A stretch of 64,000 nucleotides of DNA, from positions 26,865 through 90,864 of the forward strand of contig CAVPPB010000002.1 in the NCBI GenBank assembly GCA_963707215.1, given 5' to 3'. Positions 1 through 64,000 of the stretch are shown in pieces. Numbering within the stretch: position 1 is the first letter of the stretch; the number at the start of each line of letters is the position of its first letter. Source of the stretch: an uncultured Chloroflexia bacterium (GTDB lineage: Bacteria > Chloroflexota > Limnocylindria > Limnocylindrales > CSP1-4). The notes beneath the pieces are model-generated. The model did no database searches, was not told where the DNA came from, and saw only the letters and a list, made by a program, of their open reading frames with translations. The translations under genes and the position numbers were made by a program.

Positions 1-57
1 CGCGCCCGGAACCGGCGATCCGCCGGCGCCGCGATCCTTGGTCGAGCCCTCTCCCTG

Positions 58-501
58 TTGGCGTTCCTGCCCGTGGCGAGCCGAGCCCCGACGTACTCAC
101 GGCTCGTCTGGGCCCTGGTCCGCGACGAGCGCGTCCCGGCCAGCCGGAAGGCGGTCCTGGCGGCCGGCGCCGGCTACCTGCTCCTGGGCCGCGACCTCAT
201 CCCCAATTCGGCCCCGTTCATCGGTGGGCTCGACGACCTGGTCGTCGTGGTCCTGGCGGTGAACCTCTTCCTCGACGGCGTGCCGGCCGAGATCGTGGAC
301 GAGAAGCTCGATGAGCTCGGGATCGACCCCATCTCCTACCACCGGGACGTCGGCCAGATCCGACGGATCGTCCCGATCCCCATCCGCCGGGCGGTCCGAG
401 ACCTGCCCAGAGCCGCCGAGGCGATCGTCGGGATCGCCGGCGAGCTCGGAGTCGCCGACCGTGTCCGGTCATCACTCACCAAGGAGGATCCACTCGCGTG
501 A
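58..501 (+). CDS. DUF1232 (YkvA-like) family membrane protein; the 5' end may extend past the window edge
   Basis: 147-aa ORF with the DUF1232-like core LIPNSAPFIGGLDDLVVVVLAV. The frame is open back to position 1. The stop overlaps the rplI start. Confidence 0.55.
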   Translation: MAFLPVASRAPTYSRLVWALVRDERVPASRKAVLAAGAGYLLLGRDLIPNSAPFIGGLDDLVVVVLAVNLFLDGVPAEIVDEKLDELGIDPISYHRDVGQIRRIVPIPIRRAVRDLPRAAEAIVGIAGELGVADRVRSSLTKEDPLA

Positions 502-944
502 AGGTCATCCTGACCCAGGACGTGCCCAAGCTCGGCAAGAGCGGCGAGATGAAGGTCGTCGCCGACGGGTACGCCACCAACTACCTGATCCCGAAGAGCC
601 TGGCCGTCCCGGCCGCCGGTGGGTCCTACCGGGCCTGGCAGCACGACATCGCCAGTCGCGAGGAGAAGCGCCAGCGCGAGCGGGCTGAGGCGGAGATCGC
701 CGCCACCCGCATCTCCAGCACGACCCTCACGATGGGGGTCAAGGTCGGCGAGGGCGGCAAGCTCTACGGCTCGATCACCAGCAAGGACATCGCCGACGCC
801 CTGGCCCGCCGCGGCATCGAGATCGACCGCCACAAGATCGAGCTGGACGAGCCTCTCAAGACCCTGGGGACCTACAAGGTCGCCATCAAGGTCTACTCGG
901 GGATGACCTCCGAGGTCACCGTCGTCGTCGAGCCCAAGGGCTGA
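498..944 (+). CDS. rplI: 50S ribosomal protein L9
   Basis: MKVILTQDVPKLGKSGEMKVVADGYATNYLIPKSLAV is the canonical L9 N-terminus. An AAGGAGG RBS sits at 481-487. The GTG start overlaps the upstream stop. Confidence 0.95.
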   Translation: MKVILTQDVPKLGKSGEMKVVADGYATNYLIPKSLAVPAAGGSYRAWQHDIASREEKRQRERAEAEIAATRISSTTLTMGVKVGEGGKLYGSITSKDIADALARRGIEIDRHKIELDEPLKTLGTYKVAIKVYSGMTSEVTVVVEPKG

Positions 945-971
945 CCGGGACCCTGCCCGCGCCTCCGCGGG

Positions 972-2930
972 TCAGGCGCCCCCGGAGACCGAGCGCACGT
1001 CGTAGATCCGCCACTCGCCGGTCGCAGCAGCGACCGGGAACCTGGCCGCGTAGGCGGCCTCGTCGGCCTGCTGATCGGCCCGCTCCAACGGCCCGATGAC
1101 GACGAAGTGGACGCCGTGCCGGGCGATGAGCTCGTCGGCCCGGGGACCGAGCTGGAGGATCTCGACCACCTCCGCCTGACGCTCCTCGTAGGGGATGCCG
1201 CTCACCCACAGCTGGCCCCAGTAGCCCATCAGGAGCTGCCGTCCGCTCAGCATCATGACCGGGTCGTGGCTCTGCATGCCCGTCACGATGATCGCGTCGG
1301 GCTCGCTGACCTCGCGGACCAGCTCGGCAACCCTGATCTGCTCGCTGGTGATCATCCGGTAGCGCATGTGCCCCTCGAACTGGTCGAGGTTCTCGAGCGA
1401 GGCGCTCAGGATCATGGTCACGACCGCGGCGGCAAGGACGAAGCGGACGACGGACCGTCGGCTGGAGCGCCAGCCTCGCACGATGACCGCCGCCACGACG
1501 ATCGCTGCCCCCAGGAACCAGTAGACCAGGATCTTGTGGTTGTCCCAGTCCCAGGGCTGGAAGACCGCCACGTTGGCGACCACGAAGATCGGCATGAGGG
1601 CGAGCACGACGCCCCTCGACGAGGGCGGCAGGACGCGCCGGCCCAGGAGGCCGATGACGGCGACCGGTATGAAGAGACCGGCGTTCTTGATCCAGAACCA
1701 CCACCACGGATCGGGGTCCGCCACCCAGCCGAGCTGGATGCGGAATGACGACAGGGCCCCGGCCCCGCCGCCGAGCTGGACCAGGAGCTGGGGCATGGCG
1801 ACCGCGATCCAGACGGCGTGGAAGAGGATCCAGCCGACCCAGGGGATGCGATGGAGAGGGTCGCGCCAGGACCGCGGGGTGAGCAGAAGGACCAGGAACG
1901 GCGTCGTCATGGCCATCGCCAGCAGCGTCGGCAGGTGGGCGAGGGGCAACAGGCCGCCGACGACCCCGGCCAACGCGAACCGGCCCAGGTCCCGGCGGCG
2001 GACCGCCGAGACGAGGGTCGTCAGCATGAGCATCGCCAGGGGCAGTCCGTACAGGTACGCCCGCTGCGACATCAGGAACGCGAGGTACGGATTGTAGAAG
2101 CGGATGTTCAGCTCGCGGACGGCCTGCTCGTCCCAGGGCTTGTCGACCAGGACGCGAGCCAGGTCCCCGTACTCCTGGAGGGTCCCGAGGGTGGCGAACC
2201 AGCCCAGCCCGGCGCCCATGATGAAGAGCAGGGTGCCGAGGGTCGCGATCGACGGGGCGATAGCCAGGCGCCGGATCAACGCCCAGATGGCCAGGGTCGC
2301 CACGATCGAGAGCAGGAACGAGTGGAGCGGAAGGGCCACGACCGGATCCATGCCCAGGACGACCATCCCGGCGGGGGTCAGGTCGCTCAGGTGGTGGTAG
2401 CTCAGCGGCAAGCCGGCGTAGAGCGTGTTCTGGGGCGGGAAGTTCTCGCCCCAGGCGAACCGGGTGACGATGCCGATGTGGGTGGGCCAGTCGCTCCAGA
2501 GGTACTCGTGGCCGGCCCAGAGGCCGTCCTCCAGCCGCTGGATCGCGCCCGACCAGAGGAAGACCCAGCGAGCCGAAAGGACGCCGATCAGGACGGTCCC
2601 CCAGGGGTCAAGCCCGAAGACCCAGGACCACCAGCGCTCACGGAGGTCGTCGACGCTCCGGGCGCTCGTCAGGCCGGGCCCGCCGGGGCCGAACCAGAGC
2701 GCCGCGGCCAGGCCGGCCGAGACCACGCCGACCCCGACGACGATCGCCGGGCTCAGGCCGCCCGCCAGCGTCGCCAGGGGCAGCAGCGCGAGCGTCCCGA
2801 CGACGAGGCCCAGGACGATGCCGTAGGCGACCCGTTCGAGTCGCGACAGGAACGGCGCGACGCGGTAGAGGGCGGCGACGCCGAACGCGGCGAGCGCGGC
2901 GAGCCAGACGAGAGACAGTAGGGCTGGCAC
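972..2930 (-). CDS. large polytopic membrane protein (about 14 TM), possibly a GT-C-type glycosyltransferase; function unknown
   Basis: Intact 652-aa ORF with many hydrophobic helices and a C-terminal soluble domain. Third-codon positions are strongly G/C-biased. Confidence 0.6.
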   Translation of the reverse strand: MPALLSLVWLAALAAFGVAALYRVAPFLSRLERVAYGIVLGLVVGTLALLPLATLAGGLSPAIVVGVGVVSAGLAAALWFGPGGPGLTSARSVDDLRERWWSWVFGLDPWGTVLIGVLSARWVFLWSGAIQRLEDGLWAGHEYLWSDWPTHIGIVTRFAWGENFPPQNTLYAGLPLSYHHLSDLTPAGMVVLGMDPVVALPLHSFLLSIVATLAIWALIRRLAIAPSIATLGTLLFIMGAGLGWFATLGTLQEYGDLARVLVDKPWDEQAVRELNIRFYNPYLAFLMSQRAYLYGLPLAMLMLTTLVSAVRRRDLGRFALAGVVGGLLPLAHLPTLLAMAMTTPFLVLLLTPRSWRDPLHRIPWVGWILFHAVWIAVAMPQLLVQLGGGAGALSSFRIQLGWVADPDPWWWFWIKNAGLFIPVAVIGLLGRRVLPPSSRGVVLALMPIFVVANVAVFQPWDWDNHKILVYWFLGAAIVVAAVIVRGWRSSRRSVVRFVLAAAVVTMILSASLENLDQFEGHMRYRMITSEQIRVAELVREVSEPDAIIVTGMQSHDPVMMLSGRQLLMGYWGQLWVSGIPYEERQAEVVEILQLGPRADELIARHGVHFVVIGPLERADQQADEAAYAARFPVAAATGEWRIYDVRSVSGGA

Positions 2931-2950
2931 GGCCGCGCGATGATACCGCC

Positions 2951-4294
2951 GTGGCAGCCTCCGACCCCCGCACCATCCTCCACGTCGACCTAGACGCCTT
3001 CTTCGCCGCCGTCGAGCAGCGTGACCGGCCCGAGCTCCGCGGCCGCCCGGTCATCGTCGGCGGCGGTGGGCCGCACGACCGCGGCGTGGTCTCTACGGCG
3101 AGCTACGAGGCGCGCCGCTTCGGCATCCGCTCGGCGATGCCGCTGCGGACGGCCGGTGCCCTCTGCCCCGACGCCGTCTTCCTGCCCGTCGACGGACGGA
3201 AGTACACGGCGGTCAGCCGCGAGGTCATGGCCATCCTTCGCCGCTTCACCCCGCTCGTCGAGCCGGTCTCCATCGACGAGGCCTTCCTCGACGTCTCGGC
3301 TTCGAGGGCGCTCTTCGGTGACGGCCCGGCCATCGCCGGCCGGATCAAGTCGGCCGTCCATGACGAGGTCCGCCTGACCATCTCCGTCGGGGTGGCGACG
3401 ACGAAGCTGGTCGCCAAGATCGCCTCCGACCTGCGCAAGCCGGATGGGCTCGTCGTCGTGCCGCCGGGGGAGGAGGCCGCCTTCCTGGCCCCGCTCGAGG
3501 TGACCCGCCTCTGGGGGGTCGGCCCGCGGACTGCGACGATCCTCCGGGAGCTGGGCGTGGCGACGATCGGCGATCTCGCCGCTCTGCCGGTGGACCATCT
3601 CGTCCGACGGCTCGGCCGGCACGGCGCGACCCTCCACGACCGCGCGCTCGGCATCGACCCGGACCCGGTCGACGACCCCGAGGCGGCCAAGTCGATCGGC
3701 CACGAGCACACCTTCGACGTCGACACGAACGACCGGGAGACGATCGAGCGGACCCTGCTGGCCATGGCCGACGGGGTGAGCGGCCGGCTCCGCTCGGCGG
3801 GCCTGCGGGCGGGGACCGTGACGGTCAAGATCCGCTCGAGCGACTTCCACACCGTGACCCGCCAGCGGACCCTCGCCGAGCCCACCGACCTGACCGAGCC
3901 GATCTGGCGGACGGCGCTCGAGCTGGCCGAGCCGGAGGTGCGGGGGATCCGGGTCCGCCTCATCGGTGTCAGCGTGTCGCACCTGGGCGCCCCCCAGCAG
4001 ATGGCCCTCTTCGGCGTCGACGACGACCGGCGGCGCCGGGCCGAGCTGGCGGCCGACGACATCCGGCGCCGCTACGGGCTGCGCTCGGTCACCCGCGGAC
4101 GCCTCGTCGGCACGCGGATCCCGACGCCCTTCGAGCGGGACCCGATGACCGCCCCGGAGCGCCGGCTCGGGAGCGAGCCGCACTCGCCGCAGGAAGGGAC
4201 GGGGAGCCCTCGCTCCGGTCCAGCGGCAGCCCCGGAGGACCGTGACAGCGAAGCTGACACAGGGCACGTCGACGATCTCGACCACGACGCTTGA
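2951..4294 (+). CDS. dinB: DNA polymerase IV (Y-family translesion polymerase)
   Basis: ILHVDLDAFFAAVEQRDRPELRGRPVIVGG...YEARRFGIRSAMP...SIDEAFLDVS are the conserved DinB/UmuC motifs. Confidence 0.9.
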   Translation: MAASDPRTILHVDLDAFFAAVEQRDRPELRGRPVIVGGGGPHDRGVVSTASYEARRFGIRSAMPLRTAGALCPDAVFLPVDGRKYTAVSREVMAILRRFTPLVEPVSIDEAFLDVSASRALFGDGPAIAGRIKSAVHDEVRLTISVGVATTKLVAKIASDLRKPDGLVVVPPGEEAAFLAPLEVTRLWGVGPRTATILRELGVATIGDLAALPVDHLVRRLGRHGATLHDRALGIDPDPVDDPEAAKSIGHEHTFDVDTNDRETIERTLLAMADGVSGRLRSAGLRAGTVTVKIRSSDFHTVTRQRTLAEPTDLTEPIWRTALELAEPEVRGIRVRLIGVSVSHLGAPQQMALFGVDDDRRRRAELAADDIRRRYGLRSVTRGRLVGTRIPTPFERDPMTAPERRLGSEPHSPQEGTGSPRSGPAAAPEDRDSEADTGHVDDLDHDA

Positions 4295-4386
4295 CATCGA
4301 ACACCCGTTCGGTATAGTCGGCATCGTCGAACAGGTGTTCTACTCGACCGAGTGCTCCGGTCGCGTGACGGAAAGGAGAGCCACGA

Positions 4387-4646
4387 TGGCCATGATGCAG
4401 GTCGATCCGGTCCCCGTCCGCGTCCGCACGGGCTGGTTCGACGGTCGCCCCAGGGAGATCACGCTGGCCGGTCAGCGGCTGCCGGTGCTGGGTCTCGCGG
4501 TCATCCGCGATGAGACCTCGGCCTATCCCGTAGCGACTGGCCCTCGGATCGTCTTCGAGGTCGAGACCCCCCGTGCCCGGCTGACCCTCAGCTACCGGCC
4601 GCGGGGTCGCCGCTGGGCCGTCGAGGGCATGGACCGCGCCGCCTGA
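4387..4646 (+). CDS. hypothetical small protein
   Basis: 86-aa ORF (MAMMQVDPVPVRV...) in the coding-like frame directly downstream of dinB. No recognisable family. Confidence 0.3.
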
Positions 4647-4819
4647 CCGGACCGAAGGACCCGTCGGTCCCGCGTCCTCCTCGCCGGATCGACACGGAGA
4701 GGCACGGGGCGGGCGTGCCGGTACCACGCTCGCCCCGTCCGCCGGTCGGCCCGGGCTGACCTGCCGAGCGGCCCCCGTGGACTCGGTCGACCGGCCCGGT
4801 CGCCCCGTCCGCCGGTCCC

Positions 4820-4832
4820 TACAATCGATCCC
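4820..4832 (+). promoter_or_regulatory. candidate -10 element (TACAAT) for a leaderless transcript of the cyclodeaminase-folD-fhs operon
   Basis: TACAAT at 4820-4825 lies 7 nt upstream of the ATG at 4833. It is preceded by two copies of an 18-bp direct repeat, TCGCCCCGTCCGCCGGTC, at 4730-4747 and 4800-4817. Confidence 0.3.
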
Positions 4833-5501
4833 GTGGAGGATGGAGCAGAACGATTCGAGGACCTCACCCTCGACGCGTTCATCTCGCGATTGGCGACTGC
4901 GGCGCCCGTACCCGGCGGGGGCAGCGCGGCGGCCGTGGCCGCCTCGATAGCCGCTGGTCTTGTGGCCATGGTCGCCGCCCTGACCGAGGGTCGCGAGCGC
5001 TATGCCGGTCACGCGGCCCTTGCGGCCCACTGGATCGGTGCTGGGCGCGAGCTGGCCCACCGCTGCCTCCGGCTCGCGGATGACGATGCGGTCGCCTACG
5101 GCCGATTCGCAGCAGCGATGAAGATGCCGCGCGAATCGGACGCCGAGCGCGAGGAACGGGCCGAGGCGCTTCGTGCCGCCGCCCGGATCGCCGCCGAGGT
5201 GCCGCTCCGCTGCGTCGAGACGTGCGTCGAGATCGTCCGGGGCTCCGAGGCCCTGGCGGGCCGGAGCAACGTCAACGCCGCCTCCGACCTGGTCGTCGCG
5301 GCACTCCTTGCCGAGGCCGCTGCCCGAGGGGCCGCCGTGAACGTCCTGGTCAACCTGCCGGCGCTGGGCGACGACCAGCTGGCCGGTGAGTTCTCGGCCC
5401 GGGTCGACGATCGTCTCGCCGAAGTCGAGCGGCTCGCCGTCGCGACGCGGGAGACGGTCCGCCGCGGTGATACCCGCGCCCCGGTGTCCGAGCCCGCATG
5501 A
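4833..5501 (+). CDS. cyclodeaminase/cyclohydrolase family protein (formiminotetrahydrofolate cyclodeaminase / methenyl-THF cyclohydrolase, FTCD C-domain-like)
   Basis: The N-terminal PVPGGGSAAAVAASIAAGLVAMVAALTEG and the all-alpha, Ala-rich composition are typical of this family. It sits immediately upstream of folD. Confidence 0.8.
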   Translation: MEDGAERFEDLTLDAFISRLATAAPVPGGGSAAAVAASIAAGLVAMVAALTEGRERYAGHAALAAHWIGAGRELAHRCLRLADDDAVAYGRFAAAMKMPRESDAEREERAEALRAAARIAAEVPLRCVETCVEIVRGSEALAGRSNVNAASDLVVAALLAEAAARGAAVNVLVNLPALGDDQLAGEFSARVDDRLAEVERLAVATRETVRRGDTRAPVSEPA

Positions 5502-6448
5502 CGGCATCCGGGGACTCGGCGGTCCAGAACGGAGCGGCCCGGCTCCTCCTGGGTGCGCCCATCGCGGCCGACATCCGGGCCGGCGTCGAGGCGGACGTGG
5601 CCGGCTTCCGGGAACGCCACGGGCGGGCACCAGGCCTGGCGGTCGTCCTCGTCGGGCGTGACGCGCCGTCGACCGTCTACCTCGAGCAGATCCTCCGCGG
5701 CTGCGCCAAGGTCGGGATCGAGGGCCGTTTCGTCGAGGTGGAGCTCGGCGGCGAGGGCGTCGAGGCCAGCGTTGTCCGGGCGATCCGGGAGCTCGGGGAC
5801 GATCCCGACGTCCACGGCATCATCGTCCAGATGCCGCTGCCGCCCGAGGTCCGCCTCCGGTCGGTGATCGAGGCCATCGATCCCGCCAAGGACATCGATG
5901 GGATCCATCCCCTGAATGCCGGACTCCTGCGGCTGGGCTACGACGGCTTCCTTCCGGCCACGGCCCACGCGGCCATCGAGGTCCTCCGCCGCTCGGACAT
6001 CCCGATGGCCGGCCGCGATGCCGTCGTCATCGGTCGCTCGCCGGTCGTCGGCCAGCCGGCTGCCTTCCTGCTCGTCCGCGAGGACGCAACCGTCACCGTC
6101 TGCCACTCGAGGACGCGCGACCTTGCGGCCCACGTCGGTCGGGCCGACATCGTCGTCGTTGCGGCCGGCCGGCCCGGCCTGGTCACCGGCGCGATGCTCA
6201 AGCCGGGTGCGGTCGTGGTCGACGTCGGCATCAACGTGGTCGAGGGGAAGCTCGTCGGCGACGTCGACTTCGACTCCGCGGTCGAAGTCGCCTCGGCCAT
6301 CACCCCGGTCCCGGGCGGCGTCGGGCCGCTGACCAATGCGCTCCTCCTGTCCCATCTCGTCCGGGCCGCCCTCGCGCAGGTCGAGGGGCGCGGCCCGGCC
6401 ATCGTCGAATCGGCCGCCCACAGCCCGGCCATGCGAGGTACCCGATGA
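5498..6448 (+). CDS. folD: bifunctional methylenetetrahydrofolate dehydrogenase / methenyltetrahydrofolate cyclohydrolase
   Basis: IIVQMPLPPEV...IDPAKDIDGIHPLNAGLL...GRSPVVGQPAAFLL match FolD motifs. There is a 4-nt overlap with the upstream gene. Confidence 0.92.
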   Translation: MTASGDSAVQNGAARLLLGAPIAADIRAGVEADVAGFRERHGRAPGLAVVLVGRDAPSTVYLEQILRGCAKVGIEGRFVEVELGGEGVEASVVRAIRELGDDPDVHGIIVQMPLPPEVRLRSVIEAIDPAKDIDGIHPLNAGLLRLGYDGFLPATAHAAIEVLRRSDIPMAGRDAVVIGRSPVVGQPAAFLLVREDATVTVCHSRTRDLAAHVGRADIVVVAAGRPGLVTGAMLKPGAVVVDVGINVVEGKLVGDVDFDSAVEVASAITPVPGGVGPLTNALLLSHLVRAALAQVEGRGPAIVESAAHSPAMRGTR

Positions 6449-8151
6449 CCTTCCCGTCCGATCTCGAGATCGCCCGTTCCGTGCCCCCCCGCCCCATCGT
6501 CGACGTGGCCGCCGAGCTCGGCCTCCGCGACGACGAGATCGAGCTGTACGGCCCGACCAAGGCCAAGGTGACCCTGGCCGGCGTCGAGCGTGTCGAGGTC
6601 GAGCGACCTCGCGGGCGGTACGTCGTCGTCACGGCGATCACCCCGACCCCGCTCGGCGAGGGCAAGACGACCACGACGGTCGGGCTCGCCCAGGGCCTGA
6701 ACCGGATCGGCCGCAAGGCCTCGGTGGCCATCCGCCAGCCGTCGCTGGGTCCGGTCTTCGGGATCAAGGGCGGGGCGGCCGGCGGCGGCTACTCCCAGAT
6801 CATCCCGATGGAGGACTTCAACCTCCACCTGACGGGCGACATCCACGCCATCGGGGCGGCCCACAATCTGGCCTCGGCCTTCCTCGACAACCACCTGCAC
6901 CACGGCAACCAGCTGGGGATCGATCCCTTCTCGATCCGTTGGCCGCGGGTCGTCGACATCAGCGACCGGGCCATCCGCAGGGTCGTGATCGGACTCGGGG
7001 GCAAGGAGAATGGCGTCCCCCGCGAGTCGGAGTGGGTCATCACGGTCGCCTCCGAGGTCATGGCCATCCTGGCCCTCTCGAAGGACATCTTCGACCTGCG
7101 GGAGCGGCTCGGCCGGATCGTCCTGGCCACCGATCGCGACGGCAAGGCCGTCACCGCCGAGGATCTCAAGGTCGCCGGCGCGATGACCGTCCTCCTCCGC
7201 GACGCCATCAAGCCGAACCTGCTCCAGACCCTCGAGGGCGGTCCGGCCTACGTCCACTGCGGGCCGTTCGCCAACATCGCCCACGGCAACAGCTCGATCA
7301 TCGCCGACCGGGTGGCCCTGCAGACGAGCGACATCGTCGTCACCGAGGCCGGCTTCGGCGCCGACATGGGGGCGGAGAAGTTCTTCGACATCAAGTGCCG
7401 GGCCTCGGGGCTCCGTCCCGACGCAGCCGTCGTCGTGGCCACGATCCGGGCCCTCAAGATGCACGGCGGGGTCGGCCGGATCGTCGCCGGCAAGCCGCTG
7501 GACCCGGCCCTGACGACCGAGAACGTCGAGGCGGTCCGGACCGGCGGCGCCAACCTCGCCGCCCAGGTCGAGCTCGTCCGCTCCTACGGCGTCCCCGTGG
7601 TCGTGGCCATCAACGCCTTCCCGACCGACACGGAGGCCGAGTTCGAGGCGGTCCGCCAGGTCGCTCTCGAGGCTGGCGCGGTGGACGCCGTGGTGACCAC
7701 CAACTGGGCCGACGGCGGGGCCGGAGCCGAGGCGCTCGCCGCATCGGTATGGGAGGCGGCGTCCAGCGACGCCGGCGATTTCCGGCTCCTCTACCCGGAC
7801 GAGCTGCCCCTCCGCGAGAAGATCGAGACGATCGCGGCGAAGGTCTACGGGGCCGACGGGGTGGACTTCGCGCCAGCAGCGACCAAGGCCCTCGCCGAGT
7901 ACGAGCGCCTGGGCTACGGGCACCTGCCGGTCTGCGTGGCCAAGACCCACCTCTCGCTGAGCCACGACCCCAACCTCAAGGGCCGACCGAGCGGCTTCCG
8001 CTTCCCGATCCGCGACGTCAAGCTCGCCGCCGGTGCAGGCTTCATCTACCCGCTCGCGGGCGACATGCGGACGATGCCGGGGCTCCCGTCGAGGCCGGCC
8101 GGCGAGAACATCGACATCGACGCCGACGGCAACGTCGTCGGCCTCTTCTAG
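6445..8151 (+). CDS. fhs: formate--tetrahydrofolate ligase
   Basis: TPTPLGEGKTTTTVGLAQGL (P-loop) and a 568-aa length, with full-length similarity to Fhs. It overlaps the folD stop. Confidence 0.95.
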   Translation: MTFPSDLEIARSVPPRPIVDVAAELGLRDDEIELYGPTKAKVTLAGVERVEVERPRGRYVVVTAITPTPLGEGKTTTTVGLAQGLNRIGRKASVAIRQPSLGPVFGIKGGAAGGGYSQIIPMEDFNLHLTGDIHAIGAAHNLASAFLDNHLHHGNQLGIDPFSIRWPRVVDISDRAIRRVVIGLGGKENGVPRESEWVITVASEVMAILALSKDIFDLRERLGRIVLATDRDGKAVTAEDLKVAGAMTVLLRDAIKPNLLQTLEGGPAYVHCGPFANIAHGNSSIIADRVALQTSDIVVTEAGFGADMGAEKFFDIKCRASGLRPDAAVVVATIRALKMHGGVGRIVAGKPLDPALTTENVEAVRTGGANLAAQVELVRSYGVPVVVAINAFPTDTEAEFEAVRQVALEAGAVDAVVTTNWADGGAGAEALAASVWEAASSDAGDFRLLYPDELPLREKIETIAAKVYGADGVDFAPAATKALAEYERLGYGHLPVCVAKTHLSLSHDPNLKGRPSGFRFPIRDVKLAAGAGFIYPLAGDMRTMPGLPSRPAGENIDIDADGNVVGLF

Positions 8152-8191
8152 CACGCGCGGCCCGGCGCCCGGGCCGCGCACCAGCACGACG

Positions 8192-9460
8192 ATGACGGGG
8201 CCGTCCGACCTCCGCCCGATCGGCCGCGGGGACGCGATCCGGCTGTTCGCCGGCCGGACCCTGCGGATGGTCGCCTACGGCGGGCTCGCCGTCGTCCTGG
8301 TCGTCTATCTCGACCGGATCGGGCTCGATGCCGCCACCATCGGCGTCCTCCTGACCCTGACCCTGCTCGGCGACACGGCCATCTCGCTCTGGCTCACCAC
8401 GAACGCGGATCGCGTCGGTCGACGGCGGGTCCTGGTCGTCGGGTCGCTGCTGATGGCCGGCGCGGCCCTCGTCTTCGCGGCGACCGACCTGGCGCCGCTC
8501 CTGCTGGTCGCCGCCACGATCGGCGTGATGAGCCCCAGCGGCAAGGAGGTCGGGCCGTTCCTGGCCGTCGAGCAGGCGTCCCTCACCCGCCTGGTCCCCG
8601 ATGCCCGACGGACGTCCGTGTTCGCCTGGTACAACCTCGTGGGATCGGTCGCCGTCGCGATCGGCGCGCTGCTGGCCGGGCTGGCCGTCCAGCAGCTGCT
8701 CGCCCTGGGCGTGACCGACGTCGACGCCGAGCGGGCCGTCGTCGTCGGCTACGGCGCCGTCGGGCTGCTCATGGCCCTCGTGTTCCTCGGCCTGTCCGAC
8801 GGCATCGAGGTCCCCCACCCGGAGCGGACCAGCGTCGCCACCCGGCTGGGGCTTCACCGGTCACGCCGGGTCGTCTTCCAGCTGTCCGGCCTCTTCGCCC
8901 TCGACGCGTTCGCCGGCGGCTTCGTCATGGACAGCCTGGTGGCCTTCTGGCTTGTGCAGCGGTTCGGCCTGGAGCCGGCCCTCATCGGCGCGGTCTTCTT
9001 CGCGGCCAACCTGCTGGCGGCCGTCTCGGCCCTGGCGGCGGTGTGGATCGCCCGGCGGATCGGGCTGATCCGGACCATGGTCTACACCCACCTGCCGTCG
9101 AACGTGCTCCTGATCCTCGTCCCGCTCATGCCGGTGGCGCCCCTGGCCGTCCTCATGCTGCTGGCCCGGGCCTCGATCAGCCAGATGGACGTGCCGACGC
9201 GGCAGTCGTACACGATGGCCGTCGTCGCTCCCGACGAACGGTCTGCTGCCGCCGGTGTCACCGGCATCGCCCGGACCACCGGCCAGGCCGCCGCCCCGCT
9301 CGTGGCGGCGCCGCTCATCGCGTCGGCCGGGTTGGCGGGTCTGCCGTTCGTCATCGCCGGCAGCCTGAAGATCGTCTACGACCTCAGCCTGTGGGCGCTG
9401 TTCCGGGCCCGCCCGGCTCCCGAGGAGGTCGCTGGCGAGGGCCGGGGACGATCCGCCTAG
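8192..9460 (+). CDS. MFS transporter
   Basis: 12 predicted TM helices and MFS-like loop motifs (GDRVGRRRVLV). Start placed at ATG 8192, after the fhs stop, not at the overlapping upstream ATG in the track. Confidence 0.8.
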   Translation: MTGPSDLRPIGRGDAIRLFAGRTLRMVAYGGLAVVLVVYLDRIGLDAATIGVLLTLTLLGDTAISLWLTTNADRVGRRRVLVVGSLLMAGAALVFAATDLAPLLLVAATIGVMSPSGKEVGPFLAVEQASLTRLVPDARRTSVFAWYNLVGSVAVAIGALLAGLAVQQLLALGVTDVDAERAVVVGYGAVGLLMALVFLGLSDGIEVPHPERTSVATRLGLHRSRRVVFQLSGLFALDAFAGGFVMDSLVAFWLVQRFGLEPALIGAVFFAANLLAAVSALAAVWIARRIGLIRTMVYTHLPSNVLLILVPLMPVAPLAVLMLLARASISQMDVPTRQSYTMAVVAPDERSAAAGVTGIARTTGQAAAPLVAAPLIASAGLAGLPFVIAGSLKIVYDLSLWALFRARPAPEEVAGEGRGRSA

Positions 9461-9475
9461 GCGGGTCCGCGGCGG

Positions 9476-9826
9476 TCAGATCAGGCCGTCGGCGACCGCG
9501 AAGGCGGCGACGACCGCGGCTGCGGCCGCCACCCCGACGACGCTCGCCGCCCAGGCCCGCAGGTCGATCGGCCCGAGGGGTTCCTCGTCATCGTGGCCAC
9601 CGTGGCCGTCGTGCGCGTCGTGGTCGGCGTCCGCGTGCGCTCCCTCGTGACCGGCACCGGGCTGATGGTCGTCAGGATGGGCTGCCGCCGCCGCCTCGGC
9701 CTCGGCGACCTCGGTCGCCGCTTCCTGGGCCGCGGCCGCCTCGGCCTCGCCGGCGGTGAGGGGCTGGGCGGGGTCCCTGGGGTCGCCTGCGTCGCTCATC
9801 GTGGGGTCATCCACCTCCGCCGGCAT
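9476..9826 (-). CDS. small His/Asp-rich protein with a C-terminal TM anchor
   Basis: C-terminal part of the track ORF (MPAEVDDPTMSDAGD...HADADHDAHDGHGGHDDEE...VVGVAAAAAVVAAFAVADGLI). It has a histidine-rich acidic tract and one TM helix. Confidence 0.35.
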   Translation of the reverse strand: MPAEVDDPTMSDAGDPRDPAQPLTAGEAEAAAAQEAATEVAEAEAAAAAHPDDHQPGAGHEGAHADADHDAHDGHGGHDDEEPLGPIDLRAWAASVVGVAAAAAVVAAFAVADGLI

Positions 9827-9909
9827 TGTCGCACGGCCGGCGGCGGCGGCGTCCCCCGGTGCCCGGCCCGCGGCGACTCCCCGGGCCGCGGCGGCCCCCC
9901 GGTCGAGCG

Positions 9910-10652
9910 TCAGCCCTTTGGCGTGGGACCGGCGTCGGCGACCGAGCTCGCCTCGGCGCTCGAGCCGGTCTCGGCGCTCGGCCGGCCGACCTTCGCTCGG
10001 ACCCGGGCCCAGCCCGGATGCCCCAGCTGCCACCAGATGAAGGCGAGCACCCCGAGGGCAAGGATGCCCAGGACGAGGTACTCGAAGCGGCTCAGCCAGG
10101 CGCCGATGACCCCCCAGTTGTCGCCGAGGAGGTAGCCGGCGCCGACGAGCAGGGCCGTCCACGGCAACGAGCCGAGGAAGGTGAAGACCACGAACGGCAG
10201 CAGCGGCATCCGGGCGATACCGGCGGCGAACGAGATGAGCGAGCGGACGACCGGCACCATCCGGCCGAAGAAGGCGGCCACGGAGCCGTAGCGGTCGAAC
10301 CAGGCCTCCGTCTTGGCCAGGTCCTCCGGGTCGATGAGCAGGTAGCGGCCCCAGCGCACGAGGAGCGGTCGTCCGCCGTAGAAGCCGATCGCGTAGGCGA
10401 CGAGGGCGCCGAGCGTGGCCCCGACCGTCCCGGCGAGGATCGTCAGCCAGATGGTTCCAGGGCGAGCCGGTCAGTGGCTCGATGTTCTCGGGGAAGGCGG
10501 TCAGGAAGCCGGCGAACGGCAGGACCAGCTCCGAGGGGATCGGGATGATGACGCTCTCGATCGGCCACCCAGAGGGCCACCCCGAGGTAGCCGACGGCGT
10601 TGTAGACAGAGGTCACGAGCTCGCGGACGGGCCCGTCGAGGAAGTCGAACAC
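9910..10652 (-). pseudogene. DedA/SNARE-associated family membrane protein, interrupted by a frameshift (possibly an assembly indel)
   Basis: The N-terminal MFDFLDGPVRELVTSVYNAVGYLGVALW is in one frame (10443-10652). The C-terminal DedA core (RMVPVVRSLISFAAGIARMPLLPFVVFTFLGSLPW) is in another (9910-10359). Confidence 0.6.
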
Positions 10653-10763
10653 GGGCGGAGTCTACCGGCCTTCCCCGCGCCGTATGCTGGACCCGATGTC
10701 CGAGTCGTCGAGCCAGGGGTCCCATCCGTCCGGGCCGCATCACGAACCGCGCCGATCCCGGCG

Positions 10764-12414
10764 ATGGGCCATCGTGCGTCCGCCACCCGGCTGGCGACGG
10801 CGTCCTCGGCCGTCGTCCTGACCGGCGCCGACCTCTGGGTCGCCGACGTCGAGGCCGTCGCCCGGCACGGCGTCCCGGTCGCCCTCGACATCCACGCCCG
10901 GGCCCGGATGCAGGAGGCCCGCGACGTCATCGTCCGCCTCGTCGAGACCGGCGAGGTGGTCTACGGCGTGACGACCGGGTTCGGGTCGCTCGCCGATCGG
11001 ACGATCGAGGCGTCCGATGCCGCCCTGCTCCAGGAGCACCTCCTGGTCAGTCACGCCGCCGGCGTCGGGCGGCCGTTCCCCCGCGAGGTCGTCCGGGCGA
11101 TGCTCGTCCTGCGGGCCAACACCCTGGCCCTGGGGCACTCCGGCTGCCGCCCCGAACTCGTCGACCGCATCTGCCGGTTCCTGGAGCTGGGGCTCCACCC
11201 GGTCGTCCCCGAGCAGGGCAGCGTCGGGGCGTCGGGCGACCTCGCACCGCTCGCCCACCTGGCCCTGCCGATGATCGGTCGTGGCGAGGTCGAGCTCGGG
11301 CGGCCACGTCATGCCGGCGCTGCTCGCCCTCAGGGAGGTCGGCCTCGAGCCGCTGGCCCTGGAGCCCAAGGAGGGGCTGGCGCTGCTGAACGGGACCCAG
11401 CTCATGGGCGCCCTGGCGGCCCTCCTGGCCGCCGACGCGGAGCGCCTGGTCCGGACCGCCAGCGTGGCCGCGGCCATGAGCGTGGAGGCGCTGCTCGGAA
11501 CCGAGGTCGCCTACGCCGCGCCGTACCAGCTGGCTCGACCCCATCCCGGCCAGGTCGAGACGGCGGGCGAGCTGCGCTGGCTGCTCCGGGGCTCGGGGCT
11601 CCAGGCGAGCCACCACGGCCGTGCCCACAAGGTCCAGGACCCGTACTCGCTGCGCTGCGTTCCCCAGGTCCACGGGGCCGTCCGGGATGCCCTCGGTCAC
11701 CTGGACCGGGTCCTGGAGATCGAGCTCAACAGTGCGACCGACAACCCACTGGTCTTCCCGGGGGGCGGCGCGGCGCCAGACGGAACCATCGCCACCGGCG
11801 GCGGTCGTGTCATCAGCGGCGGCAACTTCCACGGCGAGCCGATCGCCCTCGCCATCGACTTCGCCAAGCTGGCCCTGGCCGAGCTCGGATCGATCTCGGA
11901 GCGGCGCACCGCGCTGCTTCTCGACCCCAGCCTCAATGGCGGCCTTCCCCCGTTCCTGGCAGGCCGCTCGGGGCTCGATTCCGGGCTGATGCTCGTCCAG
12001 TACACCGCGGCCGCGCTCGCCTCGGAGGACAAGGTCCTGGCGCACCCGTCGTCGGCCGACTCGATCCCCACGAGCGCGAACCAGGAGGACCACGTCTCCA
12101 TGGGGGCGACGGCCGGCCGGCACGCGAGGACCGTCCTCGAGAACGTCCAGCGGATCGTCGCGATCGAGCTCCTTTGCGCCGCCCAGGCGCTCGACCTGCG
12201 GATCGAGGCGCTCGCCGACGAGGCGTCGGGCTCGCCTGGCCCTGCCCCGGGGGAGGGGGTCGCCGAGGCACATCGCCGCATCCGGGCCGTCGTCCCACGG
12301 CTGGCCGGCGACCGCGAGCCTGGGCCGGACATGGCGGCCCTGACCGAGCTGGTCGTCGGTGGCTCGCTCGCCGACCTCGCGGGGCCCGGGCGGGAGACGA
12401 TCGCGGGCGGCTGA
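10764..12414 (+). pseudogene. hutH: histidine ammonia-lyase, split by a frameshift near 11290
   Basis: The N-terminal half (GFGSLAD...ASGDLAPLAHLALPMIGRGEVEL) and the C-terminal half (LNGTQLMGALAAL...SANQEDHVSMG) are each full-quality HutH matches, but in different frames. Confidence 0.85.
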
Positions 12415-12463
12415 CGCGGGCGGCTGACGCGGGCGATCGATCCTTCGCGACCGCCGGTCGGTC

Positions 12464-12976
12464 TCAGCCGAAGCCGAACCGGCGGCGCGGCTGGCGGCCC
12501 ATCGACGACGAGGGCTTCGTCGTGCGGAAGCCGGTCCGTCGAAGCGTCTGGTCGATCTCCTCGACGAAGGGCCGCCCCTCAGGGCGGAGCTCGAGCCAGT
12601 CGAGATAGCCGGGGTCCACGCGGGCGATCTCGCCGATCGACCAGCCCTTGTGGCGCCCGAAGGTCAGGACGCTGCCGCTCGGTCGGCCGGGCGGTGGGCC
12701 GGCGGCACCGACCCAGGACGGCTCGCGGCCGGCCGGCCGGCTGGAGCGCGGGTCGGCGGCCTCGGCGGCACGGGCCCGGTCCCAGGCAGCTCGTCGGCCA
12801 GGATCGCCAAGGACCTCCCAGGCGGCGTTGATCTCGCTCATCCGGTAGTGGCCGGCGGTGCCGGCGCGGTCCGGGTGGAAGCGACGGGCAAGGGCGCGAT
12901 AGGCCGACCGGATCGCCTCCTGGTCGGCATCCGGGGCAACCCTAAGCACGTCGTACGGGTCGCGCGCCTCGATCAT
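12464..12976 (-). CDS. J-domain (DnaJ-like) protein
   Basis: [32 protein letters not shown] is a canonical J-domain with the HPD motif. Intact 170 aa. Confidence 0.75.
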
Positions 12977-13085
12977 CCTCGTCCCCTGGTCGCGGTCGCC
13001 CGGTCAGGCTTGGGCCCAAGGGTAGTGGCGGCGTCAACGGGCTCGGCCATGACATCCGTACTGGTCGGACCCGTACACTCGGGGC

Positions 13086-13850
13086 ATGCCCGCCGTCCGC
13101 ATCGTCGACGTCATCGACGAGGCCTCGTTCGACCTGGTCCCGCCCTGTGCCGACGCCGGCTTCGACCACCGGACCTGTGACCACTGGGAGGACGCCGACC
13201 GGGGCTCCAAGGCCGCCCGCGCTGCCTGGCTCGAGCCGAGCGCGACACCGCCCGTCGCGCCCGCGACCCGGCCGTCCAACCCGTTCCTGGCCGACCTCGA
13301 GGATGCTGCGCCGAACCCGTTCGCCCCGGCGGGCGCGGCGCCCTCGAACCCCTTCGCTCCCTCGGGCGATGCCCTCGACGACAACCCGTTCGCGCCGCGA
13401 CGGCCGACGGGGCCGAAGCTGGATCGCGACGCCCCGCGCAAGCTTCGGCTGCTCACCCGGGGGCTCGCGGTCTTCGGCAGCTACGCCAAGGTCCTGCTCC
13501 TCGACGACGAGCCCGTCGCCTATGCCCAGTTCGGGCCGCTGTCGGCGTACCCGCGGGCCCTGCACCTACGCGAGCTGTACCCGCAGCTGCCCGAGGCACC
13601 CCTGCCGGCGGTCATCACCTGCATCGCGACCACCGCCGGGACCCGGGGGGAGGGCCACGGCACACGACTCGTCGAGGCCGTTTGCGGCGATCTCGAGGGG
13701 CGCGGCTTCAGCGCCGTCGAGGCCTACCCGGAGGTCGGCGCTCTGGCCGATGCCACGAGTGCAGCCACGGTGGCCTTCTGGCTGGCCTGTGGGTTCGCCG
13801 TCGCCGTCGACGACCAGCGATTCCCGGTGGTCCGCCGCGAGCTCGGCTGA
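13086..13850 (+). CDS. GNAT family N-acetyltransferase with an internal NPF-repeat insertion
   Basis: The C-terminal GNAT motif A ([29 protein letters not shown]) follows four NPF motifs ([32 protein letters not shown]) in a low-complexity insert. Confidence 0.6.
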
Positions 13851-13950
13851 GCCGATCGCCCTGGCGTACCAAGCCGACCGCCCGAGGCTCTCGAGGGGTG
13901 ACGGGCGCGATGCCGCGGAGCACACTGGAGCCCCGAGCCGGAGGACGACG

Positions 13951-15661
<1,711 letters not shown>

Positions 15662-15869
15662 TCCGGGCGACCCGATCGCCCCGCCGTGGTGCGTCGGCGC
15701 ACCGCTCCTGCGGTCCCGGTCGCCCGGCGCCTCGATCCGCGGTCCGAACCGTGGTCACGAGGCTTCACCGGCGCTTATCCCGGCGTTACTCTGGCGTAGG
15801 CCGAGCGGGCCGAGCCTGATCCCGGGCGGGCTGCCGGACGATTCGGTGGCCGCCGCGCCCGCTGCGCCG

Positions 15870-19239
<3,370 letters not shown>

Positions 19240-19296
19240 CAGACCGGCTGACGACCGCGATCAAGGCCGCTGGGCATCAGCCCAGCGGCCTTCCGT

Positions 19297-20718
19297 CTAG
19301 GGCTCGGGCTCGTCGGTCTCGACGAGCACCGGCTCTGCCGGGCCGAGCGGGGTCGCGATGGGCTCGGGCGGCTCGAGCTCGCGGGGCCCGTGCCCCGGCG
19401 GCGCCGCTCCACCCGGTCCGCTCGGCTCGCCGACGTCCTCGGGCCCGCGCGGCATCTCGCGGATCGTCCGGACGGGTGTGAGCACCAGCGGCAGGATGGC
19501 GAAGCTGGCGCCGATCCCGCCGAGGAGGATGACCGGTCGCAGGCCGACCCCGGCGTCGGTCAGGCCCTGGGCGATGAGGCCGCCGACGATCTGCCCGATC
19601 GGGATCGTGCCCCACACGATGAAGCGCATCGTCGCGTTCATCCGGCCCTGGAGCCGTTCCGGGGTGATCGCCTGGCGGAAGCTCACCTGGTTGACGTTGT
19701 AGACGACCGACGAGAAGCCGGTGAGCATGCCCGAGGCGACCAGGAACGGGAACGCCACGTCCGCCGGCGCGAGGGCGACGAGGAAGAGGGCCGGTGCGCT
19801 GACGGCCATGGAGACCACGATCGCGGGACCGACGCCGAGGCGACGCGAGAACCGGCCGGCCGTCAGGGCCCCGACGATGGCCCCGATGTTGCCGAGGCCG
19901 AAGGCTACGCCGATGGCGCCGGCTCCCAAGCCGAGCTCGCGGACCAGGAAGACCAGGAGCGTCGCGAACCCGATGCTGGTGAAGAGGTTGGAGATCCCGG
20001 TCGAGGCTGCGATGCCGCGCAGGTAGCGGTTGCCGAGCACGTAGCGCAGGCCGGCCGCCACCTCCGAGCGCATGCTGCCCCGCGGGCGACCGTGCTCGTC
20101 GGTGTGGCGGTCCGGGGTCGGTTCCTCGCGGCGGATCAGCAGGACGAAGATGCCGGACCAGGCGAAGCTGACCGCATCGAGGAGGATGGCCAGCGGCGCC
20201 CGCAGCACCTGGATGATCACGCCGGCGATCGCGGGGCCGGCCGCCTGGGCGACCGTCCGGCTGATCTCGAGCTTCGAGTTGGCCTCCACGAGCTGGTCCC
20301 GGTCGACGAGCGAGGGGACGTAGGCCTGGTACGAGATGTCGAAGAGGACGGTCAGGGTGCCGACCAAGAACCCGACGACGTAGAGCTGCCAGATCGTCAG
20401 CCCACCGAGGGCGAAGGCCACCGGGATCGAGCCCAGGGCGAGGGCCCGGCCGACGTCGCCGGCGATGAGGATCGGGCGTCGGCGGAGGCGGTCGATCCAG
20501 GCCCCGGCCGGCAGGCTGAAGAGGATGAAGGGGAGGAACTCGATCGTGCTCAGGAGCGCCACCTCGAACGGTGACGCCTCGAGGATGTTGATGGCGACCA
20601 GAGGCAGGGCCAGCAGGCTGATCTGCGAGCCGAACTGGCTGATCGTCTCGGCCGACCAGAACTTCAGGAAGTCGGCGTGGCGCCAGAGGCTGCGGGTCGG
20701 GGCCGGGACACCGGACAT
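19297..20718 (-). CDS. MFS transporter
   Basis: Start placed at MSGVPAPTRSLWRHADFLKFWSAETISQFG. Twelve TM helices and an MFS signature (GAWIDRLRRRPILIAGD). The upstream part of the 633-aa track ORF is low-complexity. Confidence 0.8.
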   Translation of the reverse strand: MSGVPAPTRSLWRHADFLKFWSAETISQFGSQISLLALPLVAINILEASPFEVALLSTIEFLPFILFSLPAGAWIDRLRRRPILIAGDVGRALALGSIPVAFALGGLTIWQLYVVGFLVGTLTVLFDISYQAYVPSLVDRDQLVEANSKLEISRTVAQAAGPAIAGVIIQVLRAPLAILLDAVSFAWSGIFVLLIRREEPTPDRHTDEHGRPRGSMRSEVAAGLRYVLGNRYLRGIAASTGISNLFTSIGFATLLVFLVRELGLGAGAIGVAFGLGNIGAIVGALTAGRFSRRLGVGPAIVVSMAVSAPALFLVALAPADVAFPFLVASGMLTGFSSVVYNVNQVSFRQAITPERLQGRMNATMRFIVWGTIPIGQIVGGLIAQGLTDAGVGLRPVILLGGIGASFAILPLVLTPVRTIREMPRGPEDVGEPSGPGGAAPPGHGPRELEPPEPIATPLGPAEPVLVETDEPEP

Positions 20719-20899
20719 GGTCACGGGAGCTCCGCGAGGGCCAGCGGCGGCGGCGTCGGGCGTCGTCGGTGACCCGGCGGAGTCTAGCGCGGGGGAAGTC
20801 CAGCCCGCCGGGGGGCGCTGACAGGAGCGGGAGGCGACGCGCCGTGAACCCGCGCCGGATGCCACCCCCGGGACCCATCGACCTGTCACGATATGGACG

Positions 20900-21880
20900 A
20901 TGGCCGCCGGGCTCGTCGAATTGGTCCCCAACGTTTCCGAGGGTCGTCGCCTCGAGGTGATCGACCTGCTTGCCGCTGCGGTGCGGGCGCTGCCCGGTGC
21001 CCGGCTGCTCGACCGGACCAGCGACGCGTCGCACAACCGAAGCGTCCTGACGATGGCGGGTGAAGCTCCGGCCGTGTGCGATGCGCTCGAGGAGATGGTG
21101 GCTGTCGCCCTCCGCGAGATCGACATGGAACGCCAGGAGGGTGAGCATCCCCGGATCGGCGCGGTCGACGTGATCCCGTTCGTGCCGCTCGGGGACACGA
21201 CGATGGCCGAAGCGGTGGACGTCGCCCGAACCTTCGGTCAGCGCCTGGCCGAGCGGTTCGACCTGCCGGTCTACTTCTACGCCGAGGCGGCGGGCCGGTC
21301 CGACCGGGTCCGCCTCGCCGACGTCCGCCGCGGCCAGTACGAGGGCCTCAAGAGCGAGATCGCGACCCGCGGTCGCGAGCCCGACGCGGGCCCGTCGCGG
21401 ATGCATCCGACCGGCGGAGCGGTCGCGGTCGGGGCCCGTCCCTTCCTCATCGCCTGGAACATCGACCTCGGGACGGACGACGTCGAGGTCGCCAAGCGGA
21501 TCGCCCGGCGGGTCCGCGAGTCCGGCGGTGGCTTGCCCAGGGTCCAGGCGAGCGGCTTCTGGATCGCCGAGCGCGGCCGGGCGCAGGTGTCGATGAACCT
21601 GCTCGACGTCGGGGTCACCCCGATGTGGCTCGTCTGGGACGAGGTCGCCGACCTGGCGGCCACCGAGGGGCGTCGAGCCGGTCGCCTCCGAGCTCATCGG
21701 CCTGGCGCCCCTCCGGGCGTTCCTCGACACGGCCGATCGCGCCGGCGCGGCCACGGACGCTCCGATCGAGGCCCGCTTCGCGGCCGCGGCCAGCTACCTC
21801 AGGCTCATGGACGCCGACCCCGGCATGGCCCTCGAGCTGCGCCTGGCCGCCGCCCCCGACGACGACGCCCCACGCGACCG

Positions 21881-21884
<4 letters not shown>
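20900..21884 (+). pseudogene. ftcD: glutamate formimidoyltransferase (FTCD N-domain-like), with a frameshift near 21665
   Basis: VELVPNVSEGRRLEVIDLLAAAV...HPRIGAVDVIPFVPL...QYEGLKSEIA are formiminotransferase motifs. The C-terminal 70 aa continue in another frame and end in an ATGA overlap with hutI. Confidence 0.75.
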
Positions 21885-23246
<1,362 letters not shown>

Positions 23247-23252
23247 CCCGAC

Positions 23253-23928
23253 CTAGGGCTGTCGGCCGCGCTGCTCCAGGAGGACCGTCGTCGTCTCGGA
23301 CGGGAGGCCGCTGGAGGTGACCGAGAGCCGGGCCTGGGCCTGGGGCTCGGCGCCCATCTCGTGGAGGAACCGGCGGAGCGCCTCGTCGCAGGGAGCGCCC
23401 TCCGGGCAGACGGGCATCGGCACGACGATCCGCGGGTCGAGCTGGGCGACGAGCTCGGCGACCTTGGTCGCCGACATGGCGCCGCCGATCGGGACGCAGA
23501 CGACGTCCACCTCACCGAGCTCCGACAGGCGCTCCTGTGGCAGCAGGTGCCCGATGTCGCCGAGGTGGATGGTGTGGATCCCGTCGAGCTCGATGCTGAA
23601 GGCCGTCTGCCGGCCGCGCTCCTCGCCGCGGCGGTCGTCGCGGAACGTCCGCACCCCGGTGATCAGGACGTGCCTGACCTCGTACTCGCCGGGTCCGTCG
23701 AGGACGAAGGCCTCGTCGAGGCTGGTCGGCAGGTAGGTCCCCCCGTCCCGCGACCGCCGGCCCTTCGGTTTGGGCCAGCGGCTCGTCGTCCGGGTGGCTG
23801 ATGGTGACGACGTCCCCGGTGATGCCTCGGCCCGTCGGCCCGACGATCGCCGGATAGGGGTCGGTGACGACGACGGCGTCCTTGCCGCGGAGGCGGATGC
23901 AGGTCCGCCCGTACCAGGTCAGCTCCAT
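23253..23928 (-). pseudogene. MBL-fold metal-dependent hydrolase (UPF0173-like), with a frameshift near 23.78 kb
   Basis: The N-terminal MELTWYGRTCIRLRGKDAVVVTDPY...VTISHPDDEP and the C-terminal LDGIHTIHLGDIGHLL...VDVVCVPIGG are in different frames. Confidence 0.55.
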
Positions 23929-24194
23929 GGCCGGATTCTGACAGGAGACGAGAAGACCGGAGGCGCCTGCCCATCGGCGCCCCCGGTCGGAGGGAGGGAG
24001 GATGGAACCGTTAGGTTCGTCCGTCACGAACGGTAGGCGACCGTGGGTTCAACCACGAGCGGGCAGATGGTTAAGAAACGCACATTCGGTGTCGCGGATG
24101 GACGGCCGCCCGCCACGCATCGGCCGCGCCCTGCGTCCCGGGATGACCCGCACGGCGGCAGGACGTTCGTCCCGCATGCATCCCGCGGCCACTC

Positions 24195-25563
24195 ATGCGA
24201 GCATCGCCCCGTGATCATCCATCGACGCCCCCGAAACGCCTCCGGCCGCCGGGTACCGGGCTCCGGCCGCTCGACTCCGCCGTGTCGGCGCGCCTCCTCG
24301 CCGTCCTGTTCGCCGGCACCCTCGTGCTGGCCGCCTGCGGCTCCGGAGCCACGCCGGCTCCGGCCACCACGGCCCCCGACTCGCCGTCGCCGAGCGCCGC
24401 CGCTCCGTCGGCGCCGGCTCGACGCGACCGAGATCGAAGGCCGCTGACGGCTGAGATCGCCGAGCCAGGTCGCCGAGATCCGCGAGCTCGAGCTCCAGGA
24501 GCCGATCGAGGTCGAGGTCCTCGATGAGGCCGGGCTCGTGGCCTTCGTCGAGGCGCAGTTCGCCGAGGAGAACCCGGCCGAGTACGTCGCCGCCTACGAC
24601 CGCCTGCTCACCCGCCTGGGCCTCTTCCCGGCCGAGGACGAGCTCGCCGACACCTACATCGAGCTCCTCGGCTCGCAGGTGCTGGGGCTCTACGACGACG
24701 AGACCCGCAAGCTGTACGTCGTCGCTCGCGAGGGCGGCCTCGGCGGCACCGAGAAGGTCACCCTGGCCCACGAGATCGACCACGCCCTCCAGGACCAGCA
24801 CTTCACGCTTCGCACCGTCGTCCCGGAGGGCCGTGACCAGGGCGACCAGGCGCTCGGCGCGCTCTCGCTGATCGAGGGTGACGCCACCCTGGTGATGACC
24901 ATCTGGGCGAGCACGAACCTGACCCCCCAGGAGGCGCTCGAGCTCATCGAGGACGCCCAGGACCCGGAGCAGGCCGCCGTCCTGGCGGAGGCCCCGCCCA
25001 TCTTGCGGGACGGGCTCGTGTTCCCCTACGAAGCGGGCCTGTCGCTGGCCCTGGGTCTTCGCTCCGACGGGGGCTGGGGCGCCGTGGACGCCGCCTACGA
25101 CCGTCCCCCGGCCTCCACCGAGCAGGTGATCCACCCGGAGAAGTACGCGTCGCACGAGCAGCCCGATCGCGGTCGATCTGCCGTCCGACCTGGCGATCGG
25201 ATCGGCGCCGGCTGGTCCGTGCCGCTCAGGACACCTTCGGCGAGTTCTCAGCCGCGGATCTGGCTCCAGACCGCTGGCGACCGCGAGCCCGATGTGATCG
25301 CCGGATACCACGGCCGAGGGCTGGGGCGGTGACGGATCGGCTACCTGACGGGTCCGAACGGGGCCGAGGCGGTCGTGATGCGGACGACCTGGGACGACCC
25401 GGCCGCCGCCGACCGCTTCCAGGACGCCGCCTCGCGTGTCGTCGCCGATGTCCGCCGGACCGGCACCCGTTCCGGGTATCCGATCGCGAGATCCTCGTCA
25501 TCGTGGCCAGCGATGGCGCCGTGCTCGATGCAGCGGTCGCCGCCTTCGAGTCTGCCCCTCTGA
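24195..25563 (+). pseudogene. secreted lipoprotein with a zincin-like HExxH motif, frameshifted (boundaries approximate)
   Basis: A lipobox signal (LLAVLFAGTLVLAACGSG) is followed, after a frame change, by a conserved domain containing TLAHEIDHALQDQHF. The C-terminal segments are scattered over two more frames. Confidence 0.4.
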
Positions 25564-25569
25564 TCGGGG

Positions 25570-27264
25570 CTACATCACTTCGGGTGCCGAGATCCCCAGC
25601 AGGGTCAGCGATCGGGCGATGGTCAGCTGCGGGCGCCCGGAACAGCGCGAGGCGTCGCGACGATCGCTCTGGCTCATCGGGATCGACGACTCGGGCGTCA
25701 CGGTAGTAGGCGTGGAAGGCCGTCGCCAGCTCGGTCGCGTAGGCCGTGATGCCGTGGGTCTCCTCGGCCGCCGCGGCGTCCTCGACGACCTCGGGGAAGC
25801 GCAGCATCTCGCGGATCAGCGCGGCCTCGGGCCCGCCGTCGAGGCCCCCGGCCATCGAGGAAGCCGGCTGGATGCCGACTTCGGCCGGCCTTGCGCACGA
25901 TCGAGGCGATCCGGGCGTGGGCGTACTGGACGTAGTAGACGGGGTTCTCGTTCGACTGCTTCTTGGCCAGCTCGATGTCGAAGTCGATGCCCGATGTCGC
26001 CGCCCGTGAACCGAAGAACCAGCGGGCCGCGTCGACCCCGACCTCGGCCAGCAGCTCGTCGAGGGTGATGAAGGTGCCGGCCCGCTTGCTCATCGAGATC
26101 TCCTCGCCGTCGCGGACGAAACGAACCCAGGCCGTCAGCAGCATCCGGACCGCTGCCTTGTCGTAGCCCATGGCCTGGGCGGCGTTGCGCACCCGAGCGA
26201 CGGTCCCGTGGTGGTCGGCGCCCCAGATGTAGATCAGCTCGTCGAAACCGCGGCTGAACTTCTCGACGACGTAGCCGATGTCGGCAGCGAAGTAGGTCGG
26301 TTCGCCATTCGAGCGCAGGATCACCCGGTCCTTGTCGTCGCCGAACACGGTCGAGCGGAACCAGAGCGCGCCGTCCCGCTCGTATGTGTGGCCGCTCGCG
26401 GTCAACCGTTCGATCGCCCGCTCGACCCAGCCGTCGCGATGCAGCGAGCTCTCGCTCTTCCAGACGTCGAAGTGGACACCCAGGTGCTCGAGGCTCGCTT
26501 CGATGCCGGACCGCACGCTGCTCCGACGCCCAGACGCCGAGGATCCAGGCCGCGTCGCTCGGCTGCGGCGCCTCGTGCGCCGACGGCTCGGGCGGGATGG
26601 CCGGCGCAGGTCTGGACGTAGTCACCGTGGTAGCCGTCCTCGGGCAGCTCGGTGCCCTCGCGGATCGCGAGCACGGACAGGCCGAGGTTGCGCACCTGGG
26701 TGCCGAAGTCGTTGAAGTAGTACTCGCGGGTGACGCGATGGCCGCCGGCCTCGAGGACGCGTCCAGGAGGTCGCCGACGAACGCTCCACGAGCGTTGCCG
26801 ATGTGGAGCGGGCCAGTCGGGTTGGCCGACACGAACTCGACGTTGACGTGGCGCGGCTCGGGTCGCCGCGACCCGCCCCCAGTCATCCGGGCGGCGGAGG
26901 AGCTGATCGACCGTGCCGGCCAGCGCCCCGTCCGAGAGGCGGAGATTGACGAACCCCGGCGGGGCGACCTCGACCGAGGCGACCGGAGAGGTCGGACGCC
27001 CGCGCGGGCCACCAGGGCGTCCGCCAGGGCCTGGGCGATCTCGAGCGGGGCACGCCGGTACGGGCGGGCGAGCTTCAGGGCGAGGTTGGTGGCGAGATCG
27101 CCGTGCTCGGGGCTCGCCGGTCGCTCCACCTCGATGGGTGGCCGCTCGGTGTCAGACCCCGGATCGGGAAGGGCGCCGGCCGCGACTGCATCCCTCCAGG
27201 CGTCCTCGATCCCGACCCGGACGCGGGCACGCAGCGAGAGGATGGGCTGTCCGGCGTCGGGCAC
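25570..27264 (-). pseudogene. argS: arginine--tRNA ligase, interrupted by at least four frameshifts
   Basis: ArgS segments appear in successive frames: [30 protein letters not shown], then [36 protein letters not shown], then [17 protein letters not shown]...[17 protein letters not shown]...[17 protein letters not shown], then LRFPEVVEDAAAAEETHGITAYATELATAFHAYY. Confidence 0.85.
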
Positions 27265-27490
27265 TCGGGTCTCCTGGGGCAGGTTCTTGCTGGTCGATCT
27301 CAGGGTGGTAGCGCCATGGTAGCGAGCGGCCGAAGGATCCCGCGGCGTGGGCGGAACGGTGCGGCTGCGCACCACAAGGTGCGGTCCGGGACGGTGGCCC
27401 ACGCTCGGTGCCCACCTGGAGGGGTCCGCTCGGGTCTGGACGCGTCCGTGACGGCGGGCGAGGATTGGAGGCCCGAGTGGAGGTGGACAC

Positions 27491-28774
<1,284 letters not shown>

Positions 28775-29044
28775 ATCCGTCGCCTGCGAGTCGGCGACCC
28801 CCGATCAGGACGGACGTACCAGGACCGTCGGTGCCCTTGCGCACCGGAATCCCCGCCGAGCAAGGGACAGGGTAGGGGAGGTAGGGGCGGTTCCCTACTG
28901 GTCCGGTGCGGACCTGAGCAGTACCATCCGCGGTCCGCTCGGCCTAGCATCGGTCCTGCGGTACCAGTCCCGGGCATGACCCGGGTCGTGGTCGTCGGTC
29001 TCGGGGGCCGGCCATGTGATCCGTCCCCCCTGAAGGAATCGTCG

Positions 29045-29060
29045 GCGTCGTATGACGCTC
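29045..29060 (+). promoter_or_regulatory. imperfect palindrome GGCGTCGTATGACGCT about 70 bp upstream of the DUF11 gene start; related to the site at 34677-34692
   Basis: It shares the 12-mer TCGTCGGCGTCG and the GACGC half-site with the site upstream of the paralog-B gene. Confidence 0.3.
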
Positions 29061-29122
29061 GCACATCGTGAGGTCGGTCGAAATCGACAGACCCGGTCTC
29101 GGGGACTCGGGAGGGCAGATCG

Positions 29123-32100
29123 AATGTCAGGCGGTCTCTGGCGCTACATGAGCGCGCGGACCCGGCGAAGCGTCGTCTTCGTCTGGAGCGCGCTCTTCGT
29201 GTTCTCGTTGGGGTTGCAGTACCTCAACCTCGCATCGCCGGCGAGCGTGCTCGCCGTGCACGACGAGGGCCTGTTCGAGCTCGATGGCGATGCCACGAAC
29301 AGTGGGTCGCCCGGAGACGACTGGGACCTCGTCTACAACGGCACTTCGAGTGCCGACGACACGTTCTTCGTCAACGATCCGGTCGATGACCAGAACGATG
29401 ATTCGTTCACGGGCGGGTCCACGAAGGACGACCTGCCGATCAGCGGTTGGCTCTGGAAGGAGGCCAAGGCCAGCCAGGCGAAGAACGACATCGTCAACGC
29501 CTTCGCCGCCGCGTACACCCAGGGCGGCAACACCTACGCCTACTTCGGCCTCACCAAGTGGGAGGCCAGCGGCGACAATTTCGTCGGCTTCTGGTTCCTG
29601 AAGAACGCCATCGGCAAGTCCGGAGCGGGTACGCCCCCCGGCTCCCCGTTCAGCGGGAACCACAGCGTCGGTGACGTCCTTGTTCTCGCCAACTACACCA
29701 ACGGCGGTGCCATCGCCGACTTCGAGATCTTCGAGTGGGTCGGCTCCGGCGGTTCCGTGAACGGGACGCTGAACCTCATCGATTTGGGCGTCCCCTGCGA
29801 CCTGCCCGGCGCCGACGAGGCCTGCGGAACGACCAATGCCGACTACGAAACGGCGCCGTGGCCGTTCCAGGGCCGCAACGAGGCCGCAGGGCAGTTCCCG
29901 CCCGGCACGTTCTTCGAGGGTGGCATCAACCTGACCGCCCTGGGCCTCGACGATGCGTGCTTCACCGGCATCGTCGCCGAGACGCGCTCGTCGCAGTCGG
30001 TGGACGCCACCCTGTCCGACTTCGCGCTCGGCAACTTCAACACCTGTCAGCCGCCGACCATCGAGACCCAGGTCATCGACGATCAGGGTGCCTCGCTCGG
30101 CTCGCTCGGCACGATCAACGTCGGCGAGACGGTCTCCGATCGGGTCACCGTCGGCGGCCCGCTGGGGCTGGCCAGTGGCACGGTCGACTTCTTCCTCTGC
30201 GGCCCCGCCCAGAGCGTGCCTGACTGTTCGACCGGAGGCACGGCGGCCGGCTCGAGCGTTCTCGCTGGCGGGCAGGGTGTCTCCAGCCCGTTCACGGCCG
30301 ACTCGCCCTCCGATGTCGGGTTCTACTGCTACCGCGCCGAGTACACGCCGGCGCAGGGCAGCAAGTACCTCGCCGGGTCCCACACCAACCAGACCACCGA
30401 GTGCTTCCAGGTCATCCCGGCCCAGGTCACGATCCTCAAGACCGCCGGGTCAAGCCCGGTGAACGCCGGTGACGACATCAGCTTCACGCTCTCGTGGGGC
30501 AACAGCGGCCCGGGAACCGCGACAGGCGTCGTCGTCACCGACACGCTGCCGACGACCGGCGGCCTGGACTGGACGATCGACGGCTTCACCGGCACCGGCA
30601 GCACCTGCTCGATCGTCGACAACGTCCTGAGCTGCAACGTCGGGACGATCCCCGGCAACACCGCGGAGAGCGGGACGGTCACGGTCTCCTCCGCCACCAG
30701 CCCCGATGCCTGCGGGATCGTCGACAACACCGGCGAGATCACCTCCCTGAACGACGGCACCGCCCAGTCCAGTGCGCAGATCACCGTCAACTGCCCGGAC
30801 GTGACGGTCACCAAGACCGCCGAGACGACGCCGGTCAACGCCGGTGACGAGATCGCCTTCGCCATCGAGGTCGAGAACCTCGGCCCGGGCGTCGCCTACG
30901 GGGTGACCCTCAGCGACACGCTCCCGGGTGGCTTCACCTGGAGCGAGGACAGCGACGACTGCGAGATCGCGGCCGGCGTCCTGTCCTGCGACTTCGGCGA
31001 CCTTGCCGCCGGTGAGACGCGGACGGTCACCGTCAGCGCCTCCACCGACGCCGAGGACTGCGCGACGATCCCGAACACGGCGACCGTCGCCGCCACCAAC
31101 GAGCCGAGCTCGGCTACCGGCAACAACAGCGACAACGACGCCATCGTCGTGAACTGCCCGGACGTCACGGTCACCAAGACCGCCGACGAGGGCCCGTTCA
31201 GCGCCGGTGACGAGATCGGCTTCACGGTCACCATCAGCAACATCGGCGCGGGCACGGCGTACACCGCGTTCGCCGCTGACCCGCTGCCCGGCAGCGGCTG
31301 GAGCATCGAGTCCCAGGACGGCGGCTGGACCCTCGTCGGGGACATGCTCGAATTCGGCCCGCAGGATCTCATCGCGGGCGCCAGCTCGTCGGTCCACGTC
31401 GTTCGCGACACGACCGCCGAGGACTGTGGCCTCGTCGAGAACACCGTCCAGGTCACCGCCGGCAACGAGCCGGTGGCTGCCCAGGGCAACAACAGCGCCA
31501 ACGACTCGCTCACCGTCAACTGCCCGGACGTGACGGTCACCAAGACCGCCGAGACGACGCCGGTCAACGCCGGTGACGAGATCGCCTTCGCCATCGAGGT
31601 CGAGAACCTCGGCCCGGGCGTCGCCTACGGGGTGACCCTCAGCGACACGCTCCCGGGTGGCTTCACCTGGAGCGAGGACAGCGACGACTGCGAGATCGCG
31701 GCCGGCGTCCTGTCCTGCGACTTCGGCGACCTTGCCGCCGGTGAGACGCGGACGGTCACCGTCAGCGCCTCCACCGACGCCGAGGACTGCGCGACGATCC
31801 CGAACACGGCGACCGTCGCCGCCACCAACGAGCCGAGCTCGGCTACCGGCAACAACAGCGACAACGACGCCATCGTCGTGAACTGCCCGGACGTCACGGT
31901 CACCAAGACCGCCGACGAGGGCCCGTTCAGCGCCGGTGACGAGATCGGCTTCACGGTCACCATCAGCAACATCGGCGCGGGCACGGCGTACACCGCGTTC
32001 GCCGCTGACCCGCTGCCCGGCAGCGGCTGGAGCATCGAGTCCCAGGACGGCGGCTGGACCCTCGTCGGGGACATGCTCGAATTCGGCCCGCAGGATCTCA

Positions 32101-34322
32101 TCGCGGGCGCCAGCTCGTCGGTCCACGTCGTTCGCGACACGACCGCCGAGGACTGTGGCCTCGTCGAGAACACCGTCCAGGTCACCGCCGGCAACGAGCC
32201 GGTGGCTGCCCAGGGCAACAACAGCGCCAACGACTCGCTCACCGTCAACTGCCCGGACGTCGTCGTCGAGAAGACGGCTGACACCAGCCCGGTCAGCGCG
32301 GGCGAGGCGGCTTCGTTCACCATCGAGGTCTGGAACGACGGCCCGGGCATGGCCTATGGCGTCACCCTGACCGACGATCTGCCGACCGGTGTGGCCTGGA
32401 CGATCGACGCGACCGATCCGGCCGGCCTCGACTGCTCCATCATCGACGGCACTCTCTCCTGCAACCTGGGCGACCTCGCGCCAGGCCGCGGCGAGAACAG
32501 CGTCTTCATCCAGGTGGCTGGCGAGACCGACCTCGAGGACTGCGGGTCGCTCGACAACCTCGCCGAGGTCTCGGCCACCAACGAGCCACAGGCGGCCCTC
32601 GGGAACAACACCGATGACGCCTCGGTCATCGTGAACTGCCCCGATCTGGGCATCTCCAAGACGGCTGATGCCCAGGCCGTCAGCGCCGGCGACCCGATCG
32701 GGTTCACGGTCATGATCGCCAACAACGGCGAGGGTACGGCCTTCGACGTCAGCGTCGACGACACCCTGCCCGCCGGCTTCGCCTGGACCATCGAGTCCCA
32801 GGACGGCGGCTGGTCGATCGCCGGTGGCAACCTGACCTGGGGCCCGGCCGACCTGGCCGCTGGCGCCACCTCCTCGGTCCACATCGTGGCCGACACGGCC
32901 TACGAGGCCTGCGGCCTCGTGCCGAACACGGCCTCCATCTACCTCGACGGTGAATTCGTGGCCGACGACTCGGCCGCGGTCACCATCGAGTGCCCGGTCC
33001 TCTCGATCGTCAAGACGGCCGATGCCGAGACGGTCAACGCCGGCGACGCCATCGGCTTCACCATCACCGTCAGCAACGCCGGCCCCGGCGTCGCCAAGGA
33101 CGTCGAGTTGAACGACCCGCTGCCCGCGGGCGTCACCTGGACGGTCGACGGCGGCGCGGACGCGGCCGACTGCTCGATCACCGACGGCGACCTGACCTGC
33201 GACTTCGGCGATCTCGCCGCGGGCGCCAGCGCCGAGGTCCATGTCGGTGCCACCACCAGCGCCGAGGCCTGCTCCGTCTACGACAACACGGCCACGGCTT
33301 CCGCCAGCAACCACCCCGACGTCGACGACGACGCGGTCATCACCTGCGACCTGTCGATCATCGGCATCACCAAGACGGCCGACGCTGCAAGCGTCCTGGC
33401 CGGCGACCCGATCGGCTTCGTCGTGACGGTCACCAACACCGGCGCCGGCACCGCGTACGGGGTCAAGGTGAGCGACCCGCTGCCTGCGGGCGTGACCTGG
33501 TCCATCGATGCCGCCAATAGCGACGATGGCTGGACCATCGCCGACGGCACCCTGAGCTATGGCGGCGCCGAAGGCGTCTCCCTGGCCGCGGGAGCTTCGG
33601 TCACGGTCCACGTCACCGCCCCGACCACCCGTGAAGACTGTGGCGTCGTGGACAACACGGCCACCGTCACCACGACCAACGACGGGTCGGACTCCGCGAG
33701 CGCCTCGCTCACGGTCGTCTGCCCGGTGCTCACCCTCGACAAGGAGAACGACGCCCCGGTCGAGACGATCGACCTCGGCGACGGCAACGTCATCGAGCTG
33801 CCGACCGCCGGCGAGGGCGACACGGTCACCTACACCCTCGACTACACACTGGTCGACGGGCCGGTCACCGACGGCGTCCTCACCGACGTCCTGCCGGTCG
33901 GCGTGGAGTACGTCGACGGCACCGCCCAGGGCAACGACGAGTTCAGCTTCGTCAGCTATGACGCGGCGACCCGGACCCTGCTCTGGGAGGCGGCCACGGT
34001 CACCCAGAACGGCACCGTGAGCTACGACGTCGTCGTCCAGGACGGCGCGGCCGAGCTCGCCCAGCCGCTCGTCAACGTGGCCGAGATCAGCTCCAAGCAG
34101 ACGCCGCCCGACGGCGCGACGTCGAATGTCTTCGTCAACCCGCCTCCGCAGGTCCTCACCCCGCCGCCGACCGACACGTTCGGAGAGGCTCCGCAGGGCG
34201 GCAGCAACGTCGGGTTCGTCCTGATGCTGATCCTGCTCCTGCTCGCCGGCGCCGCGGTCCTGACGGGGTTCGTGACCCCGGTCCCGGCCCGGATCCGCAA
34301 CACCCGGGAGGACGGCCGCTAG
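29123..34322 (+). CDS. giant cell-surface protein with about 10 DUF11 (conserved repeat domain) modules and a C-terminal TPPPTD-TM-basic anchor
   Basis: Intact 1,756-aa ORF with an N-terminal signal/TM (VVFVWSALFVFSLGLQYL). It carries repeated Cys-bracketed modules of about 121 aa (CPDVTVTKTAETTPVNAGDEIAFAIEVENLGPG... / ...DEGPFSAGDEIGFTVTISNIGAG...) and ends ...LTPPPTDTFGEAPQGGSNVGFVLMLILLLLAGAAVLTGFVTPVPARIRNTREDGR. Confidence 0.8.
30781..32260 (+). repeat. perfect 729-bp direct tandem duplication (2.03 copies) inside the DUF11 gene; each unit encodes two DUF11 modules (243 aa)
   Basis: Unit 1 is 30781-31509 and unit 2 is 31510-32238, with 22 further matching bp. The track ORFs 30896-31594 and 31625-32350, and 30928-31152 and 31657-31881, translate identically. 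Confidence 0.9.
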
Positions 34323-34341
34323 GCCCGAGCTCCCACCAGCA

Positions 34342-34367
34342 GGGCCCGGCGCTCCGTCGCCGGGCCC
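34342..34367 (+). terminator. GC-rich hairpin (10-bp stem GGGCCCGGCG / CGCCGGGCCC, 6-nt loop) directly after the DUF11 gene stop
   Basis: Perfect inverted repeat 20 nt downstream of the stop at 34322, with no U-tract. Two further hairpins follow at about 34393-34428 and 34462-34490. Confidence 0.4.
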
Positions 34368-34676
34368 GGTGAACCCAGGGGTCCCCGAGACCCGGACGGG
34401 GCGCGCCGCCCCCGCGGCGTGCCCCGTCCTGAGTCCGAGCGCACGAGCGCTGTTCCGAGTGCTCGAGACCGGGGTGCGGGTCGTCCGCACCCCGGTCCTC
34501 GTACGTCCCGCGGATACGGAAAGGCGGTTCGGTCTGGTTCGCACTGGTCCAGGGGCGTCCCGAGAGGTAGCATGCTGGTCCGCGGCCATCGTCGCCGGCC
34601 GCGGGACCGGGCCGAGCGCGTTCGATCCGGCCACCGGTCTCGGGGTCGATGCCCATCGTCTCCGAGGGGACTCGTC

Positions 34677-34692
34677 GGCGTCGCACGACGCC
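34677..34692 (+). promoter_or_regulatory. perfect palindrome GGCGTCG-CA-CGACGCC about 65 bp upstream of the paralog-B start
   Basis: Counterpart of the 29045-29060 site at a similar spacing from the start codon. Confidence 0.35.
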
Positions 34693-34748
34693 GCGACTGG
34701 CCGGGCCTGCCGTGGATCGGCTGGCTTCGGATCCGGAGGGACCGTCGC

Positions 34749-35627
34749 ATGACACGGGGCACCGTGGACAGGCGGCCCAGCCGAGGGCCTTTCCTCGGCC
34801 GCGTCGCGCTGCTCCTCGTTTCGATCGGTCTGCTGAGCCTGTCGCTGGTCGGTCCGGCAGAAGCGCTGGCCGCATCGGTCGAGCCGGTGACCTCGCTCCA
34901 GGACGACCGGCTTGCCGGGAACCCGACCTGCGCCGAGATCGCCGCGTGGTACGGCGGCGGGCAGAGCTGGTCCGGCGCGAAGATCGACCGGGAGCCCGCG
35001 CCCGGCACCTACGAGTTCGGAGCCGGCAGGTCGATCACGATCAGCGGCTGGGATCCGACGACCGGCACGCTCGACTGGACCTCGACGTTCGGGGTCGACG
35101 CAGTGCTCTTCAAGGCCGGCCAGGGCAACGGCGGATTCAACACCCTGTACGTCTACGCGCCGACCGCGGCTTCCGTCGAATCGCTCGGCGACACCGGCCT
35201 CAGGTCACTGTCGCCGACCGGCGTCAGCCACGTCGACTTCTGCTGGGATACGGGAGCGCCGAGCCCGAGCCCATCGCCCGAGGCCAGCCTCCAGCCGAGC
35301 GCCTCCCCCGGAGCGAGCCCGAGCCCATCGCCCGAGGCCAGCCTCCAGCCGAGCGCCTCCCCCGGAGCGAGCCCGAGCCCATCGCCCGAGGCCAGCAGCG
35401 GACCCGTCGGATCACCCGAGGCGCCAGCTTCGCCGAGCCCGAGCCCGACCGGCGGGGTCCTGCCGGCGGTCGTGTCGCCTGCCGTCACGCCGCCGCCCAC
35501 GGACGACGTGATCATCATCGGCACGCCGGATCGGTCGCCCGCCTGGCTTGCCGCCCTTGCCGTCGGGCTGGCCTCCCTCGCCGCCCTTGCGGTCGCGATT
35601 CGCCGACGTTCCCGTCAGACCGGATGA
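34749..35627 (+). CDS. secreted protein: signal peptide, conserved N-domain, PS-rich linker and C-terminal TPPPTD-TM-basic anchor (paralog B)
   Basis: [74 protein letters not shown]...VSHVDFCWD is homologous to the 27491 gene. It ends ...VTPPPTDDVIIIGTPDRSPAWLAALAVGLASLAALAVAIRRRSRQTG. The linker is encoded by 3 x 57-bp repeats (about 35254-35420). Confidence 0.7.
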   Translation: MTRGTVDRRPSRGPFLGRVALLLVSIGLLSLSLVGPAEALAASVEPVTSLQDDRLAGNPTCAEIAAWYGGGQSWSGAKIDREPAPGTYEFGAGRSITISGWDPTTGTLDWTSTFGVDAVLFKAGQGNGGFNTLYVYAPTAASVESLGDTGLRSLSPTGVSHVDFCWDTGAPSPSPSPEASLQPSASPGASPSPSPEASLQPSASPGASPSPSPEASSGPVGSPEAPASPSPSPTGGVLPAVVSPAVTPPPTDDVIIIGTPDRSPAWLAALAVGLASLAALAVAIRRRSRQTG

Positions 35628-35681
35628 GCTGGTCGCCAGGCGATCCGCTGGCCCCGCGGACCTTGGCGCCGGCCCGGGACG

Positions 35682-36431
35682 CTAGACCGTGATCCGGTCC
35701 CCTGGCCAGACGAAGCGGACGTTGCCGTCCCAGCGCTCGCGGACCGCGGCGATCGTCGCGTCGGGGTCGTAGCCCATCTGAAGGTGGGTCAGGAGGATCC
35801 GGCCTGGGTCGGTCCTCGCCGCCAGCTCGCCGATCGCCCCGCCGTCGAGATGGAGCTCGTCCACCGGCACCGGTCCCGGTCCGAATGACACCTCGGTCAG
35901 CAGCGTGTCGCCCGGCCGGACCAGCGGGGCGAGGTCCATCGCCTGACCGCAGTCGCCCGAGTAGACGAGCCCGGGGCCGTCCGCTCCGTCCACCGTGACA
36001 CGGAAGGCGTGGCTGTCGGGTGTGTGGGTGACCCGGACCGCATCGAGACGGAACGGCCCGATCGACCACTGCCCCACCCGCAGGGGCTCGAGGTCGAGAG
36101 AGGCGGCGAAGAAACCGTCGCTCGCGTGGAGCGCGTCGATTCGCCGATCGAGGTCGACCGGTCCGTGGATCGTGAGTCGACGCGAGGGCTTGAACTCGTA
36201 GCAGAGGTAGTGGCGGAGCGACACCAGGTCGATGTGGTGGTCGGGGTGAAGGTGGCTGATGACCACGCCATCGAGTCGGCTCGGCTCGACCAGCCCGAAC
36301 AGGGTCGGCAGGATCCCCTGTCCGAAGTCCAGGACGATGGAGGCGCCGGCGGCCTGGAGCAGGTAGGCGGAGCCGAGGGCACCCGGGCGGTCCGTGTAGG
36401 CGGGACCGGCCCCGATGACGATCAGCTCCAT
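35682..36431 (-). CDS. MBL-fold metallo-hydrolase
   Basis: MELIVIGAGPAY...VISHLHPDHHIDL contains the HxHxDH motif. Intact 249 aa. Confidence 0.8.
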   Translation of the reverse strand: MELIVIGAGPAYTDRPGALGSAYLLQAAGASIVLDFGQGILPTLFGLVEPSRLDGVVISHLHPDHHIDLVSLRHYLCYEFKPSRRLTIHGPVDLDRRIDALHASDGFFAASLDLEPLRVGQWSIGPFRLDAVRVTHTPDSHAFRVTVDGADGPGLVYSGDCGQAMDLAPLVRPGDTLLTEVSFGPGPVPVDELHLDGGAIGELAARTDPGRILLTHLQMGYDPDATIAAVRERWDGNVRFVWPGDRITV

Positions 36432-36516
36432 GCCGGCGTCGGATCCATGGGCGGCAGACTACCGCAGGTCGGAGGCGTCGGGTGGATGGTCCGGCGCCGA
36501 CCGGATCGCGTCGCCG

Positions 36517-37323
36517 CTACGGGACGGGGACTTCCGACGGCTTGCCCGGGGGTTCCGACGGCTTGCCGGGCGGCTGCGACGGCTTGCCCGGGGGTTCCGA
36601 CGGCTTGCCGGGCGGCTGCGACGGCTTGCCCGGGGGTTCCGACGGCTTGCCGGGCGGCTGCGACGGCTTGCCGGGCTCGACCTCGCGGAGCCGGTCGAGG
36701 ACCTGGCCCGAGCGCTCGATGGCGTTGCGGAGACCCGGCAGGGCAGCTTGCGGCGCCGCGTCCAGGAGGCCCTCCAGGACGGCCAGGTGGGCCGCCACGC
36801 TCGCCTCGATCGCGGCCAGGGACCCAGGGTCGGCCTCGGCAGCGCCCAGCGCGTCATCGAGCTCGTCGACATAGGCATCCAGGATCGCCACCGCGGCACC
36901 CTCGTTGCGGACCACGAGGGCGGCGAGCATCTCGTCGAACCGGTCGTCGAGCTGGTCCAGCTGGGCCTCGGCGCGCAGCCCGGGATCGGCCGGCACCAGC
37001 GCCTCCTCGACCCAGAGTCGAGCGCCGTAGAGCGGGCCACCCGGCGCCGTCGCGGCGAGGGCGCCGCCAGCGATGACGAGGACGGCGGCGACCCCGAGCA
37101 GGGTCGCGGAGATGCGTCGCCGCTGCCCCCACCGGACCGTGGAGGCGCTGGCGAGGACAGCGTCGGGGGTCTGGTGCTCCATGCCGGCCGCGCGTGCCAC
37201 GAGTCGGGCCCGGACCATGCGCGCGGCAGACGGGTCGGGCCGCAGACGCCTCTCGGCGTACAGCTCGAGCAGCTCCTCGACCTCCCGGTCGTCAGGGATG
37301 CGGTCGCCCGCTCCGTCGTTCAT
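36517..37323 (-). CDS. membrane-anchored anti-sigma factor-like protein with C-terminal (PGKPS[EQ]P)7 repeats
   Basis: It overlaps (ATGA) the upstream ECF sigma gene. It has a single TM (LLGVAAVLVIAGGALAA), an extracytoplasmic helical domain and a tail of PGKPSQPPGKPSEP repeats. Confidence 0.6.
   Translation of the reverse strand: MNDGAGDRIPDDREVEELLELYAERRLRPDPSAARMVRARLVARAAGMEHQTPDAVLASASTVRWGQRRRISATLLGVAAVLVIAGGALAATAPGGPLYGARLWVEEALVPADPGLRAEAQLDQLDDRFDEMLAALVVRNEGAAVAILDAYVDELDDALGAAEADPGSLAAIEASVAAHLAVLEGLLDAAPQAALPGLRNAIERSGQVLDRLREVEPGKPSQPPGKPSEPPGKPSQPPGKPSEPPGKPSQPPGKPSEPPGKPSEVPVP
36525..36680 (-). repeat. tandem 21/42-bp coding repeats (GGCTTGCCCGGGGGTTCCGAC / GGCTTGCCGGGCGGCTGCGAC) encoding the PGKPS(E/Q)P heptads
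   Basis: About 7 near-identical 21-mers at the 3' end of the anti-sigma gene. Confidence 0.8.
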
Positions 37324-37916
37324 CGCTCGCCCGTCCGTTCGATCCCGCCGCCCGGCTCCTCGCCGGTCGGCACGTCCAGCCCCAGTCGCCGCCGTAGGGC
37401 GGCGATCCCCCGGAACTGCAACCCCCGGATCGTCCCTTCCTGCTTGCCCATCGCGACCGCGGCCTCCCGGGCCGAGAGGCCCGCGAAGAACCGCAGGGCG
37501 ATGGCGTCGCGCTGCTCGTCCGTCAACTCGGTGAGCGCTCGGGCCACGTCGTCGAGCGCCTCACGCATCGCCGCGATGTCGTCCGGCCCGTCATCGTCGC
37601 CGGGCCGTTCGGCCAGCGCCTCCAGGTCGACGTGGTCACGCCTGGTGCGCGCGTGGTCGATGATCGTGTTCCTGGCCAGCCGGAACAGCCAGCCCCCGAA
37701 GGGAGCGCCGCGAGCCTCGTAGCGTGGCAGCGCCTCCAGGGCCTTGACGAAGACGAGCTGCGTCAGGTCCTCCGCGTCCGCCGGGCGTCCGACGCGGCTG
37801 GCGACGAAGCGATAGAGGGGGTCGTGGTAGTGGTCGAAGATCCTGCCGAACGCCTCGGCGTCGCCAGCCTGCGCCTGCTCCACGAGCCGCTGGATCGCGG
37901 CGTCGTCGATGGACAT
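37320..37916 (-). CDS. ECF-subfamily RNA polymerase sigma-70 factor
   Basis: Sigma-70 region 2 (FDHYHDPLYRFVASRVGRPADAEDLTQLVFVKALEAL) and region 4 (LTDEQRDAIALRFFAGLSAREAAVAMGKQEGTIRGLQFRGIAALR) are present. 198 aa. Confidence 0.85.
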   Translation of the reverse strand: MSIDDAAIQRLVEQAQAGDAEAFGRIFDHYHDPLYRFVASRVGRPADAEDLTQLVFVKALEALPRYEARGAPFGGWLFRLARNTIIDHARTRRDHVDLEALAERPGDDDGPDDIAAMREALDDVARALTELTDEQRDAIALRFFAGLSAREAAVAMGKQEGTIRGLQFRGIAALRRRLGLDVPTGEEPGGGIERTGER

Positions 37917-37937
37917 AACGAACCCGCCCCCCCGGCG

Positions 37938-38785
37938 TTAGGCGTTCCGTGTCGCAAGGGGGAGCCGCACCGACTCGTCCCCGCGGCGGAAGTGGAGTTC
38001 TTCGAAGCCGGCCGATGCGGCCAGGCGGTAGCCGTCGCCGAGGAACGCGCCGAAGCTATGGAGCCGGTGGGCATCCGAGCCGATCGTGATCCGCTGGCCC
38101 CCGAGCTCGCGGAAGCGAGCCACGGCCCAGGGAGCCGGGTAGGTCTCGTGGGCCACCTGGCGGAGCCCGCTGGTGTTGATCTCGAGGCCGGTCCCGACCT
38201 CCACGAGCGCCTCCAGGATCGGCTCGTACAGCTCGGGCGCCGACGCCAGCTGTGCCGGCTCCACGTGCGGCACGAGATAGCGCTTCACGAAGTCGAGGTG
38301 GCCGAGGGCATCGAACATCCCGCTCCGGGCCGCCGCCAGGACCTCGCCGAAGTACGGCTCCAGGATCTCGGGGAGGGACCGTCCGGCCACGAAGGCCGCG
38401 ACCCGCGACGCCTCGTAGGGGGAGCCTGCCATCACGTGGACCGAGCCGATGACGAAGTCGTACGCGTGCCCGGCGAGGTGCTCCCGGATGTCCCTCTCGT
38501 GGCGCGCCTGGTAGGTGATCTCGACCCCGAAGCGGATGGCAACACGGTCGGCCCATCGCGCGGCCGCCTCCCGGACGACGTGCTCGCGCTCGGAGAAGGT
38601 GGCGAACCCATAGGCCGGGGCGCCCGGCTCGAAGTCGAGGTGGTCGGTGATGGCCAGCTCGGCGACCCCGCGCTCGATCGCCATGGCCGCATAGACGTCG
38701 AGGTCGGCGTCGGCGTCGGGCGACAGCTTGGTGTGGAGGTGGGCGTCGAGGGGCAGGTCCCGGTCGCCCGGGCGCGAGCCGGCCG

Positions 38786-38789
<4 letters not shown>
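37938..38789 (-). CDS. PHP-domain phosphoesterase (histidinol-phosphatase family)
   Basis: HLHTKLSPDA...AITDHLDF...GSVHV...GSDAHR are PHP metal-binding motifs. There is a 4-nt overlap with kbl. Confidence 0.7.
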
Positions 38790-40014
<1,225 letters not shown>

Positions 40015-40027
<13 letters not shown>

Positions 40028-41043
40028 TCCATGATGACCTTGCCGGACTCGCCGGAGCGGGCGGCCGCGAAGGCCGCCTCGAACTCCCTGAACGGGAAGC
40101 GGTGGGTGATCGCCGGCCGGATGTCCAGGCCGGACTGGACCATGACCGTCATCTTGTACCAGGTCTCATACATCTCACGACCGTAGATGCCCTTCAGGGT
40201 GAGCATCTTGAAGATGACCTCGTCGAGGTCCAGCGAGAGCTCCTCGGTCGGGATGCCGAGCTGGGCCAGGCTACCCCCGTGGGCCATGTTGGCGATGGCC
40301 GTCCGGATCGCCTCCGACACCCCCGACATCTCGAGGACGACGTCGAACCCCTCGACCATCCCCAGCTCGCGCTGGACGTCGCCGAGGTCGGTCTCGCGGG
40401 GATCGACCGCGACCGACGCCCCCATGCGCAGGGCCAGCTCCCGGCGGAAGGGGTTCGGTTCGCTGACCACGACATGGCGCGCTCCGGCGTGACGGACCAC
40501 CGCCGTCGCCATGAGGCCGATCGGACCGGCGCCCGACACGAGGACGTCCTCGCCGAGGACCGGGAAGGCGAGCGCCGTGTGCACCGCGTTCCCGAACGGG
40601 TCGAAGATCGCCGCGACCTCCTCGTCGATGCCCGCCCAGTGGTGCCAGACGTTCGTCATCGGCAGGACCACGAACTCGGCGAAGGCGCCGTCGCGGCCGA
40701 CGCCCAGACCGATGGAATGAGCGCACAGGTGCCGACGACCGGCAAGGCAGTGGCGACAGCGCCCGCAGACCACGTGGCCCTCGCCACTGACCAGGTCGCC
40801 TGCCCGGAAGTCGCTGACGTTGGCCCCGACGTCGACGATCTCACCGACGAACTCGTGGCCCACGATGAGCGGCGGCTCGATCGTCTTCGCAGCCCAGGGG
40901 TCCCAGGCCTCGATGTGGAGGTCGGTCCCGCAGATCCCCGTCTTGTGAACCTGCACCAGGACGTCGTTGATGCCGATCTCCGGCCGCGGGACCTCCTCGA
41001 GCCGGAGGCCGGGCCCTGCGGCCGTCTTCACGAGCGCGAGCAT
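40015..41043 (-). CDS. tdh: L-threonine 3-dehydrogenase
   Basis: The Zn-ADH fold has the [12 protein letters not shown] and CGRCRHC motifs. 342 aa, typical of Tdh, and co-operonic with kbl. Confidence 0.92.
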
Positions 41044-41063
41044 CAGACCGCCTCCTGTGAACC

Positions 41064-42020
41064 TCAGGCGAGCAGCTCCACGACCGGGTTGCCGACCCGC
41101 CCGATCCCCTCCGCCTCCACGACCACGCGGTCGCCCGGCCCCAGGAAGACCGGCGGGTCGCGGAAGACGCCGACGCCCGCCGGGGTCCCGGTGACCAGGA
41201 GGTCGCCGGGCTCGAGGGAGATGACCGCGCTGACGTACGCGATCAGCTCGGGGATCCGGAAGATCATGTCGGCGGTCGTGCCGACCTGCATCGGGACCTC
41301 GCGTCCGGCATCGGGACCGGACCCCGGGATCCGCCAGGATCGTAGCGCCAGGCGGTTCGGGTCAGGCAGGTCCTCCGGTGTCACCATGACCGGGCCGATC
41401 GGCAGGAAGGTGTCGGAGCCCTTGGCCCGGAGCCACTGACCGTCACCGCGCTGCCCGGGCGCCAGCGCCGCCTTGTTGCCCTGCCAGTCGCGGGCGGTGA
41501 CGTCGTTGCAGACGACGTAGCCGGCGACGTGCTCCATCGCTCGTTCGGCGGGGACCCGGCTGGCCGCCCGCCCGATGACGACGCCTAGCTCGACTTCGAG
41601 ATCGAGCGCCGCCGTTCCGGGCGGTCGGACGATGGGCTCCCCGTCGCCGACGATGCTGTTGGCGAATTTGGCGAAGAGCGTCGGCCGATCAGGGGCGTCG
41701 ATGCCCTGCTCCGCGCAGTGGTCGCGGTAGTTGAGGCCGATGCAGACGATCTTCCCGGCATCTTCGGGTTCGATGGCCGGCCGCGGCGCCCGCTCGGTCG
41801 GGTCGATCGGCCTGGCCCCGGCGGCAAGCGCCCGCTTCACGGCGCGGCGGACGCTGCGCTCCCAGCGCTCGTCGAGGCGGAGGTGCTGGACGAGACCGAG
41901 ATGGGTCGGCAGCTGCAGCCCACCCCGCTTCTCGAGCTGGGCGCCGGTCAGCAGCCTGCCGTCGAGGAGGACGCCCCAGCGCGGATCCCCGAAACGGTCG
42001 AGGTAGGCGTGGAGGCGCAT
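41064..42020 (-). CDS. fumarylacetoacetate hydrolase (FAH) family protein
   Basis: The FAH-fold motifs [12 protein letters not shown] and [13 protein letters not shown] are present. Confidence 0.85.
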
Positions 42021-42035
42021 GCGGACCCCCCGTCC

Positions 42036-42782
42036 TCAGCCCGGGCTCGCCGAGGGCGACGGGCTGGGCGCGCACTGGGGTTCCGGTGCACCCTTCTCGG
42101 CCTCGGTGTCGAAGAACTCGAGCATCTCCGCGGTGTCGAGGTCGTCCTGGTACAGGACGCGACCCCAGAGCAGCGCGGCGTAGTCGTGCGGCATCTCCTC
42201 GAACCTGGCGATGACCGGCCCCTGCACCCCGGCGGGCAGCCCGCAGACCGGGCTGATCGGGAAGCTGGCGAGCATGGCCCGCAGGGCATCTTGCGCAGCC
42301 TCGTCGCACGACCCGTCACCACAGCGGTACAGGACGACCATGCCGCCATGCTCGAGGTTGTGGATCCAGCCCTGCGGTGGGGCCTGGTCGCCGGGCCCGT
42401 AGTAGCGGGCGTCGATCGGCCCCTGGCCGGCGCGGTTGACGTGGGCGCCGGACGCCGGCGGGCAGTAGGTGTAGCGGACGAACTCACCGGCCTGGACGTG
42501 GTCGCGGGCCATGTCGTCCTGGGGCGCCCCGAGCCGATCGGGGTCCTGGGCGCCCGCCGGCTGCCACTCGCTGGAGCAGGCATAGGTGGGTGATGAGGCG
42601 CCGACGAAGAGGATCGCGCCGACCACGACCACGACCGCCACGACGGCCGCTCCCAGGAGCAGGGTCCGATAGCGCTCGAAGAAGCTCACCTCGGTGGGGG
42701 CTCGTCGATCAGCGCGCCCTGCCCGGCGACCTGACGGTTTCGGGTCGGTGGCGCCAGCCCGGCGCCGCTCGGTCTTGCTCAC
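42036..42782 (-). CDS. DUF3105 domain membrane-anchored protein
   Basis: N-terminal TM plus a domain with the conserved NLEHGGMVVLY-type motif. Confidence 0.65.
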   Translation of the reverse strand: MSKTERRRAGATDPKPSGRRAGRADRRAPTEVSFFERYRTLLLGAAVVAVVVVVGAILFVGASSPTYACSSEWQPAGAQDPDRLGAPQDDMARDHVQAGEFVRYTYCPPASGAHVNRAGQGPIDARYYGPGDQAPPQGWIHNLEHGGMVVLYRCGDGSCDEAAQDALRAMLASFPISPVCGLPAGVQGPVIARFEEMPHDYAALLWGRVLYQDDLDTAEMLEFFDTEAEKGAPEPQCAPSPSPSASPG

Positions 42783-42941
42783 GCGTTTCCCTCATCGGAA
42801 GTGGATCCCCCGCGGAAGACGAGCGTCGCTCGCGGTGGACAGGACAGCTGCGACCGCGCAGATCGCGGTCGTCGGGGAAGGGTATCGCGGGTGGCCCGAT
42901 GACGCGAGCGAGGCGCCGGGCGGGCTGGGCCGCTCGGCCGC

Positions 42942-43313
42942 TCAGGCCTCGCTCAGGTAGGCCCGGACCGACGGTCGGGTCAGGCCCCTGAAGAGGATGA
43001 CCGCGAGGATCGCGACCGCGATCGCCGGGACCAGGAGGCCGCCCAGGAGCAGCAGGGGGACGGCTGGCACCGTCAGGGTCGTCAGCCCGAGGGCCAGCGT
43101 GCGTGCCGCCTCCTTGCGCTGGAGGACCAGGGTCACGGTGAAGATGGTGTAGGCGAGCAGGACCATCACCACGACCCCGGGAAGCGACAGCGGCGCCGAG
43201 ATGGAGAGGTCGATCACGAAGCGCAGCGACAGGCCGATGCTCCCGAGGACGAGCATGGCGTAGCCCAGGAAGATGACGATGCCCGGCGGCATCGCCCGGA
43301 TCCGCTCGATCAC
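42942..43313 (-). CDS. hypothetical small membrane protein (4 TM)
   Basis: 123-aa hydrophobic ORF, divergent from the LacI promoter. Confidence 0.4.
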   Translation of the reverse strand: MIERIRAMPPGIVIFLGYAMLVLGSIGLSLRFVIDLSISAPLSLPGVVVMVLLAYTIFTVTLVLQRKEAARTLALGLTTLTVPAVPLLLLGGLLVPAIAVAILAVILFRGLTRPSVRAYLSEA

Positions 43314-43355
43314 CTGCCGATTCTGCCACGGACGCGATGGCTGCCGGACGAGCGC

Positions 43356-43412
43356 TTGACACGATGTCCGAACGTGGGTACGTTTCGCTAAACCGGTTTG
43401 CTAAACCGGTTT
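43356..43412 (+). promoter_or_regulatory. sigma-70-like promoter (TTGACA-N17-TACGTT) overlapped by two tandem copies of the perfect palindrome AAACCGGTTT (LacI-type operators)
   Basis: -35 at 43356-43361 and -10 at 43379-43384. The palindromes are at 43390-43399 and 43403-43412, directly upstream of the LacI-family gene and the sugar ABC operon. Confidence 0.5.
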
Positions 43413-43502
43413 GCGCGACCTCCGTCCCGGGTCGCGACCCCACCGTCCAGGCGTCGACGCAGAGCTGCGGCCTGCCCGACGGCCGGGAACGACGGAGACC
43501 GA

Positions 43503-44576
43503 GTGCAGACTCGCCCCACGCGCCCGCGTATCGCCGACGTCGCCCGCGAAGCCGGGGTCTCCAAGACCGCCGTCTCCTTCGCCTTCAACAACCCCGACCG
43601 GCTCAGCCCGGAGACGGCCAGCCGCATCCGAGAGGTCGCCGACGGTCTCGGCTACCGACCCCACCCGGTGGCCCGGATGCTGGGCCAGCGACGGACCCAG
43701 GCGATCGGCATCCTGACTCCCCAGGCGCTCTCGACGGCCTTCGCCAACCCGTTCTTCCCAGCCTTCGCCGAGGGCGTCGCCCTGGCGACCGAGGACTCCG
43801 GGTACGCCCTCCACTTCATCTCGCCGGAGCATGGCTCGCTGGCCCAGGCCATGGGCCGGGCGACGGTCGACGGCGTCGTCGCGGTCGGCCTCTCGGCCGA
43901 GCATCCAGAGGTCGAGGCGATCGAGCGGTCGGGTGTGCCCGTCGTGCTCGTCGATTCGGTCCCGATGCCGGCCGTCACTTCCGTGGAGGTGGACGACGAG
44001 GGAGGCGCGCAGGCGGCCGCCAGCTACCTTCTCGACCTCGGTCATCGCTCGTTCCTGGTGATCGGCGTCGAACCGACCCCGCCGGGACGCGACGTCGAGG
44101 CGGACGGCGTCTACGCGCGTCGGCTGCGGGGCTACCGTTCCGCCCTCGAGCCGGCCGGAGTCGAGCTCCTCGACGAGGCGATCGTCGTCGGACCGGCGAC
44201 GGTGGACGGGGGGCGGGCGGCATTCCACCGGTCATGGGAGGACGGTCTCCGACCGACGGCCGTCCTGGCCATGAGCGACGCGATGGCGATCGGCGCGATG
44301 CGCGCGTGCCGCGATCTGCGGCTGACCGTTCCGGGTGACGTCAGCGTCGTCGGCTTCGACGACATCGACCTCGCCCAGCTGACCGATCCCACGCTGACCA
44401 CGGTCCGCCAGCCGATCCGGCGCAAGGGAGAGGAGGCCGCGCGCCTCCTCATGTCCCTCATCCAGCGGGAGTCCCGCGAGCCGGCCGAGCATCATCGACT
44501 GGAGACCAGGCTCATCGTCCGGGCGTCCACCGGGGCACCGGGCAAGGGACTGGAGGTGATCGGGGTCCACGACTGA
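43503..44576 (+). CDS. LacI family transcriptional regulator
   Basis: HTH (RPRIADVAREAGVSKTAVSFAFNNP) plus a periplasmic-binding-protein-like sugar-binding domain. GTG start. Confidence 0.85.
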   Translation: MQTRPTRPRIADVAREAGVSKTAVSFAFNNPDRLSPETASRIREVADGLGYRPHPVARMLGQRRTQAIGILTPQALSTAFANPFFPAFAEGVALATEDSGYALHFISPEHGSLAQAMGRATVDGVVAVGLSAEHPEVEAIERSGVPVVLVDSVPMPAVTSVEVDDEGGAQAAASYLLDLGHRSFLVIGVEPTPPGRDVEADGVYARRLRGYRSALEPAGVELLDEAIVVGPATVDGGRAAFHRSWEDGLRPTAVLAMSDAMAIGAMRACRDLRLTVPGDVSVVGFDDIDLAQLTDPTLTTVRQPIRRKGEEAARLLMSLIQRESREPAEHHRLETRLIVRASTGAPGKGLEVIGVHD

Positions 44577-44739
44577 GGTCTTGCGAGGCGAGCTGTCCGC
44601 TCGGTGCGGCCGCTCCCAGTCCGCACCGAACGACATGGTCCGCCGCGTCGCGGCGACCGAGGCCGGGATCGCCGGCCACCGATCGACAGAGCGACGACCG
44701 TTCGGTCGTCGAAGGAACAGCAAGGAGAGATCCACCACG

Positions 44740-45987
44740 ATGAAGAAGCATCTGCGCCTCGGCGCCCTGGCCGCCGTCGCGGTCATCGCGCTCGCGGCGT
44801 GCTCCAGCGGCGCCACCACGGCGCCGACCACCGCCCCGTCGGAGGCTCCCGCCAGCTCCGAGCCGGCTCCGTCGCTGGAGCCCGCGGGACTCAGCGGCGA
44901 GCTGACCCTCTGGCACGCCTACGGCTCGTCCGGCGGCAACGCCGAGTTCAAGGCCTTCACCCGGATCATCCAGGGCATCCAAGCCGCCAACCCGGACCTC
45001 AAGCTGACCATCCTCGAGGTCCCCTTCAACGACATCTACAAGAAGTTCGAGACCGAGTCGGCCACCGGCGGCGGCCCCGATCTCTTCATCGCCCCCAACG
45101 ACAGCCTGGGCTCGCAGGCCCGCGGCAACTTCCTCGTCAACCTCGACGGCAAGATCGACGACGTCATCGCCAACTCCAGCGACGTCTCGGTCAACGGCAG
45201 CAAGGTCGGCGAGAACCTCTTCATGGTCCCCGAGTCCCTCAAGGCCGTGGCCATGTACTACGACACCGAGATCGTCCCCGAGGCACCGGCCACCACCGAC
45301 GACCTCCTCACCTACGTGAAGGCGGGCGGCAAGGTCGGCCTCATCAGCGGCGCCTACTTCGGTTGGGGTTTCTACAGCGCCTTCGGCGGCGACATCTTCG
45401 ACGAGACGCAGACCACCTGCCAGGCGACCGCCAACAGCGGCGTCGCCGACGCCCTGGCCTTCGTCAAGGAGCTGAAGGACGCCGGCGCGCTCGTCGACGC
45501 CGACTACGGCAAGGTCAACGACGCGTTCCTCAACGGCGAGATCGACGTCATGCTCAACGGCAACTGGACGCTCGGCGACTACCGCGCCGCCCGCCCCGCC
45601 GTTGCGGTGGCTCCGGTCCCGGCCGGCCCCGGTGGCCCGGCTGCGACCATGGCCGGTGTCGACGGCTGGTACATCAACACCTCGTCGAAGAACGTCGACC
45701 TGGCGATCGCCGCGGCTGCCGCGATGGTCTCCCAGGACGCCCAGACGATCTACGTCGACGTGGCCGGCCACGTTCCCGCCAACAAGAACATCGAGATCAT
45801 CGACCCGCTTGTCGCTTCGTTCGCGGAGGCCATCGACCAGGGCTACGCCCGGCCGCAGGGTGAGGCGATGAACAACTACTGGGGCAATTTCGACAACGCC
45901 TGGAGCCAGGTCCTCACTGCGGACGCCGACCCCGTCGCCGCCGTCGAGGAGGCCTGCGCGGCCATGGACGCCGCCAACGGCTTCTAG
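44740..45987 (+). CDS. ABC transporter substrate-binding lipoprotein (maltose/maltodextrin-type family 1 SBP)
   Basis: Lipobox (LAAVAVIALAACSSG), an AAGGAGAG RBS, and similarity to MalE-like SBPs. Confidence 0.85.
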   Translation: MKKHLRLGALAAVAVIALAACSSGATTAPTTAPSEAPASSEPAPSLEPAGLSGELTLWHAYGSSGGNAEFKAFTRIIQGIQAANPDLKLTILEVPFNDIYKKFETESATGGGPDLFIAPNDSLGSQARGNFLVNLDGKIDDVIANSSDVSVNGSKVGENLFMVPESLKAVAMYYDTEIVPEAPATTDDLLTYVKAGGKVGLISGAYFGWGFYSAFGGDIFDETQTTCQATANSGVADALAFVKELKDAGALVDADYGKVNDAFLNGEIDVMLNGNWTLGDYRAARPAVAVAPVPAGPGGPAATMAGVDGWYINTSSKNVDLAIAAAAAMVSQDAQTIYVDVAGHVPANKNIEIIDPLVASFAEAIDQGYARPQGEAMNNYWGNFDNAWSQVLTADADPVAAVEEACAAMDAANGF

Positions 45988-45995
45988 TCGCGCAC

Positions 45996-46059
45996 GCGCC
46001 CGTCACCTGACGGGCGTCGGCGGGGCGGGCGGCCGGTCGACCGGCCGTCCGCCCCGCTA
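45996..46059 (+). terminator. two consecutive GC-rich stem-loops between the SBP and permease genes (intra-operon attenuator/terminator)
   Basis: Hairpin 1 is CGCCCGTCA-CC-TGACGGGCG (45997-46016). Hairpin 2 is the near-perfect palindrome GGCGGGGCGGGCGGCCGGTC / GACCGGCCGTCCGCCCCGC (46020-46058). Confidence 0.4.
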
Positions 46060-46119
46060 CCATCCACGGCACAGCCCGAGGGGTGCCCGAGGCCCGGGGC
46101 CTGAGGAGAGGGAGCGCCG

Positions 46120-47130
46120 ATGACCGCTGCGGCAACCGAAGCTCAGACGGCGAAGGCGGCGTCGCGCCGCTGGCGCCGAGGCGGATCCGCCTATCTGTAC
46201 CTGGTGCCCGCGCTCCTGGTCATGGGCGTGATCACGCTCTACCCCCTGCTGTACCAGGTCTGGATGTCGTTCACCGACTACGGGATCCAGAACCTCCGCT
46301 TCGACTCCCCTCCGGCCAACTTCGTGGGCATCGACAACTACGTCAACGTCCTGACCAGCCAGCTGGAGATCCCCAACTACTACTTCGTCCGGCTGATCCT
46401 GTACAACATGTTCTGGGCCTTCAGCAACGTGGCGATCCATGTCGTGCTCGGCGTTGCGATCGCCCTGCTGATGCACACCAAGGGCCTCTGGTTCAAGCGG
46501 CTCTACCGCTCGCTGTTCATCCTCCCCGTCGTCATCCCGCCGCTCATCGTGGCGACGGTCTGGAAGAACATGTACGACGCCAACTACGGCGCCATCAACC
46601 AGCTGCTCATGCTCCTCGGCGGCTTTTTCGGGATCGAGCAGTCCGCCTTCCAGATCGACTGGCTGCGCCAGGTCGAGGACCCCATCCCGTTCATCCCGCT
46701 GCCGCTCGCCTTCTTCGCCATGCTCGTCACCAACACGTGGCTGGGCTGGCCGCTGAACGCGGTCGTGGCGACCGGGGCGCTCCAGAGCATCCCGAACGAG
46801 CTCTACGAGGCGGCCGAGATCGACGGCGCGGGCTCGTGGCAGAAGTTCCGCAACGTGACGATGGTCTACCTGCGGCCGGCCATGCTGCCATACGCCATCT
46901 ACGGCTTCGTCATCACCTTCAACCTGTTCCACCTCGCCTACTTCATGTCGGCCGGAGGTCCGTTCGGCAGGACCGAGCTCCTGGTCACCCAGGCCTACCG
47001 CCTGGTCAATGACCAGCAGCTGTACGGGGTCGCGGCGTCGTTCGCCGTCGTCATGTTCTTCATCCTGCTCACCATCACCCTGATCACCAACCGGATGGCC
47101 AGGGCGACGAAGAGCTACGCGGACCTGTGA
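46120..47130 (+). CDS. carbohydrate ABC transporter permease (MalF-like)
   Basis: Six TM helices and an EAA-type loop. Intact 336 aa. Confidence 0.88.
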   Translation: MTAAATEAQTAKAASRRWRRGGSAYLYLVPALLVMGVITLYPLLYQVWMSFTDYGIQNLRFDSPPANFVGIDNYVNVLTSQLEIPNYYFVRLILYNMFWAFSNVAIHVVLGVAIALLMHTKGLWFKRLYRSLFILPVVIPPLIVATVWKNMYDANYGAINQLLMLLGGFFGIEQSAFQIDWLRQVEDPIPFIPLPLAFFAMLVTNTWLGWPLNAVVATGALQSIPNELYEAAEIDGAGSWQKFRNVTMVYLRPAMLPYAIYGFVITFNLFHLAYFMSAGGPFGRTELLVTQAYRLVNDQQLYGVAASFAVVMFFILLTITLITNRMARATKSYADL

Positions 47131-47140
47131 GGGAGATGCG

Positions 47141-48121
47141 ATGAGCGCCTACGGAGCCGGCGTCCTCGACGCCATGAGCCGCCGCCGCAACCTTCCCAAG
47201 GGCCCACGCTGGCGTCGGCCTGCCCTCTACCGGAGCCGCCGTGACCAGCCCTCGCTGGTCAAGCAGGCCGGGATGCAGGCGATCGCCATCGGCCTGCTGT
47301 TCACCGTGATGTTCCCGATCCTGTGGGTCTTCTCGCTGTCCCTGGACCCGCTCAACCGCTCGCGCCCCGAAGGCCTGAGCCTCATCCCGACAAACGCGAC
47401 CCTGGAGTCCTACCGCCAGGCCATCGAGCAGCCCACGAACAACCCGATCACCTTCCTGGAGCTGACCGCCAACAGCCTGAAGATCGCCGTCGGCGCGTCG
47501 GTCATCAGCGTAGCCATCGGGGTCCTGGCGGCCTACGCGTTCTCGCGGCTCAAGTTCCGAGGCCGTGAGGTGCTCATGCTCGCCATTCTCGGCGTGCTCA
47601 TGCTCCCGGCGGTCGCGACGCTGGCGCCCCTGTTCACCCTATTGAACGGGGTCCAGATCAGCCTGCCCATCATCGGCGAGTTCAACCTCAGGAACTCGCT
47701 GCTGGGGGTGGGCCTGGCCATCATCTCGGGGCTTCTGCCGTTCGCGATCTGGAACCTCAAGGGCTACCTCGACACGATCCCCCGCGACCTCGAGGAGGCC
47801 GCGGCGGTGGACGGGGCGACCCAGAACCAGACGTTCCTGCGGATCATCCTGCCCCTGGCGACGCCGGCCCTGGCCGTCACGGCCTTCCTCGGCTTCGTGG
47901 CCGGCTGGACGGAGTTCTACTTCTCCTGGATGTTCCTCAACAAGGTCGAGGACCAGACCCTGGCCATGGCCCTCTACTCGATGCAGGGCCAGTTCACCAA
48001 CACGCCATGGTCGACGTTCTCGGCCTTCGCGATCATGTTCGCCCTGCCTCCGGCGATCGTGTACTTCTTCGCCCAGCGCTACATCACCTCGGGCCTCGCG
48101 GTCGGCGCCGTCAAGGGCTGA
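47141..48121 (+). CDS. carbohydrate ABC transporter permease (MalG-like)
   Basis: Six TM helices and the EAA motif (DLEEAAAVDGAT). Intact 326 aa. Confidence 0.88.
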   Translation: MSAYGAGVLDAMSRRRNLPKGPRWRRPALYRSRRDQPSLVKQAGMQAIAIGLLFTVMFPILWVFSLSLDPLNRSRPEGLSLIPTNATLESYRQAIEQPTNNPITFLELTANSLKIAVGASVISVAIGVLAAYAFSRLKFRGREVLMLAILGVLMLPAVATLAPLFTLLNGVQISLPIIGEFNLRNSLLGVGLAIISGLLPFAIWNLKGYLDTIPRDLEEAAAVDGATQNQTFLRIILPLATPALAVTAFLGFVAGWTEFYFSWMFLNKVEDQTLAMALYSMQGQFTNTPWSTFSAFAIMFALPPAIVYFFAQRYITSGLAVGAVKG

Positions 48122-48150
48122 CCCCAGGCCGCCACCGCCCTGTCCTCGCC

Positions 48151-49872
48151 TCAGGAGCCCAGGCGGAGGACGACGGTGGAGCGGGCCGGCAGCTCGGCGA
48201 GGGGCACCCAGCCCTCGACCCCGCCGGTCAGGGTCAGCACCGGGGGCGTGGCCTGGGTCGGCGCGGCGCCGGCGTCCCAGCCGTCGGCGAAGATCACGTC
48301 CGGCGTGCCCGGGCCGCACGGCAGGCCGCTGTCGAGGCTCAGGCCGACGTCGGCCACGGGCGCCCCGGAGAGGTTCACCATGACCAGGAGCGTCTCCGTG
48401 GGCGTGGAACGGATGACCGCGCTCACGGCCGACGATGACGTCTGGAGCGGGATCGTCGAGCCGACCCGGAGTGCCGCCTCCTCGTTCCGGAGGCCGATCA
48501 AGGCCCGGTAGTGGGCGAGCAGCGAGGCGGCGTCGTCCACCTGGGCTGCCACGCTCGTCTCCGGTGGGTCGTCGCCGAAGGCCTGCCACGGCTCCCCCGA
48601 GGTGAAGCCGTTGCCTGGCTCTCCCGGATCCCAGGGCATCGGCGTCCGGATCCGCTCGTCGGGCTTGCGGCCCGTCAGCCCGATCTCCTCTCCGTAGTAG
48701 ACGAACGGGACGCCCGGGTCGGTCAGCAGCAGCGAGGCCGCCACCCGCAGCGCCCCCGGGTCGCTGCGGAGCTCGCTGGCGACCCGGTTCTGATCGTGAT
48801 TCGTCAGGAAGGCCGCATACGTGCCGGGCGGGTAGAGGTCGAGGAGCTGCTCGCGGAGGGCCGCGATCGGGGCGGTGTCCTCCAGGTCGGCCGCCCGGAC
48901 CATCGCGTCAGCCAACTCGAACTCGAAGGCTACGTCGACGGCGCCCTCGGTGACGTAGCGGGCCGCCGTGACCGAGGCATCCCAGATCTCGCCGACGAGG
49001 AACGCGTCAGGGGAGGCCGACTTGACCGTGGTCCGGAAGTCACGGGCCCAGGCGAAGGTCGCCGGCGTGTTCTCCTGTTCGGGTCCCTCCTCGACGTAGT
49101 GCTTGACGGCGTCGAGGCGATAGCCGTCCACGCCGGCCGCCAGCCACGACCCGGCGATCGCCTCCAGCTCGGCGGTGATGTCAGGCTGGGTGAGCGCAAG
49201 GTCCGGCATCCCCTCCCAGAACAGGCCGTAGTAGAACCGACCATCGAGGGGGTGCCAGACCGGCTGCCCTGCCGGCCCGGCCCAGCCCGGCTGCTCGTCG
49301 GCCCAGACGTACCAGTCGGCCCGGTCGGACGTCGGATCGCGGGACGCCGGAACCAGGGGTGCTCGGTCGAGGTGTGGTTGAGGACCAGGTCGACGATGAC
49401 CGCGATCCCGCGCTCGTGGGCGGCGCGACGAGCGCGAGGAGGTCCTCCGTGGAGCCGTAGTCACGCTCGATCGCCCCGTAGTCGACCGTGTCGTAGCCGT
49501 GGTAGCTGGCGGCCTCGAAGACCGGCATCAGCCAGATCCCCGTCACGCCGAGGTCGGTCGGTCGTCGCCGGGTCGCCGTCGTTCAGGTAATCGAGCCGGT
49601 CGATCAGGCCGCGCAGGTCGCCGATACCGTCGCCGTCGGAGTCCTGGAAGCTTCGGACGAAGATCTCGTAGAAGACCCGGTCGTTCCACCAGCCCAGCTC
49701 GGGGGTCGGCTGCGGGGCGATGCAGGCGGCGGGAATCGCCGGACGATGAGGGCGTCGCCGACGCGGCCGACGACGGCGTCGACGGCTGGGCCTCCGTCGA
49801 CGGGGCAGCCGAGCCGCAGCCGACGAGGACCAGCGCCAGGACGAGCAGGCCGGCGCGGCGGAATGGTCGCAT
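48151..49872 (-). pseudogene. secreted lipoprotein GH13 alpha-amylase-family glycosidase, with frameshifts near 49.2-49.55 kb
   Basis: A lipobox N-terminus ([21 protein letters not shown]) and GH13 regions ([18 protein letters not shown]...[17 protein letters not shown]) are out of frame with the intact C-terminal 437 aa (GYRLDAVKH...FLTNHDQNR...YYGEEIG). Confidence 0.75.
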
Positions 49873-49919
49873 CCGCGGAGCGTACCGCGGGCGCGCCGGG
49901 CTCGCCCTACACTCGACCG

Positions 49920-51448
49920 ATGCCGATCGACACGCCGGCCTGGGTCCGTGACGCGGTCTTCTACCAGATCTTCCCGGACCGCTTCGCGGCCAGCGCGCGG
50001 GTCCCCAAGCCCGGCCCCCTCGAGCCGTGGGACGCAGCACCGACGCGGCACGGCTTCAAGGGCGGTGACCTCCTGGGGATCGTCGAGCGGCTGCCCTACC
50101 TGGAGTCGATCGGCGTCACCGCTCTCTACCTGACCCCGATCTTCGCCTCGGCCTCGAACCACCGCTATCACACCTACGACTACCTCCATGTCGATCCGCT
50201 CCTCGGTGGCGATGCGGCGCTGCGGGAGCTGCTCGACGCGTCGCACGACCGAGGGATGCGGGTCGTCCTCGACGGTGTCTTCAACCACACTGGCCGTGGC
50301 TTCTGGCCCTTCCACCACGTCGTCGAGAACGGCCTTGACTCGCCGTATGCAGGCTGGTTCCACCTCGACCGCGACCGCCTCGCCGCGGGCCGTCCCCTGG
50401 ACCCGTACCCGGCGGTCGTCCACGAGGTCCATGGCGGCGACGGCGGCTCCCTCACCCGCCTCGGCTACCGGGCCTGGTGGGACCTGCCGGCGCTGCCCAA
50501 GCTCGACACGAACGAACCCGCGGTCCGCGAGTATCCTGTTCGGGGTGGCCGAGCACTGGCTTCGCTTCGGCATCGACGGCTGGCGTCTCGACGTCCCGCA
50601 CGGAGATCGACGACGGGGCGTTCTGGGCCGAGTTCCGCCGGCGCTGCCGGGCGATCCGAGGTGACGCCTACCTCGTCGGCGAGATCTGGCGCGAGGCTCC
50701 CGAGTGGCTCCAGGGCGACCGGTTCGACGCGGTCATGGATTACCCGCTGGCGGAGGCGCTGCTGGGCTTCGCCAGCGGGCGCCACCTCGATCGCGCGGTC
50801 CTCGACTTCCACGAGGAGTACCGCGAGCGGGTCCGGCCGCTGACCGGGCCGGAGTTCGGGCAGGAGCTCGAGCGCATCCTCCAGCTCTACCCTCCCGAGG
50901 TCACGGCGGTCCAGCTCAACCTCATCGACAGCCACGACACGCCGCGGTTCCTGACCTTCAGTGGGGGAGACCGGGCCGCCCTCCGCCTGGCCCTGCTCCT
51001 GCTCCTCACCCTGCCCGGGGTTCCGTGCATCTACTACGGCGACGAGATCGGCCTGGAGGGCGGTCCGGACCCGGATTGCCGACGAGCGTTCCCCTGGGAG
51101 GAGGATCGCTGGGACCGCGAGCTCCTCGAGCTGACCGGCTCGCTCGCCCGCCTCAGGCACGCGGTGCCGGCGCTGCGGCACGGGACCACCCGGGTGGTCG
51201 GCGCCTCCGGCGGCGCGGTGGCCATCGAGCGGGCTCTCGACGGCGAGCGCCTGTTGATCCTCGCCAACGCCGCCGACGATCCAGTCGATCTCGGGGTCCA
51301 CCTCGGGCAGCCGCACGGCGGACGACCCCTGGCAGTCGTCCCGGTGCCGGGCATGGAGTCGTCGTCGACACCCGGACGACTGTCGGCGGAGGGGGCGGCG
51401 ACACTCGGCCTGCCCGGTCGCGCCGGCGCGATCGTCCGTCTCGCCTGA
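49920..51448 (+). pseudogene. cytoplasmic GH13 alpha-glucosidase/neopullulanase-type hydrolase, with two frameshifts near 50.53-50.60 kb
   Basis: [12 protein letters not shown]...[28 protein letters not shown]...[14 protein letters not shown] continues in other frames as GWRLDVP and LVGEIW...IDSHDTPRF...IYYGDEIGL. It is divergent from the amylase gene. Confidence 0.75.
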
Positions 51449-51463
51449 CGGGGCTATCCTTCG

Positions 51464-52171
51464 GTGCCCGTGGCCGATCATCCCCTGCTCCTCGACCCGA
51501 CCGCTGCGACCCGGCTCGAGCCGCACCTCGATGCCGCCGGGAAGGTCGTCCGCGCGCTCGAGGCGCTGGGACCGGTCGCCGGTCGCGACGTCGTGCTCGT
51601 CGACGGCGGTGGCGGAAGGATGGCGGCCGCTCTGATCGCCACCGGCGCACGCCTGACCGTGGTCGACCGGGCGGCGCCACGGTCGAGCGTCCCCGCGTCC
51701 GCCGTGTCGCCTGCTGCGGGTCGCGCCGGCGACGACAGGGGCCCGGCTGCCCGGAGCGGCGAGCCCGCCGACCTCGGCCTGCCGTCGGCGTCGGCCGATG
51801 TCATCGTCGGCTGCTGGTCCGCCTATCGCGGCGTGGACCCCGACGAGATGGCCGAGGCGGACCGGGTCCTTCGCCCGGAGGGCCGGATCCTGGTGCTCCA
51901 CGACTACGGCCGCGACGATGTGTCGCGACTGGCCGACCCGGACCTTCCCGAGTACGCGTCCTGGGGACGGCGCGACGGCCCCTTCCTGCTGGCCGGCTTC
52001 AGGGTCCGGGTCATCCACGCCTGGTGGACGTTCGACTCGGTCGAGCAGGCCGGCGAGCTTCTGGCCGCATCGTTCGGGGAGCGCGGCGCCGCCCTGGCCG
52101 CCGAGCTGCGGCGACCCCGTCTCTCGTGGAACCTGGCCGTCTACCACCGCGACCGGACGGCGATCCCGTGA
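51464..52171 (+). CDS. putative class I SAM-dependent methyltransferase-like protein
   Basis: Intact 235 aa with a Gly-rich segment (VVLVDGGGGRMAAAL) resembling a SAM-binding motif. The assignment is weak. Confidence 0.45.
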   Translation: MPVADHPLLLDPTAATRLEPHLDAAGKVVRALEALGPVAGRDVVLVDGGGGRMAAALIATGARLTVVDRAAPRSSVPASAVSPAAGRAGDDRGPAARSGEPADLGLPSASADVIVGCWSAYRGVDPDEMAEADRVLRPEGRILVLHDYGRDDVSRLADPDLPEYASWGRRDGPFLLAGFRVRVIHAWWTFDSVEQAGELLAASFGERGAALAAELRRPRLSWNLAVYHRDRTAIP

Positions 52172-52599
52172 CCACGCCCCCTCGGGACCCTCGTCCTCGC
52201 GGGGGCGACCGCTCCCAGGCCACGCCGCGGCGCTCCCAGGCCACGGCCGCCTCGCCGCCCGGGACGGCCCGCAGGCGCCGCCGTCGGATCTCGCCGCTGT
52301 GGTCGATCCTGGTCGTCGCCGTCGTCGGTTCGGTCGTCTTCAGCCTCTACGCCCTCACCATCCGTGACGAGGCACAGGTCCCGATGCTCGCCGCCGGCTC
52401 GCTCGTCGTCGCGATCTCCTTCGGCGCCGTAGCCGTGGCCGGAGCGTTCACGGCGTATCGCTCCGCCCGAGACGGGAGGAGCGGCACGGCCCTTGCCGCA
52501 GCCCTGCTCGGGGGCCTCGCGGCGCTGATCGCGGCCGGGTCGCTGGCCGTCGCCACGGTCCTGGCGCAGATCTGGGGCGGGACCGGCACGGTCAGCTGA
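52168..52599 (+). CDS. hypothetical membrane protein (4 TM)
   Basis: GTG start overlapping the upstream stop. The hydrophobic C-terminal 110 aa have coding-like G/C third-position bias. Confidence 0.35.
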   Translation: MTTPPRDPRPRGGDRSQATPRRSQATAASPPGTARRRRRRISPLWSILVVAVVGSVVFSLYALTIRDEAQVPMLAAGSLVVAISFGAVAVAGAFTAYRSARDGRSGTALAAALLGGLAALIAAGSLAVATVLAQIWGGTGTVS

Positions 52600-52645
52600 C
52601 GCCTCCGAGTCCTGGCAGGGCGCCCTGCTACACTCGCCGCCCATG

Positions 52646-52722
52646 GCCCCCATCGTCTAGAGGCCTAGGACGCCACCCTTTCAAGGTGGAGATCAGGGGT
52701 TCGAATCCCCTTGGGGGCACCA
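52646..52722 (+). tRNA. tRNA-Glu (anticodon TTC)
   Basis: GCCCCCATCGTCTAGAGGCCTAGGACGCCACCCTTTCAAGGTGGAGATCAGGGGTTCGAATCCCCTTGGGGGCACCA has a cloverleaf with a 7-bp acceptor stem, a TTC anticodon loop, a T-loop GGTTCGAATCC and an encoded CCA. Confidence 0.9.
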
Positions 52723-52807
52723 TCCCTCGGCCCGACCCGACCCGAACTGGTCGGAGACCGGCGCCCGGGCACGCGCGCAAGGCGGCCCGCTGCTACCATC
52801 CGGGGCG

Positions 52808-53161
52808 ATGGAGATCATGGGGATCCGGATCCCGACCATCATCCACGACAACGTCGCAAGCCGATGCGACGGCTGCGGCGAGGTCATCGTCGGCACCCCG
52901 TGGCGGGTCAGCCTGCTCGACGTCGTCGCCGCCGAGGCCCCGGCCAGCTGGTCCGAGCGGCCGGCCCTCAACCCGGGCCCGTTCCAGTTCCACGCCGACC
53001 CGTCGCACGTCCGGGCCTGGCTGAGGGAGCGCGACATCCTCTTCTGTCGGCTCGGTCAGGTCCGCGAGATCATGCGCCCCGTGCTCATCCCCGGCGACAC
53101 GCCGCGATGGGGCGTCTGCGACGGGCTGCATCGCGACGCCCACGAGTTCATCCCGGCCTGA
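52808..53161 (+). CDS. hypothetical protein
   Basis: 117-aa ORF with a CDGCG motif and good G/C third-position bias. Confidence 0.4.
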   Translation: MEIMGIRIPTIIHDNVASRCDGCGEVIVGTPWRVSLLDVVAAEAPASWSERPALNPGPFQFHADPSHVRAWLRERDILFCRLGQVREIMRPVLIPGDTPRWGVCDGLHRDAHEFIPA

Positions 53162-53194
53162 GCCGGTCGGCCGCCCGCGGCCGAGGATCGAGCC

Positions 53195-54265
53195 TTGACC
53201 TTCGACGCCCTGCTGCCTGCCCTGACCGCCCTCGTCGCCTTCGTCCTGGCCGTCGCCCTGCTGGACCAGTGGCTCGAGCGGCGGCGCGCCTACCAGCTGG
53301 TCTGGGCGGCCGGGTCGGCCTTCTACGGCGTCGCCTCGGTCTGCTCGGCCATCGGCTACGCCGCCGGCTGGAGCGAGCCCGTCTTCCGGCTCTGGTACCT
53401 CACCGGAGCGCTCTGGACGGCAGCCTGGCTGGGCCTCGGGACCGCCTACCTCCTGGGGCGAACGAGGTTCGGCTACACCGTGGCCGCCACCCTCGTCATC
53501 GCCGGGATCGCGACGATCGGCTACCAGCGCCGGAACGAGTTCGAGGGCGTCGGCTCGCTGCCGCTGCTTTACTTCATCGGGGCCGCGGTCCTGGCCCTCG
53601 CCGTGGCCGTGGAGACCTACTTCCAGAACGAGCGCTGGCCGCGGCTGGCCGCGGTGGCGGTGGGTGGGGCGACGGTCCTGTCGATCGTCCTCATGGCGAC
53701 CTCCCCGCTCCTGGGGCCCGTCACGGCCGGCTCCGACGGCCTGCCCGACCTGGCGGTCGTCCCGGGCTCCGTGCGGCTCCTCTCGCCGTTCCTCAACATC
53801 ACCGGCGGTCTCACCCTTGCCTTCGGGGCCCTCTTCTCGGCGTACGTCTTCATGCCCAAACGACGGGTCCTCGACTACTCCCTCGACCCCACCCAGCCGG
53901 GCGACCAGTTCCTCTTCAACCTGGCGATCTCACCGGTCGCCATCCTGGTCAACCTCGTCGCCTCGCTGCCGGGCGCCGTCCGGGCGCTCTTCGCCGGACA
54001 GCTCAACAGCCGGGTCCCGGCGACCCTGCTGATCGCCGCCGGAGGCTTCCTGGCCAGCGGCGTCGACGCCTTCATCAAGCTCGGCTACACGGGGCTGTTC
54101 GAGCTCTCCAAGCTCGTCGCCCTGCTGCTGATCTTCGCCGGCTTCCTGGTCTCCATCGAGGTCTTCCGGGAGATCCGGATCCCCTTCACCGGGATCCGCT
54201 TCGCCACCGGACGGCGAGAGCACCCGGCCGCCCTCGTCGAGGAAGGGGCGCAGCCCCGGGGCTGA
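53195..54265 (+). CDS. hypothetical polytopic membrane protein
   Basis: 356 aa and about 9 TM helices. Confidence 0.5.
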   Translation: MTFDALLPALTALVAFVLAVALLDQWLERRRAYQLVWAAGSAFYGVASVCSAIGYAAGWSEPVFRLWYLTGALWTAAWLGLGTAYLLGRTRFGYTVAATLVIAGIATIGYQRRNEFEGVGSLPLLYFIGAAVLALAVAVETYFQNERWPRLAAVAVGGATVLSIVLMATSPLLGPVTAGSDGLPDLAVVPGSVRLLSPFLNITGGLTLAFGALFSAYVFMPKRRVLDYSLDPTQPGDQFLFNLAISPVAILVNLVASLPGAVRALFAGQLNSRVPATLLIAAGGFLASGVDAFIKLGYTGLFELSKLVALLLIFAGFLVSIEVFREIRIPFTGIRFATGRREHPAALVEEGAQPRG

Positions 54266-54293
54266 GCCCCGAGGCCCGTCCCGCCGCGACCAC

Positions 54294-55283
54294 ATGTCAC
54301 GCGACCGAGAGCTCCTGATCGGAACGGCCGCTGCCCTGGTGGCCGCCTCCTGCTTCGCGACGCTCGGACCGCTCTCGAGGTTCGCCGCCGAGGCGGGGCT
54401 CGGCGCCTTGGCCTTCGTCGCCTGGAGGGCGGCGGTCGGCGCCGTCGCGCTGTGGGCGGCCATCGTCGCGCGCGGCTCGGCGCCCGTGGCCACGGCCTCG
54501 TTCCGGTCGCTCGACCGCCGTGGACGCCTGTCGCTCGCGGTCGCCGTGGCGATGGGCTTCACCCTGAACCTGTCGATCTTCCTGGCCTTCGCCCGGATCC
54601 CGATCGCGATCGCCCTGATGCTCTTCTACACCTACCCGGTGATGGTCGCCCTGGTCGGGGTCCTCACCGGCCACGACCGCCTCGGTCCGGCCAAGCTCGC
54701 CGCCCTGGTCGCGGCCACGACGGGGGTGGGCCTGGTCCTGCTCGGGGGCCTGGACGTCGCTGGCGCGGAGCTGGACCCGGTCGGCGTCCTCCTGGGTCTC
54801 GGCGCCGCCGCCAGCCAGACCGTCTTCATCACCGTCAGCCGATCCGGCTACCGGGCCGTCCGATCCGACGCCGCGACCCTGGCGATCCTCCTGGGGTCCG
54901 CGGTCCTGGGGGCCATCCTGGCGGTCGCGTCCGGACTGCTGCCCGAGCTGCTCGCGCCGCTCGGCGACGTCGAGCCCTGGCCGTTCATCCTGGTCGCGGG
55001 GGTCATCGGCGCCGGCTTCCCGTCGCTGCTGTTCCTGGGCTCCATTCGGCGGATCGGGGGGACCAGGACGGGGATCCTGATGCTCTGGGAGCCCGTCATG
55101 GGCGCGATCCTGGCTGCCGCCCTGCTGGCCGAGCCACTCGGGCCGCTGCAGATCGTGGGAGGTGCTCTGGTGCTGCTGGCCGCGGCCATCCTTCAGCTGT
55201 CGGGGCGCGCGCCCGTGGCGGTCCCCCGGGCCACGGTCGAGGGTGGGACCGACGAGGGTCCATCCGAGGCCTCGATCGCCTGA
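54294..55283 (+). CDS. DMT superfamily (EamA-like) transporter
   Basis: Ten TM helices arranged as a duplicated EamA domain. Confidence 0.8.
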   Translation: MSRDRELLIGTAAALVAASCFATLGPLSRFAAEAGLGALAFVAWRAAVGAVALWAAIVARGSAPVATASFRSLDRRGRLSLAVAVAMGFTLNLSIFLAFARIPIAIALMLFYTYPVMVALVGVLTGHDRLGPAKLAALVAATTGVGLVLLGGLDVAGAELDPVGVLLGLGAAASQTVFITVSRSGYRAVRSDAATLAILLGSAVLGAILAVASGLLPELLAPLGDVEPWPFILVAGVIGAGFPSLLFLGSIRRIGGTRTGILMLWEPVMGAILAAALLAEPLGPLQIVGGALVLLAAAILQLSGRAPVAVPRATVEGGTDEGPSEASIA

Positions 55284-55326
55284 GGCCGCCGAAGTTCGTC
55301 ACGCCGCGGGGCCGTGCGGCGGCTAT

Positions 55327-56004
55327 GCTGGCGGCGTGACCGAGCCCCGATCCTCGGACGACCGGATCCGCGTCCTGCTCGTCGATGACCATGGCGTGGT
55401 CCGGCGCGGGCTCCGGGGGTTCCTCGAGCTGCTCGACGACATCGAGATCGTGGGGGAGGCGGAAGACGGCCGAGCGGCCGTCGAAGCCGCCGTGAGCCTG
55501 GAGCCCGACGTCATCCTGATGGACCTCGTCATGCCGCAGCTGGACGGCATCGGCGCGATCTCGGCTATCAAGGCCGAGCGACCCGGGATCGAGATCGTCG
55601 CTCTCACGAGCTTCATCGAAGAGTCGAAGGTCACGGCGGCCCTCGAGGCCGGGGCGGCCGGGTACTTGCTCAAGGATGCCGAGGCAGACGCCGTCGCTGC
55701 GGCCATCCGGGCCGCCCACGCCGGCGAGGTCCACCTCGACCCGGCGGTGGCCCGGCTGCTGGCCCAGCGGATGCGCGAGCGCCGCGACCGCGACGAGCCG
55801 GTCGAGCCGCTGACCGAGCGCGAGCGCGAGGTCCTGGCGCTCGTCGGGCGGGGCCTGGCGAACAAGGAGATCGCCTACGAGCTCGGGATCACCGAGCGGA
55901 CGGCCCGGACACACGTCAGCAACATCCTCGGCAAGCTCGGCCTCCAGAGCCGCACCCAGGCCGCCCTCTGGGCCGTCGAGAAAGGGATCGTCGGCCCGTC
56001 GTAG
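55327..56004 (+). CDS. NarL/LuxR-family two-component response regulator
   Basis: Receiver domain (IRVLLVDDHGVVRRGL...DVILMDLVMPQLDG) plus a C-terminal LuxR HTH (LTEREREVLALVGRGLANKEIAYELGITERTARTHVSNILGKLG). No adjacent histidine kinase. Confidence 0.85.
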   Translation, partial: AGGVTEPRSSDDRIRVLLVDDHGVVRRGLRGFLELLDDIEIVGEAEDGRAAVEAAVSLEPDVILMDLVMPQLDGIGAISAIKAERPGIEIVALTSFIEESKVTAALEAGAAGYLLKDAEADAVAAAIRAAHAGEVHLDPAVARLLAQRMRERRDRDEPVEPLTEREREVLALVGRGLANKEIAYELGITERTARTHVSNILGKLGLQSRTQAALWAVEKGIVGPS

Positions 56005-56142
56005 GGTCATCCCGCGGAGTCGATGCAGCCGGCACCGTTCGCCCGGAGTGCCCCTGCGCCGGGCGGCCGAGATGGGCGCCGAGGGGGCGGATGGGCCCGC
56101 CCCGGTATACTCCTCGGGTCCCCAGACGCACCGCGAGGTCCG

Positions 56143-57021
56143 ATGCGCGTTCGAAAGGCCGTCCTCCCTGCCGCCGGCTGGGGGACCCGCTTCCTCCCCG
56201 CCACCAAGGCGCAGCCGAAGGAGATGCTGCCCCTGGTCGACAAGCCGGTCATCCAGTACGCGGTCGAGGAGGCCGTCGCTGCCGGCATCGACCAGATCAT
56301 CATCGTGACCTCGAGCCAGAAGCGGGCGATCGAGGACCACTTCGACCTCAACTACGAGCTCGAGCACCTGCTCGAGGAGCGGGGCGACGTCGACATGCTC
56401 CGCCGCATCCGCCACATCAGCGACCTCGCCCAGGTGGCCTACGTCCGCCAGAAGGAACAGCTGGGCCTTGGCCATGCGGTCCTCATGGCCAAGGAGCTCA
56501 TCGGGCACGAGCCGTTCGCGGTGATCCTCTCCGACGACGTCGTCGTTGGCGAGCGGCCCTGCATCGGCCAGCTCATCCACGCCTACCACCAGACCCACGG
56601 GTCGGTCGTGGCGACCATGCCGGTGCCGCACGAGGAGACCGGGCGGTACGGGATCATCGGCGTCGACGAGGGCGAGGAGGCCCGCGAGGGTGGGCGTCTC
56701 CGGCGCGTCGGTCGGCTCGTCGAGAAGCCCGACCCGGCCGACGCCCCGTCCGACCTGGCCATCATCGGCCGCTACGTCCTGACGCCGAAGATCTTCGACA
56801 AGCTCGAGCAGACGCAACGCGGGACCGGCGGCGAGATCCAGCTGACCGACGCGATCGAGGCCCTCATGGAGGACCAGCACGTCTACGGCTACGAGTTCGA
56901 GGGCGTGCGATACGACGCCGGCACCACGATGGGCTGGCTCCAGGCCTCGGTCGAGCTCGCGCTCCAGCGTCCTGACCTGGCCGCCGACTTCCGAGCCTAC
57001 CTGCGGGAGCTGCCCCTGTAG
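56143..57021 (+). CDS. galU: UTP--glucose-1-phosphate uridylyltransferase
   Basis: KAVLPAAGWGTRFLPATKAQPKEMLPLVDKPVIQYAVEEA matches the canonical GalU N-terminus. Confidence 0.9.
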   Translation: MRVRKAVLPAAGWGTRFLPATKAQPKEMLPLVDKPVIQYAVEEAVAAGIDQIIIVTSSQKRAIEDHFDLNYELEHLLEERGDVDMLRRIRHISDLAQVAYVRQKEQLGLGHAVLMAKELIGHEPFAVILSDDVVVGERPCIGQLIHAYHQTHGSVVATMPVPHEETGRYGIIGVDEGEEAREGGRLRRVGRLVEKPDPADAPSDLAIIGRYVLTPKIFDKLEQTQRGTGGEIQLTDAIEALMEDQHVYGYEFEGVRYDAGTTMGWLQASVELALQRPDLAADFRAYLRELPL

Positions 57022-57116
57022 CGGGACGCCAGGGGCCATCAAGCGCCCCTGCGGTACGATGCGCGACGGTGCCGCCTCCGGCGGCCCCCCTGCGCCGACG
57101 TTGGAGGACGAGTCCG

Positions 57117-58853
57117 GTGGCCGATATCGGCACTATGCTGGGCGGTCGTTACCGCCTCATGGAGCTGCTCGCCGAGGGCGGCATGGCCTCGGTCTTCCGT
57201 GCCCGCGACACCCAGCTGGAGCGGGACGTCGCGGTCAAGGTCCTGCGCCCCGAGTACGGGCGCGACCCCGACTTCCTGGCCCGTTTCCGCCACGAGGCCC
57301 AGGCCGCCGCCGGGCTGAACCATCCCGACGTCGTCGCGGTCTACGACTTCGGCCAGGACCCGGCCGGCCCGTACCTGGTCATGGAGCTGGTCCAGGGCCA
57401 GGACCTTTCGACGATCCTGCGCCAGAACGGAGCCCTGTCCGCGCGCCAGGCTGCCCGCATCACGGCTGCGACCGCCCGCGCCCTCCAGGCCGCCCACGAT
57501 CGCGGCGTCGTCCACCGCGACGTGAAGCCGGGCAACATCATGGTCTCGAGCGATGGCCGGGTGAAGGTGACCGACTTCGGGATCGCCCGGGCCGTCGCCG
57601 AATCCCAGCTCACCCTCCCGGGCACGACGCTGGGATCGGTCCACTACTTCAGCCCCGAGCAGGCCCGTGGCGAGGCGACATCGCCTTCCTCGGACGTCTA
57701 CGCTCTCGGCATCGTCCTCTTCGAGATGCTCACTGGGCGGCGACCGTGGGAGGGCGACAGCGCCGCGGCGATCGCCGTCGCCCGACTTTCCGGGCCGGTC
57801 CCCACGCCGTCGGCCCATCGGTCGGGTATCCCACCGGCCGTGGAGGCGATCGACCGCAAGGCCCTCGCCCCCGAGCCTGGGGACCGTTTCTCCAGCGCGG
57901 CCGCGATGGCCGACGCCCTCGACGTCTTCCTCGCCGAGGGCGCCGGGCGCGATGACACGACCGGGGTCGTCGGGCTGGCCGCGGGTGCGGCCGCTGGCGC
58001 CGCGGCCGCCGGGGTCGTCTCCGGCGTCGCCTCACCGAGCCGTTCGTCCGGCATCCCCTACAGCCCCGACGCGTACGCTGGCGGGGACGCCGGCGGCGCC
58101 CCGCCGGCCGGTGGTGCCCAGTACCCGCCCGACGACGGCCAGGACAAGGGCGGCACCAGCGCCTGGACCTGGATCGCGGGCCTGCTCGGTCTCGCCATCC
58201 TCGTCGTCATCGGCTTCCTGGCCATCCAGCTGCTGGGCGGCGGGGGCGGCCCGGGAGCCACGCCCGAGCCAGGGGAGGTCGAGGTCCCGTCGCTGATCGG
58301 GTTGTCCGTCGAGCAGGCCACGACCGTCGCGGGAGCTGTCGGCCTCGAGGTGCTGCCGGACTCGACCATCCAGAGCAGTGACCTGCCGGACGGGAGCGAC
58401 CTCGAGGAGGGCGACATCGCCGAGCAGGATCCGGCGGCCGGGGAGATGGTCGCCGAGGGCACGTCGATCCGGCTCACGATCGTCGTGGGTCCGGGCGTCG
58501 TCGAGGTCCCCGACGTCCGCGCGCAACCGGAGGCCCAGGCGCTCAACACGCTGCGTGACGCCGATCTGACCATCGGCGCCCGCACCGAGGAGTTCGACGA
58601 GATCGTGCCCGTCGGGGCGATCGTCTCGACCGACCCGCGGGCCGGCATCCAGGTCGCAAAGCTCACGCCGATCGACTACGTCGTCTCGAAGGGCCCCGAG
58701 CCGAGCCCGAGTCCTTCGCCGAGTCCCAGTCCCACCCCGACCCCGACGCCGACCCCCACACCGACGCCGGCTCCGACGCCGACCCCCACGCCGGCCCCGA
58801 CGCCGACCCCGCCGCCACCGAGCCCGAGCCCGAGCCCGGAGCCCAGCGCGTAG
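57117..58853 (+). CDS. Ser/Thr protein kinase with an extracellular PASTA domain and a PT/PS-rich C-terminal tail
   Basis: Hanks kinase motifs (VAVKVL, HRDVKPGNIM, DFGIA, SPEQ), a TM (WIAGLLGLAILVVIGFLAI) and a PASTA-like module. The tail ([24 protein letters not shown]) is encoded by simple repeats at 58690-58850. Confidence 0.85.
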   Translation: MADIGTMLGGRYRLMELLAEGGMASVFRARDTQLERDVAVKVLRPEYGRDPDFLARFRHEAQAAAGLNHPDVVAVYDFGQDPAGPYLVMELVQGQDLSTILRQNGALSARQAARITAATARALQAAHDRGVVHRDVKPGNIMVSSDGRVKVTDFGIARAVAESQLTLPGTTLGSVHYFSPEQARGEATSPSSDVYALGIVLFEMLTGRRPWEGDSAAAIAVARLSGPVPTPSAHRSGIPPAVEAIDRKALAPEPGDRFSSAAAMADALDVFLAEGAGRDDTTGVVGLAAGAAAGAAAAGVVSGVASPSRSSGIPYSPDAYAGGDAGGAPPAGGAQYPPDDGQDKGGTSAWTWIAGLLGLAILVVIGFLAIQLLGGGGGPGATPEPGEVEVPSLIGLSVEQATTVAGAVGLEVLPDSTIQSSDLPDGSDLEEGDIAEQDPAAGEMVAEGTSIRLTIVVGPGVVEVPDVRAQPEAQALNTLRDADLTIGARTEEFDEIVPVGAIVSTDPRAGIQVAKLTPIDYVVSKGPEPSPSPSPSPSPTPTPTPTPTPTPAPTPTPTPAPTPTPPPPSPSPSPEPSA

Positions 58854-58922
58854 CGTAGGCCCGGCGGCCTGGGGAGCGGAGCGGATGACCGCAGCGCGCG
58901 TCGACCCGGACGCTCGGGCGAC

Positions 58923-59384
58923 CTAGCGGTCCAGCTCGGGGAAGAGGCTCCAGCCGGACGGCGGCGTGCCGACTGCCGCAGGTTCGGTGGCGCCATCGCG
59001 ACCGCCGCTCGTCGCTCCTCCTGCCCGTGCCACGGCCGTTCGGGCGGTGCCGCGGTCCGCTGACTCGGTCAGGGACAGGGGGACGAACTCGCGGCGATTG
59101 CGAACGCCCGTTCGAGCCGGGCGTGGTCCCCCCGACCCCTGGCCGGCCTCCCCGGCGTCGCCGGGGTCGCCGGTCGTCGCGGCGACCGCGGTCCAGCAGG
59201 GCCGGGTCTCGTGGCCTGTCAGCGGGCGGCGCCGACGGTCGAGGCCGCAGTAGCCGAGCCCCGCAGCGACGGCCTGGCGGTAGTCGCGGCAGGTCGCGCA
59301 GCAGGTCGAGGAACGCCGACAGACCCAGCACCGATCGGCCTCGGGCTGGGGCGTGCCGCAGTGGGGGCACCGCCACATCGGCAT
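58923..59384 (-). CDS. hypothetical zinc-ribbon protein
   Basis: MPMWRCPHCGTPQPEADRCWVCRRSSTCCATCRDY contains a CxxC...CxxC motif. The C-terminal part is low-complexity. Confidence 0.35.
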   Translation of the reverse strand: MPMWRCPHCGTPQPEADRCWVCRRSSTCCATCRDYRQAVAAGLGYCGLDRRRRPLTGHETRPCWTAVAATTGDPGDAGEAGQGSGGPRPARTGVRNRREFVPLSLTESADRGTARTAVARAGGATSGGRDGATEPAAVGTPPSGWSLFPELDR

Positions 59385-59506
59385 GGCGGGATGGTAGCTG
59401 CGCTCACGGTGCCTGTCGAGGCGGACCGTGCGGCTGCGCCGAGCGCCGGCAGGCGGGCCACGGCCCGGCGCGTACTCCGACTCGGCCCGTCCCGCGACCC
59501 GCGCGT

Positions 59507-60715
59507 TCACTCGACGACCAGGATCCCCCGCTTGGCGGTGACCTCTCCGTCGAGCTCGGTGGTCACCAGGGCGGTGATCAGGCCGCTGCCGGTGGTCGCG
59601 CCCGTCGGGATGACCGTCCGGTATGACGCACTCCCGGAGTCGTCCGTGGTCAGCTCGCCGGGGACGATGGGCGGCAGCCCGGGCACCGTGAGGTTGAAGA
59701 GCACGGTCGCCCCGGCCAGCGGCCGGCCGTTCGGGTCGGTCACGGCGATCCGCACGGTCAAGGCCTGGGGGAGGGACTTGACCGAGATCCGGTAGTCCGA
59801 CGCGGTGATGGTGGCGGCGAGCTCCCCCGAGCCCTGCAATACGCTCAGGACCGCGCTGCCGGCATTGCCCGCCGGGTCGGTGACGCTGATCGTGATGCCG
59901 TTGATGCCGGCGGCCAGCGGGACCGTGACGCTGAACGAACCGTCACCCTCGGCGGTCGCCTGGGCCGTCGACCCGTTCGCCTCGTTGCGAGCGACGACCT
60001 CGCTCAGCTCCTGGGTGACGCCCAGGATCTCGACGACGTCGCGATTGACGGTCGCTCCGTCGTCCGGGGACTGGATGGCGATCTCGGGGGGCGCGCTGTC
60101 GAGGACGTAGCTCACGACCGGCGACGGGTCGCTCTCGGTGCCGGGGGCGACGAGGGTCGCCGTGAAGTCGTTGACACCGTCGACGAGCGGGACGGCCGTG
60201 ATCGTGAAGAGCGCCGTGGGCGGGACCGCCACCTCCTTGACCTCGCTCGGGGCCCCGCTGCCGACAGCCACGTAGAGCCGGACGGTGACGTCCGGGTCGC
60301 CGGCGAACTCGGCCGGGATGCTGCCGGTCAGGGTGACCTGGGGCTGGTTCGTGTACGGGTTCGTCGGGGCATCGAGGATCGGGGCGACCAGGAACGGGAG
60401 CGGCGTCGGCTCCGGCTCGGGCGTTGCCGTGATCCGGCCGAAGAGGCCACCGAAGGCCCCGCCCAGGGCGTCTCCGGCCCAGCCCAGGCCGCCGCCGGCG
60501 AAGAGGACGACGGATGCGGCCAGGCCGACGACCGCGATCGCGAGGAGGGCGCTCGCCGGGAGGGGCAGTCGACGTCCCCGTGCCGGCGCTCGGGCGGGGA
60601 TCCGGCCGCTCGTCGAGCTGCGCTTGCGCTTGGAGGGGGCGGGGGACGGGGAGCGCCCGCCCGAGGGAGGTCTCGGCCGGACCTGCGAGGGGCGGGTCTG
60701 GCGCCGGTTCGACAC
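59507..60715 (-). CDS. membrane-anchored protein with tandem bacterial Ig-like (Big) domains
   Basis: It has a basic N-terminus, a TM (ALLAIAVVGLAASVVLFAGG) and beta-rich Ig-like repeats (VTVRLYVAVGSG...FTITAVPLVDGVNDFTATLV...). Start placed at GTG 60715, where G/C third-position bias begins. Confidence 0.55.
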   Translation of the reverse strand: MSNRRQTRPSQVRPRPPSGGRSPSPAPSKRKRSSTSGRIPARAPARGRRLPLPASALLAIAVVGLAASVVLFAGGGLGWAGDALGGAFGGLFGRITATPEPEPTPLPFLVAPILDAPTNPYTNQPQVTLTGSIPAEFAGDPDVTVRLYVAVGSGAPSEVKEVAVPPTALFTITAVPLVDGVNDFTATLVAPGTESDPSPVVSYVLDSAPPEIAIQSPDDGATVNRDVVEILGVTQELSEVVARNEANGSTAQATAEGDGSFSVTVPLAAGINGITISVTDPAGNAGSAVLSVLQGSGELAATITASDYRISVKSLPQALTVRIAVTDPNGRPLAGATVLFNLTVPGLPPIVPGELTTDDSGSASYRTVIPTGATTGSGLITALVTTELDGEVTAKRGILVVE

Positions 60716-60983
60716 GCGCCGGATTGTCGCATGTCCCCGTCGGCCCGGCCTGTCCCGCGACCCGGGGCCGCCCCGATGGTCCTTGCCGCTCGTAGTACTC
60801 TGGCGGCCGAGCGCGCCGTCTGTCCCTGCGCGCGCACGACCGAGGAGAGCGGTGGAGCGCCGAGACCCCGGCGACCGGATGCGTCGCGCGTCCGCGAGCG
60901 AGTCGGACGACGTCGCCCGCAAGCGCGGTGGCGTGCGCCCGGCCTCGCGTCCACCCGCCTTCGGCCATGGGCCGATCGCTCGG

Positions 60984-61277
60984 ATGGCGACCGCGACCCG
61001 GGAGCCCGACCAGCCGGCCATGCCGGTCCGGCCCGCCTTCGGGCTGCCCAACCTCAGGCGCAACGTCTGCCCGCACTTCTACATGACCGGTGCCCGGGGG
61101 GCGATCCCCATCCAGGCCCCCCACCTCCTCAAGGCGCTGGTCCGCCAGGACCGCAACGTCTCTCGCTGCCAGCTCCGGGGCGGCGTCCACTTGGAGCAGG
61201 GCTACGTCAACGACGTCTGCCTCTCGCCGCGCTTCAACCAGTGCGTCTTCTACGAGGACGACCTCACCGGCGATTGA
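60984..61277 (+). CDS. hypothetical small Cys-containing protein upstream of folC
   Basis: 97-aa ORF (MATATREPDQPAMPVRPAFGLPNLRRNVCPHFY...CQL...CLSPRFNQCVFYEDDLTGD) with nearly 100% G/C at third codon positions. It ends 37 bp before folC. Confidence 0.45.
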   Translation: MATATREPDQPAMPVRPAFGLPNLRRNVCPHFYMTGARGAIPIQAPHLLKALVRQDRNVSRCQLRGGVHLEQGYVNDVCLSPRFNQCVFYEDDLTGD

Positions 61278-61314
61278 CCGTGCTCCCACCACGACACGGA
61301 TCCGTGCCGACGCC

Positions 61315-62676
61315 ATGACCCTCTCCTACCCGGAGGCCCTTGAGGCACTCGCCGAACGCGGTCGCTTCGGCATCCGCCTCGGCCTTGGTCGGACCCGTGC
61401 GTTGCTCCGTGAGCTGGGATCGCCGGAAGCCGCGGTCCGGGGTGCCCTCATCGCCGGTACCAATGGCAAGGGCAGCGTCCTGGCCCTCTGCGACGCGGCC
61501 CTTCGGGCGGCCGGCCACCGGGTCGGGGCGACCCCCAAGCCTCACCTCGTCTCGTACCGGGAGCGGCTCCAGGTGGATGGCGTCCCGGTCGATCCAGCGA
61601 CCTTCGCCCGCCTCGTCGGGGAGGTCCTGCCGATCGCCGAGCGGGTCGCCCGCCGGCACGGCCCGCCGACCGAGTTCGAGCTCCTGACGGCGATGGTCTT
61701 CCGCTGGTTCGCGGAGATGGGCGTCGAGATCGCCATCGTGGAGGTCGGCCTGGGCGGGCGCCTCGACGCGACCCACGCCTGGGATGGCGGGGTCGCCGTG
61801 GTGACGAACGTGGAGCTCGACCACACGGATCGACTCGGCGCGACGATCGCGGCCATCGCCCGCGAGAAGGCGGCCATCATCGAGCGCGGCAACCTGGCGG
61901 TGACGGGCGCCGAGGGCGATGCCCTGGCCGTCGTCCGGCGGCGCGCCGCTCGCCTTGGCGTGCCGCTCGAGGTCGTCCGTCCGGCTCCGGTCCTGGCCCA
62001 TGACGTCGACGGCCTGCTCGTCGAGCTCGGCTCGCTCGGGGCCGCGCGGGTCGGCCTGCTGGGTCGCCACCAGGCCGCCAACGTCGCCGTCGCCGACGCG
62101 ACCCTCGACGCGCTCGCCGCCGCCGGCATCGCCGACACCCCGCCCGCGGCACGGCGAGCCGGCTTCTCCGACGCCCGCTGGCCAGGGCGCCTCGAACTCA
62201 TCGAGGTCGTCGGGCCGGACGGTCCGCGTCGGATCCTGCTCGACGGTGCCCACAATCCGTCCGGCGCTCGGGCCCTCGCTGCGGCTCTCGAGGATCTCGG
62301 CCCGTCGCTCGCGTTCGGCCGCCCCCCCGTATCGCCGACGCTGCTCATCGGCTCGATGGCCGACAAGGACGTCGCTGGCATGGCGGCCGCCCTCGCGACG
62401 TCCCCGGCCCTCCGGGGCGCCCTGGTCGTCGCCACGAGGCCGAGTGGTCCGCGCGCCTTGGCACCCGCCGACCTCGCTGCGGGCTGGGCCCGCCTCGACC
62501 CCACCGCCCTGATCGAGATCATCGAGGACCCGGGAGCGGCCCTCGACCGCGCCCTGGCTCTGGCGCCCGGGCCCGTCGTCGTGGCAGGCTCCCTCTACCT
62601 CGTCGGCGAGATCCGCGGCCGGCTCGTCGACGGACCGATCGAGCCCGATCCGGCCATCGCTGGGAGCCCGGCATGA
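61315..62676 (+). CDS. folC: bifunctional folylpolyglutamate synthase / dihydrofolate synthase
   Basis: IAGTNGKGSV (Mur-ligase P-loop) and VVTNVELDHTDRLGATIAAIAREKAAII are present. Confidence 0.88.
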   Translation: MTLSYPEALEALAERGRFGIRLGLGRTRALLRELGSPEAAVRGALIAGTNGKGSVLALCDAALRAAGHRVGATPKPHLVSYRERLQVDGVPVDPATFARLVGEVLPIAERVARRHGPPTEFELLTAMVFRWFAEMGVEIAIVEVGLGGRLDATHAWDGGVAVVTNVELDHTDRLGATIAAIAREKAAIIERGNLAVTGAEGDALAVVRRRAARLGVPLEVVRPAPVLAHDVDGLLVELGSLGAARVGLLGRHQAANVAVADATLDALAAAGIADTPPAARRAGFSDARWPGRLELIEVVGPDGPRRILLDGAHNPSGARALAAALEDLGPSLAFGRPPVSPTLLIGSMADKDVAGMAAALATSPALRGALVVATRPSGPRALAPADLAAGWARLDPTALIEIIEDPGAALDRALALAPGPVVVAGSLYLVGEIRGRLVDGPIEPDPAIAGSPA

Positions 62677-63710
62677 CCAAGGGACCCGAGCAGCCCCGCC
62701 CCTCGGCCGACGCCGCCGACGCCGCCGACACGGTCGCTGCTGATCGGCCGGCCTCCGGTGTGGTGAGCGCGCGGCCCGATCTCGGCGGCGGCGCGGCCAC
62801 GCCATCCTTCGCCCTGCCCGCCGGGGCGCTCCCGGGCCTGCCCGGGCAGGCGGCCCCGACCGCCGTCGGACGCCGCTCGTTCGAATGGGGCAGCCGGACG
62901 TACGTCATGGGCATCCTCAACGTCACGCCCGACTCGTTCTCCGGCGACGGCCTGCTCGGCGAGGACGGCCAGCCCGTTGCCGCGGCTCGGACCCTCGCCG
63001 ACCGGATGGCGGCCGACGGGGCGGACATCATCGACGTCGGCGGCGAGTCGACGCGGCCCGGCCACGCCCCGGTCGATGCGCAAGCCGAGGCCGCCCGGGT
63101 GGTACCCGTCATCCGGGCCGTGCGGGCGAGCCTGCCCGACCTGCCGATCTCGGTCGACACGACCAAGGCGTCCGTGGCCGAAGCAGCGATCGACGCGGGC
63201 GCCGACCTGGTCAACGACGTGGCCGCGACGTCCCCTTCCACCGAGCTGCTGCGGGTCGCCGCCGAGCGCCAGGTCCCGGTCGTGCTCATGCACGATCGGT
63301 CCGAGGCACGCTACGTCAACATGGTCGCCGAGGTCGTCTCCGACCTGGAGCGAGCCATCGAGCGGGCCCTGTATGCGGGGGTCGCCTGGGAGCGGATCCT
63401 GGTCGACCCCGGCTTCGGATTCGGCAAGACCCCGGCCCAGAACCTCGTGCTGCTCCGGGAGCTGCCCCTCCTGCGGGTGCTGCGACGACCCCTCGTCCTC
63501 GGGACCTCGCGCAAGTCGACGCTGGGCAAGATCCTGGACCTGCCGCCCGAGGACCGCCTTGAGGCGACCCTCGCCACCACGGCACTGGCGGTCGCCGCCG
63601 GCGTCGACCTCGTCCGGGTCCATGAAGTCGGCCCGAACGTCCGGGTCGCCCGGGTCGCCGACGCGATCGTCCGGGGCGGCCACCCGCTCGAGACGGAGGG
63701 AAGTCGCTGA
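62673..63710 (+). CDS. folP: dihydropteroate synthase
   Basis: VMGILNVTPDSFSGDG...DIIDVGGESTRPG...DTTKASVAEAAIDAGADLVNDV...GTSRKS match FolP motifs. It overlaps the folC stop. Confidence 0.9.
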   Translation: MTKGPEQPRPSADAADAADTVAADRPASGVVSARPDLGGGAATPSFALPAGALPGLPGQAAPTAVGRRSFEWGSRTYVMGILNVTPDSFSGDGLLGEDGQPVAAARTLADRMAADGADIIDVGGESTRPGHAPVDAQAEAARVVPVIRAVRASLPDLPISVDTTKASVAEAAIDAGADLVNDVAATSPSTELLRVAAERQVPVVLMHDRSEARYVNMVAEVVSDLERAIERALYAGVAWERILVDPGFGFGKTPAQNLVLLRELPLLRVLRRPLVLGTSRKSTLGKILDLPPEDRLEATLATTALAVAAGVDLVRVHEVGPNVRVARVADAIVRGGHPLETEGSR

Positions 63711-64000
63711 TGGACCGGGTCTTCGTGCGGGGGATCCTCGTGGACGGCCACCACGGGTCGGAGGCTGCCGAGCGCGCCGAGGCGCAGCCCTTCGCGGTCG
63801 ACGTGGAGCTCGCGCTCGACCTCGGGCCGGCCGGCCGCTCGGACGATCTCGAGCGGACCGCCGACTACGCGGCCATCGATCGCGAGGTGCGGCGGGTCGT
63901 GGCGACGACCAGCTTCCGGCTCCTCGAAGCCCTGGCCGAGGCGATCGCCGGCGCTCTCCTGGCCGGCTTCCCGGCCGACGAGGTCGCTGTCCGGATCGCC
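63710..64000 (+). CDS. folB: dihydroneopterin aldolase, 3'-truncated by the window end
   Basis: MDRVFVRGILVDGHHGSEAAERAEAQPFAVDVEL is the FolB N-terminus. There is a TGATG overlap with folP. Confidence 0.8.
   Translation, partial: MDRVFVRGILVDGHHGSEAAERAEAQPFAVDVELALDLGPAGRSDDLERTADYAAIDREVRRVVATTSFRLLEALAEAIAGALLAGFPADEVAVRIA

Follow-up and report, generated by a model that had tools for sequence, protein, structure and literature searches.

Nine genes between 10.45 and 27.0 kb of a 64-kb stretch of DNA from an uncultured member of the Limnocylindrales (Chloroflexota), referred to here as the window, are interrupted by changes of reading frame, each gene requiring from 1 to 14 corrections and the set about 41 in total. 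The broken genes are dedA, hutH, hutU, an LTD-domain nuclease, ftcD, hutI, an MBL hydrolase, a DUF8575/HExxH lipoprotein and argS; a pair of GH13 genes at 49.3-50.6 kb is broken as well, and the remainder of the window is clean. We attribute these frame changes, with a probability of roughly 0.92, to errors in the consensus of a metagenome assembled from long reads, most likely from Nanopore reads alone and without short-read polishing, and the organism most likely carries intact hutH, hutU, ftcD, hutI, argS and GH13 genes. A first-pass annotation of this DNA had placed a frameshifted cluster at about 9.9-27.3 kb, which holds at essentially those coordinates except that a DnaJ-like, a GNAT-like and an MFS gene inside it are intact. 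Its view that both GH13 genes are broken and the rest is clean is borne out by a codon-usage path, a stop-codon test and Pfam, while its estimate of one to five shifts per gene was too low (hutU has 14, the lipoprotein about eight and argS seven).

A Viterbi path on codon usage located the frame changes, passing from one frame to another of a single strand at about 10453, 10561, 11296, 14308-15463 and 17512-17854, then at about 21667-23032, 23752, 24463 and 25486-27000, and again at about 49348-49786 and 50533-50599. At the junctions within the broken genes the upstream frame continues without a stop codon for 60-3000 nt. All other same-strand junctions of the window run into a stop within 16 nt and are thus ordinary gene boundaries, with one exception at 4191; this apparent frame change was rejected as an ordinary overlap of an intact DinB ORF with the next ORF. 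When the fragments are stitched together, the resulting proteins match full Pfam models without a break, including positions 3-464 of 466 of PF00221 for HutH, the three urocanase domains, positions 1-176 of 176 for FTCD_N, and the alpha-amylase catalytic domain PF00128 in both GH13 proteins (2-445 and 1-391 of 446). Events were placed to within a few bases by frameshift-aware alignment to intact orthologues, together with a DNA alignment of hutU. Searches of relatives by blastx used SEG and composition statistics, as the uncorrected version returned mostly spurious matches to GC-rich ORFs. The direction of frame change along the Viterbi path, a dynamic-programming alignment of protein to DNA and an ordinary MAFFT alignment of the DNA are concordant on the events.

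At the left edge of the affected zone, dedA (9910-10652, minus strand; VTT domain) carries one additional base near 10453-10456 and another near 10562-10565; its stitched product has an unbroken Pfam VTT_dom and is 89% identical to the intact orthologue at locus L082 of a relative, with two insertions. The histidine ammonia-lyase gene hutH (10812-12414, plus strand) has a single extra base at about 11295-11299, and its product is 90% identical to the L082 HutH with one insertion, no codon gaps and no stops. Two intact genes follow: a DnaJ/ExoX-like_C gene assigned by Pfam (12464-12976, minus strand), whose residues 1-168 match the L082 orthologue without a frameshift, and a GNAT-like gene (13086-13850, plus strand), free of frameshifts against its L083 and L049 orthologues. 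Among NCBI/ENA records, one contig of 479,490 bp carries an exact copy of the DnaJ/ExoX-like_C protein; for a soil metagenome assembly, such a length would point to long reads. Exact look-ups of the MFS and GNAT-like proteins gave no match, probably as a result of other start codons set by the gene caller.

Downstream of hutU, a gene for a secreted nuclease with LTD and endonuclease/exonuclease/phosphatase domains ('nucH'; 15858-19239, plus strand; Pfam LTD and Exo_endo_phos) has one base too many at each of four sites, about 17511, 17612, 17789 and 17852, and its product is 83% identical to an intact 1126-aa L083 orthologue, with four insertions and no stops. The MFS transporter gene beside it (19297-20718, minus strand) is intact against its L083 and L002 orthologues. 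The genes ftcD and hutI are two separate, adjacent genes. Glutamate formiminotransferase (ftcD, 20900-21884, plus strand) has one extra base at about 21665-21669, its Pfam domains FTCD_N and FTCD both being found and its product aligning at 87% identity to a 327-aa L083 orthologue with one insertion. Imidazolonepropionase (hutI, 21881-23246, plus strand) lacks a base at about 22068 and has one too many at about 22290 and again at about 23032; it is 89% identical to a 454-aa L083 orthologue across these three events, with no stops, and three other references give the same sites. An MBL-fold hydrolase gene (23253-23928, minus strand; Lactamase_B_3 by Pfam) has one extra base at about 23775-23776 and 90% identity to a 224-aa L083 orthologue with one insertion. 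Next to it lies the gene for an HExxH lipoprotein (24207-25547, plus strand), assigned to the DUF8575 family in a relative, with about eight events: one at about 24463, the others forming a dense patch of mixed insertions and deletions between 25156 and 25460. The exact event positions in this gene, obtained by frameshift-aware alignment to L083 (69% identity), L008, L044 and L046, are less certain because these references are more distant.

The arginyl-tRNA synthetase gene argS (25570-27264, minus strand) keeps its GTG start and TAG stop and contains seven events, five of them extra bases (at about 26863, 26603, 26518, 25887 and 25634) and two missing bases (at about 27002 and 26765). The repaired protein matches three intact orthologues of 563 aa over residues 1-563 at 81% identity, free of codon gaps and stops, the HIGN and MSKR motifs are present, and the gene lies at the syntenic argS position of relatives. 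In the second affected region, a GH13 alpha-amylase-family lipoprotein gene (48157-49854, minus strand) is hit at no fewer than three sites, about 49347, about 49425 and about 49556-49583, and a further event may lie at about 49743. These positions come from frameshift-aware alignment to L086 and L087 and are approximate because the two references are only 48-49% identical; a metagenome scan for GH13 relatives returned nothing above 49% identity. In the second GH13 gene (49855-51448, plus strand) the frame changes twice, at about 50532 and at about 50598, each time as a +1 insertion would shift it, as indicated by the Viterbi path, the lack of nearby stops and the unbroken PF00128 match.

The most heavily affected gene is that for urocanase (hutU, 13951-15661, plus strand), with 14 events between 14298 and 15461 and its ATG start and TGA stop kept. 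When its DNA is aligned with that of four independent contigs in which the gene is intact (93% and 87% DNA identity), 12 insertions and two deletions of one nucleotide are private to the window. The repaired protein is 95% identical to P0001/L081 across the 14 events, with no stops and all three urocanase Pfam domains complete. Substitutions specific to the window fall at codon positions 1, 2 and 3 in the numbers 6/6/30, as compared with 8/1/27 for an intact sister sequence; this third-position bias, like that of the sister, indicates that purifying selection has not been relaxed, the relaxation looked for in these substitutions being absent. The columns of private insertions differ between the window and the hutU of locus L046, and seven other contigs have none, which marks the errors as stochastic and not a conserved biological feature. 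Error positions common to the assemblies were considered and rejected, as the sites in the two genes do not coincide.

All 41 events in the 10.45-27.0 kb zone are changes of one nucleotide, with 32 insertions and nine deletions (binomial p = 4e-4). A scan of the repaired genes found no in-frame stop codon and no firmly placed lesion other than single-nucleotide indels, and codon gaps against the closest intact orthologues number zero in hutH, hutU and argS and at most a few in the other repaired genes. Once repaired, HutU, HutH, HutI, FtcD, the MBL hydrolase, the nuclease and ArgS each match an intact orthologue over the whole length, with no stops. The events are clustered (variance/mean of 3.1 in 500-nt bins, p = 2e-9), the densest patches reaching 1.2 events per 100 nt and adjoining clean stretches of 2-3.8 kb. 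The events involve any base and in many cases fall away from homopolymers. Of the 12 insertions in hutU, no more than half lengthen an existing run of one base; the remainder are single A, C, G or T residues standing alone. A concentration in homopolymers, the classic Nanopore profile, was looked for among the events and was absent, and homopolymers as the sole cause are rejected on account of the many isolated insertions. This weakens attribution to a specific platform, not the verdict of an artefact.

As a control, seven orthologous genes were followed in 80 syntenic Limnocylindrales MAG loci retrieved with the MFS gene as anchor, 31 of them from Microflora Danica MAGs and 49 from other MAGs. 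The Microflora Danica MAGs are Nanopore-only, having been assembled with Flye (--meta --nano-hq) and one round of Medaka, with no short-read polishing (PMC12313526). Their loci have 30 of 185 gene copies frameshifted by 69 events, 60 of which are +1 insertions, with clusters of 12-14 events within a single gene and argS affected in seven MAGs. Among the other loci, whose short-read status was inferred solely from contig names (k141_, NODE_, scaffold_), 1 of 206 copies is frameshifted, by one doubtful event (Fisher p = 1.6e-9). Among these orthologues, lesions occur in the clade's Nanopore-only MAGs and essentially never in MAGs with contig names in the short-read style.

The window itself probably derives from an unpolished long-read assembly of this kind. 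Stray single bases, mostly spurious insertions, would persist where read support is too thin or too mixed; the patches probably stem from coverage that is locally low or from reads that map ambiguously. Nanopore bins below about 40-fold coverage have been reported to need short-read polishing, their indels fragmenting gene calls (PMC9262707). In uncorrected Nanopore assemblies and MAGs, as examined by IDEEL-type tests and corrected by proovframe or Kastor (PMC9262707, PMC12007338, PMC12313526), single-base indels split conserved genes as they do here. As in other uncorrected long-read assemblies, the positions of the errors are random and peculiar to the individual assembly, and the errors strike essential genes as readily as accessory ones. 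The likeness is one of analogy, and it has limits: the long-read literature stresses homopolymer indels, whereas events in the window are mostly insertions, often outside homopolymers, and they occur in patches, unlike evenly spread errors.

Either low coverage or a mixed-strain consensus may be the technical cause of these patches. In the latter case, reads from co-occurring related Limnocylindrales would pile up on conserved genes, giving a chimeric polish with spurious indels, an account that we regard as possible but rather doubtful. Event segments are slightly more conserved than the zone as a whole (mean best identity 0.871 versus 0.836, permutation p = 0.005), more relatives align at them (p = 0.03), and the most conserved gene, hutU, has the most events both in the window and in L046. 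However, this enrichment is modest and driven by one gene, and the dense patch at 25.15-25.46 kb sits in the poorly conserved lipoprotein gene. Mixing of strains should moreover yield chiefly substitutions, and the substitutions in hutU look normal.

Two coherent pathways, hut and GH13, are represented among the broken genes, which would be in keeping with a loss of histidine and maltodextrin utilisation by recent pseudogenisation, with a second argS elsewhere supplying the function. In clusters of pseudogenes formed by reductive evolution, such as those of Mycobacterium leprae and of recently host-restricted pathogens, neighbouring genes are frameshifted as they are in the window. True pseudogenes also show nonsense codons, larger deletions and relaxed substitutions, and essential single-copy genes are spared; the window shows none of the first three, and its argS, normally essential and single-copy, is hit seven times. 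When the spectrum of nonsense mutations, multi-base deletions and deletion bias was sought in the repaired genes, none of the three was found, no firmly placed indel is longer than one nucleotide, hutH, hutU and argS have no codon gaps, and the indels are biased toward insertion by 32 to 9. Bacterial mutation is generally deletion-biased. In hutU, 14 indels stand against only about 42 lineage-specific substitutions that still favour third positions. The unrelated dedA, nuclease, MBL hydrolase and lipoprotein genes and the syntenic, essential argS are also hit. Other Nanopore-only MAGs show this very pattern, and the clade's remaining MAGs, short-read by their contig names, do not. We therefore consider pseudogenisation highly improbable. 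The first-pass annotation had raised such a decay of histidine and maltodextrin utilisation as an alternative, which finds no support here, given the lack of nonsense mutations, the maintained selection and the Nanopore-only pattern. It had itself favoured an artefact of assembly or consensus, a preference that the single-nucleotide, insertion-biased indels, the signature of purifying selection and the MAG control uphold. Two further points in it stand: that the lesions are indels and not divergence, as full-length alignment with no in-frame stops confirms, and that a true argS pseudogene is unlikely, the gene having no stops, its GTG and TAG in place and 81% end-to-end identity with its orthologues.

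Little credence attaches to the idea of genuine indels of very recent origin, a local insertion-biased process such as an error-prone repair patch having just disrupted hut, GH13 and argS; function would then come from other copies or from co-resident intact genomes. Programmed recoding, in which ribosomal frameshifting or transcriptional slippage would restore the frames in vivo, has nothing in its favour beyond the full length of the repaired proteins and can be dismissed, with up to 14 shifts per gene in both directions, unrelated contexts with no common slippery motif or homopolymer tract, and event positions conserved in no relative.

No independent assembly of the same species, at 99% identity or more, was found across an event site, the closest being at 93% DNA identity. 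Full-length HutU gave a best match of 95% amino acid and 93% DNA identity, and a search with a 123-aa HutU segment returned fragments only, all at 81% identity or less. The repaired MBL, DedA and FtcD proteins have no verbatim match in a collection of 15 billion proteins, in which a positive control was found, and none of the Logan contigs with the identical DnaJ-like protein crosses an event site.

The practical value of consensus errors of this sort is as a warning on data quality. In public Nanopore-only MAGs of this clade, roughly a sixth of the copies of seven conserved genes are split by spurious indels, mostly +1, and the fragments of split genes are already present in public protein collections. 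Inferences of pathway loss or pseudogenes from such MAGs need frameshift-aware checks. The biological weight of the frame changes themselves is low, and its histidine-utilisation, maltodextrin and argS genes should be taken as intact in this organism.

A frame plot of GC3 and a Viterbi path based on codon usage reveal numerous same-strand frame switches in only two zones of the window, at 10.45-27.0 kb and 49.35-50.6 kb. At the junctions of these events the upstream frame stays open for 60-3000 nt without a stop, while all remaining same-strand junctions reach a stop within 16 nt and are ordinary gene boundaries. The sole exception, at 4191, was rejected as a frame change, being a place where the intact DinB ORF and the next one overlap. 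When the frames are stitched together, Pfam models are matched in one stretch by HutH (3-464/466), by FtcD (FTCD_N, 1-176/176) and by the catalytic domains of the two GH13 proteins (2-445/446 and 1-391/446), and HutU matches all three urocanase domains completely. Given these open upstream frames and complete models, the breaks are real in the sequence, and the shift sites listed in the first-pass annotation proved accurate.

Events were counted with a frameshift-aware protein-versus-DNA aligner written for this analysis, using as references first orthologues from 80 related loci and then closer intact orthologues found in the protein database and on the contigs of those proteins (L081, with a HutU 95% identical in amino acids, L082, L083, and the ArgS proteins P0241-P0244, at 80-82%). 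This alignment gave two insertions in dedA, four in the LTD nuclease gene and one each in hutH, ftcD and the MBL hydrolase gene; two insertions and one deletion in hutI; five insertions and two deletions in argS; about eight events, insertions and deletions mixed, in the HExxH lipoprotein gene; and 12 insertions and two deletions in hutU. The same 14 hutU events, present in the window only, were recovered in a MAFFT DNA alignment with four independent intact contigs (93%, 87% identity). Every event is 1 nt in size, and the sum for 10.45-27.0 kb is 41, comprising 32 insertions and nine deletions (p = 4e-4 against equality). Their clustering is strong (variance/mean ratio 3.1, p = 2e-9); the density peaks in hutU at 1.2 per 100 nt, with adjoining event-free stretches of 2-3.8 kb. 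Any of the four bases can be inserted, in many cases without lengthening a homopolymer; once the extra base is taken out, the local peptide often equals that of the orthologue exactly, as in peptides of 17 and 15 letters.

Both GH13 genes are broken, as had been claimed, with at least three events in the minus-strand gene (~49347, ~49425 and ~49556-49583, placed against relatives of 48-49% identity) and two frame changes in the plus-strand gene (~50532 and ~50598, from the Viterbi path, stop-free junctions and Pfam); the search turned up no close reference, so all of them are located only approximately. The earlier view that nearly every gene at 9.9-27.3 kb is interrupted holds for most of them, but three (the DnaJ-like, GNAT-like and MFS genes) are uninterrupted, the range is 1 to 14 shifts per gene in place of one to five, and ftcD and hutI, both indeed broken, are separate genes.

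The G+C content of the window is 70-75%. Probing species-representative genomes with the intact MFS gene (19297-20718, minus strand) retrieved 80 syntenic loci, all from uncultured Chloroflexota of the 'Candidatus Limnocylindrales/Limnocylindria' group, with an MFS identity of only 65-68% to the best relative. Most carry the gene order of the window, each gene being a single intact ORF: hutH, DnaJ-like, GNAT-like, hutU, LTD nuclease, MFS, ftcD, hutI, MBL hydrolase, DUF8575/HExxH lipoprotein and argS. This hutH-to-argS order (10.8-27.3 kb), which places a secreted nuclease and an MFS transporter among the hut genes, is common to many Limnocylindrales species (L001-L080, L083). HutU searches, exact look-ups of repaired proteins and Logan contigs yielded no independent same-species assembly spanning an event site.

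Several neighboring genes deserve mention. The hut genes (10812-23246) are adjoined by a one-carbon module (4833-8148) containing an FTHFS gene (6445-8148) 95% identical to the PF01268-bearing gene of contig L082, a FolD-like ORF (5498-6448), and an ORF at 4833-5501 that by eye resembles formiminotetrahydrofolate cyclodeaminase. With ftcD supplying the formiminotransferase as a separate gene, this arrangement would make up a split FTCD pathway that turns histidine into glutamate and C1 units. Adjoining argS is a 427-aa ORF (27491-28774, plus strand) of very high GC3 (0.9-1.0) and with no Pfam match, which is continuous, yet its codon-usage path switches strand mid-ORF. The 5.2-kb gene at 29034-34319 (plus strand), named 'DUF11' by the first-pass annotation alone, forms a single unbroken 1762-codon ORF; two adjoining antisense shadow ORFs of 242 codons each (30899-31624 and 31628-32353) suggest a ~729-nt tandem repeat within it.

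Genuine gene decay, already doubted from the sequence, finds no support in the repaired genes, none of which contains an in-frame stop. The argS gene retains its GTG start and TAG stop, and repaired ArgS aligns over residues 1-563 with intact 563-aa orthologues with no codon-level gaps, keeping the HIGN and MSKR motifs. The hutU gene retains its ATG and TGA; polarised against two outgroups, its window-specific substitutions number 6, 6 and 30 at codon positions 1, 2 and 3, resembling the 8/1/27 of an intact sister, so selection is not relaxed despite 14 frameshifts. Real bacterial pseudogenes have a mixed, deletion-biased spectrum; the window shows the reverse, nothing but 1-nt indels of which insertions make up three-quarters.

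As a control, seven reference proteins (HutH, HutU, FtcD, HutI, MBL, MFS and ArgS) were aligned to the 80 loci with the identical aligner. Among 31 loci from Microflora Danica MAGs ('MFD...', contig_N names), 30/185 gene copies are frameshifted, with 69 events of which 60 are +1 insertions, versus 1/206 copies and one doubtful event in 49 loci from other MAGs (k141_, NODE_, scaffold_ names; Fisher p = 1.6e-9). The doubtful event is one 'del2' call, in the MFS gene at locus L047, and probably arose from misalignment of a divergent segment. Among the Microflora Danica MAGs, 12-14 events cluster in single genes (argS of L001, hutU of L046), and argS is broken in seven MAGs. The window and L046 share no hutU insertion column, which marks the errors as stochastic and private. 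For the Microflora Danica long-read MAGs, Nanopore reads were the only input: Flye --meta --nano-hq was followed by a single Medaka round and no short-read polishing, and the authors acknowledge Nanopore-associated errors in the MAGs of lower coverage (PMC12313526). According to another paper by this group, Nanopore bins below ~40-fold coverage require short-read polishing because indels fragment gene calls (PMC9262707). The lesions are thus technical in character and, within this clade, specific to Nanopore-only assemblies, the comparison group being typed by contig names.

The window shows the same signature at about three times the average event density of Microflora Danica-type assemblies, and its contig would likewise come from a Nanopore-only-type assembly, the event patches being presumably stretches whose consensus had few or ambiguously mapped reads. 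An identical copy of one window protein is listed on a single NCBI/ENA contig of 479,490 bp; for an uncultured soil bacterium, such a length would indicate long reads. Modern Nanopore data that are raw or hardly corrected have error rates in a range that includes ~1%, the patch density here. Events fall slightly more often in segments that relatives conserve better (best identity 0.871 versus a zone average of 0.836, permutation p = 0.005), an enrichment driven mainly by hutU that could point to cross-mapping of reads from co-occurring relatives during polishing. A dense event patch in the poorly conserved lipoprotein gene speaks against cross-mapping as the only cause. The frame breaks are almost certainly an assembly artefact and not a biological feature; assembly error had been the favored reading from the outset, and the insertion-biased 1-nt spectrum and the control bear it out.

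The proteins retrieved with a 123-aa HutU segment as query were mostly urocanase fragments of 110-216 aa (P0121-P0240), several on contigs of 0.1-1.3 Mb, which suggests that public collections already hold frameshift-split hutU from other long assemblies as separate 'proteins'. The sole value of the frame-break cluster is as a warning for the annotation of long-read MAGs.

Follow-up and report, generated by a model that had tools for sequence, protein, structure and literature searches.

A perfect in-frame tandem duplication of two CLIPPER modules in a giant predicted surface-protein gene of an uncultured Limnocylindrales-like bacterium

Results

The window analysed here, a 64-kb stretch of DNA, carries on its + strand a giant CLIPPER/DUF11 gene (29124–34322), the product of which is predicted from its sequence and by analogy to be located at the cell surface. 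The 1732 aa of the protein are counted from M25, which is also the start of the database protein P0001 and of the homologues, while the ORF itself opens upstream as well, at the ATG at 29052 (29052–34322, +), giving 1756 aa. The GC3 value of the gene is 0.93. The organism is represented by an environmental Limnocylindrales-like MAG and is not a known host-associated bacterium. From N- to C-terminus, a predicted signal peptide is followed by an all-beta head of ~400 aa, a row of nine CLIPPER modules and one CLIPPER_2 domain, and the protein ends in an anchor-like signal. The signal peptide-like N-terminus (29124–29255, +) contains RTRR, a hydrophobic stretch and ASVLA followed by VHDEG, and is conserved in the homologues; the cleavage site between the last two motifs was placed from the translation and not with a prediction tool.

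The head (394 aa, 29256–30437, +) was modelled by AF2 as an all-beta N-terminal domain followed by an Ig-like domain (pLDDT 90.6, pTM 0.83). The region gave no match in Pfam, and Foldseek found only weak matches in the PDB (TM 0.3 or less), some of which are bacterial surface or adhesin proteins, such as Epf, GspB and an anchored protein of C. diphtheriae. Since neither search matched a known adhesive domain, the name "adhesin" can be given to the protein by inference only.

Over the whole protein, PF01345 matched 10 stretches and reached 478 bits (cut-off 24.6), and TIGR01451 reached 268 bits (cut-off 24). DUF11 (PF01345) is now named CLIPPER in Pfam, where it denotes an Ig-like domain that builds stalks and carries an isopeptide bond inside the fold; Costa et al. 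(2025, PMC12617251) describe it from the stalks of fibrillar adhesins. The best PDB match of the module profile was a CLIPPER structure, 9IFR (E=0.002), while a phmmer search of the PDB with the 243-aa repeat unit gave no match, so that only the module profile reached this structure; on the strength of this match, a CnaA-like Ig fold may be predicted for the modules. In the alignment, a Lys/Asp/Asn triad (K8, D42 and N95) was invariant in all seven distinct modules. The Lys and Asp residues align to the 9IFR sequence, and the spacing of the triad resembles that of K715/D748/N806 (PMC12617251); an isopeptide bond is thus predicted in the modules from the conserved triad. Given that the conserved linker (I/L)TVNCPDV is short, and in view of the literature on CLIPPER domains, the array would form an elongated, rod-like stalk.

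Within this array, two units of 729 nt follow each other directly, at 30781–31509 and 31510–32238 (both +), without a single mismatch. Direct base-by-base comparison at an offset of 729 showed that bases 30781–31531 equal bases 31510–32260 exactly, which means 2.03 copies of the unit and an exact self-match of 751 nt that cannot have arisen by chance. A separate repeat search also gave 100% identical copies at a spacing of 729, while TRF, with its period limit of 500, sees only the 363/366-nt sub-period at about 70% identity. The unit corresponds to 243 codons, lies in frame inside the ORF and encodes one "A" and one "B" module of PF01345, which by our own module boundaries are A1 (30792–31154) and B1 (31155–31520) in the first copy and A2 (31521–31883) and B2 (31884–32249) in the second. 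The 5.2-kb ORF is unbroken through both copies. The identity ends with these copies: the other modules are only 60–79% identical in DNA and 41–55% identical to module A in protein, as is seen in the diverged CLIPPER modules M6–M9 (32250–33719, +), which retain the invariant triad. The original prediction, that two perfectly identical 729-bp units each preserve the frame and encode two DUF11 modules, and that the identity is local, was therefore exact in its coordinates as well as in its substance. This genome shows a single duplication event, and as all other modules are diverged to the extent given above, the source genome bears no sign of ongoing variation. Two antisense ORFs over the repeat (30896–31594 and 31625–32350, −) were discarded as artefacts of the high GC content in which the sense frame is mirrored.

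All three unit boundaries fall inside an identical 22-mer, TCACCGTCAACTGCCCGGACGT, which encodes the inter-module linker (I/L)TVNCPDV, is present at 30781–30802, 31510–31531 and 32239–32260 (+), and forms the presumed recombination junction. The junction 17-mer was expected 0.00 times in shuffled control sequences. This placement of the boundaries at the linker 22-mer is what unequal homologous recombination, or else replication slippage, would leave behind.

In the C-terminal part of the protein, PF24346 matched with 114.6 bits, but its best stretch (residues 1437–1547), just like the TIGR04226 match (1439–1541), falls on the preceding module, M9; the assignment of 33720–34154 (+) as the C-terminal CLIPPER_2/DUF7507-type domain follows from the module boundary at residue 1557. 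The protein ends in an anchor-like signal (34155–34319, +), in which LTPPPTDT (34155–34178), a 10-aa spacer, a hydrophobic helix (34209–34277) and the basic tail PVPARIRNTREDGR follow each other. PPT[DST] with a hydrophobic stretch and a basic tail was found in 102 of 120 homologues, and the family consensus of the motif is [LIV]T[LP]PPT[DS]T. The signal matched none of the NCBIfam sorting-signal models, and no sortase-like TLxTC motif occurs in a coding frame of the 64-kb window. With LTPPPTDT in place of LPXTG and no anchor model matching, the protein was not regarded as an LPXTG sortase substrate.

The gene is a positional orthologue across Limnocylindrales MAGs, and synteny of the locus extends over MAGs of both Limnocylindrales and Chloroflexia. 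Among the 120 homologues, which represent differences between species, the number of modules is mostly 6–10. Module pairs of at least 98% identity occur in seven of them, three of which were confirmed in DNA, and from this level the identities of module pairs grade down continuously to about 75%. The near-identical pairs (≥98%) cluster at array positions 3–5, and array index 2–3 holds 23 of the 26 adjacent pairs with at least 80% identity. In DNA, L007 has a 363-nt repeat in 3.1 copies and L008 a 375-nt repeat in 2.1 copies, both at 100% identity, while the duplicated copies of L009, located on a 1.05-Mb contig, are 99.7% identical. Over the gene, L008 and L009 share 85.5% identity; the duplicated copies show 100% and 99.7% identity within the respective genomes and 94.5% between them. 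In the clade of P0082, P0063, P0018 and P0058 two copies were kept at 82–87% identity, while in P0064, P0068 and P0073 the copies are 98–100% identical and both resemble copy 1 of the outgroup. Read in this way, the sequences of the wider L008/L009 clade point to an old duplication that was homogenized in some lineages, a pattern of concerted evolution affecting a duplicated module.

In the closest relative, P0002, just one A–B pair immediately precedes the orthologue of M6, but with its 54% identity this relative dates nothing for the duplication. Exact look-ups of the 1756-aa and the 1732-aa form of the protein in a contig index gave no match, and the cluster of the protein has one member only. 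No sequence from the same species was found, none exceeding 57% identity in the collections searched. The full-length protein search for same-species alleles gave this 54% relative as the nearest one; a search with the M1–M6 segment gave nothing above 51%, which is a weak negative as it missed P0001 itself; an exact 30-mer had 0 matches in the JGI metagenomes; a degenerate-pattern scan of metagenomes returned one relative at 57%; and the GTDB genomes contained relatives at 39–55% identity.

The surroundings of the gene contain several frame breaks. Compared with intact orthologues, argS shifts frame at least three times, and a hutI-like gene and neighbouring genes are broken too. When the argS breaks were checked for a position in homopolymers, which would suggest a nanopore-type error, they were not clearly in such tracts. 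These broken frames indicate that the quality of the consensus is imperfect, and minor differences between the two copies could have been lost in polishing.

Discussion

Considering these results, we regard it as likely that an A+B cassette of 243 aa was duplicated in tandem and in frame in the CLIPPER stalk of a protein that is secreted and anchored by its C-terminus, through recombination or slippage at copies of the linker sequence. Homologous recombination or replication slippage would have taken place between two linker-coding copies with 22 nt of identity, 729 nt apart, which marked the starts of modules A and M6. Either the duplication itself or the last homogenizing conversion would be recent relative to the divergence among all other modules; thus, the suggestion that the perfect identity reflects a recent event holds in the sense that a recent recombination, whether duplicating or homogenizing, is the best reading. 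The stalk would now comprise nine CLIPPER modules instead of seven, and as two Ig-like domains were added, the head would be pushed further from the cell surface, by analogy on the order of 8–10 nm. Two perfect direct repeats of 729 nt lend themselves well to RecA-type unequal exchange, so that the cassette can be expected to be gained or lost again, and the same process recurs in this region of the array across the family of orthologues. The duplication is real but ordinary, being one of the common ways in which repetitive surface proteins alter their length. An involvement in phase or antigenic variation or in length tuning was also suggested at the outset. Length tuning is plausible, given the analogy to Periscope Proteins and the variable module number of the orthologues, but an on/off switch was rejected, because the coding unit is a multiple of three nucleotides and the frame is kept, and antigenic variation finds no support in these results.

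Three other readings were weighed against this one. The locus could be an actively variable one of the Periscope type, where the cassette number is polymorphic in the population, stalk length is under selection and the two-copy state is just the majority or a chance allele. The recombination-prone nature of perfect 729-nt repeats, a mechanism proposed for Periscope Proteins (PMC8201768, PMC9704523), favours this view, as do the 6–10 modules of the orthologues, the positional hot spot, and the concerted evolution seen in related genomes. Nevertheless, it appears unlikely: identity is confined here to two copies of a single cassette, whereas classic Periscope Proteins contain long near-identical arrays, no conspecific variation is on record, as the closest sequences found have at most 57% identity, and the duplication common to L008 and L009 has persisted over about 15% DNA divergence, which means that such duplications can be stably inherited. 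The history of that clade, with 82–87% identical copies in four homologues against 98–100% in three others, also raises the idea that the duplication is old and that its copies were recently homogenized by gene conversion. This we consider improbable, since the tract of identity is bounded precisely by the 22-nt linker homology at either end and spans one full period plus 22 nt; simple unequal exchange gives such a tract, while a conversion tract need not match the unit boundaries. The single A–B pair of the closest relative points in the same direction, although a relative this distant (54% identity) gives no date for the event.

An assembly or polishing artefact would imply that the true copy number is one or more than two, or that small differences between the copies were made identical by the consensus. 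Copy numbers are notoriously miscounted where perfect repeats exceed the k-mers of short reads, and the frame breaks relative to orthologues in several genes at 13.9–27.5 kb suggest consensus errors. On the other hand, a contig of 479 kb could hardly have been assembled over such repeats unless spanning information was available, both copies lie within an uninterrupted ORF, the structure of the junction is biologically sensible, and analogous perfect duplications are present in independent orthologue assemblies, one of them on the 1.05-Mb contig, all of which makes an artefact quite improbable. A genuine in-frame duplication at the linker thus remains our preferred explanation.

The nearest known systems are the Periscope Proteins, that is, SasG/Aap, Rib/alpha C, the Sgo_0707 SHIRT domains and CdrA (Whelan et al. 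2021, PMC8201768; reviewed in PMC9704523). Like these, the protein described here is a single chain with an N-terminal head, a predicted stalk of tandem Ig-like domains and, at its C-terminus, an anchor-like signal; whole domains are repeated in tandem with identical DNA, the repeat number differs among homologues, and gain and loss are proposed to occur by intragenic homologous recombination. Unlike in these proteins, only one cassette is repeated, twice, while the rest of the array is diverged, so that two 243-aa copies at 100% beside five other modules at 60–79% DNA identity make up a minimal array. Furthermore, the repeat unit comprises two unlike domains and therefore identical domains are not adjacent, the variation seen here is between species only, while the known examples vary among closely related strains, and the host is an uncultured environmental Chloroflexota lineage whose anchor motif is not LPXTG.

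The likeness to the stalks of CLIPPER fibrillar adhesins (PMC12617251, 9IFR) lies in the strong Pfam match, the Lys-Asp-Asn triad of every module, and the tandem modules in the middle of a long protein that starts with a predicted signal peptide and has a sorting-like C-terminus. The modules also frequently contain cysteines, as PMC12617251 reports for Chloroflexota. The head, however, is not a recognized adhesive domain, and the isopeptide bond is predicted here from the sequence. With LPXTG proteins and isopeptide pilins such as RrgB, the protein shares the tripartite C-terminus of motif, hydrophobic helix and basic tail, and with the pilins (RrgB, TIGR04226) also the match to an isopeptide D2-type model near the C-terminus, but it differs from LPXTG proteins in its [LIV]T[LP]PPT[DS]T motif and in the lack of a TLxTC sortase motif in the window. 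As in simple-sequence contingency loci, a repeat mediates change in a surface-protein gene; in contrast to those loci, which act by slipped-strand mispairing, the 729-nt unit alters the length and not the reading frame.

Most descriptions of surface stalks that vary in length by means of DNA-identical domain repeats come from host-associated pathogens, and a CLIPPER-based case in environmental Chloroflexota modestly widens the known range of this mechanism. Only tentatively, and with some doubt, can a wider picture be drawn, in which a Periscope-like length-variation system would exist across free-living uncultured Limnocylindria. There, a conserved surface locus would have its hot spot of repeated duplication and concerted evolution at CLIPPER modules 3–5, and the stalk and small flanking paralogous secreted proteins would have in common an undescribed sorting signal of the family consensus type, along with a putative anchoring enzyme. 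Taken alone, a duplication of this kind is to be expected and raises no new question. The locus offers a place where repeat dynamics could be measured in nature with long-read metagenomes, and for annotation it flags a site where assemblies may miscount domains.

The 729-nt duplication and the gene that carries it

Direct comparison showed that the 30781–31531 segment (751 nt) recurs 729 nt downstream without a single mismatch, which bears out the coordinates and the description of the perfect 729-bp duplication given in the original prediction. The repeat extends over 30781–32260 (2.03 units of 729 nt; G+C of the window is 72%), and a separate repeat search likewise found 100% copies at a spacing of 729. 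TRF, whose maximum period (500) is below the length of the unit, picked up just the 363/366-nt sub-period inside it, at ~70%. The unit corresponds to 243 codons and lies in frame within one long ORF (29052–34322, + strand), which holds the whole repeat and whose G+C by codon position (GC3 of 0.93) is that of a genuine gene. Thus, the reading frame is preserved as predicted, while phase (on/off) switching, named there as a usual correlate of domain-number variation, is ruled out because a unit in frame is unable to turn the gene on or off. The repeat was rejected as a contingency locus for the same reason, as a change in copy number leaves the frame unchanged.

The true start of the protein is likely M25 at 29124, where its database copy (P0001) and the homologues start. 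Pfam identified ten DUF11 stretches (PF01345, 478 bits) and DUF7507 (PF24346), and NCBIfam added TIGR01451 and, close to the C-terminus, an isopeptide D2-type domain. PF01345 now carries the name CLIPPER and denotes a CnaA-like Ig domain in which Lys and Asn form an intramolecular isopeptide bond; this domain, with one crystal structure (9IFR), has been described as forming the stalk in fibrillar adhesins (PMC12617251). The best PDB match of our module profile was also 9IFR (E=0.002), and K8, D42, and N95 were invariant in the alignment of the seven distinct modules. Judged from its sequence, the protein clearly belongs to the CLIPPER/DUF11 family. Its N-terminus is signal-peptide-like, and the head (residues 69–462) gave a confident all-beta predicted model (pLDDT 90.6). 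Since the head has no Pfam family and its model matched solved structures only weakly, the protein is a putative adhesin.

Origin of the duplication

When the modules are delimited at the conserved Cys-Pro-Asp, their order is M1-A-B-A-B-M6-M7-M8-M9, after which comes a CLIPPER_2 domain. Modules A and B, which make up the 729-nt unit, are just 48% identical to each other, so the identical domains are not adjacent in the stalk. The linker (I/L)TVNCPDV is encoded by the 22-mer TCACCGTCAACTGCCCGGACGT, found at 30781, 31510, and 32239, and the sequences outside the outermost copies (left of the first, right of the third) are unrelated. Unequal exchange or slippage between two linker copies, those initially ahead of A and M6, would generate exactly the observed structure. 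As a result of the duplication, the stalk has two more Ig-like domains (nine versus seven CLIPPER modules). By analogy with what is known of CLIPPER and Periscope proteins, gain of the cassette in a rod-like array should project the head farther, by about the length of two domains. Perfect 729-nt direct repeats far exceed the minimum length for RecA-dependent exchange; consequently, further expansion or contraction of the cassette is expected.

The protein is a singleton in a 5.8-billion-protein collection and is encoded on a 479-kb contig present in NCBI and ENA; neither reads nor conspecific sequences were found when sought. The closest relative (P0002, 54% identical) contains the A-B pair just once, directly before the M6 orthologue. 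Cutting 120 homologues into modules by an HMM built from the window protein revealed mostly 6–10 modules per protein. In seven proteins, two modules shared at least 98% identity, and the best-pair identities formed a continuum down to about 75%. The adjacent pairs of at least 80% identity were concentrated at array index 2–3, which corresponds to modules three to five (23 of 26). DNA was retrieved for three proteins with near-identical pairs, and their loci carried 363 nt ×3.1 at 100% (L007), 375 nt ×2.1 at 100% (L008), and the L008-type duplication at 99.7% (L009, on a 1.05-Mb contig). Over their whole length, the genes of L008 and L009 share 85.5% identity, with 89–90% in the flanking modules, and the duplicated copies are 94.5% identical between the two genomes versus 100% (L008) and 99.7% (L009) within them. 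In the wider clade of these loci, the duplicated pair is 82–87% identical in some lineages and 98–100% in others, a pattern that reads as concerted evolution, or as loss followed by re-duplication. Between some orthologues in the set P0064, P0068, P0073, P0082, and P0063 (L008, L009), the duplicated module shows 82–89% amino acid identity versus about 42–44% for the N-terminal head, which suggests that the head diverges fast or that stalk cassettes are exchanged between lineages.

The best-supported explanation of the duplication is a recent homologous recombination event in a stalk array that repeatedly undergoes such events in this family. The assembly is imperfect, and polishing may have removed minor differences between the two units; the true copy number may also differ from the assembled one, through polymorphism within the population or collapse of a longer array. 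The argS gene (25573–27234, minus strand) has at least three frame shifts compared with intact orthologues, and the hutI-like amidohydrolase gene, its upstream neighbour, and a gene at ~14.3 kb each break frame (~14300, ~21669, ~22290, and ~23040), all within 13.9–27.5 kb. In-frame stops seemingly occur in the DUF8575 and MBL genes as well. These defects represent either clustered consensus indel errors or real gene decay, and the frame breaks are not clearly at homopolymers. The 5.2-kb CLIPPER ORF and the downstream genes are intact.

Among known kinds, the gene comes closest to the Periscope Proteins, surface proteins with stalks of DNA-identical tandem domains whose number is varied by intragenic recombination (PMC8201768, PMC9704523). 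It works like a minimal case, but membership is not asserted because the class is defined by variation between strains and only one cassette is repeated here. Most deserving of follow-up are the hot spot seen across the family, the concerted evolution, and the common non-LPXTG C-terminal signal.

C-terminal signal and neighbouring genes

The C-terminus of the giant protein (34155–34319) consists of LTPPPTDT and, after a spacer of 10 aa, a hydrophobic helix with a basic tail behind it, and on the basis of this motif its assignment as an LPXTG protein was rejected. PPT[DST] was present in 102 of the 120 homologues, and VPNTA-like motifs in a few others. None of the NCBIfam sorting-signal models matched the signal, and a search of the 64-kb window for the sortase motif TLxTC in a coding frame found none. 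The same tripartite layout ([LIV]T[LP]PPT[DS]T, ~10 aa spacer, hydrophobic helix, basic tail) terminates both flanking small secreted proteins (28634–28774 and 35487–35627), encoded on the + strand upstream (27491–28774) and downstream (34749–35627) of the giant gene. These paralogues, which share 61% identity across an alignment of about 260 residues, each comprise a signal peptide, a ~150-aa conserved domain beginning SVEPVTS.QD.RLAGNP.C, which has no Pfam or NCBIfam family, and a Pro/Ser-rich linker before the C-terminal signal. The linkers contain tandem repeats, an 18/72-nt PSPSPS-type in the upstream gene (28044–28591, about 25 copies, 73–75%) and a perfect 54-nt ×2.5 in the downstream one (35260–35396). 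One to three homologues accompany the giant gene in L005, L007, and L009, loci of relatives.

The locus is syntenic among relatives (Candidatus Limnocylindrales and "uncultured Chloroflexia" MAGs), so the giant-gene homologues at these loci are positional orthologues. The order is a DUF8575/Hvo_1808-like gene, argS (minus), small unknown secreted proteins, and the giant gene, followed by small unknown proteins, the MBL-fold, anti-sigma-like, and ECF sigma genes (all minus), and a PHP gene. The product of the 36517–37323 gene (minus), beside the ECF sigma factor, is probably an anti-sigma factor. A perfect 42-nt ×3.3 tandem repeat (36535–36672) encodes (PGKPSQ/PGKPSE)n at its C-terminus, making this the third gene here to carry tandem repeats of 100% identity. 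The MBL-fold gene (35682–36431, minus) adjoins the locus in all relatives; its product matched the cyclic-nucleotide-degrading phosphodiesterase NF041851 below threshold (121 bits versus a cut-off of 400), and its orthologues have weak precomputed Pfam matches to Anti-Pycsar Apyc1.
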